This document shows positions 1 to 64,000 of a DNA stretch of 64,000 nucleotides, one piece after another (position 1 is the stretch's first letter; each line of letters opens with the position of its first letter). The notes under the pieces are model-generated. The model was not told the DNA's origin, ran no database searches, and saw only the letters and a list, made by a program, of their open reading frames with translations. The DNA is from Phoronis australis (Eukaryota; Animalia; Phoronida): contig NMRA01000054.1 in assembly GCA_002633005.1 (NCBI GenBank), positions 190,952 through 254,951 on the forward strand, given 5' to 3'. Made by a program: the position numbers and the translations under genes.

Positions 1-383
1 CTTCTTTAGGCTCTGACATCACAATTTTGTGCTGTTTGATAAACCTTGAATTATACAGACATCACATTCCATGGGAGCAGCCATATTGAAGTAACTAAGC
101 ACAACAATACAATCTGGCTCTCTGATTGGTCAATTCACTAGAAAAGCGCCATCAAGTGGCAGGAATGTGCATCATATGTTGTGCAACAAAAACACCTTTT
201 TTTAAAAAAATGTGCAAGTGTAGACGTGGGAACTTTTTGGAATTTGATTTATAGGTATATTATCTAGCCACATAGAAAAAACTAGGTTGCCCCCCCAAAG
301 TACTCACAAGGATGAACGCTATGAGATCTGGCCCACCGACTACTAGCCATGCAGACTAGTAATCACTGGCTGCCCGAGCTTAC

Positions 384-465
384 TCGACTTTTACTGACGT
401 GGTTATGTGTGGTCTTGAACTAGTTCTATGTAACGCAGACCGTTTTTGGTTGTTTTTTGAGATTT
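384..465 (-). CDS. Possible internal exon of a divergent minus-strand gene
   Basis: Minus strand shows a pyrimidine-rich acceptor (gttttgtcttgttttcacccacaag) and a GA|GTAAGC donor. The frame is open (ISKNNQKRSALHRTSSRPHITTSVKV). No homology recognised. Confidence 0.25.
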
Positions 466-1113
466 CTTGTGGGTGAAAACAAGACAAAACGACAACGCTC
501 TGAGGTGTGGAAACTTTTTTCTTAGCACTTGCTCGCACCTTTACCACACAGCTCAACAAATGCGTTAAAAACTTTACCAAGGAAACTTAATAAAGTCCAA
601 CTTTCTTGTCCTATGGGAAGATCGAAAAAGATTCTCGAGATGTTAATTTGGACAAAGAATCAAAGACGAGAAATTAGAAGGGCGGATCTTCAGAAAAGAG
701 GGACTGAACCAAGAATGTGACAGAGGAGAAACAAATGGCGTTCCTGAATGTTATCGTATCTCGTGTCAATATTAGATTTTATGTAAAAATATATTCGGCT
801 CCTGAAACTTCATGCAGTTACCGTAATATTGCTAACGATGTCCATTTTAAAAGCTGATATTCACCGAAAGTTTCCGTGGCATGTTAATAAATCAGTGGCG
901 TTACTTTTTTTAACTCCGGCTTCATCATTTCTCGTCATCACACTTTTGGGCCAGACCTTTCCATTGGGAAGTTAAGGCTTCCAATTGACAACCAGTAGTT
1001 CACATGCTATGATAAGTCCTTTACGCAAGAGAGTCCCTTTTTGAGAATTGTTCGTGGATATTTTCCCGAATGTTTAAATATCTATCACATGAACGCAATA
1101 ATTGCGTTACTAT

Positions 1114-2078
1114 AGAGGTCTCGCAAAGCGACACGAACGTGAATTACGACCATACGTAATTGCGGGTGCCGCTAGATAGAAATATATGTTGAATGTGAAA
1201 AAAGGCGTTTCTACGAACTCCTGCAAATTTGGTCAACTCTTGGAATGCGACATTTATTTGTAGTTTCAAATAAATAGATGCATGTAAATTAAGCATGTGA
1301 ACAAAATAACAACACAAAGCCATATCTGTTAAAAATCTGTTCTACTTCGATGATATTCAGCAAATCCCGGCAAAATAAGGATTTTGAAAAAAGTGTTGCC
1401 TCTCTTGTAACTAAACTTTAAGATCATTTATAAACAAAGGAATCGTGTTCATTCTACACTGAAGCAAGAAAAAAAGATTGAGAGCCTTATCAAAATAAAA
1501 ATCTTTTTGTTGTCTTACCAAATAAGAATTAAAAAGCGAGGTGAACGGAAATGATCACGCATTTATAATTCCGCGTCGTACAAGTCATTGTTGGCTGTTA
1601 ATTCTTAATTAATAAGACATCCAAATTATTTTTACTTTGACAGGGGACTCAACCTTTATTCTTTGCTTCAGTGTAAAACGAGCACGATTGTTTTGCCTAT
1701 AAATGTTTTTAAAGTTTATTCGCAAGAAAGCACCCTTTCCAAAATCCTTATTCTGCCGGGGTTCGCTAGATATCATCGAACTAGAATGAATTTTTAACAG
1801 ATATAATTTTGTGTCTGTTAATTTTTTACATGCTTGATTTACATCTTTTTTACGTAAAAGAAGTTGCATTGTCAGAGTGACTTTCAAGTTTTTTGTAACT
1901 ACTGTAAGCGGACATGTACCAGGCCTACAGTAACTGGACACAGTGAGCTCAGTCATTCAGTTCACGTTTAGTTTTACGCTCACGGAAACATTTAGCTTTA
2001 GCGTATTACCGTAACGTGAATCGACGCGCAATTAAGTATGCGCTATAATTCACGTTCACGTCACTTTGCGAAACCTCT
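1114..2078. mobile_element. Foldback (palindromic) non-autonomous DNA transposon / MITE
   Basis: About 50-bp imperfect TIRs (agaggtctcgcaaagcgacacgaacgtgaatta... / ...taattcacgttcacgtcactttgcgaaacctct). Internal arms ~1285-1530 and ~1598-1845 are also inverted copies of each other. Confidence 0.8.
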
Positions 2079-2205
2079 CTATTCATTATTGCGTTAAAAC
2101 TGGAAAATATTCTCAAATTTTCCGCAAAAGAGACTTGCATAAACAGACCTGATACCATCAAGAGGGGCGCGTGGACGTGACACGCAAGAATGTCGCAATC
2201 ACGCT

Positions 2206-2671
2206 ATGGAACAAAATGGTGGTAGCGATGATAGTGAAGATGAAATATCTTATGAAAGACAGTTGAAGGAACTTGACAGACTAGCCAAGGCAGCACAACA
2301 AGAAGTTAGGGCGATTATTCGAAGTACACCTTCGTTTTTGTTATCGAAAGCAGAGATTGAGACAATTCTTAAGTCCGGTCAAAACGAGGAAATAGAAAAG
2401 GAAATTCAGAAAAAACAACAGAAACAACAGCAATTACAACTGAAGCAGGTCCAACAACGTTTTGACAAGGAACATTTCTTTAACAGCAGTGTAACACTGA
2501 ATACAGCTTCAAAATCAAAAAGAACAGAAAGTCTTAACAGCAGAAGCTACCAGATCACGACAGACGTGAAAGGCACCAAACCTGCTGAACCAAAACCTAT
2601 TGGGAATTATACTAACCACATTGTGACTCAACCAAGCCAACCTAGTCAGGGAAAGTCTGGTCGTTTATCTG
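2206..2671 (+). CDS. Gene 1, putative first coding exon (acidic N-terminus, Q/K/E-rich coiled coil)
   Basis: ORF from ATG 2206 with protein-like composition. Strong donor G|GTGAGA at 2671/2672 (phase 1). Its junction to the next exon is unresolved (see findings). Confidence 0.6.
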
Positions 2672-3487
2672 GTGAGATGATAAACATACGAGATGGGTTG
2701 TGTCATTTTGTGACATTTTGACGGAACAGAAATTAATAAAACATGTTTCACATGAACTAGAAAAAATGAAATGTGCAAAGTAGCTTTGCAACAAGTACAA
2801 GTCGAGTCCCATTTACGTTGCTTAATTTGGCAACAATACAGAAGTTACTGTGTTGCGGTGGGGGAGGTAACTTGCCAGCTGATTTTCCAAACTGTAGGAA
2901 AACCATAGTCATTCCGAATTAAGTCCCTCAGGTTCACAAAATAGTTTTAAATTTTTTTCAGAACCATGACAGAAAAAATATTCTCAACCCGTAGCATACT
3001 TTCAAGGCTGTCGCCAAGTTAAGAACAGTGCCAAGATGCCGTCCACGGTTGACGAACCCTTCTAAAATGTAGCTGCTTCATAAACTCTGGTTGCCGATTC
3101 CTTGTGATGGCAGGAATTATTCGCCATCATGGAAGCGAAATTTCAACACCCATTTCTAGGACTAATTTTCCTATTTAATGATTGTTGTGTTCAAGCCTTG
3201 TGTCTCGTTTTACTTCAAAAGTGTACGCGATTCAAGGCACATGTCGCTACCTAAAGTAATGTACTTTTTCGTTTCATTAACTTGCATAAGCACGTACATC
3301 TTGTGTTTGCAGTTTTTACATTTTTGTATGTTTTATTAATGTTGAAAACACGTGAACATCTACCGTTTAGTAACGGATTAGTCTATCTTCACTTACGTTT
3401 TGGATATATACATGTAGTTTAAGCGTTTCGCATTTGTACATGTAGATGGTTAAATACGAGTTGGACGCGAGACATTTTCATTTTCAG

Positions 3488-3751
3488 GACGCTGATACCA
3501 AGGAGGAAGTTGATATGAAACGAAAGGCAAGCAAACCGAGTAAAATCTCAAACGGAGGGGCAAAAAACAACACGGGGAAGAGTGGAAGCGGCGAAACTCA
3601 GTCTTCATTAAGTGAGCATAGGTCAAGTAAGTCGGGTAGAAGTGGAACGGCAGAATCTACTTCAGTTAAGGACTTTGTGAGCGCAAACACTCCCCCGGAA
3701 AGGAGAACAACAGGAACTGCACAGGAGGGAGACAAAGTTCCGGTTGTACAG
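3488..3751 (+). CDS. Gene 1 exon (S/G/K-rich, disordered)
   Basis: Acceptor ttttcattttcag|GAC and donor CAG|GTACGT, both phase 0. Open frame DADTKEEV...KVPVVQ. Confidence 0.7.
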
Positions 3752-4375
3752 GTACGTTAAGGTACAGAATGTAGGTGTGTGCCAGTAAGTGCTCGTTAAT
3801 TCTTCAAATGACAATTAGGTAATGCAAACAACAGCTTGGATTGTTTTTCACCTGTGAAATTTACTGATGAGTAGAAGACTGTCGATAACAGACTTTTGAT
3901 TACGAAATTCATTTTACTATGAGAATTCTCTGTGTGAGGTTGCTTTCCAAAGAACATCATTTTTTTCTTTTGAAATTTTAGATCTTTCTTACACAAAAAC
4001 TGTTTGGTAGTCACGCGACATTCATAGTGAAAAAAATATTCTAAGTTCAATTTGAATGAAGTCTTCAGAATTAAAGATTGTGTTTTGGTCTTCAGTAGAG
4101 TCCAATTCATCGGTTGAGAAATAAAAAGTAACACCTTATACACAATTGCTTGGAAAATTAGGTCAATATAGGTTATAGTTTACATTTTTCTAAAGGGCAA
4201 CTTTTTTTCTTTCCGTCAAAAAACAACATTTTGCCATACACATACCACAATGGCTTTGAAGCAAAGAAAAAACAATGAACATTAAAAATTGCATAGTACA
4301 TGTGCAGTTTACGGTACTGTAAATAAAATTCACAATAAGGTAGCTATAGTAACCTCATTGAATTCTACTTTTCAG

Positions 4376-6670
4376 GTCAGGATAAGCGATAAAAGTGTTG
4401 CAATTGGAAGAAAGGTTACAGAAGACGCAGTAACACAGGCGCTTGCCCAAACACTCTCGGAGGACATAACTCAAAGAAGTCTAACACTTGTGAACGTTGA
4501 ACATTCGTCTCCACAAGCAACGAAGACCGCAAGCTCAAATTTTTTGCAACCTGCAGTGGAACAACCAGAAGAGGCCACAGAGTTGGAAACAGACGACAAA
4601 GACAAACAAACTGGTATCGTTGACAAAACGAAACTTGATGAATTTAACAGTGCAGATAATCTATTAGGCAAAAAAGGTGACAATATTGGTCAAATGGAAG
4701 ACGGTGAGGTTCAAAATCAAGAGGACGGGTTAGGCAAAACAGGTGATTACGGTGAACAAACGGTAAAAGGTGAAGTTGAAAATGAAGAAAATGTGTTAGC
4801 TGAAACTGATGACAATGCTGACCAAATAAAAGAAGATGGGGTCGAAAATGAAGACAACATGTTAGGTGATGTTGGTGATAACACTGGTCAAACAAACGAA
4901 GTTGAGGTTGAAAATACAGTCAAAACAAATGAAAACGTTGATCAAAGAAAAGAAGTTGATTTTGAAATTGTAGATAATGTGTTTGGCGAAACAGGTTATA
5001 ACCCCGACCAAACAAAAGAAGTTGAGGTTGAAAATGCAGATAATGTGTTGGACGAAACACATCAACAGACTACACATGAAACTGATTCGCTAGACAAAGC
5101 AACGAAATTTCAGCAAGATGAAGAAAAAATGAAAATTGTCCATAAATCACTAATAGTTAATGAAACAGATCAAGACAATCTAGATTTAGAAAGTGATCCT
5201 GGGAGGTATACCTCCGATAATGGTGGCAAAGGAGGGAGTTTAACATCAAGGGCATCCAAAAGGGGTAGTCTAGACAACTCAAGAAGGCAGTCGTCATTTA
5301 CCGGAGAAGTGTCTAAGCGAGACTCCACATACTCACGAAGGGAATCCGATGAGCTGGCTAAAACGTCTAGGAAGAAGGAAGAAACGTTCAAGCGCGTGAG
5401 TCCTCGCGACAAAAGAATGAGTGTTCAGGCGGAAAAACCCAGAAGATCTTTTGGTGGCGGCCGCAGATTATCCATGCCTATTGGAAAACAAGTGCGCCTT
5501 GGACAAAGTGGCGGAACCGAATCGGTTACACCAAGTGTAGTCGTAAACCATGCTTCGCAGGACGGTAATGCATTAGACGTTGTTCAGTTCAAATCCCGGT
5601 TGATTTCAACGCCTAGTTTAAAGGAAATTGCACACAGCACTAGCGATTTTGCTCACTCAGGTCCTGAGGGAGGGAAAAGTGAATTGTTTCAACGTGTACC
5701 TTCCAAAAAAGAGCTCGTGGCAGTTCGTGAAGACAAAAAGAATTCGTTTTTTATAACAGAAAACTACCACGATGGTGAATTAGAAAATTTAGAGGAACTA
5801 CCTGACATAGCAGAGTACAAACGCAAGCAGCGAGCTGCGCGCAAATTAAAATCAGCGCACTCTATGGACGAAGAGAGCAAACACAGTGTGGAAACAATAA
5901 CGGAAGATAAAGAGGAGAAAGAAACTGAAACTACAGAACACGTGCAGAAAGAAAATACGCCTTTGGAGAAAAAGATTTCTTTGGTAGATCGAGAAACGTC
6001 GACAGATGTCCTTTGTGCTCATACAACCACCCAGACAAGCATCACAAATAATCCGGGTGATAAACTGGAGGACAACGAATCTCCAAAGCATTCCAAAAAA
6101 CGAAAAGTTCGCAAGCCTCAGCCACACACATACTATACAACAAACCGGTTGCTAGGCAAGAAACCCAAGATAAAACATTTCAATGTGATTCAGCGTTGCA
6201 CTGCTGAAAACATTGTCGAAACGGTGGAAACGCGGCTGCAACTTCGCGAAGATGCGGATGAAGGCCAAGAGAGACCAAAGATTCCGTTGATATTGGATTC
6301 AGAAGCATTTTGGAGGGATGACGAATTGAATATTGTCGTGAAAGCGAAAGGTAATTACGGACTGCAGCCCCTCCCCACGTTACGAAATGATTATTTAACA
6401 CTTATGCCCTTTGCTATCAATATAACATTCATTCGACACGATTCGTTACCCAAGAGACGAACAAGAATTGCTCACCGAGAGTTATTGAAATCACGTACAA
6501 GAACGCACCCTTCCAAGTGGATGCGTAAATTTTCTCCCACCAGAAACGACGTAATCGATTCGCGAGCCCAAGGTCCGGAGTTTATAACCTCGTTTACCGG
6601 AAATAGGTCTCAAGAATTTCCTTCGTTGCCACGAGTCAAGGGAACTGCATCGCCGCCAAGTCCGAGGTGA
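4376..6670 (+). CDS. Gene 1 large terminal exon: disordered acidic/basic protein with a 22-aa repeat, an AKAP-like helix and a PKA-site cluster
   Basis: Acceptor aattctacttttcag|GTC in phase 0 matches the 3751 donor. 764 open codons run to TGA at 6668-6670. AATAAA at 6976. Confidence 0.8.
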   Translation, partial: VRISDKSVAIGRKVTEDAVTQALAQTLSEDITQRSLTLVNVEHSSPQATKTASSNFLQPAVEQPEEATELETDDKDKQTGIVDKTKLDEFNSADNLLGKKGDNIGQMEDGEVQNQEDGLGKTGDYGEQTVKGEVENEENVLAETDDNADQIKEDGVENEDNMLGDVGDNTGQTNEVEVENTVKTNENVDQRKEVDFEIVDNVFGETGYNPDQTKEVEVENADNVLDETHQQTTHETDSLDKATKFQQDEEKMKIVHKSLIVNETDQDNLDLESDPGRYTSDNGGKGGSLTSRASKRGSLDNSRRQSSFTGEVSKRDSTYSRRESDELAKTSRKKEETFKRVSPRDKRMSVQAEKPRRSFGGGRRLSMPIGKQVRLGQSGGTESVTPSVVVNHASQDGNALDVVQFKSRLISTPSLKEIAHSTSDFAHSGPEGGKSELFQRVPSKKELVAVREDKKNSFFITENYHDGELENLEELPDIAEYKRKQRAARKLKSAHSMDEESKHSVETITEDKEEKETETTEHVQKENTPLEKKISLVDRETSTDVLCAHTTTQTSITNNPGDKLEDNESPKHSKKRKVRKPQPHTYYTTNRLLGKKPKIKHFNVIQRCTAENIVETVETRLQLREDADEGQERPKIPLILDSEAFWRDDELNIVVKAKGNYGLQPLPTLRNDYLTLMPFAINITFIRHDSLPKRRTRIAHRELLKSRTRTHPSKWMRKFSPTRNDVIDSRAQGPEFITSFTGNRSQEFPSLPRVKGTASPPSPR
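4679..5062 (+). repeat. Coding tandem repeat, 66 nt / 22 aa, 6 units (one shortened to 54 nt)
   Basis: Units start at 4679, 4745, 4811, 4877, 4931 and 4997. Consensus is roughly DNxDQTKEVEVENEDNVLGETG. Confidence 0.9.
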
Positions 6671-7216
6671 AGCAGAACTGCCTATAAACATGCTTATACA
6701 TAAAAGTTTGAACGTGTTGGTTACAGTGCTGCAGTTAACCCCATTTGATGTGCCATCAGAAGAATGGCCTATGAATTATTTAGGTTGTCCTGTACACTTT
6801 TGGATGCCACCTAAAATAATTCCAAAAAGATAAAATGTCAGTGTATTGTGCTTTCAATAATTGTCTTATGTTTTCGACACAATACATGCTTGATTTAGCG
6901 CCAACCGACGTGATAAGATTTGGATCAAATGACAGAAAATCGTTGCCCAAAAAAAAACTTGTCCGTTGCTTCAAGAATAAACCAAGAAAAACGCTTTGAT
7001 AAGAGTTACACTCTCAATTATTTTTTTACCTAACGGTTTTATTTATGCTTACAATAGTATAAGTAAGAAACTAACATTGGTTTAAAACATATGTGCATCT
7101 TCGGTAATCATTCGCTTCAAAAAAATTCAATTAAATGGTTGAGATTTGTCCAAACTGATGCCGATAGGTCATGAATCTCTCATCTCTAGAAATTCGCGCA
7201 ATTGGGAAACAGTGAG

Positions 7217-7251
7217 TGACGTCATCTAGTCGAATTCAAACTAGATGACGT
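7217..7251. promoter_or_regulatory. CRE (TGACGTCA) overlapping a 12-bp inverted repeat, upstream of gene 2
   Basis: TGACGTCA at 7217-7224. acgtcatctagt (7219-7230) and actagatgacgt (7240-7251) are inverted, giving a second CRE half-site. Lies 60-90 bp before ATG 7310. Confidence 0.45.
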
Positions 7252-7309
7252 TATTCTTTTAATCGTTGCACTATTTTCGAAAAGGATATCGAGTCATAAG
7301 AAGTTTTGG

Positions 7310-8342
7310 ATGCAAATGTCAACGCTTTCAAGCTATGTGACACAACATTTATTAAGCAACAGCTTTTTTACGTCATTTCTGGAAAGTTTGCATCTTCTTG
7401 CAATACATGTTTGGTTATCTCTCTTTGACGTTGGAAAGTTTGCATACGGATGTTTACTTCAACCACTTCCTTTTATTTTTGGTGCCTGTGAACACAGTTT
7501 GTCGCTATTGCCGCAAGCACCAGGTTTAGCGTATCACGTAGTAACTGGATTAACATCGTATTCATTTGATTCAGTCACCAAAACCATGTCGTTCATATTA
7601 AACACTTTGCGTTATGCCTGGAACAATATGCGAGGTGTTGAAGACTCGGAGAATAACTACATCGTAGGATTTTCGAAGGAAGATAACTTATATGACATTA
7701 TCTGGCAAGTCCTATATTACCCCCTGTCAGGTGTTTTGTTTCTTTTTGAATCGCCAACTCAAGAAGAAGAAAGGGATTTAGTGAATTACTTGGACTTAAA
7801 CGTGATCTATCATTTTAGTCAACCGTTCAGAAATATTTGGACTCGATTCTTTGATGGTGGAAACTGCGACGAGCCGGAGAAATGTATAGATGTGTTCAGG
7901 CCTTTCGTTGAATCGTTCAGCCGTTTAAGTTCAATGGTACTAAATGCTACTTTATCGCCAAGCATGACCATCTCGGGGATGTACAACTCTATTGAAGGAA
8001 GTCTTCATTCAAAGAGTTTCTTCTCTGAAATGTTTGCCAGTCCAAACTCATTACAAACCATCTGCACCATTGGGTCCATACTATGTTTCTTTGTTGTCTT
8101 AGGCTTGACAAAGTCATATCTAAACAGACGTGATCAGTCCGGATATAAAAGCCAAGATACTCCGAGCACAGGATCCAATATCGTCTTGTTCATTGTTGGA
8201 ATAATGACCATTTTAATTCGCATGCCAATCTGGATGGTGAAATCTACTGACTATATAGAGTACTCCCACCAGTCGTTACAGCAAAGAATTATTGGAAAAT
8301 TGTTCTCACCAGTTATTTCAACATTCTATTTGATGGCGCAAG
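7310..8342 (+). CDS. Gene 2 exon 1: hydrophobic N-terminal region with predicted TM helices
   Basis: Long ORF with hydrophobic segments TICTIGSILCFFVVLGL and IVLFIVGIMTILIRMPIWMV. Donor CAAG|GTTTGT (phase 1) joins 8623 in frame. Confidence 0.75.
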
Positions 8343-8622
8343 GTTTGTTGCTTTTTAAAATAGATTCATCGACCATTGAGAAACTATTTAAACGGAAAAC
8401 ATGGACATAACGCTTAAAAGACTAAAATCAGTGTACGACATTTTTCAAAATATTGTTTTCGGTAATGGTGGGTTTTTGTTGTATTCAAAGGGAATCTCAA
8501 TAAAAGAATTAACTTACAACTAATTTCAAACAATCATCAGTAAAACAAGCCCACGCAAATGCATGAATAAAATAAATAAATAACTACTCTGATTCTAAAT
8601 AATATTTAATTTTGAATTATAG

Positions 8623-10376
8623 CATGGAATTTTTTTGGAAGGTGTATCAAAATGAGATCCAAAGACTCCAGTGTTTTTCACTTCACTCCATCAAGCTCAG
8701 AAAAAGCGCTGTTGCATCGCAGAAACCAGCATCTCCAGACTGAAGGTCCCTTTATGGACATCTTTGATAAGGATGACGACACCAGCATGGAATATACGGA
8801 CGATCTATCGCCGTTACAAAGTTACCCTAAACAGAACATAGCTAGAGCCAGAATAATACTCTCGAAGCATTCTTCACAAATAACTTCTGAAGCAGATGAC
8901 AACAGCAGATGTGAATTCTCAAACCAAACTGAGTTCATGAACGTATTTGGTAACAAAAATGAAGACGAGTTGACCAGCGAAGACTTGGTACCAGGGTGTG
9001 AAGACGTAGTGAAAGTCAAGAAAGATCTTAAAAATCATGGTAGCGTGTCTGAATCAATTTTTTCAAACAAAGCTACAGTCAAGTCAATGGTATGGGAACA
9101 AAAGTTCAATCGCCCTCTTCACGACACACTTGATAAGAATCACAAATCAGAAAATGCTGTATCTGATATCAGATTGAAATTAAATAGCTCGCAGATCCAA
9201 CCTTCAAACACTGGTCACCATATCACCACACACTTGGAAAAAACAGAGATGAATCCCGGCCTTTCTGTTCAGGAGGGGGCGTTGCAAAAACAGGACGATA
9301 ACGAACGGGCGCACATTGAGGGCGATGACGAAAGGACCGACAGCGAGAACGCAGTAACATACAAGAACATACCTACAAGACCACAAGAATATCAAATAAC
9401 AGACTTGTTCGCCAAAACGAGTAATGACCTTTTTCAAAGAATTCTCAAAGAAGCGAGAGTTCTGATGACGTCGCAAAATGCAAGACCGGAATCAGAAACA
9501 AACATGGAAACAACAAGCCTAGAAACCATTCAAAGGTTGGGTTCCAATGACTTATTTATGAAAACGGTGATCAAAGAAGCAGCAAGACTTATGTCAAACG
9601 AACGTATGGAGAATGATGTAAGCTGCACTACAGAAAAAAGTTCGCCTACACTTGAGTCCAAGCAGCAAAACATTAATTTCAATGCACATGCTTTACCAAG
9701 AGATGGAAGTGATGGTCCAGGAGATGAGATGACGAAGACGTTACAAGGACAAGAAAACAATGACGAGGTCAAGCAGCTAGGGAATTCTTTTATACAAAGA
9801 ATAACCAAAGTAGCTAAAACTTTAATGGCTCCTAACAAATTAAATGACGACGAAAGAGAGGCAGAGGCGCTTCAAGCAGATCAAACCGCTAGAAGTATTA
9901 GCTACAGTGATATATTTGTTCATAGAGTCTTGAACGAGGCCATAAATCGTCTAACCGAAGAATTGGTTCAAAATCCAGATGTCAATGGCCAAGTTAATAG
10001 TCAAAGTTCCCCAGAAATTAAAGATAATGGTGTTGTCGACATCGTTCTTATTGGAAAGACTACAGAAACGATCAAAACAAAGAGGACAGATGCAAGTGAC
10101 TGTAACAAGGCAAAGAATGAAGGGGACTTGGTAAAGGCTATTGGATTACATAGTATTCAAGAAAATTCCGACAAACCGCCTGAAGAAATGTGTGAAAAGG
10201 CATTCCCTGACGAAGATGAGCGGCTGCAAGTTGTTAGCATCTGTAAGGAAGACATGGTTTCAACTGATACCTATAACGGGCATGCCAAGAATGGCCAAGG
10301 AAAGTGTACTAAGCTCTCGATAGAATATGAGAACTTGTGTGATCTTTATATCATCAGATCTGCTGATAAACTAACG
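8623..10376 (+). CDS. Gene 2 exon 2: disordered region with 4 AKAP-like helices and the start of the RanBD-like domain
   Basis: Acceptor tttgaattatag|CA (phase 1) gives ...MAQ-A-WNFFGRCIKMRSKD. The frame stays open to donor ACG|GTAAGT (phase 0). Confidence 0.8.
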
Positions 10377-10989
10377 GTAAGTTAGAAACATGCATTTTAT
10401 AATACTCACTTAGAGTATCAGAGTATTTTTTCATTGATGTCCCATCATATGTCAAAACCTTGTGATCCATAGCAGTAGCCGTCGACAAAAAGAATGGTTG
10501 CAGGCAGTGTTATGTTGCCGTGGTGCATTACGTTCCATTGTTACAGATGCATGACGACTACGAGTTTCCATGACGATACTAAAAGCATTGCTTATATTCA
10601 AGATGAAAAGGGACATTCACGATTGAACACATGCTCTCCTTAGCATTGATGAGTGTTTGATTCGAGAGTCGGTCTGAACGTTTACCGGGCACATGCCATG
10701 AATTAATAGTTTGATTTTGGTGATATTTAACTTGTTTGTTTGTAATACCAGTTGTTATTGGCATCTCGTATCTCGTACATGTAGGTTGCGAACACCTTTT
10801 GGGACATTATTGGGGACAAATAAAACAACAAGAATAATATATATTTTAAGTTGTATTGGGAATTTCAAGGTCACAGCCCTACAAATAAATATTTCACAGA
10901 AGGAACCAGATAGGCTCCTTAATTACAACAGATAACACACACATTTCCGATACCCAAAGTGTAATTGAATATCGGATACTAAGTGGCAC

Positions 10990-11280
10990 AGGTTAGCATA
11001 GTACCAAATGGGTACATATTACCAAATGGGTATTGGCCGATTGCCTACCAACTGGGTGGAGCAAAACTGCAAAATCAATAACGAGTACCAAGTGGGTACA
11101 AACTGCCAAATGGGCAAATATCATATAAAGTACCAAGTGGGTACACCAAACAGCCAACTGGGCTATAACAACCTGCAAAGCATGTTCCGGACAAGCTGAG
11201 TGAGCAGACCAGCCGGAGTGATAAAAAGAGATATTGCAAGGAACGTGGTGGTGTTGTGGCTCGGTATGTGCCGAGAGCTG
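10990..11280 (+). mobile_element. Interspersed repeat with an array of CCAANTGGG mini-hairpins (copy A, in gene 2 intron 2)
   Basis: Seven CCAANTGGG units followed by gctgagtgagcagacc. Homologous to an inverted copy at ~36120-36470. Boundaries are approximate. Confidence 0.65.
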
Positions 11281-12200
11281 TGACCGGGACAGAGAGAAGC
11301 AAGCCGCAGTAATGGATGCTCGAGTACAGGTCGGGTCGCTAGCCAATAACGTCGGTTCTTGCCTGACGGCAACACGCTCCGGGCTTGAGGTACCAGCAGT
11401 GACTGTAAAAACAACAATAACCAACAGCAGATTTTGTTCGACAAAAGGGAGGGAGCGTGGGAAAGGTATAAATCGGTTGACTTGAGATTTTGTGGTACCC
11501 AGGGTAGGGAGGGTGGGAAAGGTATAAAATTGTTTAATTAGGAAAACTTACGAGTGAATGTACTGTTGCTTGAGGCTGGGCCAACATGAAGCTGGAGAGA
11601 AAGACAAACAGCGCTACCATCGGACTTGATAGGAACTAACTTGGAGTTGGATATGAAGCATGAAGGACTGTATAATTGTATTTGCCCAAATAATAGGATT
11701 TATGTCAGAGTGCCATAAATCTCATTATTTAGTGAGGTATCTTTAAACGATTGTTCATAGCTCCCACACGTATTTGAGACTCTCGAAAACTCAACCTGAT
11801 CAAAATGTAGAAGGGGTTCTCGAGGCTTTCAAAAAGGTGCTTGATATCTTTCTTTCAAAAGTTGAAAAAGAGGTTGCAAAATTGTTTTCTATCGGAACGG
11901 AAAATGTTCTGTCAACTTTATTGTCTCATTTAATCTTGTTGATGAAGGTAACAAAACACATAATTAACACTCCTCACTTGTTCAATACGTCAGAATGGAC
12001 TGTGCGGATTAAGTTTTAAATGTGGCTATGCTTTGTGATGGTGTGTGGGTGGAGAAAGAGTAATTAAAGTCATCGATGATTTTCTAGTGAGACTACAATA
12101 CTTGAATGCAACCTTTCATAAACAAAGTTTGTTTTTCTGTTGTTTAGCGTTGGTTTGCCTGTGTATCTAGTTGCCCATCTTTAGAAGTCTTTTTTTTCAG

Positions 12201-12331
12201 CACAAAGGTTCAGGAAAAATTAAGATCGTCTATTGCCCAACGTGCAACGAGTGTTGTCTGCTCATGAACGACGCTACTACCAATAAGAAATTAATTCGCC
12301 ACGCCGTTCCTTCAACATTCGAACTTTTTAC
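12201..12331 (+). CDS. Gene 2 exon 3 (RanBD/PH-like domain, middle)
   Basis: Acceptor tttttttcag|CAC (phase 0), donor AC|GTAAGA (phase 2). Encodes HKGSGKIKIVYCPTCNECCLLMNDATTNKKLIRHAVPSTFELF. Confidence 0.8.
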
Positions 12332-12976
12332 GTAAGAAGTTTTAATGACTGCTCTGTATACATTTCCAATTTTATTCTAAATATCTTAATCAAAGCTGCC
12401 GGCGGTCGTGCATTATGGAAACGTGTCTGTTTCATTCCACATCTATATTAAAGTCCCCCTGCTTTTAAGTCCGGCACACAAATCATCGGCAAGATAAGGA
12501 CCACGGCGTCGAATATTCGGCATTATTGCGCAAAAGAGTGTCGATTAATTACACCTCAGGAATGTCCAAACTGCACAAGCACCAACTGTAGCTATCTGTA
12601 AGTGAAATACTCACCTGATGATTTAAACGACCTCAGCGACAACAGAATGAAAATGTTTGCTCTATATTTTTTCAAAAGGTTTTGTAAACCATTCGTTACC
12701 TAAATTCATCATGCTAAACTGGTTACATACAGTACACGTTCAGAAAAGGCAACTGCTGCCTTAAACATTGGTGCCGTCTCAAACGTTGGAGGCCGTTCAG
12801 TAGAGCTGGTATCATACGAGTGTGCTGAGGCCACGAATTTTTAGGCTGGTCTTCGCCATCCCTTCCAAGTGGGTCGGAGTGTAACTAAACGAATTCCATG
12901 TTGGTTTTCTCTACTGCTCTTCGACAATTACCGACTCGTGCGTTATTTTACGCTGGGAATGTACTTCGTGTTTTAG

Positions 12977-13109
12977 AAAACCGGAAACGTTCATGGTTCA
13001 TTGGACTTCTATGGACTACTGCAATAGGTCGAAACCGAGAAGAAAACATTTTGCCATAGAGTTTAGCTGTTTGACGGACATGAACGACTTTTGTGCGGAG
13101 GTTGCTAAG
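12977..13109 (+). CDS. Gene 2 exon 4 (RanBD/PH-like domain, C-terminal part)
   Basis: Acceptor cttcgtgttttag|A (phase 2), donor AAG|GTAAAA (phase 0). Encodes KPETFMVHWTSMDYCNRSKPRRKHFAIEFSCLTDMNDFCAEVAK. Confidence 0.8.
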
Positions 13110-13278
13110 GTAAAAGTTTAAAATTTAAATAGTTTTTGCTGTCGGCGTCATTACTATTATCCAACAAAACAGGCCTTGCCACCTAGTTAGTGGCATATTT
13201 TGTTAGCGCCAAAAGCTTTGAAAGATACGTTGTGGATTTTTATATTGCCCTCAGTTGACCGAAAGTGAATTGTTGTAA

Positions 13279-13942
13279 AGCCCTGTCACATGAGTTGTAC
13301 GAAGGGTATACGGTATGACAATGAGTTGCACAACCGTCATACGACATTGTAGTATGGTACGATGCTAAAGGCTATCGTAGGACGTCATCTCATCGTTTTG
13401 CACGACACTTTCTAATTTCTTAGTCCGTCGTGCCATGTTCTGAGTCATTTAAAATCCCAAAATTGATAGGAATGTTGTGTGTTGGACTTACAGTAAAGTT
13501 AGGCATACGACAGTCGTACAAGCGTTTCACTAGCTTACGCCTATCCTGCGACTGTCTTACGATAATGTTATGATTAAAAATTGCACGGGTGTAGGAAATG
13601 TGCTGCTATTCTGGCTCTCTTGTCTATATGGACCTTGATAAAACGCTTTGAATAATAGTTGTGGTCGAAGCTCTTGAAATTACAGCAAAACGCGAAATCA
13701 TTTTGGCAGTCATCATTAGAGCTCAAAAGCTGAGGTAGAAAGCGACAAAGCTGGTGGGTAAAGCGGCAAATCATATGATAAGGTTACGATTGTTGTGCAA
13801 CAGGAAATGACGATCGCACGACATCGTTCTTCATTCCAGCAGTTGCAAAAGACTACCCTGACTGACGAAAAAACCGTTGCACGATTTGCCTTCCAAAATT
13901 TCATGGTGTACAGTCGCACAACCGTCGTTCGGCATATGTGAC
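13279..13942. mobile_element. Decayed non-autonomous DNA transposon, possibly PIF/Harbinger-like
   Basis: Left end taa|agccctgtcacat and right ...atgtgac give only a 7-bp inverted match. The interior is rich in cgta/acga/tcgt motifs. Confidence 0.3.
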
Positions 13943-14090
13943 TACAGATATGCTAGTAAATACGACGAAATTACGGCAGTCCCCTCATTTTCTCGTTAGC
14001 ATCGCATGGCTGTCAGGCACTAATTAGTTATAATCAAAACCAGGCCACTTACCTCTGCATAATTGGTCACAATAATGCATCGCTACTCTC

Positions 14091-14428
14091 TAAAGCTATA
14101 TTTCGCATTATTTAGCAGGCTTAAACCGAAAATCGAATTAGGCTTTTACTCTTAGTAATTCGAATTTTTAATATTCTTTACTTTGAAAGAGTTCTATTTC
14201 CGTTATCAACAAGACAAAGACCATTGGCACAAAATAACGATTTAGATTTTATTAGGGTTAAAATTTCTAATTCGAAAATGGTGCATGTAGCCATTGCCTG
14301 TGACTTGACTTGGTATCGGAAATGGAATTCTTTCTCAGTAAGGAATATTATGAGACCGTTTTTATGAGAGTAAAGGTCTAATTTTGTTTTCGTATTTAGC
14401 TAGCTAAAGAGGCCAAAATTTAGCTTTA
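14091..14428. mobile_element. ~340-bp palindromic MITE with (C/T)TAA|AG...CT|TTAA ends (Kolobok-like)
   Basis: 14111-14213 is an imperfect inverted copy of 14310-14408. Termini are taaagcta / tagcttta. Confidence 0.65.
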
Positions 14429-15484
14429 AAGCGTCTCTCTGTGTTTCAGTTTTTAACACAAGTTGTTTGTCCCTTCTTGCCTGTGACAGCGTTCCCAGGA
14501 GCTGTTTCTGATCTTTAGTCAAAAGCCAGTCTACGGATTGCATAGCACGTTTCACAAAATCGGGCTAAGTCTAAAGGTTAGAAAATCTGCCAACAACTCG
14601 AAGCTAAAATGCTGAAATCCGTAGCCTGCTAAGGAGAAGACTAAAAGGCTGAGCCAAAAGCCCAAAAACGTTTAGGTATTTGTAATCAATTATCTGACTT
14701 TTACTAAAGTAGACTATTCGAAAAACAGAAAGCAGGACTATTTTCATCGTTATTTTTGGCTTTATCAGCGCACTGGAGCCAGGTTTGGAGAACGAAAGCG
14801 GAAGACGACACTGTTCTTATGCCGAAGGTTTTCCGCACACCTTTCTATCGAGCACAATTTTGCAATAGTATCTCATTTTTATATTAAGCCTTCAATAGCG
14901 TCGCGGCTTTCACCAGTCCAATTTTCTCTCCGAAAGTGTCATAGTTGACCGGCCGAGCAAAATACCAGAAGAGTCAGAATCTCAATACGTAAAGTCAGCG
15001 ACACATATACGACTCAGGTGCACCGATGGAAGCCATTCATAGCCGGGTTCCAGGCGCAATGACAGAGAATTGGCTCGAGGATCCCTTAGGGGAATTACCT
15101 ACACAAGTTTACAAACAAAAGTCAAAAGCGACAATCAAATTGTTACACTGATGGCACAATACGAAGATTTTCTAATAGACAGGGACAGTTAAGACGGGCA
15201 GTGAATTATTGTTGTGTCAACTTCCCGTACCGCTTACGAAATCATAAAAATACGTACTTCAGGGTCCCCTGTAATACTTTATTTTTTGTTGCCATAAAAA
15301 ACATCAACAAAGTATCGGAGCTTTCCAGCTTTTGCAAAATGTTCCACGTTTTTATCATATCGAATTTTATTTCTTAATTAGTTTTCTTCATTTCGCGTTA
15401 GTTAGTGGTAAGGAATCGCAAATTTAATTTGAAAATCAATGACTCAATAAAAGTGTTTTCAATCTTATCTAATAATTATTTCAG

Positions 15485-15554
15485 AGCAAACTCCAAGTTT
15501 CTCAAGTTAGGAGACCAGTTAGCACAGAAAGCCTTAGGACGAAATTTGACATGG
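15485..15554 (+). CDS. Gene 2 exon 5
   Basis: Acceptor ttatttcag|AGC (phase 0), donor ATGG|GTAAGG (phase 1). Encodes SKLQVSQVRRPVSTESLRTKFDM. Confidence 0.7.
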
Positions 15555-15830
15555 GTAAGGAAAAACTAATCCGTACCAGATCTCCATTATTACAGTTAAC
15601 GGTAAAACAGGATAGGTAAACCAAGGCTAATTCGTACCTTTTAACTGACTAGACGTTTACGGAAAAGGTGCAATTAATCAATTGTATAAATTAGTCAACA
15701 TAATTAAGCAAATGCGTGATCGGGTACGGATTAGCCTTTTTCACTATCCATGCATTATTATTGGTATACCTACAAAGGTGTAATGTCTATTTGATCTGCT
15801 GTCGTTTTACTCTTATTTGTTCCCTTAAAG

Positions 15831-15896
15831 TACAAAGTGAAGGTGGCCATTCCAGTCCAAATCTGTCCGAAACCCAAGCAGCAGAGGAATCAATAA
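15831..15896 (+). CDS. Gene 2 exon 6
   Basis: Acceptor ttatttgttcccttaaag|TA (phase 1), donor ATAA|GTAAGT (phase 1). Encodes VQSEGGHSSPNLSETQAAEESI. Confidence 0.7.
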   Translation, partial: YKVKVAIPVQICPKPKQQRNQ

Positions 15897-17470
15897 GTAA
15901 GTGATGTTACTGCACTCGCGTATAATCACATGTACCGTCGGGAAATTAATATTCATGTCTGATTATTCATGTTGCCTTTTAACTTTTAATTAAGTGAGTG
16001 TTTATTAACTACAATTATTTGAATCCATTTTAATGAAGACTCATTAGTAACCTGACTACGTAAAATATCAGAATGTGGATCTATTCAGGAGTTGTAACCA
16101 GAAACTGTCGTGTTAATTACTTTATCATGCTCGTTGTCATTTCTGGGAATCTCCTGGTCATAAAACAATGATTTTAGATCTTCCGTCAGTCCTCGAATGC
16201 CGTTGTGTCAACCGATGACGTGTACATTTGAGTACGCAAAAACTAACAGCAGTTTTTCGCATTCTAGCGTCTTCCCTCTACACAGCAGCGACGTGATTAG
16301 TTGATACGTGAATAGTCGTACAAGGGCCGTTCGACGCACTAGGCAGTTCGTTGTTAGTTGCTCGTGCAGTACTCGCATAGCGCTAATCTGTCAGACAAAT
16401 GGCGTTTCTAAAAAAGTAACAAACATTATCTTAAGGGATGGTAATACGGTGGTCAATTACTATATTTGTGATCACGACATACCCCTGTCCATTAACCAGG
16501 GCGAAGACTTTACGCGTGCGCCGCAACTCGCTCCACGCACATTGCGTTTGCACTAAACGGGGACAGCTACATTAAATGCATAGATTTTGATGCATTGCGT
16601 ACAATCTTGAATGTGTTGTCTTCAAGCAGATGAAATAAAATCTGGTGATCAGGGTTTAGCCTACTGATCTCTGCACAAACGTTTGTTCATTATCAAGAGT
16701 GATCTTTGGATCTTCAAAAAATATGTTCACTGTCAATCATAAGAGAATGACACGGATAAACAGAAACAGTACAGAACTCAGATAAAATAAAATTAAAAAG
16801 ACAACACTTATATACAAAAAGTGCCTAATTTACCCTTAGATGGTTCCACTCGAGGCAAAACTTGCTGACTGTGCTGTCTAAATACACTTAAAATAGGCAC
16901 TTTTACTTTACTTTTAAAAGGGGATGAAGCCTGCGCAAAGATTTTTCTGATCAAATTTATTCTGACTTTTAAATGCAAAGATACTAATTCTACGGGATGC
17001 GAAGCTCTCTTTCTCTAAGTCCTCCTCTCTCATGGGGGATTATGTGTGTCAATTGCAGTTTTTTATGTTGAAAGTCCCAGGAAGGAGAATGATCCTAAAC
17101 ACAGCCCCTGCATTAATTTATACCTTGCTACGGGCTTGGCATCTGATTCACCATATCCTCAAATCGAAGAGTTGTCCGTCAGTTGCAAAACTTTTGCTTA
17201 ACCTATTGGAAATCTCTCCACTGTACCCTCAAATGTAAATCTTAACATGCACATCTAAAAATGCGGAAAACAAGAAACACGCGGACCGGGCACACAGGGA
17301 TAGAATCGGAATTGATGTCCAACTTTGACCCACACAATAGCGGGCTTAAAGGAAGGATTTGCATTGGCTTCACATGTTTCACGCCACCAACTCGCACACT
17401 TGTGTACACAAGGCTCGCACATCAAACTCAGTAGTCGAGATATTTCGCTCTATGATACGTGTGATTTCAG

Positions 17471-19995
17471 AGACAATAAATAGGATGGGAAGCACCATAG
17501 ATGGACCAGAGGCAAACAGTCAGACGCTTCATAGTATCAATGATTACAAACCGGTCAAACAAAATCTAAGTTCTCTCACTCCTCACCGTCTGCAACAGAA
17601 CAGCGAGGTAGTAACAAATAGCGACGATATTTTGGATGTGCAAATAAAGATTAATACTCCGGGAAAATTATTTACAAGGCATATTACACAGAAACTCATC
17701 AAAGACCGTCTTAACGAAATAGTACCTCGAGAATGCTTGGACTTCTTTGGATTAAAAGACGTTTATCTCGTTGATCATCAGCCCCAAGGTACCAGCAATT
17801 ATACTTCGAAGGTGACACCGACCAAGTCCAGCGTAGGAATACAGCACAACGACTCCTTGCGCAAATTACAAGAAAAAGGAACGGGGATGCAAGCCAAAGT
17901 AACCTCAGATGCTCTCACAAACACAACACCGTATAACACTCGCTGTCTGATGTTCGATGTTGCGACCAGTATTTCAGTAAAAGGAAATACTACCAATACT
18001 TGCACGATTACTGATTTGTGTAAAATGCAAGACGCTGCCACTAGTGTATCTCTCAATAACCATCGTGATGTGAACACCAGTACATTGCCATTTAAAGTTT
18101 TATCATATTCTTGCGGAACGCTCACCGATCACGTTACCATCTTGAATCATACTGACGAAGACAGTCGTTCCATTTCTGGTCAAACAGCACAGCCCATAGT
18201 TCAAGCAGGGGATCCTTTCAGACATTTGGAAAACAATACTGGAGAACAACTCGATTCAAATTGTTCAAAGCATCCCTCTGACTCTGTCACAATCACTCCC
18301 TTATCAAGGATCGGGACATATAGAGAGGAAAATATGAAAAATCCAACCAGTCCAACAGTTTTCGAAAAATTAGGTCATCTTATAAGCGAGCACAGGCAGC
18401 AAGTGAATAAAAGTAACGAGTCTCTCTTAGGCAAACGGTATTCGGTCGTTTATGTTGACGAAAAAGAGAAATCAGTTGTCGAACTAGCTGTTATTGAAAC
18501 TGATCAGCCCATAACTTTCAGTCAGGAGCTTGAACAAAGAATTAAAAAAATGGATCTGGCTCCCCCTGTTGTCACATCAAGGACTTATCAATCCTCTTCA
18601 CTTTGTCGTTCTCCTGAAACTGGCTCTTGCTTAAATAAATTCAATGTAAATGACGCCTATGAACCTGTTTTCAATGGTGGGAACAGTTCTGCAAGATCTG
18701 TTGATAACGACGGCAATAATACTACGACCATGCCATCCTCAATTATGTCGCCTATACAGCACATTAACAGAGAAGAACATAAAACGACTCCTTCCCAAAA
18801 AGCATATGCTTTCAATGAAAATACTGGCCGTGTGATATCGAAACAGAAGAACCGTGTAATTTCTGGAGAAGCAGTTGTCAACACGGAATCACGTTTGACA
18901 AAAAAAGAAAAGCAACGACGTGATTCTGAACTTGCATCCAGTTACTTTGTTGCCCCAGAATTGGAAGATCCCATTACAAGTGAATTGTCAATGACGAACA
19001 AGGCAGTCGCTGGCTCTTGCAAGCTTTCAGACAGTTTATCATTCCGTTCTCGATCAAATATAGAACGCAATTCACCAGAACAAGATTTCGGTTGTTCAAA
19101 AGAAGAACAACATACAACAACAGCGTCTGCTGGAGATACCAGTCACGTTTCTTCTAGCAAACGCAAAACACTTTTGAAATTGAAAAACTCTCGTATCTTA
19201 AAATTTTTTAGCGCGTTTGCTGTAACCGTGAAGAGTAAATGTTTGCGCCCACAAGTCAAAGAATTCCAGGATGTAGTATCTCAACGAATACGACAAGAAA
19301 AGAACATGTCCGAAGATCAAACCCAAAGTCTGGCTACTTCCAATGCCACCAAAAACATAAGTGGCGCTTGGAAAAACGAAGCTGTGAAGAAATTCGAAGA
19401 AAACGTGTCTGGAAATATGATATCGGGTGACAGGACGTCTTCTGTCGTGACTCAGTGCTCTGAAAGCGTTGGTAAAGGATCGCTAGACCAGCTAAATGTG
19501 CGAGATAACGCAGTGAAGCGAAAAAGCGCATCGTCTCCAAGTGCTCATAATCATTATACAACGAAGTCCAGTGTGAAAATGCACAAAGATCAAAAAGAGA
19601 AAGTGAAAGGAGAACGTAAACTTTCTGATCCCAATGCTGCATTTGGTACAAATCGTCATAAATTGCGCAAGTCTGGTCCAAAGTCCTATCCTAACCGTCA
19701 CCAAAGAGATAGTTCTGGCATGCCTAACCATACGCGTGGGTCCCTTGTAATGGATGAGAAATTCAAAAATCTGGTTCGTGAAAACTCAAAAAAAGCTGCG
19801 AAGATCAAATCTAGTGATCGTCATAAGATGTCCAAAACTGAATATGATAAACTTAAAGATGTCTTTGAAGGTACAAAGATACCCGCGCCTATTGTAGGTA
19901 CACACAGAAAAGACAAGACGCCTGTTAAAGATCATTTGACAAGCGTCAACGCCGAGAACAAAATGCGCGTACCTTCCATACCAGAGGTGAAATGA
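17471..19995 (+). CDS. Gene 2 terminal exon: long S/T/K-rich disordered region
   Basis: Acceptor gtgtgatttcag|AG (phase 1) is in frame with the 878-aa ORF. Stop TGA at 19993-19995. AATAAA at 20318 and 20405. Confidence 0.8.
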
Positions 19996-21599
19996 AATGG
20001 CATATTTCTATGCGGCATAGAAAATTTTAAGAAATTGAACAAGCAGTTGATAATATTTCACTTTGATCGAAGTGTTTTGTAATTAAAATCAGTATTGAGG
20101 AACCATTTGTTTATCTATACCAAGGTAGGATCGAATTCATGCTGTGACACTGAATGTTCATTACAACGGACAAGTGTTTAAAAACACAAAATTAATTCAT
20201 GAAATGCTGTTGAATTTATGAAATAGAATTGAATTTAAAACTAATAGATTTGATTTTGAGTAATTTTTTTCCGCTACCCATAATCTTGTTCCATAAAAGT
20301 TCTTTTGAAGTAAAAGCAATAAAAATAGAGTTATCATTACCAGATTGCTAAACAAAACAGGAAATAAGATTATTCGACAAAGTTATCTGCAGTCGAAAAT
20401 CACCAATAAAGTTCTGGATTAACCTGATACAAGGCCAATAAAAAGATATAACCGGTGAATTGTCTCAATAGTCTAAATCCCATAATCTGTGACTTATCCA
20501 GAATCTTCATTTTCTGTCATTACAAGATTAATGAGGTGCTTTGTTCTTGCTCCAACTTTGTTATCAGTTTATCTTCTTCTACAGACATAAAGTTTGATTT
20601 CAAAACAACAAGTTCGTAAGATCTCCCAAAAAGATTTGCAATTGTCTCCACGATTATGAGAATTGCGAAATGGCAATCAACATATTGTGTATTTTGTTAA
20701 ACTTAATAGCAAACATTGTTTTTATTCCTCACTTTTGACCTATTACTAAAGGTGATGGTGTAAAATATGGCAACAAACGGTGAGTTGAGCATTTATTTCA
20801 AAACCGAAAAGATTGTTTGTGCTTGAGCTGTAACGTTTTGAGGACTTCGCTAATTAGATACTACACTTATCTTCAAATATTTAAAGTACCGTGATTTACT
20901 TACTGAAACTATTTTATTTTAAACTCCTTGGTGCGTAAAGAAATATCCGGGCGTTTATAGTCACGTGACTATGTTTTTTTAATTTAAAGATCTGTTTCAT
21001 TAAAAGATAATGCCTTGAAGTGGAAATGACGTCGAGAAAAATAGATTTTCTGATAATAGACTCATCGCGCATTCGAACCAGGTACATTCGCGTTCCCAGC
21101 CATAAGATCTGCTGAGGCACAAACTCGCACTATACATGTATATATGACAAAATTCTGTTAGTAGATTTAAGCGGTAAAGTTACCGGTCTTGGTTTTAGCG
21201 AAAGTATGCTAAACAACTGCGAGAATTGGCGATTTGTACTAAAGCTCAACGGATTTTGTGGCTTAAGTATCAGTCCACGGATCCACCGACCACAGTACAG
21301 CCAACAAGCGGCAAGGTGGGGGGTCAACCATTCAGATCCATGTTTAGTCTGATAAATCACGTTAGGGATGAGAGAAAATGAGTGAAGTATGACACTACAA
21401 AGTTTGGTGGTTTAGGAGATACAAGGGAAGTGTTCTGGGGGGCAAAATGAGGCAATTTCTTGGTGTGGAATGAGTCATTTTTTACCAAATTTTCTATTCC
21501 AGTTTCTGCTCCAAACAGAATCGTTTCTGAACAATTTTGATATCACATGATAGGTTCGTGACCAATGTCAGTAAAAACGGCACCGACACTGCAATATCG

Positions 21600-21613
21600 G
21601 TTACCATGGTAAC
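21600..21613. promoter_or_regulatory. Perfect palindromic RFX X-box
   Basis: GTTACCATGGTAAC matches the X-box consensus GTTNCCATGGNAAC. Confidence 0.5.
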
Positions 21614-24009
21614 ACTGGAACTGTTTCCGTGGAGGTACATTTCCGTCTTGTGAAAAACCAGCAGTAAGCTGTACCCTTATAGCGNATCGTCAATGGCAAT
21701 ACATAATGCTAGTAAAAGTTGGGAATCGACAAATTCTTGTGACCACAACTACAGCGCTTAGCGACTGTCACCGACATATCTGGAACCAGTTCTCTTATAC
21801 AGCATGTTGTTTCAATATGAATGTACCTTTCGTTTTTGGGAAATTTTACTAGAAAAACAACGTCACGTGATCTAATTAAAGACAGGTCAATACGAAGTCA
21901 AAAATTAAAGTTTACATTATTTCTGCTTACAAAGTTAATTTCTATAGTGTTGTAGATATTTGGCTAATTGTACAAATTTGTCCATAAGGCTCTACATAAC
22001 CTTAACATCACCTGCTATTTATCGATTGGGAGTTCCGACAGCAGAGAGTTAGGCTGCAACCACGAAGATTCCAAGCTCGATCCGGGATTAAGGTTGATCG
22101 TAGAAAATCACGCCGATATGGCCGTCGCTAGAAAACTGATAATGGAAAATCTCAAATGTATAGAGTGTATGAATTTCAGTGAGGGCATTCGATTTAATAC
22201 TAATTCTATGTTCCAAATTGCTGTAAACAAAAAAATTATTTAAACAATAGGTATTAAAACATCTGTTTGCGCCCACTTTCCTTGTCATTGCCAATGGTTT
22301 CTATGATTGGCAACGTAAGGCGTACAAGACAGCTCTTTCAGTTATCTGTCATGTTTGGCGTCTTCGTTTTGTAAAATTAAGCAGTGTTATGGAATTAATT
22401 TTAACGATGCGGTTACTGAGGTGACGGCATGAATTTCTTGATGAAACAAACTCGAGGCGTTACATGATTTTAAGTCGTTGTTTGATCACTTAACAAACTA
22501 CGACTGTCTGGAGATTTATTGTGTACTTTTGCTCATGGGTTCTTCTAAAATTTCCTTGTCGTAGCGGCTTATCTTGAACTTCCAGGAATGTTTGCACGCT
22601 TAGCCAAATGCCACGACGTTGCATTTCCAATAGACGAAGGTAGTTATATTTGATCTTCTTTACGACAGTATGATGGATGCTGTGTACACAGTAATTGTGT
22701 TTTGATCATAGTAGTATTAAAGTTTTTATTAACCATTTACATGTAATATTAAGAGAGGAAATTTGCAATTTCCGATTCATTGTTATTTGATTTGAGGATA
22801 ATGATAAACTTTATTCACATTTATATTGTACCAGAAGAAGTGAGCGAAAAAGATATTTATTGTGTTTTATGGTCTTCTATACCTGCTTGGTCTGTGAAGT
22901 GATATTATCGGCGAGAAAAGGGCTTTTCGGAGGTCAATCCCAACGCGGAATCGAACTTACAATGTCAGTGGCCGAAGTTTAAGGTCTTGCTAGCCGAGCA
23001 AAACCCTAGTCCATGAAGGGCAGATTATTTTATGTCTATTTAAGTGATAAAGTCACAGGCCTTAATTTCAGCAAATGGCTGGCACACATCGGCGAGAAAT
23101 GATGATCTGAAATAAAATCACAAAAACAACGGATTTTTGTTTTCAATCTCAGACCAAAGGTAATTACTTTAAGAAGTCCGTCCTGTCTTACAACAGTACC
23201 ATTAATCCGCTTTTACCTCTTAAAATTATGTGCTTTTAAATGAGCTGCAAGGGGACCAGGTGCGTAGCTTCATATGAGATTAGAAAATTCAAGATGCATA
23301 GATTGACACGTAAATGTATCCACGTAGGCGTCATTTATTGAAAAAATATTAACGCGTGAACGCGAATCAGACAACACTGAACGGTCCCTTTAAGAACCAA
23401 ATTGAGAAAATCGTAACATCTTGCCACATTTGTCATACCTTCCTCCAGTTTTTAACTCTAAACGTTGTCAAAAGATTTCCTTAAAACATCTAGGAGTTTT
23501 TCGGAATGGACAGAGCATATTTTTCGTTCCAGCCTCCAGCGCTCAGTCAGTTTCGAAGAAGCCAAAGGTACGAGTTCATGACTGTATTGACTTATTTATT
23601 TGGAAAGTCACGTAAGTTGGCTAGCTTGATGGGTGTCGTTACTTTCATATTTGTTGTTTGATTGTTATTTTGTAATTATTCTGTGCACCAAATGAATTAG
23701 CCTAAGTGTCCGATAAGAAGAAAATATAAGAAAACAAGTGCACAGTATGTTAGGATCTGGTTTGCATCAGTGTCGCGAATTCACTACGATCGAAATGACA
23801 CCAGAGCAGTATACGGAAGAGTGTTTCGAAAGCTTTTCTCAAACGGTTTTTTATTAGTTTGTTTCACTGGAGTGTCCTGATGCTCCAACTAGTGATTTAA
23901 CAACTCACGAAAACACTCAGACACGCCATATTGCGCCACACATAGGACACAACAAACAAATAACTACTGATACTAGTTTTGAACATACGCCAACAGCCCC
24001 GTTACTGAG

Positions 24010-25475
24010 CAATGCATCGCCTGTAAAAGCGTTAAAACCGTGAAATTCAAATTTGTAGCAAGCGCCACCTAGTGACTTCCTGCAAAACTGTGTGTACAAG
24101 TATAATCAGGAAAGAAACAATTTGTAAATAAATTGCTGTTTTAAGGAAAGCCTCCCAACTGATACACGTACACACATGTGTTAACATATAAAAACCTTAG
24201 TAATATTATTCCAAATGTTACTCAATCGTGATTTGCCGGAAAGGTGAAATCAACAAATAATAAAAGCACTCTCTGAAAGGTTGTCTTTTGTGGTCTGGAA
24301 AAACCAGCCTCGTCCCCAAGCCTCAAGTAGAAGCCTTCATGCGTAAGATGGTGGTAATCGGTTTAGTCGTTTAAGGCTTGGTTATGAGAAATGAAATGTG
24401 CAATTTTTACAGAAATGAAGAAATATCACGAGTGATATAAAGTTTTATCAACTTTGAAATTTTCTGCAGTATGATATAAAAATGAAAACTAACTGCATAG
24501 TGCAGCAATTTAGGTCTAAATTATTGCGAAAACGGTGTATTTTGATTCGAAAACAAATTACTTTCTATAATACTATTAACAAAAAATTGAAAATTAGTAC
24601 GCCAACAACCGTTATTTCAAATAATAACAAAAGTAATGCCTTCTGCTTTATGAATGGCAGCAACTACGCCAGTGAAAATAATTAAAATCTGTCTTTGTTT
24701 TAATGATGTCAAGGCAGCGGCCAATCATCGCGGAGAAGGTAATTCCCATAACCAAGCCTCAAATGCCTAAACCGATCAGCGTCATCTTGAGGCTTGGCGA
24801 CGAGGCTGTGAAACAACAGGCCATGCTGTGGAAAGTGTCATAATTTTTCACATGGAATTAGCCTACTCTGTAAATAGGTAGGTATCTTAATTTTCCTATA
24901 CCATTCCACATTCAAAAAGATACCGTTAGTAAAATGTCTCTACAGTCAAGTCCCTGCAAGATCTTAGTGTGTGCAGAAACTGAAAGCCACCGACAACTGA
25001 GGTGCAAGGCTTCTTGGTCGACACTCCTCAGGGTGACCACAACGAAAGCATTCGTTCTGAATTTTCATTTGCCGTTATTTTGGGAAATGTTCAGCATCGT
25101 GCCATTTTGCGTCTCTTGTAATGCAAATTCTAGGTAATTACAGACACTTTTTGTCCACATTTCTTTTGACGACACAGGAATTCCTGGGAAACCCCCACAG
25201 TTTTGTCGTTTCCGGCCTAGTGAAACAAGGCACAAATTTATCATTTGTTTATTTCATTATGAAATAACGATTGTGTAAGTTGTGGAATTTCTAGTTTTTT
25301 TATGGGTTCACACTTGTTTTTAAGTGTATCTGTTGTGGTGCTTTCTTTTAAATCGCAATTTATTTTCATGTTTCTTTTATTGATTATACTTGTACACACA
25401 GTTCTGCAGGAAGTCACTAGGTGACGCTGGCTAAAAATTTGAATTTTCACGGTTTTTATGAGACATTGCATGTTA
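24010..25475. mobile_element. Old TIR element with ~230-bp inverted arms (Kolobok-like family), carrying a nested MITE
   Basis: ~24030-24262 is the inverted copy of ~25243-25475. A third arm copy at 44381-44606 ends in ...gcatct|ttaa. Confidence 0.6.
24305..24808. mobile_element. 504-bp MITE with a degenerate 9-bp TSD (possibly AcademH-like)
   Basis: TIRs cagcctcgtccccaagcctcaag / cttgaggcttggcgacgaggctg, extended by further subterminal inverted similarity. Flanks tggaaaaac / tgaaacaac match at 7 of 9. Confidence 0.75.
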
Positions 25476-28400
25476 GATCCTGTAATAGGACTGCTCAACC
25501 GATTTACTTTTGATTGATAAAATAAAGTATACTAAACAATATGTAAGGAAATATTTACTTGTGAATAATAGATATAAATAAGGCAATTATCTCCTTTTCA
25601 TTTTTGTCCTAAATACGCAAATTATATATCACATGACCAAAAAGTCGTGATTATGGCTGTCTTTCAAGGATTGTTAACATAGGGCTAAGTAAACAGCATT
25701 GTTAATAGGATTGAATTTAACTTAAAGAGCAAAGAATTGAAGAACATCAAAAAGGACAAAGTCTGTAGCACCTTTGCAGGGCCAGCGGTTTGTTGTGATG
25801 TCACTGACTCCATGGTGACCGAAATAGTACCCGTGATCCCGAAAGGGATGCAGCTGGCGAGGAGCGGTACTGGAATCGTTTCCCTCCTACCACCCTGAGA
25901 ATAAATTCTCGTTCATATTTTCTCATACGAATAATTAATTTGGTCAAAAATGCCAAAGAACAGCTTTGTTTGGTAATTTAAAAAATTCAGTTATCCTACC
26001 TGTCCTAAAATTGCTGTCAGCAAAGCATCCCTACTTTATTATTCAACCTCACTTAATCTATAGGCTTCGTGAGAAAAGTCAACAACAGGAATTATTAAAC
26101 CAAGTACGATACATGTACTTGTCTGTATCGTCTCCTGGACGGCTCAAGTTTCACTAAAAAGTTGCACAATCCACAATCGAAACTCGTGCCGTGCACATTC
26201 GCGTAGACAACTGTATCCGATTTGTGAGCTTTATTTTCATTTTGTATAATAATACCAGGGAAACGGCCCTGGGTTGCATAAAACTTAAAACTTATCAGAT
26301 GTCACTCCTTTCAAAAGAATTTCCGTGTAACGTACCAGACCAGCAAGCAAATACCAGATAACTAACGTTTGTTTGGCATACCTTCATTTATAGCTAACTT
26401 GTGGGTGTATTGAAGACACTTCTGCGTCATTCATGTGACACGTTTATTAAGTATTTACATTTGGTAATTTAGATATTGAGTAATTTATATTCCAATATTT
26501 CGCAACTTACCTAATTGAATGGTTAATATCCTTTCTCGTCGTCAGAGTGCTTGGCAAAACTTGAACAGCAAATTTCCATAAAAAGTATAGTATTCTGTGA
26601 CTTTGAACAAATATTTCTTAGTTATTTGCATACATATGCGGTCAGCAGTGGAGGGTTTTGAAAAAAAAATGTTGTGAGCACACTGAAATAGTCTATTAAG
26701 TAATATAATGGAAGGCGGAGTCTTGGGTGCGGGCGAAAACCAACAATTAGTGTTAAAAACTGTGATCATTTTCACCGTGCGTGATACAAGTTCCGTATTG
26801 CGAATATACTATTAGTAATAAACAAGGATACTAAAGCAAGCTTTTTGCGTATAGTTGAGACGAACCCATGATTTTACATTTATTTTGTCTAAAACTGTTA
26901 CGGCTTGCACGTGGAGTGTTACGGTAGTTTTTATGTGGCTAATGATACTTTTAGCTACTTCTTAGGTAAAGCACGTGCAAATTGACCGGTCAACAGATAG
27001 ACTTTATGTGATATGGTTCAGCCATCTTTGGTTCAGCATCAGTTCAGTCGTATAGTCTGACGGCCGTTTCCTTTCAACTTTGGTTTGCGTTTCCGCTGGA
27101 TATTTAAATTATTGCATTAAAAGGTCTTTATGCTTGGTCGTCTCGACACATGTTTTCACGAGCATGTTTTCGCGACGCATGGGATACAACTTGACCGTAT
27201 GCGAATATCTAGGCCTACTTAGCCGAAAGATAAAATACTATTGAACACCGAATATCTTTATCAATATGTGTCGATGGTCATAACGCTGTTAATTGGAAGA
27301 AGACTGGACGGTCTGTTTCGCCGTTTCGTTAATTTATGTACAGACAAACACTGGCTTAAGTGATGAAAACGGGAATTTGCTATCTCGTCATGCTGAACAT
27401 GCTGATCAATTTTTTACAAAAAACGACTCGAACAAAGTCTGATTAGGCTGTTTTTTCACGCGAACAAATGCATGTTTTCGCTGACTGGTGACGATAAAAT
27501 TCTTATGCTGTGACTAAAAATTCGAAAGAAAAAACCGAAGCGAGAATTTTCAATTAGTTAATTGCCAATTTTCAGTCCGCTCAGAATGGTTACTAATGGT
27601 TACAGTCGTACAAAAGTCGTATTTTAATTTTGTGACAAACTGCGACAGAAAGGTAGATGCATTGCTTTGAGACCTACAGGCCCACTGACATAAGGGATGA
27701 TGTATTTTGATGATCCTGCTCAGCCAGCCTACCTCCGTGTTTGAGGAATTTGGGAAGTATACGTAATGTTTTTTCTAATTGTGCAACATAGTAATGGCGG
27801 CTTTCACGTGGTCGCCGCCATTTTTATAGTATAGTGACAAGATTTTTCGTCTAGCCTATGTGGCACGTGACCAGTTGTTATTTCACGTATAGCCCTTAGG
27901 CGGCGCTCCCGCTGGTCACCCGCTATAAGTTGCAAATATAACTACGTACAAAAAGGGACCAACTGTCACAATTCTACTCCTATTTTATGATTTGTTAGGT
28001 TCCATATAAGTCCATTAGGTCTGTCATCAGTCAACCAACATCCCAGTAAATCAATAGGATAGGTACTAATCATTTCACCTACTAGTTCGGGAACAATCAG
28101 ATAAATGAATTAAGGATGGAGAATTTATGTTTAGTAAATCACAGTTTTAAATCAACACATCACCTCATGTGATGTAAACGAAGAAAATCCCGATAACGAT
28201 GAGGCACTTCAACAAGGCGACTCTCAATAATTTGGGTTGGATTTATCTCCCCAAAAACTGACGACTCTTGGGTTGTTTGAGTATTTTGAGTTTTGTACTG
28301 TGTTTGAGTATTACGAATGACGTTTGACTGTTTCGTGAGCTTATTCTATTTGAAAACATGCCATTTTTGCTCAGTGTTTAACATTTTACAACCAAGTAGA

Positions 28401-28617
28401 AGCTGAATGACGGGTGATTTTTAGACACTACAGATTTATGAAACGTTCGTGAGTTCGGCACATACATGTAGCCTTTAACCTGATTTCTACAATCTCGATA
28501 GCTCCTACACTTTGAATGCACTGGCAGTCCATGCGAACCGAGGCTCTGGGGTGAAAACGGCTATTTTTTTATTTTTGCTTGTTTTTAAGTTGTGGGCAGC
28601 AGCACAGTTGAAAGCTG

Positions 28618-28838
28618 TGTTACGCCCTGTTAGCCAAAGTCAATTAAAACTTCATATAAAACGGTTTAGAAATGGTTTATTAGACTGAACACCGATAGCA
28701 CAACTTACAAACTGAAAAGCAAAACAAGAAAAACTCTCACGAGAGCTCAGAACAAGTCAACTTTCGCGAATTCGCGATGCGAGTTGCGTCTCACATGAAA
28801 TAGTGTTTAACAATAAGAGTAACACGACATTAGTAACA
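28618..28838 (-). repeat. 3' LTR (221 bp) of the Gmr1-like element
   Basis: Starts TGTTAC directly after the PPT AAAGGAGGGAGG (28839-28850) and ends GTAACA. Internal AATAAA on the minus strand at 28676-28681. Confidence 0.8.
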
Positions 28839-28899
28839 CCTCCCTCCTTTAGCAGTTTTCTTACAAAGAAAACAATACTTGGGCACTGTCAAAACATCT

Positions 28900-30157
28900 T
28901 AGATAAACCGTCTGGCAAAACATTGTCACAGCCCTAAACATGATGTATAACAATATCGAACTCTTGTAGCAACAAACTCCATCTAAGCAAGCGCTGGTTC
29001 TTATTCTTCATCTTGTGCAAAAAGGTCAAAGGACTGTGATCAGAGTATACACTAATAGGCCACATTACTGGTGATAAATACACATCAAAACGTTGTAACG
29101 ACATCAATAAGGCCAGGTACTCCTTCTCAATAGTTAAATACTTCTTTTGATGACTATCAAACTTCTTTGAAAAGTAAGCAATAGGTTTTTCAACGCCAAC
29201 TTGAAACTGCTGTAACACAGAACCAGCCCCTACATCACTGGCATCTACCATCAACTTGAATGGCTTCTCAAAATCAGGTGTTGCTAGAATCTGCTTATTG
29301 ACAAGCAAGGCTTTACTGTTTTGAAAAGCACTTTCACAACGATCTGACCAACAAAAAGTGACGTCATTCTTTAACAACTCAGTTAAAGGACAAACCACCG
29401 ACGCAAAATTTGGGCAAAACTTCCTGTAGAATCCTATCATTCCCAAATATCTCATTAAACGCTTGCAATTAGTTGGTGCAGGATATCTCAATATGGCATC
29501 AACCTTAGCATCAATGGGCCTAACTTGGCCACATCCAACCACATGACCCAAATACCTAACAGTGGCCCGACCGAACTCACTTTTAGCCAAATTAATAGTT
29601 AAGTTTGCTTCCGATAACCTAACTAACAACTCGCGAATATGTGTAACATGTTCATCCAAGCTTTTGTTGTAAACAATCAAATCGTCAATATATGCCCCAC
29701 AAAAAGATAAACCACCAATAACTTGATTAACCATCCGTTGAAAAGTAGCGGCGGCATTTTTTATCCCGAACGGCCTTGTAGGCATAGAGCGAACTGGGCG
29801 TGACAAAAGCGGAAATGCTCTTCGCTCTCTCATTCAGAGGAACTGTCAATAACCCTTAAGTAAATCAAATTTAGTAACGACATGGGCATTACCTATACGA
29901 TCAATACCGTCCGGTTTAGGAACCAATATGCACGGGGAACTCCACTCACCGAAAGCAGGCTCAATAATCCCATTTTTAAGCATATAATCTATCTCAGATT
30001 GCAAGTGTTTCACTGTCAAAGGATTAGCCCTATAGGTATACTGTTCAATGGGCGCAGCATCACTAACGTCATGACAAGCAGCAGTAATTATGTTAGGGAC
30101 ATCTGGAAACACACCCTCAAACTCAAACAACAACTCTAAAAATTTGTTCCTGCTCAC
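28900..30157 (-). pseudogene. Reverse transcriptase-RNase H (Gypsy type), disrupted
   Basis: Motifs WSSPCILVPKPDG, TKFDLLKGY, PFGIKNAAATFQR, AYIDD, YLGHVVG, VDASDVGAG, RLLRWSLLLQEF. There is an internal deletion and frameshifts. Confidence 0.9.
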
Positions 30158-30175
30158 GTGACAGATGTTTAAACT

Positions 30176-31250
30176 TCAAATCATTATCACAAGAACGGCA
30201 GAAATATTCAACCTAGGTTTACAACCTACTATATCATTATCAGCACACACGCTGGGTTCATCTGCAGATTCACTCGAAGCTAACTGACTACTACTAGTTG
30301 CAGAACAAATCGAAACAGATTTGTCGGAACCATTCCGAACAAAATACGGCTTCAACATATTTACATGAGACAGACGTAAATTCTTCTTGCGATCTGGGGT
30401 TTTGATAACATAATCTGGATGGGAAACTTTCCGCTGAATCACATAAGGCCCGGAATATCTAGTTTGAAGTGGGTTGCCCACAATGGGTAGTAACACAAGT
30501 ATATGATCACTGGGCTCAAATTCTCGTACCATGGAATCCTTATCATACCAAGATTTCATCTTACCCTGCGACACCATCAAATTCTCTCTCGCAACCTTGC
30601 ATACTGCATACAGTTTCTCTTTGAAAACGGAAACATTATCGAGCAAAATGAGAGGTTTATCCTCTGATAACCATTTCTCTTTCAACAACTTCAAAGCGCC
30701 CCTAACAGAATGGCCAAAAACCAATTCGATCTGACTATATCCTAATGATTCCTGTACTGCCTCCCGGCTAGCAAACAGCAGGAAGGGTACACCTTCATCC
30801 CAATCTCTATTGTTCTCAAGACAATAATTGCGAAACATGTTCTTCAAAGTTTGATTATACCTCTCCTGTGCCCCTTGTGACTGAGGATGGTAAGTCACAT
30901 GTGTAATACCCAGCTGCAAGGTAACCTGTCGAAACAACTTTGACAAAAAATTGAGGCCTGGTCAGACCGTATACACTTAGGCAAACCAACATAACTGAAG
31001 AATTTAACCAGAGCCTTCACTACAGTCTTAGCCTTAATATTCCTCAGGGGAATAGCCTCTGGGAAACGTGTTGACGCACACATGTCAGTAAATACGAATT
31101 CCCGGTTTTGGTTCTAGGCAGTGGACCAACGCAGTCTATAAGAACCCTATTAAATGGTTCCTGAAAAGCTTGAATAGGCTTTAAAGGGGCCACCGGTACA
31201 TGCTGATTAGGCTTCCCAAATTTTTGACAAATGTCAGAGGTCTTACTGCA
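30176..31250 (-). pseudogene. Retroviral-type integrase (rve + GPY/F), disrupted
   Basis: Motifs CQKFGKPNQ, DCVGPLPRTK, TRFPEAIPL, RSDQ, YHPQSQGAQERYNQTLK, YSGPY, HVNMLKPY spread over shifted frames. Confidence 0.9.
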
Positions 31251-32146
31251 ATGACCAATGAGCTATATGCATAGACTTGATTTATCTCGTTGGTGCAAGT
31301 GATTTTTTCAAAAATGGCTGCCAAATAGCTTAGAAGGCATGCACTCGTCTTATTACCAGATTTTATATCAGGAGCTTTTTGGCAACATGCCATGTAAAAA
31401 GATTCTTGGCCGACTTGACTTTATGTGAAAATGTGCCTGACATTCCAAAGTTAGCAGCACCAGTTATAAGGTGTTGACAATGGTAAAGAGCGCGTGACTG
31501 TCCCAATGTGTCGAAATCGTGCACCACGTGTGTCTTCACAATGCCTAAGAACGTTCCATAGCGCAGTAAAAAACGCGTTTTCGAAACTTCGGTATAATTA
31601 CGATTAGTAACGTTCGGACAAAATCTCGGACGGGGGCACATCATCGCAATTCTACGACGGCAAAGTTTTATTTTAAATAATCATTCTATTTTGCATATAA
31701 GCGACAATGAAGGAAGCAATTTCTCTCCTTATGTTCCTAATCGTAGGCGGACTGGTGTCATCAGTGTGGGCGAAGTTAAGAAGTTGTGAAAGTTGAAGCA
31801 GAATCTGAAAATGTAGGAAAAATCGATCAATTTACTTCGTTTATAAGTTTCGAGCGACAATTGAGGGTTGGTAACATGTTGCTTGTATTAATTTTGATTA
31901 GATATTTCTTGGGGATACGGTTATCAAGTTAACTGATTTTTGACATCTTTTTGTGAGATAGCGCAACATTCCAAAAATCAGTATTCGCTTTCGATATTAA
32001 GAGCAAGAACGGGGTAAATGTTAAGTGACCAATTGGACAACTACACCCAGGCAATGTAAAACTCTGATTTTTAAATACATATAATTGCTTAATACTACAT
32101 GGATGGCCAGTAATGAAATATATCAAATAAACATAGAAAAATCAGA

Positions 32147-32219
32147 AACCCCAACTGGGAATCGAACCACAGGTCTCTAGATTGCCGGTTTAGTGCTCTC
32201 ACCAATGAGCTACTGAGGA
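32147..32219 (-). other. tRNA-like sequence (SINE head or tRNA pseudogene)
   Basis: Minus strand reads TCCTCAGTAGCTCATTGGTGAGAGCACTAAACCGGCAATCTAGAGACCTGTGGTTCGATTCCCAGTTGGGG. A box and B box are present; the cloverleaf stems are imperfect. Confidence 0.65.
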
Positions 32220-32530
32220 CCTGATATCTGAGCAATTACTGTTTACAGCCAACTGTCAAGTCATACATCACATGAGCGGCGTTTCGCCTTTTCGCGCGGG
32301 ATTTGAACAATTGTTTTTTGATGTTGATGTCTCAAATAGTAAATACTGGACAGATGCAAAATGTGACAAAAAGCAACGAGATACAGGTGAGAAGAAAAAC
32401 ACAGTCGTGTAAACCAGTGAAACGATATAGCTCTTTAAAAGTATCATGGTGTCGCCACTGTTGATTTAGACGATTTCGTCTAAGTCACCTTGAGTTTTAT
32501 GAAATGCATAGTGGGACAATTGTCAGTTAA

Positions 32531-33820
32531 AGGCGAAGTCAACCTTTTTTCAAAAATAAGGTCTGTTGATTATCCCAGACATATTTTTCACTTAATTACA
32601 GCTTTTCGTAATTTAATTAATTTCTCGTCCTCTACTCCGGAAGTGACGTTTTGGGAGGCAAGAATTTCGCGCCAATTTCTTTTCATACAGTCAGACTGTG
32701 AGATCTGTTAAGTCAGTAATTGTTCTACCTTGGATGTGATAAGTTCGGTCGTCCTTTGCTTTTGTTTGCGAGTCAGTCAACATGCCACGCTGTTGCTGCG
32801 TACCAGGATGATTCATTATCGTCCCACACTCGCTTTGGGTACCTTGCATCGCTTTCCAAAGGATGACACACTTTGCCATACTTGGCTAGCTCGTTCGTGT
32901 GAAGAACGCAGCGCTACACGCTCACGCAACGTACAAAGCAGTGGCAAGCATTTTCAGCCGTCAGATTGTGACAGAGATATGTACGCCGAATTGATGAAGG
33001 TCCCTGCGAAACAACGCCTGAAGAAGGTTCCATACCGTCGCTGCTGATTCCTGGCCGGGCAGTGCCCCTTCGCCACACCCGAGAAGTGCGTTTTTGAAGC
33101 CAGAAGCCTCGCGAGCTGTGGCCAACAGTGACTGGAGGCACTTCACCTTCTGTCACTCATGCCTCCGAACGTACCCCATAGCGTGCAATTCCAGGAACTA
33201 GCAGTGATTCCCCGTGTGCTGTTGTCTCTAGCCCATAGCCTGTAAGCAGCCCTGCAGCGATGTTGAGTAGTGGGAGTGAATACAGGCCCAGTTTGGCACC
33301 CAGTGAAAAGTACAGTTCGTCATCCAATGAACAGATAGCTGAGCCTAAGTTAATTGTGGACTTGTATTGAAGCTATTTAGAAGGTGCCACGTGTGTGACG
33401 AGGGAGTCGCACGGCGGTACTTTGTAAGCAGTTTGAGTTTTCAAGTCACCATCCACTGAGAATGTGTCGCGGTACACTCGGGCAAGTGTGACAGTTCTTC
33501 TTCTGTACGTGAGACGATAATGAGTACATCTCGGTATGCAGCAACAGCGTGGCATGTTGACTGACTCGTAAACAAAAGCAAACGACGACCGAACTTATCA
33601 CCACCGAGGTAGAACAATGACCGACTCGACTGCTCTCACAGTCAGACTGTATGAAAAGAAATTGGCGCGAAATTCTTGCCTCCCAAAACGTCACTTCCGG
33701 AGTAGAGGACGAGAAATTAATTAAATTACGAAAAGCTGTAAATAAGTGAAAAATATGTCTGGGATAATCGACGAACCCTATTTTTGATAAAAATGACATG
33801 AAAAAAGGTTGCCTTTGCCT
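32531..33820. mobile_element. Kolobok-like non-autonomous DNA transposon with TTAA TSD, ~300-bp TIRs and a THAP remnant
   Basis: ttaa|AGGCGAAG...CTTTGCCT|ttaa. Near-identical inverted arms at 32531-~32830 and ~33505-33820. A THAP-like coding remnant lies inside. Confidence 0.85.
32782..33040 (+). pseudogene. THAP (C2CH) DNA-binding domain remnant
   Basis: MPRCCCVPG*...LHRFPKD...W...SGKHF...RLKK.(S)IPS matches the THAP pattern, with stops and frameshifts. Confidence 0.75.
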
Positions 33821-34037
33821 TTAAATTGTCTTGAAATTGGAGCCCGTGCTTGACCTATGTTTAGGATAAGTTTGTAAGCTTTACGCACTTTACACTAGTT
33901 TCTAGACTGTTCCGATCTATTCTGGCGCATGGTTGGTCATAAAATGACTAAGAAAAGATGACAGCCACTCTCATCAAGGCCACACATTGGTCCCCTCATC
34001 AGATTAATAGTTTTATATTTTTAGTTTCACTTGTTGG

Positions 34038-34354
34038 TGTTCGCTCGGTATTGGAAACACATTTATAAACTCACACTATTCCGTCTAATGCGATGGTATT
34101 AGTTCGATAGAATAGGCAACACTGATGCAAACCTTATCCTAACAAACTGTATACTTGGTTTTTTTTATCATTCGCCTTCTCAGGTACTCAGATCAATGTT
34201 CGCTCGGTATTGGAAACACATTTATGAACTCACACTCTTCCGTGTAATGCGCTGGTATTAGTTCGATCGTAGTAATGACGCAATATGTAAACCTTATCTT
34301 TACAAACTGTATACTTGTTTTTGTATTATTTGTCTTCTAAGGTACTTAGATCAA
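34038..34354. repeat. Direct tandem duplication, 2 x ~159 bp
   Basis: Units start tgttcgctcggtattggaaacacattt at 34038 and 34197, and both end ...ggtactYagatcaa. Confidence 0.9.
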
Positions 34355-36119
34355 TTCATTTGATGTACAGAATAACAAAATAACCACCAGCGGTGTTTTA
34401 TTTATTTTCTGCCCCCTTTTAAATGCCAATGTAACGACGCCTATCAGGCTAGACAACCCATATGACTTTCCAAATAAGTAAATGTGACTGTTGACCTTTA
34501 AGCATCGATTTTTCTTTTGTTGAGACATTTCTTTCTATGGTTAAAAACGTTGCAACAAACAATGACGAATGTCTCGTTGAGTGTAGCGTGAGAGATGTCG
34601 CGACCTCTAGTGATTGCTCTAGTCGAAGTGGAGTTATTATTTTCCACTGCATCTATTTTGGGAAGAAATGGGTTGGCTGCTTGAGTCCGAGAGTTATGCT
34701 TTCTCATTTAGAGGAACTCTTACAGGAGAGTTGTGGTGTTAATGGGAAAGCGACATCTGATTGTGAATTGCAAAGTTTGATTGACTCAACGTAACTATAT
34801 AAAGAAACTTATTTTACAGAACACGCGCACATACGGTAACTTAGTGAGCTGTCAATATGTTGTTATTTCGTCTGCCACCTCTTTTTCCTTTTACCAAACA
34901 ATACACGGTTTTGTTCACCATCTTGAATACCTACGTAACACAGCCCTGGAGTACGATATGCATAACGTTAACTGATAACTTTCAAATGCATTATCTGCAG
35001 ACGTTTCCAAACGACATTAAAAAATTGTGTTACTGATATAAGCTACGGTCTTGTGGGTAAAGATACAAATTGTGACCGATATTAGTATTGATTATTTTCA
35101 CGCGGTATCGCATGAGAAAGAAATTAGCAAAATTTTAATTCAGATCTCACGTTTTTAATTTTTGTCGAGTCCATTGACGGCTAACATGTTTCCTATATTT
35201 TATCACTGACGATTTGCTTAACTCGCATCTCGTTAACATCTCACAAAAAATTTGGTACGAAGGAATACAACATTTGCCGAAAATCATGGTTTTATGGTGA
35301 TAGTAAACGGGAAGCAACCGGTAACGCTCTTCTACAGATTATATTTATAGACACGTGTATTTCTGTCATGTAAATCATGTACCCAAACTACCTTATCACA
35401 GTGATACTGACGCAAGGGCTCTAAACTACATTTTTCATGAAAAGACAATTATGATACCTCTGAGGGTTAGAAGCTTTTGTCTGTCCTAGTGACTTGTGTA
35501 TGCTATTTATACTGGCATATGAGTTCAGGCTGCAATCTATCCATGTGTTTCTAAGAGCACTACGGCAAAGTCACATTCGAGATTTGTTGGAATATATGAA
35601 ACATATGACCAATGATCCATATAAGATACTACATTGTTAAATTTACAAATTAGACAATAAATTGTGACGCTTTAGAGCATAGTGGGCGAACTTTAGAAGT
35701 GAAGTATCCGGAAATCAACATCAAAGTGATCCATGTTAGAGTATTAAACAAAACACGAGTTAAACTCAATTCATTGTCGGCAGAGTTCGTCCTCTCTCGT
35801 ATTGTCCTACATCAAAAACCTTGGCCCGAAATTACACCTTATACTACCACGTTGCTCTGTTCGGACGGCGATAATGAAATTTTTCCAAACGCTTTCGCTC
35901 GGACATCGGGTAGTTGACCAATAGTCCCATCAGTTAAAAGTCTTGTTTTTGGTATTTTTCGTCCAAGGTATCACATGGTACTTCAGAATTTTGACATATC
36001 TGCCATGTTAAACTGCCGAACCTTGGACTTACTCCAATTCCTCAGCCAGGTTATCAGGGTCACGGAAATATAGGTGGTATGTGGGGGTAAAACAGGGTTG
36101 ACTACCCAAGACCATTCAT

Positions 36120-36470
36120 GTCTATATGCACAAGCTGAACCACAATACCACGTTGCTTATATTTACCAGTATTATGGACCAACGTATCGACACCACTGCG
36201 CCCCTAAGCTGTCTACAACTGGGAATATCCCTGCTACCACACTACAGCCGGTCTGCTCACTCAGCAAGTCCGCAACCAACTCGCTCAGTATTATTGTTAT
36301 CGCTCATTGCTCAGTTTTGTTTACCAACTTTGTACTTTGTTTTATATTTTCCGTTTTGCTTGAACCCATCTTGTAGCGTGGCACTAAATAGTAACTACGG
36401 TATGCCATTCTGGCCCACTAAAATGGTGTTCCCGCTTTGTTTCGTGATGTTCTGTACCCATCTGGTAAGT
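36120..36470 (-). mobile_element. Second, more decayed copy of the CCAANTGGG-hairpin repeat (copy B)
   Basis: The reverse complement contains taccagatgggta, gctgagtgagcagacc and aacgtggtattgtgg, collinear with 10990-11280. Confidence 0.65.
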
Positions 36471-39199
36471 ACCGCCTCTTATGTCAAGATAATAAGACCA
36501 TAACGCAACCATGGTCAACATAACACCGAAAACTAAATGTTCGTGAAATTTGGCTTGTTTTTGTTGCCAGTGAAAGAACTCGATTGTATTGTTCTGCATG
36601 TATTCTATATCTTGCGTAGTTCCTAGTTGATCCTGTTTGTGTGATAGCAAATATGTTTTTGAAAAAGTCAATTGCCTGGTAAGTCGCAATATCGTAATTC
36701 AACTCAGAAAGTTGGATGTGTTTTAATTGCTCTCTGACGTGCTTGTAAGAAGTTCGTTAGTCGGTTGAGTCTATTTACAATACGCGATAACATAAATTAC
36801 GTGAGAACACAACTTATAATAAAATGTTATTATCAATCAAACGCATATTTACCAAGAAGATTGCGGCTATTCTTAGTAATAAGTATGGTTCTAAAAACAT
36901 TATCTTGGTTTGTAACCTATCTTCAAGATATTGTTGTCATGAGTCTGCATATTTGAAAATTGTCACTGAGGCTGTCCCCAATGAAATTCCGTCACGAAAC
37001 CTATCTATCTTTCAGAAAAAAATTCTTTTGTCAGTCTCGGTCGGTGACCACCTAACTTTACTCGTGATTAAACTCGATTCATCCCAATTTCATCACGTGA
37101 TAGTGGAGTAATTACTCCAAGTGTGGCACATAGTCTTGAGTCGAGTCTCGAGTAATGTCTGGTTGTTATTACGTACATGTATATTCAAATGAGCTCGAAC
37201 TAAAGATAAAGTTATAGAAAAATATAAATTTTGTGTGTAAACATTGACACAAATGAATAAAGATGAGTGCCTATTTAGAATTGTTTCATGAGCCGCCCTC
37301 TGGTGTCCAAAAACCATGTTCTTCATATGCTTATATGCTCTTCTACAGCTGCGTCATCACCTACTTCTCATTCAGTGTATGCAGGACCTTATCGGCTTAT
37401 CGGTGTATTCAGCCAAATATCTACAAAACAATATACTTTAACTCGGTAAAAATAAATGTTTTAAGTAGAATTTGATTTTTCACTTTTATAACAATCTGCT
37501 AATTGGCCCACGTGATCATGTATCAATAACATGACCAAATTTTGTTCGACATAGATGTTCAAGATGAAATTTCAAAAATGCTCTTAAAGTTTTTTAAATT
37601 ATCATTTTCATTTTTATTTCAAGTAATTTTCGATTATTTTCATAAAATCATAAAAGTCTTATTTTGATAGCCTCTCGTGCAAAAACGGATAGCTTTAAAA
37701 ATAAATCCTAACATGGTTTTTGAGATCAGTGCATAAAACATGGTAGTTGGGAGTTTCTTACATGTGTCGATCCGATCAACAAGTTCTGTGATATGTTGTG
37801 CCAAACTTGGCCATTTTAAATTGTCCTACAATTGGGGTTGTCTACAATAATACGCTTGGAATATCTCTGGTGAGCTGCTGTGGAATAAATAATGCCTACC
37901 TGTCAAATTTTCTCGACTTTATATATCATTTGTGCTCTAAGCTAGGTACAAGATGAGGACAATTTCATTACGGCAAGGGTTCTGGGTTGGTGATGAAGGC
38001 AGACACGAGTTGCATGAAAAAGCTATTTTGAGCAAAGTGAGTTTATATGCATACATTTACAGATCAGTGGTCTTTACCCCATCCACCTGCCAACTGAAAT
38101 TGGTGGATTCCTGGATACACCCCTGATTTACCACTATGAATTAGTTATAGACCTGAACGGGTGGTGTGAAAATAAAAGTTGTAGATTTGGACTTCGTCTG
38201 CACTAAAATTGGCTCCAATTTCTCGATTGTGGGTGCTTGATTGTAGCTTATAATTGTTTATTTACACTGATTGTTTTCGTTTATGTTCTGGAAAAGTTTA
38301 ATCATTTAATGCATTTCTCGTTCGATAGTTTGTATTTATAGCAAATTTACTCTGTTGGTATGTTTTAAACAGCAACTGTAAGACAGAATAAGCCACGCAC
38401 GTGCAATCACAAAACGTAAAACAGTAAATTGAACTGAATGTGAGCAAAATTAAACCATTAGTATTATTTGATTAAACCCAGTTTTTATGCTATCAAAGAC
38501 GTTTCATGTTTCTTAAGATTCGATAGTGTGTTTGATAAGTATAGGAATACCAACTGAATCACCCACAACAGATTGAGATAATCCAAGAAAAGTACAGCTT
38601 CTTTAGAACCACCCACAAAGTGGGATTGACGAGAGAAGGAATCGATGGATTAGTAGAATCTGGTAAACTCCCGACGAGGTATGACAAACATTAAGTTTTA
38701 TGGCAAATATGTGTTCAGCAATTTAATGATTTCACCGGTGAGAATCCGATCACATGTAGGTGTTTTTATATGTACAGTCGTTTAACACCTTGTTTTAGAA
38801 AACTTGAAACATCGTGGTCGTATACGTACGTGCGACATGAAAATTCATGGTTTAATAAATTTGTAAACATGGCTAATCAATGTAAACACAAGTAGCTCAT
38901 AGTAGGCCTAATAGTTGTGGGCAGATCCCAGGCACATACTCGAATTCAGGTGGCACTCGACAATATCTACTGGTTTTGAGCTTCAAAAACCAGGTTCACT
39001 CGACTCCAGCTCTCATTTCCACAGGGTGAAGTCTTCAAAGCATTCTGGGTCAAAGACATTAAAAAATAACAACATACCATAATACTGGTTCACCGCAGCT
39101 AACTTGATTAATTCGAGTTTGAATTTAGCGATTTCTGCTTGACCTACTTAGCAATGCATAGCGACGGAATCCAGAATTTGAAAATTTCCCAGGCTGGTT

Positions 39200-39730
39200 A
39201 TTGTTTTAAGAATGGTTCGAAAGTAGCTGGTACAATATTGCGCGAATTTTGTATTCTTTAAGGAACATTTGTGTACTGTATTTGTCAAGTATTTTGAGCG
39301 ATTCGTATTGTATTAAATTACATTGCACGATAATTGACAGCAACTGCCAAAAGTAAAATACCCAGATACAACTGTTTGAAGCAATTATGTGTTTTGCACT
39401 TTGTCGACATAATTCCTTCAGAACTGAATTAAACGAACGATATTGGAGAACTTTGTCTGACCGAAATTTCTGTACTTTGCTCTTTTGTCTGTACAATTCA
39501 AAGTCGGACTTGTAGAATTTCCGCAAGGTGGAGCTCTTACTGTGCGACTACATCTAGTTACACTGTTAACGGCAAACAAAAGGTTTCCACGCATCAAAAA
39601 TGCGTTTTGCGATACAAACACAATTGCTGTGATCACGGGAGAATATAAAACAGTTCGTGAATTCACTTTAGACGCGAATTATACCGAAAGACCTTTCTTG
39701 AGATTTTACAATTATGTCAATTGGCTGCCA
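39200..39730 (-). pseudogene. Possible highly decayed Polinton/Maverick-type integrase remnant
   Basis: Collinear fragments WQPIDII, ITAIVFVSQNAF, KFRSDK..YRSFNSVLKEL and LYQLLSNHS loosely follow rve motifs. Weak. Confidence 0.25.
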
Positions 39731-40829
39731 TTAAATACGTCAAGGGATTGTGAAACAAGTACTAATTTTTATGCTTCTTTTGGGATCAGATTTCTTTGAA
39801 CCTCCAAGACAACGGAGTCCAACTGCTACACTAAAGATATATTAGTATAGTTTATCTATAGTATCATTTGCAGTCGTCTGTATTGTAGTAGAGAGGAGTG
39901 CCTTATCACCCCCTGTTCTTTACATACGCTGTAGTGACTTGTATTTGTTGCTTTGTTCAAACGTTGTATGAAACGCTAATTTTGGTCATATTTACTTTTT
40001 ATCACCAAAATGTTATTTAGTTAAAAACATATTACTGTTGACTCCACGATCGTTCATACAGCAACAATATACTGACTTTATTTCCCAAGGATTGTAATTG
40101 GCGAATTATGAATGGCTTCAAAACCACGAGAATAGCACGAGGATATTTCGTTATTTGAAATAGCTTAAACACTTTCATATGTTATCAATGGTTTTATTTA
40201 TTGACGTAAAACCTTGTTCAGGATTAAGTTTCCACGAAATCGTTTGCACCACCTAAAACTCGTACAGGTTTAGAAATTGCGCATTCAGGTAGCAAACGCC
40301 CCTTGCGTATTGAATTCGGTACTAGATTGGAAAGTGAAAAGAATACATATCTTACAATTTTGTATAGACTTGAACTCTGAAAACTGAACATCCACAAGAC
40401 GAACTATTTCTCTTTACTTGAACTCACGAAGCATCTTATATGCTACTCTTGGTGGGACAGATAATAGCCAGAGCCTCACCTAGTACTCTCGTCTTCAAGA
40501 AAATAACAAATAATTAACGGTGATACCACAATTGAGAGTCGGAAATTGTTAAGAAGCAAAATGAGACGTAATCTTTATTATCCCTTGTCAACCAGTCCTG
40601 CTAACGCAAATAGGAGCGTTTAGACACGCCCCCATTTGACAATCCTAACAACACAGCGACGTCAGAATCATTTCGGCGGAGGAATACAAGTCCTATGTGT
40701 ATTTGCGTGCGTGTGTGCGTTTGTGTTTGTGTGAGCGCGTACGTGTTCCTTCCGGTACACGTCAGACAGTGAGCGTCATGTTCGCATAATTTATGCAATA
40801 TCATGTGAGACTGGTAAGAAGGTGCGAAG

Positions 40830-40837
40830 TATATAAA
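40830..40837 (+). promoter_or_regulatory. TATA box of gene 3
   Basis: TATATAAA, with an Inr-like ttagtt ~30 bp downstream and ATG at 40911. Confidence 0.6.
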
Positions 40838-40910
40838 GGACCACGGAGTGCAATCGATGTATATTAGTTACTGCCGACAGTAGGGCTTCTTGAAATACTC
40901 ACTGTTAGAC

Positions 40911-40997
40911 ATGAGACTCTGGGAAGTGTGTGCTTTTGTGGTGGTGATGGTTGCATGCGCCAAGGCATTGCCAGTTAAAGATGATGGTGAAAAAGAG
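40911..40997 (+). CDS. Gene 3 first coding exon: signal peptide of a secreted protein
   Basis: MRLWEVCAFVVVMVACAKA|LPVKDDGEKE has n/h/c regions and an A-X-A cleavage site. Strong donor GAG|GTATGT (phase 0). TATA box upstream. Confidence 0.75.
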
Positions 40998-43900
40998 GTA
41001 TGTGCCTTCATATTTTGAAGACAACTATTGTAAAGCAAGCGTGGATTACGTTTTAGATGAAACGCTTAATTCCATCTAAAAGCATCTACTTTGCTAAAAT
41101 GAAATGAGAGCTGTGATCATTTCTAGTGGAAAAGGGCCGTTCTACTTTAAAGTGCTGTGAACCCCATTTTTCTTACGAAAAGTTAATCAAAGTCGGGGGA
41201 CAATTCATGACCGTTCATTTCGGGTTGTTCTTCAAAATGCGAACAATCCAACCTAAACCTGCTTGGACATTTACTACACAACGTAGTTAGAGGGTATTCG
41301 CCATCTAAGCTTTTAAACTAAGCTTTTTAGTATTGTACAAACGTGATACAACATTAAATTAAACAATTTGTTAGATAAGAAAAGTTAACAAAACTGGTCG
41401 ATACTTGACTGACTTAGTTGGTGCTGTCGAAACTAATCAGAAATTTAACGAACGATCACCATTTGTATTACGATGATTATAACAGCCGCGATAACCAATC
41501 GTATCCTGATTTGTCCTCAGTCAGTCACAGTTTTGATGTATATTTCAGTTAAGTGTGTTCAAATCGCTAGTGTTTGCTGCGATTCGCGTTTGCGTCTAAC
41601 AGGTGGCTGGGTTCATGACATCAGTTTGTGTTAAATTAACTGCCTCGTAATGTGCTATTAGCGAGTAGGTTAACAGGTGACAAAGGCCACAGCTTAGTTG
41701 TGTTTCGTGCGAAAACAAGTAAATTTTTGGGTGGAACTGGATCACGCGAAAAAGCCATGCACTGACTTGGGAGAAAGTTTTCAATTTCTCATTTGGCAAT
41801 GCATGTCTGAGACAGCGGTAAAAGCTGTTTGAAAATCGCTAGACATGTTTTTGGAGATGTATTTGGTGACAGTCTACTCACTTAAGAAATGAACTTTGAA
41901 TTTTATACGAATCAAAAATACTAAAGACGTGAAGCTTAGGAAGTTATATATTTCTAACGAAACATTCGTTCATGACACATCCAAAGCAGGCGTACATGGT
42001 CTTGACGGAGGGTTTGAAACTTAAGCTTTATCGGTATTTGTCATCACCAGGTATAAATACACTGCTTAATGTTTCATATAAAGACATTAATTTCAATTCT
42101 TCTCATTATTAACGTTTATGGATTTCTGAATAATTCCCTAAAAACGACAAGAAAAAGGATTAACTAGTGTTGTCTCATATCCTGACGTGATTAGCTATTC
42201 TCTAGATATTTTGCTTGAATGCGCTGTGTGCTCAATTTCGTTATCAATGTGGTTTCAAAGTACAACAAACTTTTCGTCCACATTCAATCAAATCCCGGTG
42301 CACGATATCTTCTTGTCACAGTCGCCATCTTAATTTGGGATCGGCCACTGCTTAGTACGCTGATAAGATCACGAGTCACAGAGAGCATCTCAAAGGAAAA
42401 TAAGCTGCGTGGTCTTGGCACTAATTGTTCGTAACTGCAAATTAGCCGGCTAGTGTAAGACAGAAATCTCTATTTCTGGATTGTCCAACCATTGCTATAT
42501 GCTAATCACCAATAAAGTCATCACGTATATTCATAAATAACATCAGAGATTCAGGCCACTGTTATTGCTCAATGCATGAGATGATTCAAAAAATACAGCA
42601 GGCGACATTTAGGAATGAAAGCAACTAGTTCAAATCAGCATAGTTCTGTACATACAATGTTTATTATGTTTCCGCTCAATTTTTATAAAGAATTTTTACA
42701 AAAACTTGTTCTTGAGACAGCTCACAGAGAACAACCGATAAAACTGAACGATGGCTTTCTGCCGGTCATAAGAATGAAATTATTTAACATTTCAAACTCG
42801 CAAATTTATGTCCTATACATTGTATTACATTCTGCCACGCAGTCACGTTACTCCTGTGAATGCCTGATGAATGTTAAAATCTCCGATCAACCACTTGGTC
42901 TAACGAACAGTACAGTTAAAAAGCATTCAAAAAGTGAAATCGTTGTATAATAATAGTAAGAGCCTTCTGATTTAGGATGGCCTTGTATTTATTTTTACAA
43001 AAGATTATACGTAGATGTATATGATTACCAATATGTTCAGCTAGACTAATAGATTATATGTTTTAACCCAGTTTTCACTAAAAACATAATGCAAGTCGTT
43101 TCTTTTTCATCTCTGCACATTCCCTAACTTGGTGATTCTTTTCCTGCTTTTCAGTTGTTGTGGATTTTCTCTCGTATCTGGATTTCTATCCTGTTTTACA
43201 AAATGATGTGAAAAAATCGTGTGATACACTATTATGTGGCCGTTGTTTTTTTCTTGATAAGCAGTGTTATTCAAAAGTTGAGACCACCCTAATAAAGATG
43301 GCGGATTTTATAAGCTTTACCCCAATTTGACCTTCCGCTTGCGATGAAAAAGCTTGTTATTTGCAAGCTTTTGCAGCCAAGGTTAATATCGTCGATACTG
43401 AAATGAGAAACAAAATGACAGTTTATGCGACACTACTGACGAGTAGCATATATCTACGTGATTTTTCATTGTAGAGATCTCCAGATATTATTTTCAAAAC
43501 CCTCCAATCTCAATAAGATAAAGCCATCAGTGTCAGGTTTTGTGATTGATGCGAATGTGTAAGTACTTTGGGTCAATGAGAACACGTATATTTTTCAGGA
43601 AGTTCACAAAAATTCTGAAAAGCTAGCTAATGCAATAAAACTGTACTATAGTTCCTTAAGTTATGACAGTGCGCATGAGTTAAATTTGCTGGTTTCAAAA
43701 CATGATTATGCCCGCTTTCAGGAAAATTTAAAATTTTACGAAGGACTTCCTCAACGACAAATCAATTCCTCTCTAAGATAACAGACCATTTTAGTAATCT
43801 TGAGTAATTGTCAAATTTAGCGATATTACATTTCAAACATAGTAAATCATTTTGATAAGACAGATGTGAAATCTGAAGTTATATGCTTGCTAGGAATCTT

Positions 43901-44380
43901 TCTGAAATGCAACTATAACTTGTGTTGTAAAAGCTGATATGACTTTAAGTTGGGTAATACGTGGGTACACGTGGAACATTAAATTCATCGTTCTCGGGCT
44001 ACAGTCTCTGCATGAGTTAAATCGACCACTTTATTTGTTGGTTCTGCGAGCTTAGCTGCGATAATGCAATCATGCCAAACTGGTGTTCGGTTGTTATATA
44101 AACCTTTGGCAAAGTTGATCTTATTAAATCAAAATTATTGGCGGTAGTCAATACTAAGCATGTTCGTCGCACCAGCAGTTAGATCACGTCGTAATCGTCA
44201 GCGAAATGACGCAATCAATTTGTACGCTCACTCGGAGACAAAGTACATATTCGACATGCGGCCCGAAGTTTGTTCTAGAAGATGCGTAGTCTCATTTAAT
44301 TGTTAATATGCAAACGAAGTACTAATTTACAAACAACCGCTGGTCCTCCAGTTATCATTACAATCTTGTTTTTATTTGTT

Positions 44381-44606
44381 TATTTGTTTATTTCACTATC
44401 AAATAACGATTGCGTAATATTTGGAAATACCATGTTTTTATACGTTCATATTTGTTTTTAAGTGTGTCAGTTTTCTTTAAAATCGCAATTTATTTACGAA
44501 TTGCTTCTGTTCCTGGTTATGCTTGTACACACAGTTCTCCAGGAAGTCACTAGGTGGCGCTTGCAACAAATTTAAATATTCACGGTTTTAATGAGACATA
44601 GCATCT
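44381..44606 (+). mobile_element. Solo arm of the 24010-25475 family, ending at TTAA
   Basis: Collinear similarity to 25243-25475. Terminus ...gagacatagcatct|ttaa. Confidence 0.7.
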
Positions 44607-45729
44607 TTAAAGCTCAACATTCATATTCAACATTAACCTCAGCTGTTGAGACCACATGCTTCGTTTGTAATTCATAGCGAATACCTCGCGAACGCTTGCT
44701 TGATCTCGCCAAGTTTGCGAGAAACTCGTGTCGGAAAGCGCTTACCCCGATTCTCGCAGCAAACCTATGGCGGCGTTGCAACTCCGCTATTTAGCCAGTT
44801 TAGCACACACTTTATTGCCCAAAGTTTAGCGCCCCTCTAGTATGTCGAATCTAATGCACTGTTTGTGACCAACTCAGCAGAAGATAACTGCTTTTAAGGA
44901 CCTACTTTCTCAGGTCACGAGGTCATTCACAACTGTTGCTATTATGGTGAAACAACTAACTTGCATACTATAAAGGGTAAAGAATTGTGTTAATATCTGG
45001 TGAACAACCTCACCAAGAAGCGTGTGCTTTTAGTCAAATTTTCTGCAAAATTCCACAAGAAAAGGTACATGTTTTCTGAAAATAGAAAGATTGTAGAATT
45101 TTCTACTTAACACAAAGAAACAATATTGCCGGAATAACAAGGCATGGCCAAATTTCATTTCATATATAAATTCATGAACAGATCTCAAAATTAGTTTTCA
45201 AAATGTTCTTTTTTATTTTAAGGGCGTTTCAGATGAAAACAGATATTTTCATAAAACTCATTAATTACAGCCTCAATTTTTTACGATATCTTATGCAAAA
45301 ACTAGCTCATTTTGTCTGGAGAACAACGTCGATAGCATAGTGTCTGTTTCATTTGAGTCTAATACTATGCTTTAGATACCATGTTGGCAAACTTTCTAAA
45401 TTTTCATCAAACCATAAAATAAGACATTAACTTTTAACCTGGAGGCGAACGTTAATATCGAAATTAAGTACGGCATGAGTAACTAAACCATTGATGGGCA
45501 AGCAAATTTAAAATGCGATATTCGATTGCCAATAATAAAAGAAAGACACGAGCTGGTTAGTTTTAAAATACTTTATTTAAAATAAACCATTTTTACAAAC
45601 ATAATACACTTGTTGAGCAAAAGTGAAGTTTATAACTAATAAAGACAAAGCATCACTTTCCAAATCACTGTGAAGACAGGATATACACTAGATAGTAAAA
45701 GTGTAATGCTGGTTAAAATCCATTCTTAA

Positions 45730-45755
45730 TACCGACCTACCGACCTACCGACCTA
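45730..45755. repeat. (TACCGACC)3 short tandem repeat
   Basis: taccgacctaccgacctaccgaccta. Confidence 0.8.
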
Positions 45756-48700
45756 GGACCAATATATTACTCCCAGATACCGACATAGACAAAAGCAGAA
45801 AAGTTGAATATTCGCGTGATGTATAAGATCCGAACCTCTAGTGTCCAAAATGACCAGGTACCAAAATGCACAGTGGCACACTGCATAAAATTAAGATTTT
45901 TTAGGGTTTCTATGCAGTTACTAACTACTGTGTATCACACTATGTACTTCAGGAAGAACTTTATACTGAAACTTGCATATCTATTATATATCTATAAAAT
46001 ATCTACAAAAATAGAGCAGAGCACAAGTATACGGAAGAGCATCCGCAGTCTCTCTGGTATAATAATACCGCAAAATATACAAACGCAAGTACGCAAATCA
46101 GGTAAGCAACTTTGTCTACAAAAAATATGATTACCAATAAGAAGACCTAGGTCACCATCATATCAAATTTGTTTAACAAACATTCTATAGATAATCAAAA
46201 GGACTAATAATATTTCTGTCTGACACGTCAGGTGACGGCAGACTCACATCTACTCAGTAAATGCATTTAAGCCCAAGGGTCTGGTTCAGTTCATGAAAGT
46301 TTTAAGTCTATAAACGTTCCATTGTTGGCATGATGTCATCAGCACTATTCAACAAGTTATTATGTAATTATTGAAGAGTCAAACCATAGGCTAACCTATT
46401 ACAATGACCTATGGATCAACAAGCACTGCAAATGAGTTTGAACTGTTATGATCCGAACGTATTTTCATGACGAAATTTTAGGAGATTTGTTAGGTAACGG
46501 AATGAAATGAAAAATTCTATGATTTTGGAATCGTAAATTAATAATCATGTGCTAAAATAATTCATACACTAATGGTAAACTGAGATAATGTATACGCCTA
46601 AACATGCAGAATTATCCCTCTAGTACTACTGTTACAGTGACACGCTTTCTAAAACTTGGCGCATTCATATTGTTTACTAATAGCCCGGGTGCGGGTTCCA
46701 AAGGCCTCATTCATGTTGTAAGCCCGGGTGCGGGTTCCAGAAGCAAACAACCCTACCCATTCTGCTAATAACAATTGTTAGACTGGTTGGCTTAGACATC
46801 ATCGCATGAAAACGAACTATAGATATACTGAAATTGTAAAAATGAAATAAAAGTAGCTTAAACTTTCTTGCTCGAACGCGGATTTCGTTCGACGAAACTC
46901 GTCGTCGATCACGTCTGCTCATCTGACGGCAGCTCGACCACCGCCTCCACTTTCTTGCTGCACTTAAACACCGTCAAAGTAGCCGTCTATTTGAAAATCA
47001 TCATGTTAGGAAATGCCCGACCACGTTGCATGACGAAAACAAACTTTCATCAAGTCACTACCGTAATTAATGCGCGGTGGGAATAGTTTCAAAAATTATG
47101 CCACCGCAAAGAAATGTGCTACATTATGCGATAGGTTTCGACAAGAACCTTTTCAAAAATCTTTTAAACGCATGTTTTGCTATTTTTTAAAACTTTTCGA
47201 ACAGAATGCACTGAACGAGTTGAAAAGCGTAGATAAATATTCATACGAGCTTAGGGCCAGAGCCGAAGTACCTTGAGAACGCCTCAACAAACGAACAACG
47301 TCTAGTGAGTCTTCAGCGACCCTAGCTGCTCAGTTAATAAACACAGAAACTCGTTTTAGTGAACGGGTCCTGACGATTCACCTGAAAATGTCGCTGCATG
47401 TGGCTTCTTAGAAAAAAGACGTTGGTCAAAATCTACGTTCAATACTGCAGAAAAGTCATGTGATTTGTCCATTAACTGAAACACGGAATCCGTAAGCTGC
47501 TATCGATTGTCGAATTTTGCATAATTGTTATTAAATGTATCACAAGTGAAATTCATGAGATTTTATTCTACTCAAGAATTTAAGTCACATATAAATAGAA
47601 ACGATCTCATTAATTTTGGATAGTCCATTAATTTATTGTGCCCCTGTAATGGATAGTTCTTCAACATATTTCAACACGTGCTAGCAATTAAAATACTTTC
47701 CCAACGATAAATTATTTTCTAGGTAATGTTGATTTTATGAATATTTGGAATTGCTTATCATACTTAATTGTTGTCGATTATAGTTTAATCACGAATTTAT
47801 TGATTTTGTAGTTGAGTCATTAGTGCACAACTTGTCGTAACACACGCGTCTGTCTTGCAGTGTTCAATAATTTTGCATTGGGCTTTGAATTGGATTGGGA
47901 AGCTTTAGAACGTCCTGCACTTCAAGAGGATCCGATTTCCAGAGAAGAATTAATTACTTTTCTAAATATTGTTATTTTTGGTGTTACAGGAAAACCCGAA
48001 ACTTTTATATAGTTATGTTTGATCTGAAGCAGTGAAAAACACAAGAAATCATTTTTAAATCATTGTCATTTTTCACTAATTGGCATTTTTCTATTAATAC
48101 ATGTAATTCCTTAAGTGTTAAGCGGTTTTATCAACCAAGTTCAATTTCTAAACAAGAATAGTGTGTCAGTTGTTTGGAACCGGTAACAAAGTTGACATTG
48201 CTGCCAACATTATAACATTTTAAGAGAAGATACCATAGCAACCCGTAATCATTCGTCAAAAAGTCTTGGAAAAGGAGAAAATTGTTTTGTAACTATTCAT
48301 TTGGAAACAAAATCATTTAAAACAATGGAAACAAGATTTACGGAAAGTTACAATCCCACCCCTGCCCCCTGAATACATTATCCACTTAACTATATTAGAT
48401 GCATTAACAGACGGCCATTCGTACGTTTTGGCACAAAGTCTCCGTTGGCCTGTGTAAATATGTCTTAGATATACGACGTTTCAATGAAACAGTCCTGGCA
48501 TCAGTGCAAAGAATCATGGACACAAATATTAAAGGCTTCATTTTCTGCATTTACTGCATTTCTTCTCAAAGTCATTTTTACGTAACTATTGTAAGAATCT
48601 TTAACAAGCTCTACAAATCCGTCACAAAATGTTGCAGGAACAGCGATTGGGTTTTGATGTATTTGCACAAGCAGAACATTTCGTTTGATCTCGCGATGCT

Positions 48701-51355
48701 GCGCTTGAGTGCACAATACAAAGTCAATAGTGTTATACAGAGGGTTTCTGGTAAACGCAGAAACAAAACCTGATTGTTTACGATTTACCAGCCCACAGCT
48801 ACAGCCGAAATTTTGGGGTTTTGATGTTTGGACGTATGGAGTTATGTTCTGCGACAAGTAAAATGAGGGAGAAAATGTAAAATGTGCATAAAATAAGTAG
48901 ACGCACTGATGACCTTTAAAGAAACGTAATCGTCGTTATAAACCATAAATGAAATGCGCAAAAGGTTGACACATTGCACAAATTTCACAAGAGTTTTATC
49001 TCAGACAACACTTCAACAACACGAAATCTTTTCATTAAAGATAATTCAAATTCTTAGGTAAATGTATTTTTCTTTTGGATTTCATTTGTTTTTTGTTTTG
49101 CAATTTCCTACGTTTTTCACATCTTACGTGGTATCGCTTATATCAACCATCACCGTTAAACTCACACCACGGAATCGTACACAACAATCCATTAATTGTT
49201 GTAAAACTGAAAATGTATGTCGTTCTTCGGCACAATTGTGCAATGGCGTGCCAGACGCTATTTGGAGACAAGCTTACGCTACTCAGAGCGCAAGACTTAT
49301 TATATTTCCCTGTAGACGTTCTAGTTATACCTTCATCGCAGAATTTCCATACTAAATGAACTCTTAAATGGTCAATAAACTCTCGTCTTTTGTTAAAAAA
49401 AACTTTTTTGATTGAGACGCTTAACTGTTGTATATTCGGTCTCATCTTGTGATTGTAGGATTGAGCAGAACTAACACTTCGCTATTGTTTCAAACCAGGT
49501 CCATTAAGTTGCTTGTCACAGCTGTTAGTTTCAGTCGCCAAGGCAGCAACCCCATCTCCATCGATGACGACACATTACAAATTGTTATTGGTATTCTCTC
49601 TTGTCATTGCACCAACGCATTGACAAAAAAAAAATATATATATGCACAGCCAGACAGATATTCCCGCTCACGAAGAATTTATCTATTTTAAACGTGTTCA
49701 GCATGAAAGACATCGTTTACAACTTGTAAGTCGATCGTCAATGTCGATATCCATTTGCCACGTCCTTGTCTCTACATTGAAATCATATTTGTTAACCTTC
49801 CAATCTTTACACTCTAGTCTTTCGTCATTTGTCCACTTCATTGTTGTCACAGTAATTTTCAGTGAAGTCAAAACAAATTTAAAATAAACATTCTCAGTGA
49901 TTCGCATCGATATCTTCAAATGAGTGTCGAGAAATGGCAGTCGACAAAAAGGTTTTCCTTGGAGTAAGCTCAGCGTAAGATTGTTTTATTTGAAAAATTA
50001 TCGTAGAGAAAGCTACTCTTGTCCCATTGTTTGGAGCTAATGGTCAGATGTATTGTTGGCCTCAGTAATCAGCACACGTGGTGCTACATTCTTTCCCATT
50101 GCTACGAAAGGTAGCACAGTGCAATGTTGTTTATCATGGCTTCTCATTGGTTTAAGTAACGAAACCGATGTCATAACATTCATTCTTACCCATTGGTTGA
50201 AATCTGGGAAACCCCTTTCAGTTTATTATTACGTAGTATGGCGACCACTTTTGACTTGAATATTTCCAATTTATTAATTTATAAAACGGGCAGTGATCGA
50301 AGTAAACAAAATCCAGGGAACCCCAATCCCGTGGCTAAGTACAGTGCATAGAAGGAGTGTGCAAATAGTGGCGATGTGATCGATAAACTTCCAACCAAGC
50401 ATGCGCATCGATGCCCACACACGGAATTCCGTGTGTCGTTCATCATGTTTCCACAGTGCCACTTTTCAGTATAGTTGGCGGTGTGTCAGAGGGTAACGGG
50501 GTGTTGGGTATACAGCAGATGTTCTCATAGAGTGATTATTTTATTTTGGTTGAAATATTTTTAAATATTAGCAGGTTGTTGGTTTTCATATTAAACGATT
50601 TAGACTGTGCCCTTACCTTCTTGCCGTAAACTGTTACAAGGGACTAAAGGTTTAAGTTATCCATAATAGTGGGGTATCGCCACTCGGGTAACTTGTGTGT
50701 AAACAAGTTTTTAATGAAATCGTTGAAATTAGGTTCGTTGACCAGACTAATACGCAAATAAATTGGATGCTCATGTTGATAAGGAAGTAATGAACCCTCA
50801 AGGCTTTTCTTTTAGGCTGTCCGAAATGAGAGAACCAATTTCCTTTTGATTACTACAACATTTAAACCTGACGGACAAATGCTACTTGCAAATCTAGAAC
50901 TTTTCAACGTTTGACAGTGTAGATGTCGTTATTTCGTGCAAAATTCGCATGGAGGTCTTAATAAAATTACAGAACCTCAAAACGTCTAGCATACTGAACG
51001 GCACATCTATCAGACATTATTGTTGAATAAGTAAAATAGGTGTTGGAATATCGTGTAGTTACCGACGGTTAAAAATGTGAAATAGTATAAACCAGCGTCG
51101 GTACTAAGATGTATTAAAATATTGCCCACGTTTCGAGCGGTACGCTTTTTATCAACGGCATGGCACAGACTGCCCAATAGATAGTTACATATAAAGTTAG
51201 CACAGCTGACCGTATGGTCACACACAATAGTTAATAGGAACAGTGGGTTATGACAACTACCAGTCTTTTCATTAGACTTGTAGTCAGTGCTGTAGTGGTA
51301 AAATTAGAGGTAAGTAGGCGCCCAAAGCCCATCTTAGTCACCTTGAGCACTGATC

Positions 51356-52770
51356 GTAACACAACTTGTTGAAATAGTACATGAGATTCATTTACATTTT
51401 GAGAAGGGAGAGAGTGTCAGGTCCATTTTTCTAGATATAGCTTCTGCTTTCGACTGTGTCCCTCACGACCTTCTACTTCACAAACTTCGATCCTATGGCA
51501 TTACTGGTAATCTTTTAAACATGATCACCTCATATCTCTCCGAAAGAACATACAGTGTTCGTGTCGATGGCGTACTTTCAACTTTATCCCATCCTGGATT
51601 TGTAAACGCAGGTGTACCGCAGGGTAGCGTATTGGGCCCTCTTCTCTTCTTGGTTTATATTAATGACCTTCCTGATAACCTGTCATGTAGCACATACCTT
51701 TATGCAGATGACACGGCGCTTTTTTACCCCTTCGCAGGGAGCAGCCCTGAATGTTCTTTGCAGCTTCAACACGACTTAAATAAACTAAGCTATTGGTCAC
51801 AAGAATGGAGAATGAATTTTAAANNNNNNNNNNNNNNNNNNNNNNNNNNNNNNNNNNNNNNNNNNNNNNNNNNNNNNNNNNNNNNNNNNNNNNNNNNNNN
51901 NNNNNNNNNNNNNNNNNNNNNNNNNNNNNNNNNNNNNNNNNNNNNNNNNNNNNNNNNNNNNNNNNNNNNNNNNNNNNNNNNNNNNNNNNNNNNNNNNNNN
52001 NNNNNNNNNNNNNNNNNNNNNNNNNNNNNNNNNNNNNNNNNNNNNNNNNNNNNNNNNNNNNNNNNNNNNNNNNNNNNNNNNNNNNNNNNNNNNNNNNNNN
52101 NNNNNNNNNNNNNNNNNNNNNNNNNNNNNNNNNNNNNNNNNNNNNNNNNNNNNNNNNNNNNNNNNNNNNNNNNNNNNNNNNNNNNNNNNNNNNNNNNNNN
52201 NNNNNNNNNNNNNNNNNNNNNNNNNNNNNNNNNNNNNNNNNNNNNNNNNNNNNNNNNNNNNNNNNNNNNNNNNNNNNNNNNNNNNNNNNNNNNNNNNNNN
52301 NNNNNNNNNNNNNNNNNNNNNNNNNNNNNNNNNNNNNNNNNNNNNNNNNNNNNNNNNNNNNNNNNNNNNNNNNNNNNNNNNNNNNNNNNNNNNNNNNNNN
52401 NNNNNNNNNNNNNNNNNNNNNNNNNNNNNNNNNNNNNNNNNNNNNNNNNNNNNNNNNNNNNNNNNNNNNNNNNNNNNNNNNNNNNNNNNNNNNNNNNNNN
52501 NNNNNNNNNNNNNNNNNNNNNNNNNNNNNNNNNNNNNNNNNNNNGCAAATTTTTATGTACCGTTTATCAATATTGTTGCATCTGATTTCCTTACATGAAT
52601 CTGTAAATATTTTTGTTTTTATATATCTGTAATAGCATGTCTAAGTATTGGAATACTTATTTTAGATACTACTTAATTGTATATACCTCTATGTATATTA
52701 GTTTCATTTATGAATTGTTTACAACCCAGATATAATGCTTCGCGGTTTCTGGGTTTGTTATTATTTCTTT
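51356..52770 (+). mobile_element. 5'-truncated CR1/L2-group non-LTR retrotransposon (RT fragment and 3' end), interrupted by an assembly gap
   Basis: Open frame 51359-51823 with FLDIASAFDCVPH, GVPQGSVLGPLLFLVYINDL and YADD. After the gap there is an AT-rich 3' UTR with a terminal stem-loop aacccaga...tctgggtt (52723-52755). Confidence 0.88.
51824..52544. other. Assembly gap (721 N)
   Basis: Run of N. Confidence 1.
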
Positions 52771-52924
52771 GTATCGTAACTTACGGTGCGTAGGCGTTAC
52801 GTTCAAATGCCAAAAGGTGGTTGGCTGCGCCTAGGTGCTCCTACGCCCTACTACAGCACTGCTTGTAGTGAGATTAAGACCTATGTCCCCGTTGTTTAAA
52901 CCTACTGACTCTGGCTATGAATTC

Positions 52925-53192
52925 CGTGCGCTCACCAAGGGGGGCTCGGGGGGCTCGAATGAGCCCCATTTGGCGAAGTGGGTAAAAAGGTCCACCTCAG
53001 AGATACAAAAAGTCGGAGAAAACGAGACAAAAGTCCACTAAAAAGGCGCAGACGCACAGCTCACAGACCTGAAGGTGGTACCCCGTTTTTTTAGTCCTCC
53101 CGCTTTTTTGTTAGCAAAAGGTCCACTTTGTCAGAGATTCGATCCCCGCCCCCCTCCCCCCCCCCCAATATTAAAGGCTGGGTGCGCGCATG
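52925..53192. mobile_element. GC-rich MITE with aattc TSD
   Basis: Ends cgtgcgctcacc / ggtgcgcgcatg match at 10 of 12 when inverted. G/C runs are subterminal. aattc flanks both sides (an overlapping 8-bp atgaattc is also duplicated). Confidence 0.65.
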
Positions 53193-56100
53193 AATTCGCC
53201 CTCGCACTTTCTCCGCGGGTGGATGTCAGGCTACCAGCCAACTGCCAGTACATAAAGGTCATTGATAGTGTGTACCGGGAGATAGAAATTATTCCGTCTT
53301 GCTTTGCAGGATCGTCTGTCTATGGCCGTTCATTCTCGTTCGTAATGTGTTACGAGTCTCCCCACGTGTATTACCATGCGGTCGTCTGCGCTACTTTAAA
53401 TGTGTATCTTCGTAGTTTGTGTCGTGCCCTTAAAGAGCGTACCACTCGAAACGTGGTGATTATTTCAATATATTTTAGTACCGACGCTCGTCGTTTTACT
53501 TAATACTATTATTGTGGAGTGCTCCCACGGTGACGAGACTGCGCGAAAAGCCATATTTGTACTAGCAATTCCCAGATCAACATTGCAGTTGAATTAGCTA
53601 TGACGTAAGTGATCAACGTCTATATTACTAGTCCTTTCACTTCATTAATACCGCTCAGCTGTCAGTCACAACCTCAGTCGGCTGTCTCATTTTTCAAAAT
53701 CAAACTGTACTTAAAGACTAGTGATTAAAAGAGAAGACGCTAGCTATGTACACATTCAAGTTCGGGTTTGGATGACAAGTCAGACGAATCAACTTCAACG
53801 TCTTGTCAAAACGGCACACTGTCCTTTCAATAATAAAAATACCCGTTAAACTGAAATGGAAAATAAATGCCTACAAAAATCTCGTCTGACGCATCCTAAA
53901 AGTCAAACGGGTTAAGATTATGGTAATCATGTCATATCACTGAGTTTACTAAATTAACACACATTATTTTGAATAAGAAAACGTTGGAAGAACGCTGATC
54001 TGAACTGCCAGATATCGCAGTTCTAAAACAGTCTTTTTTCCTGGTAACGCCCCATTGACCTGATTTTTTAATGTTTTACATCGTTTTGCACATTCGAAAA
54101 TTCATGCCGATCCTTGTTCTACTCCCGTTCTCATCTTTCTCGTCCATAACTGTTTAGTTTTAGTCGGTGTTCACTGTTTCCACATACACGCGTACGCCTG
54201 AACACGTCACCCACGTACACAAACAAACACACACGCATGCACACGGGTACAAATTCACAGACAAAATCAAAGCCTGTAAAAACTTCTTTGGTAGAACTAA
54301 CTATTCGTTAGGCAAATTTGTGCATTCAAACAAATGTCTACAGAACTTCAAAATTTAACTCATGATTTGTAGAAAGCTAGATGAATTTGATTTTTGGCTT
54401 TATACCAATCTACTATAGATTGGACAACGTGATCATGTCTTGTAGTAATCGGAAAAAGATACACTCATGGCAATCAGAATATCATAATCAAACTTGGTTT
54501 AATATGAAATTGCAACATGAAATCTCAAAAACGCTTTTATAGTTTTCTATTTAGCATTTCTTTTTCGTCTTATGGACCTTTAAAATTTTGTTCATGCAAA
54601 TCATCAAGTCATGTTGCAGGGTCGCAGGAAGTTGAGGAGTTCGTGGGGCAAGTGTGCCCCCAATCGTTTGCAGCCGTCAGGGTAAACCCGTGGCGACGGC
54701 ATAAGCCTAGGTCCTGTGGTTTAAAGGAAACAAAGGTACAGGGAAACATATAGAAAAGGAACAGTTTAAGCGAACATTTGTTAACTCACAATGCTGGATT
54801 TACCATTTGGGGGTCCTAGAGATGATATTTTTTGTTACGGGGGTCCCAGTTTTATTGCAGTATAGGTCCTCTAAACGTATTCGAAAAAGTGCACTCGATC
54901 AACAGATTTTGAAAATGTCCGAGAAAAATGTTAATGCACATATTTCCAAGCTCAAAAATGATTAGGATTTTCAAATTCAAGAAAATAGTTTCCAGGGAAT
55001 GCAATTTTTTCTCCACTGACAGCTATTTACCCTCCTCTGGCAAAGGCAATGGAGTCATCTGTCGCTCTCTTTTTCCGTTTTTTTTTTTGAAATTGCACAT
55101 CGTTGAATGTCAATTGGGAGCCTGTGGGAGAATAGCCCGGATGATATCATCAATTGCTGCTCGTTTCCTGAAAATGTACATCCGTTCCTATTCAGGAGCC
55201 CCAGTTCTTGTGAAGTAAGTGTTCAAAAGGGAGGCAACGATGAAATCAATTCTCTATCTTATTCTGCATTATTGAAACAGCTCCATTAAGTAAAGTCACT
55301 TCTTGAAGATTCACCAAGTGAGGGATTTTAACTGTAAATATTTTCCGCGTTTTTAGTGATATGGCCGTTCATATCAAAGGGATCGCCTTTCAGGCGGCGT
55401 CATCTCTTGGAGGGGCATCCCGTGGCAGTTGTCCCTTTGCCCCCTAAAATCCCAATCTGTCAACTATTCACGAAGGGTAGTATTTAGATAGAACTTCAAC
55501 TAGTTTGAGAAAACCCCAAAACATCTTCATGTGAAGTAAAAATGCAGTCTGGATAACTAAATTGTATTGACACAAGCAATAATAACGCCAATTGGTTGGA
55601 ATTTGATGAAATTGGAGACCACTATTTGTGAAATATCTGAAAATATTCCTGATGGTTTTGCTACGATAAACGAGTTTCAAGTATTATTGATGAAGAGGGA
55701 TTGTTCGTCGACCAAAATGTCGGAAAAGTGTGTTTTTTGATGACCGTATAAAGCGTTCATGTCCAAGGGACTAAGATGATATATATGCATGTACATTAAA
55801 CCGTAAGCAACGATTTCTGCGATTCTTGGAGTGCATGAACCGTAGCAGACTGGACATTGGAATGAATCGGAATTCACGTCACCACAAATAAATTCTGAGA
55901 ATTTCTTTGGGAGGGCCCCTGAACCTCTTTGGATCCCTCGTCTCGTTCTCCCGGTTGTCAGTCAAGTAAACCATGCATGCCTAAAAAAACTATACCGTTG
56001 TAAAGCGTCTTGCAACTATAACCCTCCGCGCTGGTGTGCTTAGTACAATGTTACCAAGTAAGAGCAGTAGGGGGTTATTTTCTTCTAGTGACCATGGTTT

Positions 56101-56749
56101 CCGATTCAACTGATTGATCGATCATTTTTTTTTTTTGATTTTTGTCAAATATAGAACCCAATCTTTTAAGAAACTGTTGGCGTTTCAGGGAAATTAGTTG
56201 CAGGCTGAAATTCGAAAAACTGTGCCATCCGACCTGCGAGTAGCAAAGTGCACTAGATGATTTAAAGTAACCTCCCAATAAATTGGCATTTTGGTGAATT
56301 TTGACGTAAGCTGGAGATAATTAATCTTGCAGCGGTGGAAGCAGATTCTTGACTAATTTAATTTTCACTTGTGTCAAACTAAACCATAGCTGTTTCATGT
56401 CTTCTTGAGTATAATGATTGATAAGCGGGTAGGTAAATGGAGAAAAAAATAGTGTGACGACAATATATCCAACTGTATTGTAAAATGATTGCTATCCTAT
56501 CGACATTTACTCAGAAATATTATACGTAGTGGAAGAACCACGTCGTGGCAACAAACATGTTTGGGTACTGGAGTAGGCCTATCCAAGCTTTTGAGTAATG
56601 CCGTCTGAATCTAATTTTGTTTCTGTTGAAAGCGCTCTGCATTACATGTATGCATATGTATATCTGTATACGTATCCACGCATACGGAAACTTGGGGTTG
56701 GCGCCATATCAAGGGTTTGGTGGTTACCTTCCGCATTCATACCGCGTTC

Positions 56750-57245
56750 AGATGTAGAGTTTTATGAGAAGGCAGACGGACATCTGATTAGAAAGGAGGC
56801 ACACCAGCCGCATAAAGCAAGCGTTCACACAGTCCATCTGTACTCTTACACGTAACTAACATCATAGCAGGCGCAAAATGCTAATGTTCCGGCCATTCAC
56901 ATGGGATAGCCTAGCCACAAATTCCACCATAAGAATGTAGATTTTCTAATACCGGGTTCACATGTAGAATTTCCCTAAGAAGGCAGATGGAACATCCAAT
57001 TTGAAACAAGCGTTCACATAGGCGTCCTGTTTGCCGCCTTACGGGTATTTAACGTAACAATAATACTAACGCCCAAAACGCTATTGTTGTGACCGAGCAC
57101 TTGTGATCACCATGGGCATGTGGAGCCTAACCCCAAATTACGTCATTGAAATTTAGACTTCTCACGATAATAAAGCTCATCTGCACCTGATTTGGGTCGG
57201 ATATATAAGAAGACAGATCAGCCGTTTCACGAGCGTTCGCATGAG
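56750..57245. repeat. Degenerate tandem repeat, ~200-240-bp unit, ~2.3 copies
   Basis: atgtagag...gaaggcaga..acatc...caagcgttcaca...caaaa.gcta.tgtt...agccta.cc.caaatt recurs at ~56752 and ~56962, with a partial third copy at ~57207. Confidence 0.65.
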
Positions 57246-57635
57246 AAATTGTTTTGTGACAACTGACCAAACGTGCGATTTGCCCTTTGATCAGATAGCA
57301 TGTGAACGCTCTTTTAGTCTAACTGGGCCCTATTGGAGTGTTGAAGTTAATCCTTTTCATTGAACTTTGTGTTGTGATTTCCTTTTGTTATTTTCAACAT
57401 CTTAAGCTTCTGCTGTTGAAAGTGTCATTTTATTAAAAACAAACTCTTTTATATAGATATTTGACAAATCGTTGTATTTAAGGCGCAAACGTTATACATA
57501 TTATTTGATAAGCCCCTCCAAATGAGGTCTACGTGGTACATATTCAGTTGTCTGAAGTATTTTAGAAAGAGTTCTCATTTTGATTTATGTCAGTATTTTA
57601 TAACAAGCGATAAACGAAGGTGATGTTTTTTTAAA

Positions 57636-57793
57636 CATTGTCGGATTTAGGGGGGCAAGGGGGCCATGCCCCCCCCCTAAAATTCTCACAGATTCCATTT
57701 GGCAGTTCGGGGGTGCGAATGTCTCACGTTCAAAATCCTGGCTAATACTCTGCTGCTCCCCCGCCCCAACTCAAAATCCTGGATCCTCCCCTG
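57636..57793. mobile_element. Short hAT-like MITE remnant
   Basis: cattgtcggattt-G-run...C-run...ggatcctcccctg ends, typical of CAGGGGCGGATCC-type MITEs. TSD not clear. Confidence 0.5.
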
Positions 57794-60700
57794 TAAAAAG
57801 TAGCATTAAAGATCTCGAGCGCTTTCGGATTACATATGAACCGATACAGAGCAGATTTTATCTTCTACGTAACAATCAAAAACTTGACCAACAGTCTGTA
57901 AAGAATATGCAGCTATTGATTCATCGGAGTTGTGAATAATAACACTTCAAACGCTAAATTGCAAATAACATTTCGGCGTCTAAACCATCTAATCTTTTTT
58001 CTTTTTATCAGACAAATTATGAATCATAAAAGTTGAATGCGTTAGATTCCACTTCCGGTGCACGTGTCACTGATGTATGTCAATGATTAGACCAATGAGT
58101 AGATAAAAGTGAACCTCCTGGGCTGCTTTCCGTGGATGCAAAACATTCGTAAAGCACTTACGGCAAGACATTTTTGCTTTGTATAGAACGGACCGTGTGA
58201 ATTTTATCCCATAATTCAACATTCCAACCTCGACTGGCCAATTACTTCATTGGCCGCCATTTTGATATAGTACGTTAGTAGAGTGACGTCACGAGAATAC
58301 TTGCGAAACACTCGCATTTCACTCGCGTGTTTTTGCGTGGCATTGCTTGTTCTTTTCCTTTTCTCTTGTGACTAAAGAACAAACCTCTGAAATACTCTTG
58401 GACCAGAATGGTGCTGCCAATGACGGTGGCATGACACCAGGAATTTATGACACGTGCCCCCTTCTGACCGCACCAAGGCCAGGAATTAAGGATAATGTAG
58501 TCTTACAGATTTCGAGGTCACATTTTACTGTTTGAAACGTCCCACACCTTCTGTTCAGTCATGTACCTACATTTAATAAGTTATGATAATGACAGTGAGG
58601 ATAGTAATGATGATACTGAGAGTGACGAAAATGGTAGAAATGGTCACCTTGGCGACGTTGACGATGAATATAACGATGGTGCTTAGTCGTAATTCTATCA
58701 AATTTTATATGTTTCAAAACAGACGGAACAGCCATCAACACGTTTTGACGGGTACGTTCTGTTTGCCTTGTCAGAACTTTTAAAATGTCTACTACATGTA
58801 CAATAGCAACAAAGATAGTGAAACTGATGAGAAGCATTGCAGTGTAAACGCCAATGGTGGTGACAGTGACGAATACCAAGACTAAAAGAGTGGTCGATGT
58901 TTAGGTTGATTGAGTTTTTTCACCTGACTACGACTTAATACGAAATCAGATTTAAATGTTCCAAAGGGACTCGAAATTAGCAACACTAACGTTTTATCAG
59001 GTTGATAGATACGTGGTAGACAGGTGTTATGAGCGGACAGTGGACGTGATAGAAGGTCATAATGAAAAAAAAATGTGACGACAGTTAATTTTTATTTCGC
59101 CTCCTTTGGAAATCTGTCAAAGGTAGATAAATAAGGTTTTAATCAAAGTCATAAAGGTGTACATGGCACTGATATTGCCGCAAGGGAATGTCGAGGAAAT
59201 CGGGAAATAACATCCATTTTAACTTCATGTTGTTTTAATTAAGAAAACGGAAATCTGCGATTTCTTAATTCCATATCATTAGATGAATATCCCAGTATCT
59301 GAAGACCGTTTATTGACTTTGGGGAAAAGATGTCCCAACCAACCGCCCTCTAATTATCTTAGCACTTCTACGAAAATTATTAAACCTTGAACGCCGTGTG
59401 GCTAACGAGATTTGTTGTTGTTGTTGATTTTCGTGAATGTCTACATGTTGAATATGTTTACAAATTGGCACTGACTTGCTCTTCTTGAATTGGGTTTGAA
59501 ACGGTAAAGGTTTCATTTTGTGCATACGTGCGTATTTATTGTAAAGACCTTAAGAGCTTTGTTGAAACGTTTGGTATCTGTACATCTCCAAAAGTCTCCG
59601 AACTGTTGATTCCATTGTTCATAACATAAAGACCAACAAAATAGCACTATCCCATTCGAAAGCGCAGATTCAAACATCTGACATAAATCCGTGTCGGTAA
59701 ACAATGCAATAAACCACGTTGAGTATATTTCGAAGACGACTTGTTTAACAACTCTCCTTGAGTTTTTACAACATATCTAGCTGATTTGACGTAAACGTAC
59801 TAACATTCATGCTTAATGACTGCTAACATTCGTGTGATTTCACCATTTCGAGTCTATTACAAAAGCTTCAGACCGCACGGAAAGGATTTCCGGATATTAA
59901 ATAACGACTCAAACGAGCCGAGTTAATTGGTTATCGAAGAAACAATCAACGAATTGATTTTAAATCTTTTTGTAACTACTATAGAGAATGCTTACAAAAT
60001 GTAGGAAATTGGTAATCGCGTTTTACATTCAGAATGCGCTACAAAGGCTAGATGATTACAATAGCCTGGTGTTAGTTGGTGTTGCGTTCGCCATGTTGTA
60101 AAGAATGAGAAACAATAAGAAATCATGAGAATCATTAAGTACTTTAAAAGTCCCTGAATTTGTATAATTGCTACCTGTTTACTCGCATCGAAGTAAAATT
60201 GGACTTCTGACTGCTTGGAATAATACGGTAAGTCTCCGCATATTTAGCATACAACATGGCCGATAAGTGAAATTCTATTTTGTCAAATTTCTTCACAAAA
60301 ATGACGATTGAAGAAAATTTTACTCCATGACTAGCATAATTTATACTGTGCAGATGCCATAAAACAAGTTTTAGTAAAATTCCCTTTAACTACAGTAAAT
60401 TAGTCAGCCGCTGTCCGTAAAAATATCAATGAGAGCCGGATCCCAGGTTTCGCGGAATCTAAATTCATCTAACCCCAGCAGTAAGACCCAGCGCTTTCAC
60501 AACGTCGGAATATACATTTCAATAAGTTTACAAACGATTTAATTATATTTTAAATGTCAACTTTTTAACCAGGACAATGACTATTAAAGAAGGCACTCCA
60601 TGAGGCTTTAACAGCTAACAAATCCATTTGTGTGTCCAGACATCGAATGTTTGCTATAAATTATCCTAAAAGCCCTTGGGAAACATACCTGTGACTGGCA

Positions 60701-63018
60701 TGCTTCGTGATTAAATAATTCGTTTATTGATAAGCCGGCACGTTTCTCGTCAAAACGCTGTTCACCTTTTAAATGTTTGCATAGTATCGCAAAATCCCAC
60801 GTCGAACAGCGCTGACTATTGCGACTCAGGAACAACCTGCAAGAGGCGTGTCAAGGACATCATAATTTGTCACGACCTTTGATGGCGCGAACTCGTGTCA
60901 CGCCTTTTGGTTGATGCCGTTTTATTACCATCAGATTAAATCATAAATGCCGCTCTGGTTCAGTAGCAACTTTTGTTGCTCGTTGTTCAAATACCGAGAC
61001 AGCAAGCACCCGCACAACCACTAAGTGACACGTTTGACATAACCATAAAACTTAATGCGAAAATATGATCAACACAAACTAATTTCTAGTGTAAAATGAG
61101 AATATGGAGTGCAGTCCAAACAAATCGTAATACTATTAAGTCATTAAGTTAAAGTTCCGATTTACCATTTTACGCACAGTAAAACGTCTTAGACATGCCT
61201 GCGCACAGACGTTTGTCCCCCATTCATAACTGAGGACAAGAAGTCTCGGTGACAGCTTTATAGTACGTTGATTGTTGCAAAGTAGATACTTGATGAATTT
61301 CGATAGAAATGATCATTGAACGAAATCCTATGATGAAGGAAATGTTATGCTTCTAATGTTCAACAGCCAGGTTGTAAAAATTGCAGTAACTTTTATTAAT
61401 GCGTAGGCGGATTCAGGGCGCCTATCCCGTCCGAACGGAAACGCATGAAAGGGCGAAAAAAAAATCGGTTTTATGGCCTACGGGGACATTTTTCTCGAAA
61501 TTGTGTTTGGGGCCACCCTTATGACATGAGAGTAGAACAGTTATTGCTTGGACAAGAGCTCAATTTAATTAGTTCTGACCGTTGGAGAGTTTTTCGTACG
61601 TAGCAAAAGATTAAGTAAACTAGTGCAATTTCATAATTCAAAATAGAACTCCAGTGGTCATGTATATTTAACTCAGTAATCGTCTTCATCGGTAATCGAG
61701 CAGGATTTCCAGCGCCGATGTACCAAATTACATGATTGCATACAGATCTGAACAAAATGACTGGTGAAAATGTACAATTTGTTACAGTGGTTGAATTCAC
61801 CATTGTTTTCCATGGATTGTAATGAACACGTGCTTTCGCCAACAACCTGGTGTAATCAGGGGTTTTATTCAAGGAACTATTGATTGCCCTAATCTTATCT
61901 GACCTCCTTTTATTCGCTTCCAATTAAATATCCATAACGATATAAAACGATTAATTAGTCTTTATACAAATCTCATACCGTATAGTTATCTTTGAATTGA
62001 TTAAAAACGCGCCTGCCTGAAATGTCTAGAAATTCAAGTTAGGAAACGTTGTCAATTCCGAGGTGTGAAGAATACAAAGTCTGGACAGAGTCGTACGAAA
62101 GAATGTATTGAATGCCTCATTTTTGTCGGAAGCTAAACCTTTCTCATCCAGAACACCTTCTTGTGAAACTGGGAGTTAGTTTAATTGCACTCTTTCCACA
62201 TCGCCCGTTTTGAAAATCAGAGTTTCCTCTGGCCAACAATCCAATATGTTTTAAAGACTATTCGAAAAATTAAACGTTGTATATCTTCCTTTATTTTAAC
62301 ACTGATTTGGTATTTAAAACTCTTAGTACACGTGTAAATTTCGAAATGGCGTTCTGTAGCGCTTAACACCCGCGAGACATATGCGGCGTGAAATTTTGCT
62401 TTATGCAACGGAAATGGTCACTTGATGTTAAGCTTCCCCCACAGTTCATCATTCCAATCTCCCCAACCATGATTTTAGGTATTTAACTTCAACGTTATGT
62501 TGTACTGTGATCAATATCTGTTGGACTCCAAGAGGAATACCGAGGTAATTTATCAAGAATCAAGAACGCCTAGGTTTACGACCAGAAAAACAAATAGGTA
62601 TATAAAATGAACTGGAAGATGACCAGACAGAAAACCGCCATTGCCGTGGACTTCGGTCCATCACACGCCCGCTGAAAAAATAATTATATCGTGTTTAAAG
62701 TGCATTATTTAGAAGTGTGTTTGGTCTAATTTAATTCATCAATACGAATCGTTTTGTGCGAGGTAATTAAATTGTAATGACGAAGGAGTGTGATCTCTTC
62801 GTTAATTGTAAAACTTCAAAAGCAGTTTTAACCAACATACTGATACTATTGTCTTTAGCATTGCCCCCAGTCTTCCTCGGTATTCGTAATGCCTCATACA
62901 TTGTAAGCCTCGCTTTCATTGCTAACCTGCGATCAATTCTTGCATGGATATTTTGCGGGGTAAGGAGAGGATTAAGCGCTTGCTGCATTAGTGAAACAAG
63001 TTAGAAACATCGTACTTG

Positions 63019-63021
<3 letters not shown>

Positions 63022-63092
<71 letters not shown>
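63022..63092. repeat. (AG)n microsatellite, ~35 units
   Basis: Perfect dinucleotide run. Confidence 0.98.
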
Positions 63093-63095
<3 letters not shown>

Positions 63096-64000
63096 TTGAT
63101 GGTTGGAATTCTGTTGCAGTCGTTGTCCTCCTACTAGTTTCCATTTAAGAAACGGTCAATATCGCGTTTTAAAAAATGATAAAATAATCCCTGTTTTAAT
63201 GATTTCAACCAATCCTCGTTCTATCACCTGCTAATGCATCATACGCGTCAATCTTGCAAGTTAAAGGCAGGAATCAACTAAAAACTCATACTCCATATGT
63301 CAGAGATTGGATATTCTGGTCCTTGGTGAGTGGTCTTTTCGCACAGTTGCCGTGTAATTCGCTAGAAGCGTAGGTCACGCTTGCCCATTTAGGCTTAGTA
63401 GACTTTGACAGGAGTTTTTAAATTTTCCTCCAAACTTTTGGGAGTTGTCGATTGTCACACAGCATTATTTTGATTCAGAGAACTGGATTGGAAAGTCGTT
63501 TGTAAAATCTACTAACAGGTCAAAACCAGGTTTAGTATCCTTTTAACTTTCAATATGATTTCACGATTTGCGAACGGTATATATTTAATGGTGCCCAGAT
63601 GACGCAAATCGATGTTGCATCATGAACTTTTACCACAAAGATGTGGCTCCACTGCTCTGGCGCGTCCCACAGGCACACTCGGCATGACGATAACTTTTCC
63701 CTGGACAACACTTGCAATCTCCCGTGCAGAGATTGAAGCATAGCATAGCATAAATATTCTCAATATACAAAATGTATGATCTTGCGCTCAAGTCGCAACT
63801 AACACTATTGGCCGCCACGTCACTGTTCACTAGCGGTGCCAAGTGTGATGCACGGTTTTACTTCCGCCCAACATGTCGTCTGCTTACTAAATGGAAAGTG
63901 ACATTAAGGAGTGTAGTACAATTCTTCGGACTTGGTGACATCTCTTCCGAGAATTTCGTTGTTGTGAATCTATTGCCTATACTCTGTGATGGAAGCTACA

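Follow-up and report, generated by a model that had tools for sequence, protein, structure and literature searches.

The closest described counterparts of the locus analysed here are AKAPs and other D/D-interacting proteins, the RanBDs of RanBP1 and RanBP2 (PF00638), and multivalent LC8 clients. The hydrophobic face of an AKAP helix is formed by positions 2/5/6/9/10/13/14/17, and multi-site AKAPs such as AKAP220 and SKIP are known; outside vertebrates, few AKAP families are traced (PMC12083921). Helices of AKAP type are also described as binding non-PKA D/D proteins, some having been misassigned as PKA anchors (PMC12203939). In the RanBD accounts drawn on, the WKER motif forms salt bridges to Ran switch-I, and replacing W by R eliminates Ran binding; RanBP3, a weak-binding variant, is functional despite a weakened motif in which W, E and R are retained. 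Gln at position 0 is strongly preferred among LC8 binders. The LC8 motif core listed for PAK1 includes DVATS (PMC3789673), and KANK1 is described in a preprint as being bound by LC8 through arrays of weak non-TQT sites.

Like membrane-targeted or multi-site AKAPs (dAKAP1/AKAP1, AKAP220, SKIP) and D/D-interacting proteins, the protein encoded here carries helices with the 2/5/6/9/10/13/14/17 face, and with the AKAPs it shares multiple putative sites on a disordered chain; its predicted TM segments might correspond to their membrane-targeting region. It differs from them in that no sequence homology was detected, in that its four putative sites come from an internal 120-aa duplication, and in the presence of a RanBD-like domain. 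The tentatively preferred reading, held at somewhat less than even probability, is a docking scaffold of AKAP/D-D-partner type that is anchored in a membrane and specific to its lineage; its helices would dock D/D dimers.

Gene structure, transcripts and homologue searches

The original prediction had joined seven exons on the plus strand. The computed join, in the order listed below, comprised 5712 nt encoding 1903 aa with no internal stops, and all six introns were GT-AG. Stop-to-stop lengths of two constituent ORFs were 589 and 881, as against the 577 and 878 aa given earlier.

7310..8342, plus strand: exon 1, coding part (aa 1-344), a hydrophobic, mainly helical N-terminal region; junction reads
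8057..8224, plus strand: two strong predicted TM segments (aa 250-268 and 287-305); Kyte-Doolittle peaks of about 2.2 and 2.3
8623..10376, plus strand: exon 2 (aa 345-929), a low-complexity polar linker carrying the helix repeats; junction reads
9417..9953, plus strand: four amphipathic helices, H1-H4; repeat ranking, offset scores and AKAP face count
12201..12331, plus strand: exon 3, encoding the first half of the core of the divergent RanBD; profile match and junction reads
12977..13109, plus strand: exon 4, encoding the other half of this RanBD; donor with two acceptors, 15485 and 15831
15485..15554, plus strand: exon 5, a 70-nt cassette exon; the frame shifts when it is skipped
15831..15896, plus strand: exon 6, read as an open frame in the long form and, in a second frame, as 21 residues followed by TAA in the 1038-aa form
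17471..19995, plus strand: exon 7, in the long form a tail of 840 aa that is polar, rich in Ser/Thr and basic at its end; 3' UTR in the short form
17908..18084, plus strand: LC8-like non-canonical anchor cluster (aa 1209-1267); motif scan, four anchors with Asp at -4 and one DVATS

All six junctions were found in stranded RNA reads from two of the three raw-read runs (X1 and X2). Reads in X1/X2 numbered 8/4 for 8342>8623, 14/11 for 10376>12201, 22/16 for 12331>12977, 6/13 for 13109>15485, 10/17 for 15554>15831 and 12/9 for 15896>17471. Run X3, which lacked a housekeeping-gene control, contained 0 exon reads and 0 junction reads, and none of the junctions was seen in contig run X4. Expression was on/on/off across the three runs, which came from one study and carried no tissue labels. 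The first mate lay on the minus strand in all junction reads, indicating plus-strand RNA as in most stranded libraries. As the reads were at most 151 nt in length, we infer from them that one transcript joins all six junctions. Read depth was 0 at 8421-8521, inside intron 1; a stand-alone 366-aa ORF is therefore unsupported. The gene is a real, spliced, animal orphan.

An additional junction, 13109>15831, which was absent from the original prediction, skips exon 5 and was represented by 11 reads in X1 and 4 in X2. Skipping and inclusion reads totalled 15 and 19 across both runs, and the X1/X2 split differed between inclusion (6/13) and skipping (11/4; Fisher p=0.037). Skipping shifts the frame so that the last codon of exon 6 becomes the stop, and would yield a shorter form of 1038 aa without the exon-7 tail. 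The start codon ATG 7310 has a weak context; ATG 7586 (M93) has a stronger one and is a possible alternative start. On these grounds the working protein might be the 1038-aa form or begin at M93, the 1903-aa product being minor or not made. Under the 50-55-nt rule a stop at the last junction avoids junction-triggered decay, and the short-form stop is so placed. This reading is considered highly improbable: exon 7 contains 840 open codons in phase with the inclusion form, and the LC8-like motif cluster falls in the inclusion-form frame.

No homologue was found in the searches run, in keeping with the earlier remark that the architecture was not recognised from any named protein. Candidate sets were searched with exon 1 (603-2000-aa proteins, 0/1277), exon 2 (1023-2920-aa proteins, 0/6610) and exon 7 (its first 420 aa; 1471-4200-aa proteins, 0/7977), each a weak negative with proteins of near length outside the range. 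Among 1.84 billion representatives, exon 2 had one match, a Limosilactobacillus mucin-binding protein, which was rejected as a homologue because its score was summed over repeats at 27 bits per repeat. Pfam searches of nine exon pieces gave nothing above cut-off, and the ESM Atlas gave no usable match for exon 3 or exon 1. In the literature, as judged from search listings, no description of the combined architecture was found. The novelty is in the architecture, the component parts being already known, and each component has precedent. Animal genomes commonly encode proteins that are orphan, low in complexity and restricted to certain tissues and that carry decayed domains.

Membrane region and helix repeats

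Of the N-terminal TM helices originally proposed, the two strong hydropathy segments stood, and three others (aa 23-41, 127-148 and 329-349; Kyte-Doolittle peaks 1.2-1.4) were only marginal. Basic flanks follow TM1 and aa 349. A single-sequence fold of exon 1 had a pLDDT of 40 and was unusable.

Four AKAP-like helices had also been proposed, and these were recovered as repeats in the published AKAP register, with 6-8 of 8 face positions filled. H1 (aa 610-626), H2 (652-668), H3 (730-746) and H4 (772-788) make up a gapless 120-aa (360-nt) unit present twice, the pair within each unit lying 42 aa apart. In leave-one-out ranking, each helix took rank 1 among 1835 windows. The gapless protein comparison at offset 120 scored 58 against -57+/-19, and the DNA comparison at offset 360 gave 115/256 against 71+/-7; a BLAST self-comparison did not detect the repeats. 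Identities between the copies are concentrated on the helices and are fewer on the linker, which suggests that the helix sequences are under selection. A single-sequence fold of aa 595-800 had a pLDDT of 39.

Helices were scored by a purpose-built pattern match to the published AKAP register. Each forms an amphipathic helix of the 14-18-residue type with a conserved hydrophobic face, in which 7/8 (H1), 7/8 (H2), 6/8 (H3) and 8/8 (H4) positions are filled; in H1-H3, certain face positions are occupied by bulky or polar residues. H4 also has an aromatic first residue, beginning Tyr-Ser, whereas H1-H3 have none in register; the type I motif, FA or YA at positions 1-2, is absent in register from all four helices. 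Shuffles matched the three helices with at least 7/8 in 1/1000 cases for aa 361-910 and in 18/1000 for aa 361-1903. At the looser cut of 6/8, the observed count was equalled in 50/1000 and 63/1000.

The helices might instead dock non-kinase D/D proteins of the ROPN1, SPA17 or DPY30 type, making the protein a structural tether of flagella or sperm and not a cAMP hub. The binding of such proteins by AKAP-type helices, noted above, agrees with this, as do the LC8-type tail, fitting for an architectural role, and the number of PKA sites in the 1903-aa protein, which was not in excess (5 against 5.3 in shuffles). The non-PKA binding by this helix type and the PKA-site count also limit the cAMP hub of the original prediction to a candidate role. 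H4 nonetheless matches the PKA-AKAP register at 8/8, and the partners are indistinguishable by sequence alone. The proposal overlaps the preferred docking scaffold in general D/D docking, differs from it by denying PKA, and is regarded as distinctly unlikely. Motif scans for PKA R subunit or LC8 gave 0, 0 and 1 loci; the single locus, a candidate PKA R subunit, was in a Clostridia genome, looked like chance and was rejected.

Divergent RanBD-like domain

A profile HMM was built from 52 non-redundant metagenome RanBD domains, of which 12 of the 12 checked were PF00638. The RanBP1/PH-like domain proposed earlier scored 27.4 bits with this model, the highest score among 1000 shuffles being 9.2, which confirms RanBD homology. 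The whole protein scored 20.1 bits (E 2.3e-8, single target), and exons 3 and 4 ranked 1 and 2 among 1223 six-frame stretches in the window (the whole 64,000-nt stretch analysed). The match spans aa 930-1023, with the exon 3/4 junction inside it, one gap and one insertion. The Pfam PF00638 model did not match the exons taken singly. Exon 4 had no match among PDB sequences; ribosomal S26 matches to exon 3 were weak (E 0.1 or worse) and were rejected.

Compared with RanBP1/RanBP2 RanBDs, the domain is fused behind predicted TM segments and is strongly altered. The WKER position, at the exon 2/3 junction, reads LTHK, with all four residues replaced. Conserved columns are kept at 10/27, against 20-27 in family members, a range inflated by the selection of those members on the WKER motif. 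The N-terminal extension that wraps Ran was not recognised: the exon 2 end scored -1.8 bits and was left unaligned by the HMM, and three conserved Glu columns are lost. The exon 2 end is likely to supply the first strand of the RanBD. By its profile match, the domain is of RanBD ancestry with loss of WKER; Ran-GTP binding is predicted to be lost, and a PH-like fold would follow from homology.

A RanBP1/RanBP2-derived nuclear-envelope or pore-side protein, binding Ran weakly in the manner of RanBP3 and tuning germ-line nuclear transport, would account for the RanBD ancestry. RanBP3 offers a precedent for function with a weakened motif, in Drosophila, nuclear transport genes are described as having testis duplicates that evolve fast (PMC8645118), and a testis-specific nucleoporin, BS-63, is known (cited in PMC3925691). 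The Drosophila duplicates are described there as mostly retrogenes not found in other insects, whereas the domain here is split by introns. RanBP3 keeps the W, E and R that are replaced here, only 10 columns are left, the extension is unrecognisable, and the 139 RanBD loci gave no match to any further RanBP2 part (collected with a pattern that excludes introns inside WKER, which limits the comparison of intron positions). The loss of WKER weakens the case for a connection to the nuclear envelope through Ran, and the nuclear-envelope or pore-side reading is judged improbable.

LC8-like cluster and the proposed scaffold

The LC8-like array of the original prediction held as to clustering above chance; the anchors themselves are non-canonical, without TQT. 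The anchor pattern was picked post hoc, after inspection of the sequence, and on that pattern non-canonical anchors are clustered in a disordered region. Seven lie within one 90-aa window (reached by 7/3000 shuffles), and four with Asp at -4 lie within 60 aa (0/5000). Over the entire protein anchors were not enriched (14 against 12.7), and the 1903 aa contain no TQT, the anchor in which Gln occupies position 0. The cluster resembles those of multivalent LC8 clients (KANK1 L2, ASCIZ, Nup159) in its T-x-T/I/V anchors, Asp at -4 and disordered setting. Its DVATS is identical to the core listed for the non-canonical PAK1 site (PMC3789673), and anchor types TST, TNT and VNT are shared with KANK1 as described. 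It differs in having no TQT at all, in being a putative array confined to the long splice form, and in a spacing longer and less regular than the 3-4-residue linkers described for KANK1.

The product could be a fast-evolving orphan membrane protein whose repeated helices bind something else, such as a membrane surface, a cytoskeletal partner or each other, with incidental likeness to AKAPs and LC8 clients. Amphipathic helices occur widely, the searches run did not link the protein to an AKAP by sequence, the canonical TQT is missing, and the helix statistics approach chance at looser thresholds. For the repeat, the register and the motif cluster alike, the observed values lie above those of shuffles, which indicates selection on these elements without naming a partner; incidental likeness is considered rather unlikely, while retaining appreciable weight.

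In the preferred docking scaffold, the predicted TM segments would hold the protein in an organelle or plasma membrane, with the C-terminal part probably cytosolic. Each of H1-H4 would dock one D/D-domain dimer, H4 being the best candidate, and the partner would most likely be a regulatory subunit of PKA or a protein related to it. In favour of this reading, the upstream ORF is co-expressed and contains one TQT and 14 PKA-type sites, a number reached by 0/2000 shuffles. The RanBD may still adopt the PH-like fold and serve as a protein-binding module independent of Ran, and the exon-7 cluster may bind LC8 weakly and cooperatively, so that the long form would be dimerised. Expression might be in the male germ line or in some other flagellated cell type, which is the weakest step. 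If the helices dock PKA, an anchoring protein would have arisen independently outside vertebrates. If the remaining steps are true, the protein would also be a clean example of a RanBD turned Ran-independent module, and of LC8-driven dimerisation toggled by splicing.

A more elaborate version, considered unlikely as a whole, would be a new invertebrate scaffold combining a membrane tether, a captured RanBD stripped of Ran binding as an interaction module, four PKA-anchoring helices and a cassette-switched, LC8-stiffened 840-aa tail. It would form a germ-cell cAMP module with a PKA-site-rich neighbour on a candidate two-ORF mRNA. Read depth was 1-9 over 6906-7410 and never zero, and read-through from the upstream gene may occur; no splice junctions linking the upstream gene to this gene were present in the RNA reads.

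Gene model and RNA support

The gene under study had been predicted as a seven-segment join (window 7310..19995, plus strand; exons 1-7 numbered 5' to 3'). This was borne out: the segments comprised 5712 nt, or 1903 codons plus a stop, and every intron was GT-AG as claimed. RNA evidence was taken from three raw-read runs (X1, X2 and X3) and one contig run (X4) with the same species label, aligned to window 1900-21500; approximately 18-19% of each raw run was sampled. All six junctions, for which RNA mapping had been proposed as a check, were present in X1 and in X2 (4-22 reads each, first mates on the minus strand), and RNA depth over the three large exons was about 7-22. X4 contained no junction of this gene. 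X3 had zero depth across all exon bins of both this gene and the upstream gene; the intronic repeats were covered in X3, with variants identical to those in X1 and X2. With X3 silent, the seven-exon gene is likely to be tissue-restricted.

Finer mapping found intron 1 empty, with no additional upstream exon and no loose ends. From 6841, the 3' end of the upstream gene, to the ATG at 7310, depth was low but unbroken. Because the RNA reads are short, we infer the full-length seven-exon chain. The gene model is well supported and more elaborate than it looked on first reading. Small read pile-ups (5 molecules each) were seen at 9966, 18582 and 20044, and two read variants, 7712 (aa 135 Leu to Val) and 8756 (aa 389 Met to Ile), occurred in both X1 and X2.

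Junction 13109>15831, which omits the 70-nt exon 5, was supported by 11 reads in X1 and 4 in X2, versus 6 and 13 for inclusion (Fisher p=0.037 between runs). Skipping shifts the frame, so that exon 6 encodes 21 different residues with TAA as its final codon. The 1038-aa product retains an unbroken RanBD (26.3 bits) and lacks the 840-aa tail. A stop at the last junction falls outside the 50-55-nt decay rule; a long 3' UTR could still make the skipped form unstable.

Predicted parts of the 1903-aa protein

The protein is read tentatively, with a little less than even confidence, as a membrane-anchored scaffold. Up to four helices would dock D/D-domain dimers (D/D being the domain type bound by AKAP helices), a Ran-blind PH-like domain would serve another partner, and LC8 would dimerise the long form. 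Homologue searches with exon 1, exon 2 and the first 420 aa of exon 7 found none, and thereby no full-length match to a described family. The literature searched, largely open-access, did not describe this combination. The architecture appears to be new, every part has precedent, and the function is predicted.

Of the predicted N-terminal TM helices, two were prominent on two hydrophobicity scales (aa 250-268 and 287-305) and three more (aa 23-41, 127-148 and 329-349) were marginal. Downstream of both TM1 and aa 349 lie basic residues, which would be compatible with a cytosolic C-terminal part. Pfam, Atlas and single-sequence folding gave no usable result for this region.

The claimed tandem AKAP-like helices of exon 2, H1 (aa 610-626), H2 (652-668), H3 (730-746) and H4 (772-788), proved to stem from a duplication, and their binding is predicted. 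Scoring each helix by the remaining three placed it first among 1835 windows. The four lie in a 120-aa unit present twice and aligned without gaps (protein self-offset 120, score 58 vs -57+/-19; DNA self-offset 360, 115/256 vs 71+/-7). Repeat identities were concentrated on the helices, as judged by eye. In the register of PMC12083921, the eight AKAP hydrophobic-face positions were filled at 7, 7, 6 and 8 sites in H1 to H4. Three helices with at least 7/8 arose in 1/1000 shuffles of aa 361-910 and 18/1000 of aa 361-1903. At a looser cut, shuffles equalled the observed value in 50/1000 and 63/1000 respectively, and the AKAP likeness, like that to LC8 clients, may instead be incidental. A predicted model of aa 595-800 was helical at all four sites, at low confidence. 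An RII consensus matched the protein twice against 0.8 expected (not significant), and no type I FA motif was present in H1-H4. AKAP-type helices also partner SPA17, ROPN1 and DPY30 (PMC12203939), and the helices might alternatively partner such non-kinase D/D proteins.

Scanning metagenome contigs with a degenerate motif yielded 139 RanBD loci, of which 70 with an open 130-aa frame were kept and 69 left out (introns, truncation, stops). The profile was built from 52 non-redundant domains; 12/12 members checked were PF00638. Run on the full protein, this profile scored 20.1 bits over aa 930-1023. The excised domain scored 27.4 bits (best of 1000 shuffles, 9.2), upholding the homology of the predicted divergent RanBD-like domain. 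Exons 3 and 4, scored singly, ranked 1 and 2 of 1223 six-frame stretches in the window, a line of support for the splicing that does not rely on the RNA reads. Of the 27 columns with at least 80% conservation the domain retains 10, and its WKER position reads LTHK. It is through WKER that salt bridges with switch I of Ran are made, and binding is lost when the W is changed to R (PMC3045386, PMC3718338). Since this contact motif is gone, the domain is, on its residues, a RanBD descendant that should not be counted among the functional Ran-binding domains. One competing reading is that the protein still binds Ran to some degree at the nuclear envelope, for which fast-evolving testis nuclear-transport duplicates in Drosophila (PMC8645118) and the testis-specific nucleoporin BS-63 (cited in PMC3925691) provide context.

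The LC8 motif array stood in part. Seven LC8-like anchors, [TVI]-[QNS]-[TVI], lie in aa 1200-1290 (5/5000 local shuffles; 7/3000 for the best 90-aa window), and four with Asp at -4 lie inside 60 aa (0/5000). The array is non-canonical: the protein contains no TQT, Gln at position 0 is emphasised for LC8 binders (PMC6607443), and anchors were not in excess over the whole protein. One anchor is identical to the PAK1 DVATS core (PMC3789673), a site missed by LC8Pred (PMC12057147), and weak TST, TNT and VNT sites in KANK1 bind LC8 in number (bioRxiv 10.1101/2025.07.16.665182). As the pattern was picked after viewing the sequence, the array is a lead and not a result, and a fair one as a candidate LC8 client region.

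Surroundings and upstream gene

Features of the window were as follows.

1111-2081 and 24043-25446: nested long inverted repeats, likely non-autonomous DNA transposons
2206-6670, plus strand: upstream gene, main junction 2671>3488 (139 and 60 reads)
3515-6670, plus strand: 843-aa ORF, with reads in X1 and X2 and none in X3, like the seven-exon gene
28934-31113, minus strand: Gypsy-type retrotransposon fragments (RT, RNase H, integrase)
32712-33044, plus strand: THAP domain
51347-51823, plus strand: LINE-type RT

Of 200 open stretches beyond 20 kb, the longest 150 yielded no domains but those of transposons, apart from two weak matches below threshold. Within intron 2, 10800-11730 is a high-copy repeat whose depth, approximately 500-fold, comes from diverged copies and lies on the opposite strand from the gene, with a joint leading back 918 nt. 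Probably this is a tandem element, or an LTR-like one, whose expression comes from elsewhere. The inverted repeat at 1111-2081 lies directly before the start of the upstream gene.

With junction 2671>3488, a 157-aa ORF ends at 3493-3495 and the 843-aa ORF begins 19 nt on, at 3515, making the transcript a candidate two-ORF mRNA or one with a long uORF. In transcripts with a minor first exon, which ends at 3068 (4 reads), the long ORF would stand by itself. The 843-aa ORF had no Pfam match. It contains 14 PKA-type sites ([RK][RK]x[ST]) against 3.5 expected (0/2000 shuffles), one canonical TQT (aa 631), one AKAP-like helix (aa 89-106; 6/8 face positions) and five 22-aa acidic repeats (4605-5039). 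[RK][RK]x[ST] sites were not in excess in the 1903-aa protein. The 843-aa ORF would fit a PKA-rich, perhaps sperm, setting. An A-run at 3561 is one A longer in 18/133 and 10/60 reads; this would frameshift the ORF, and may be an allele, slippage or an artefact.
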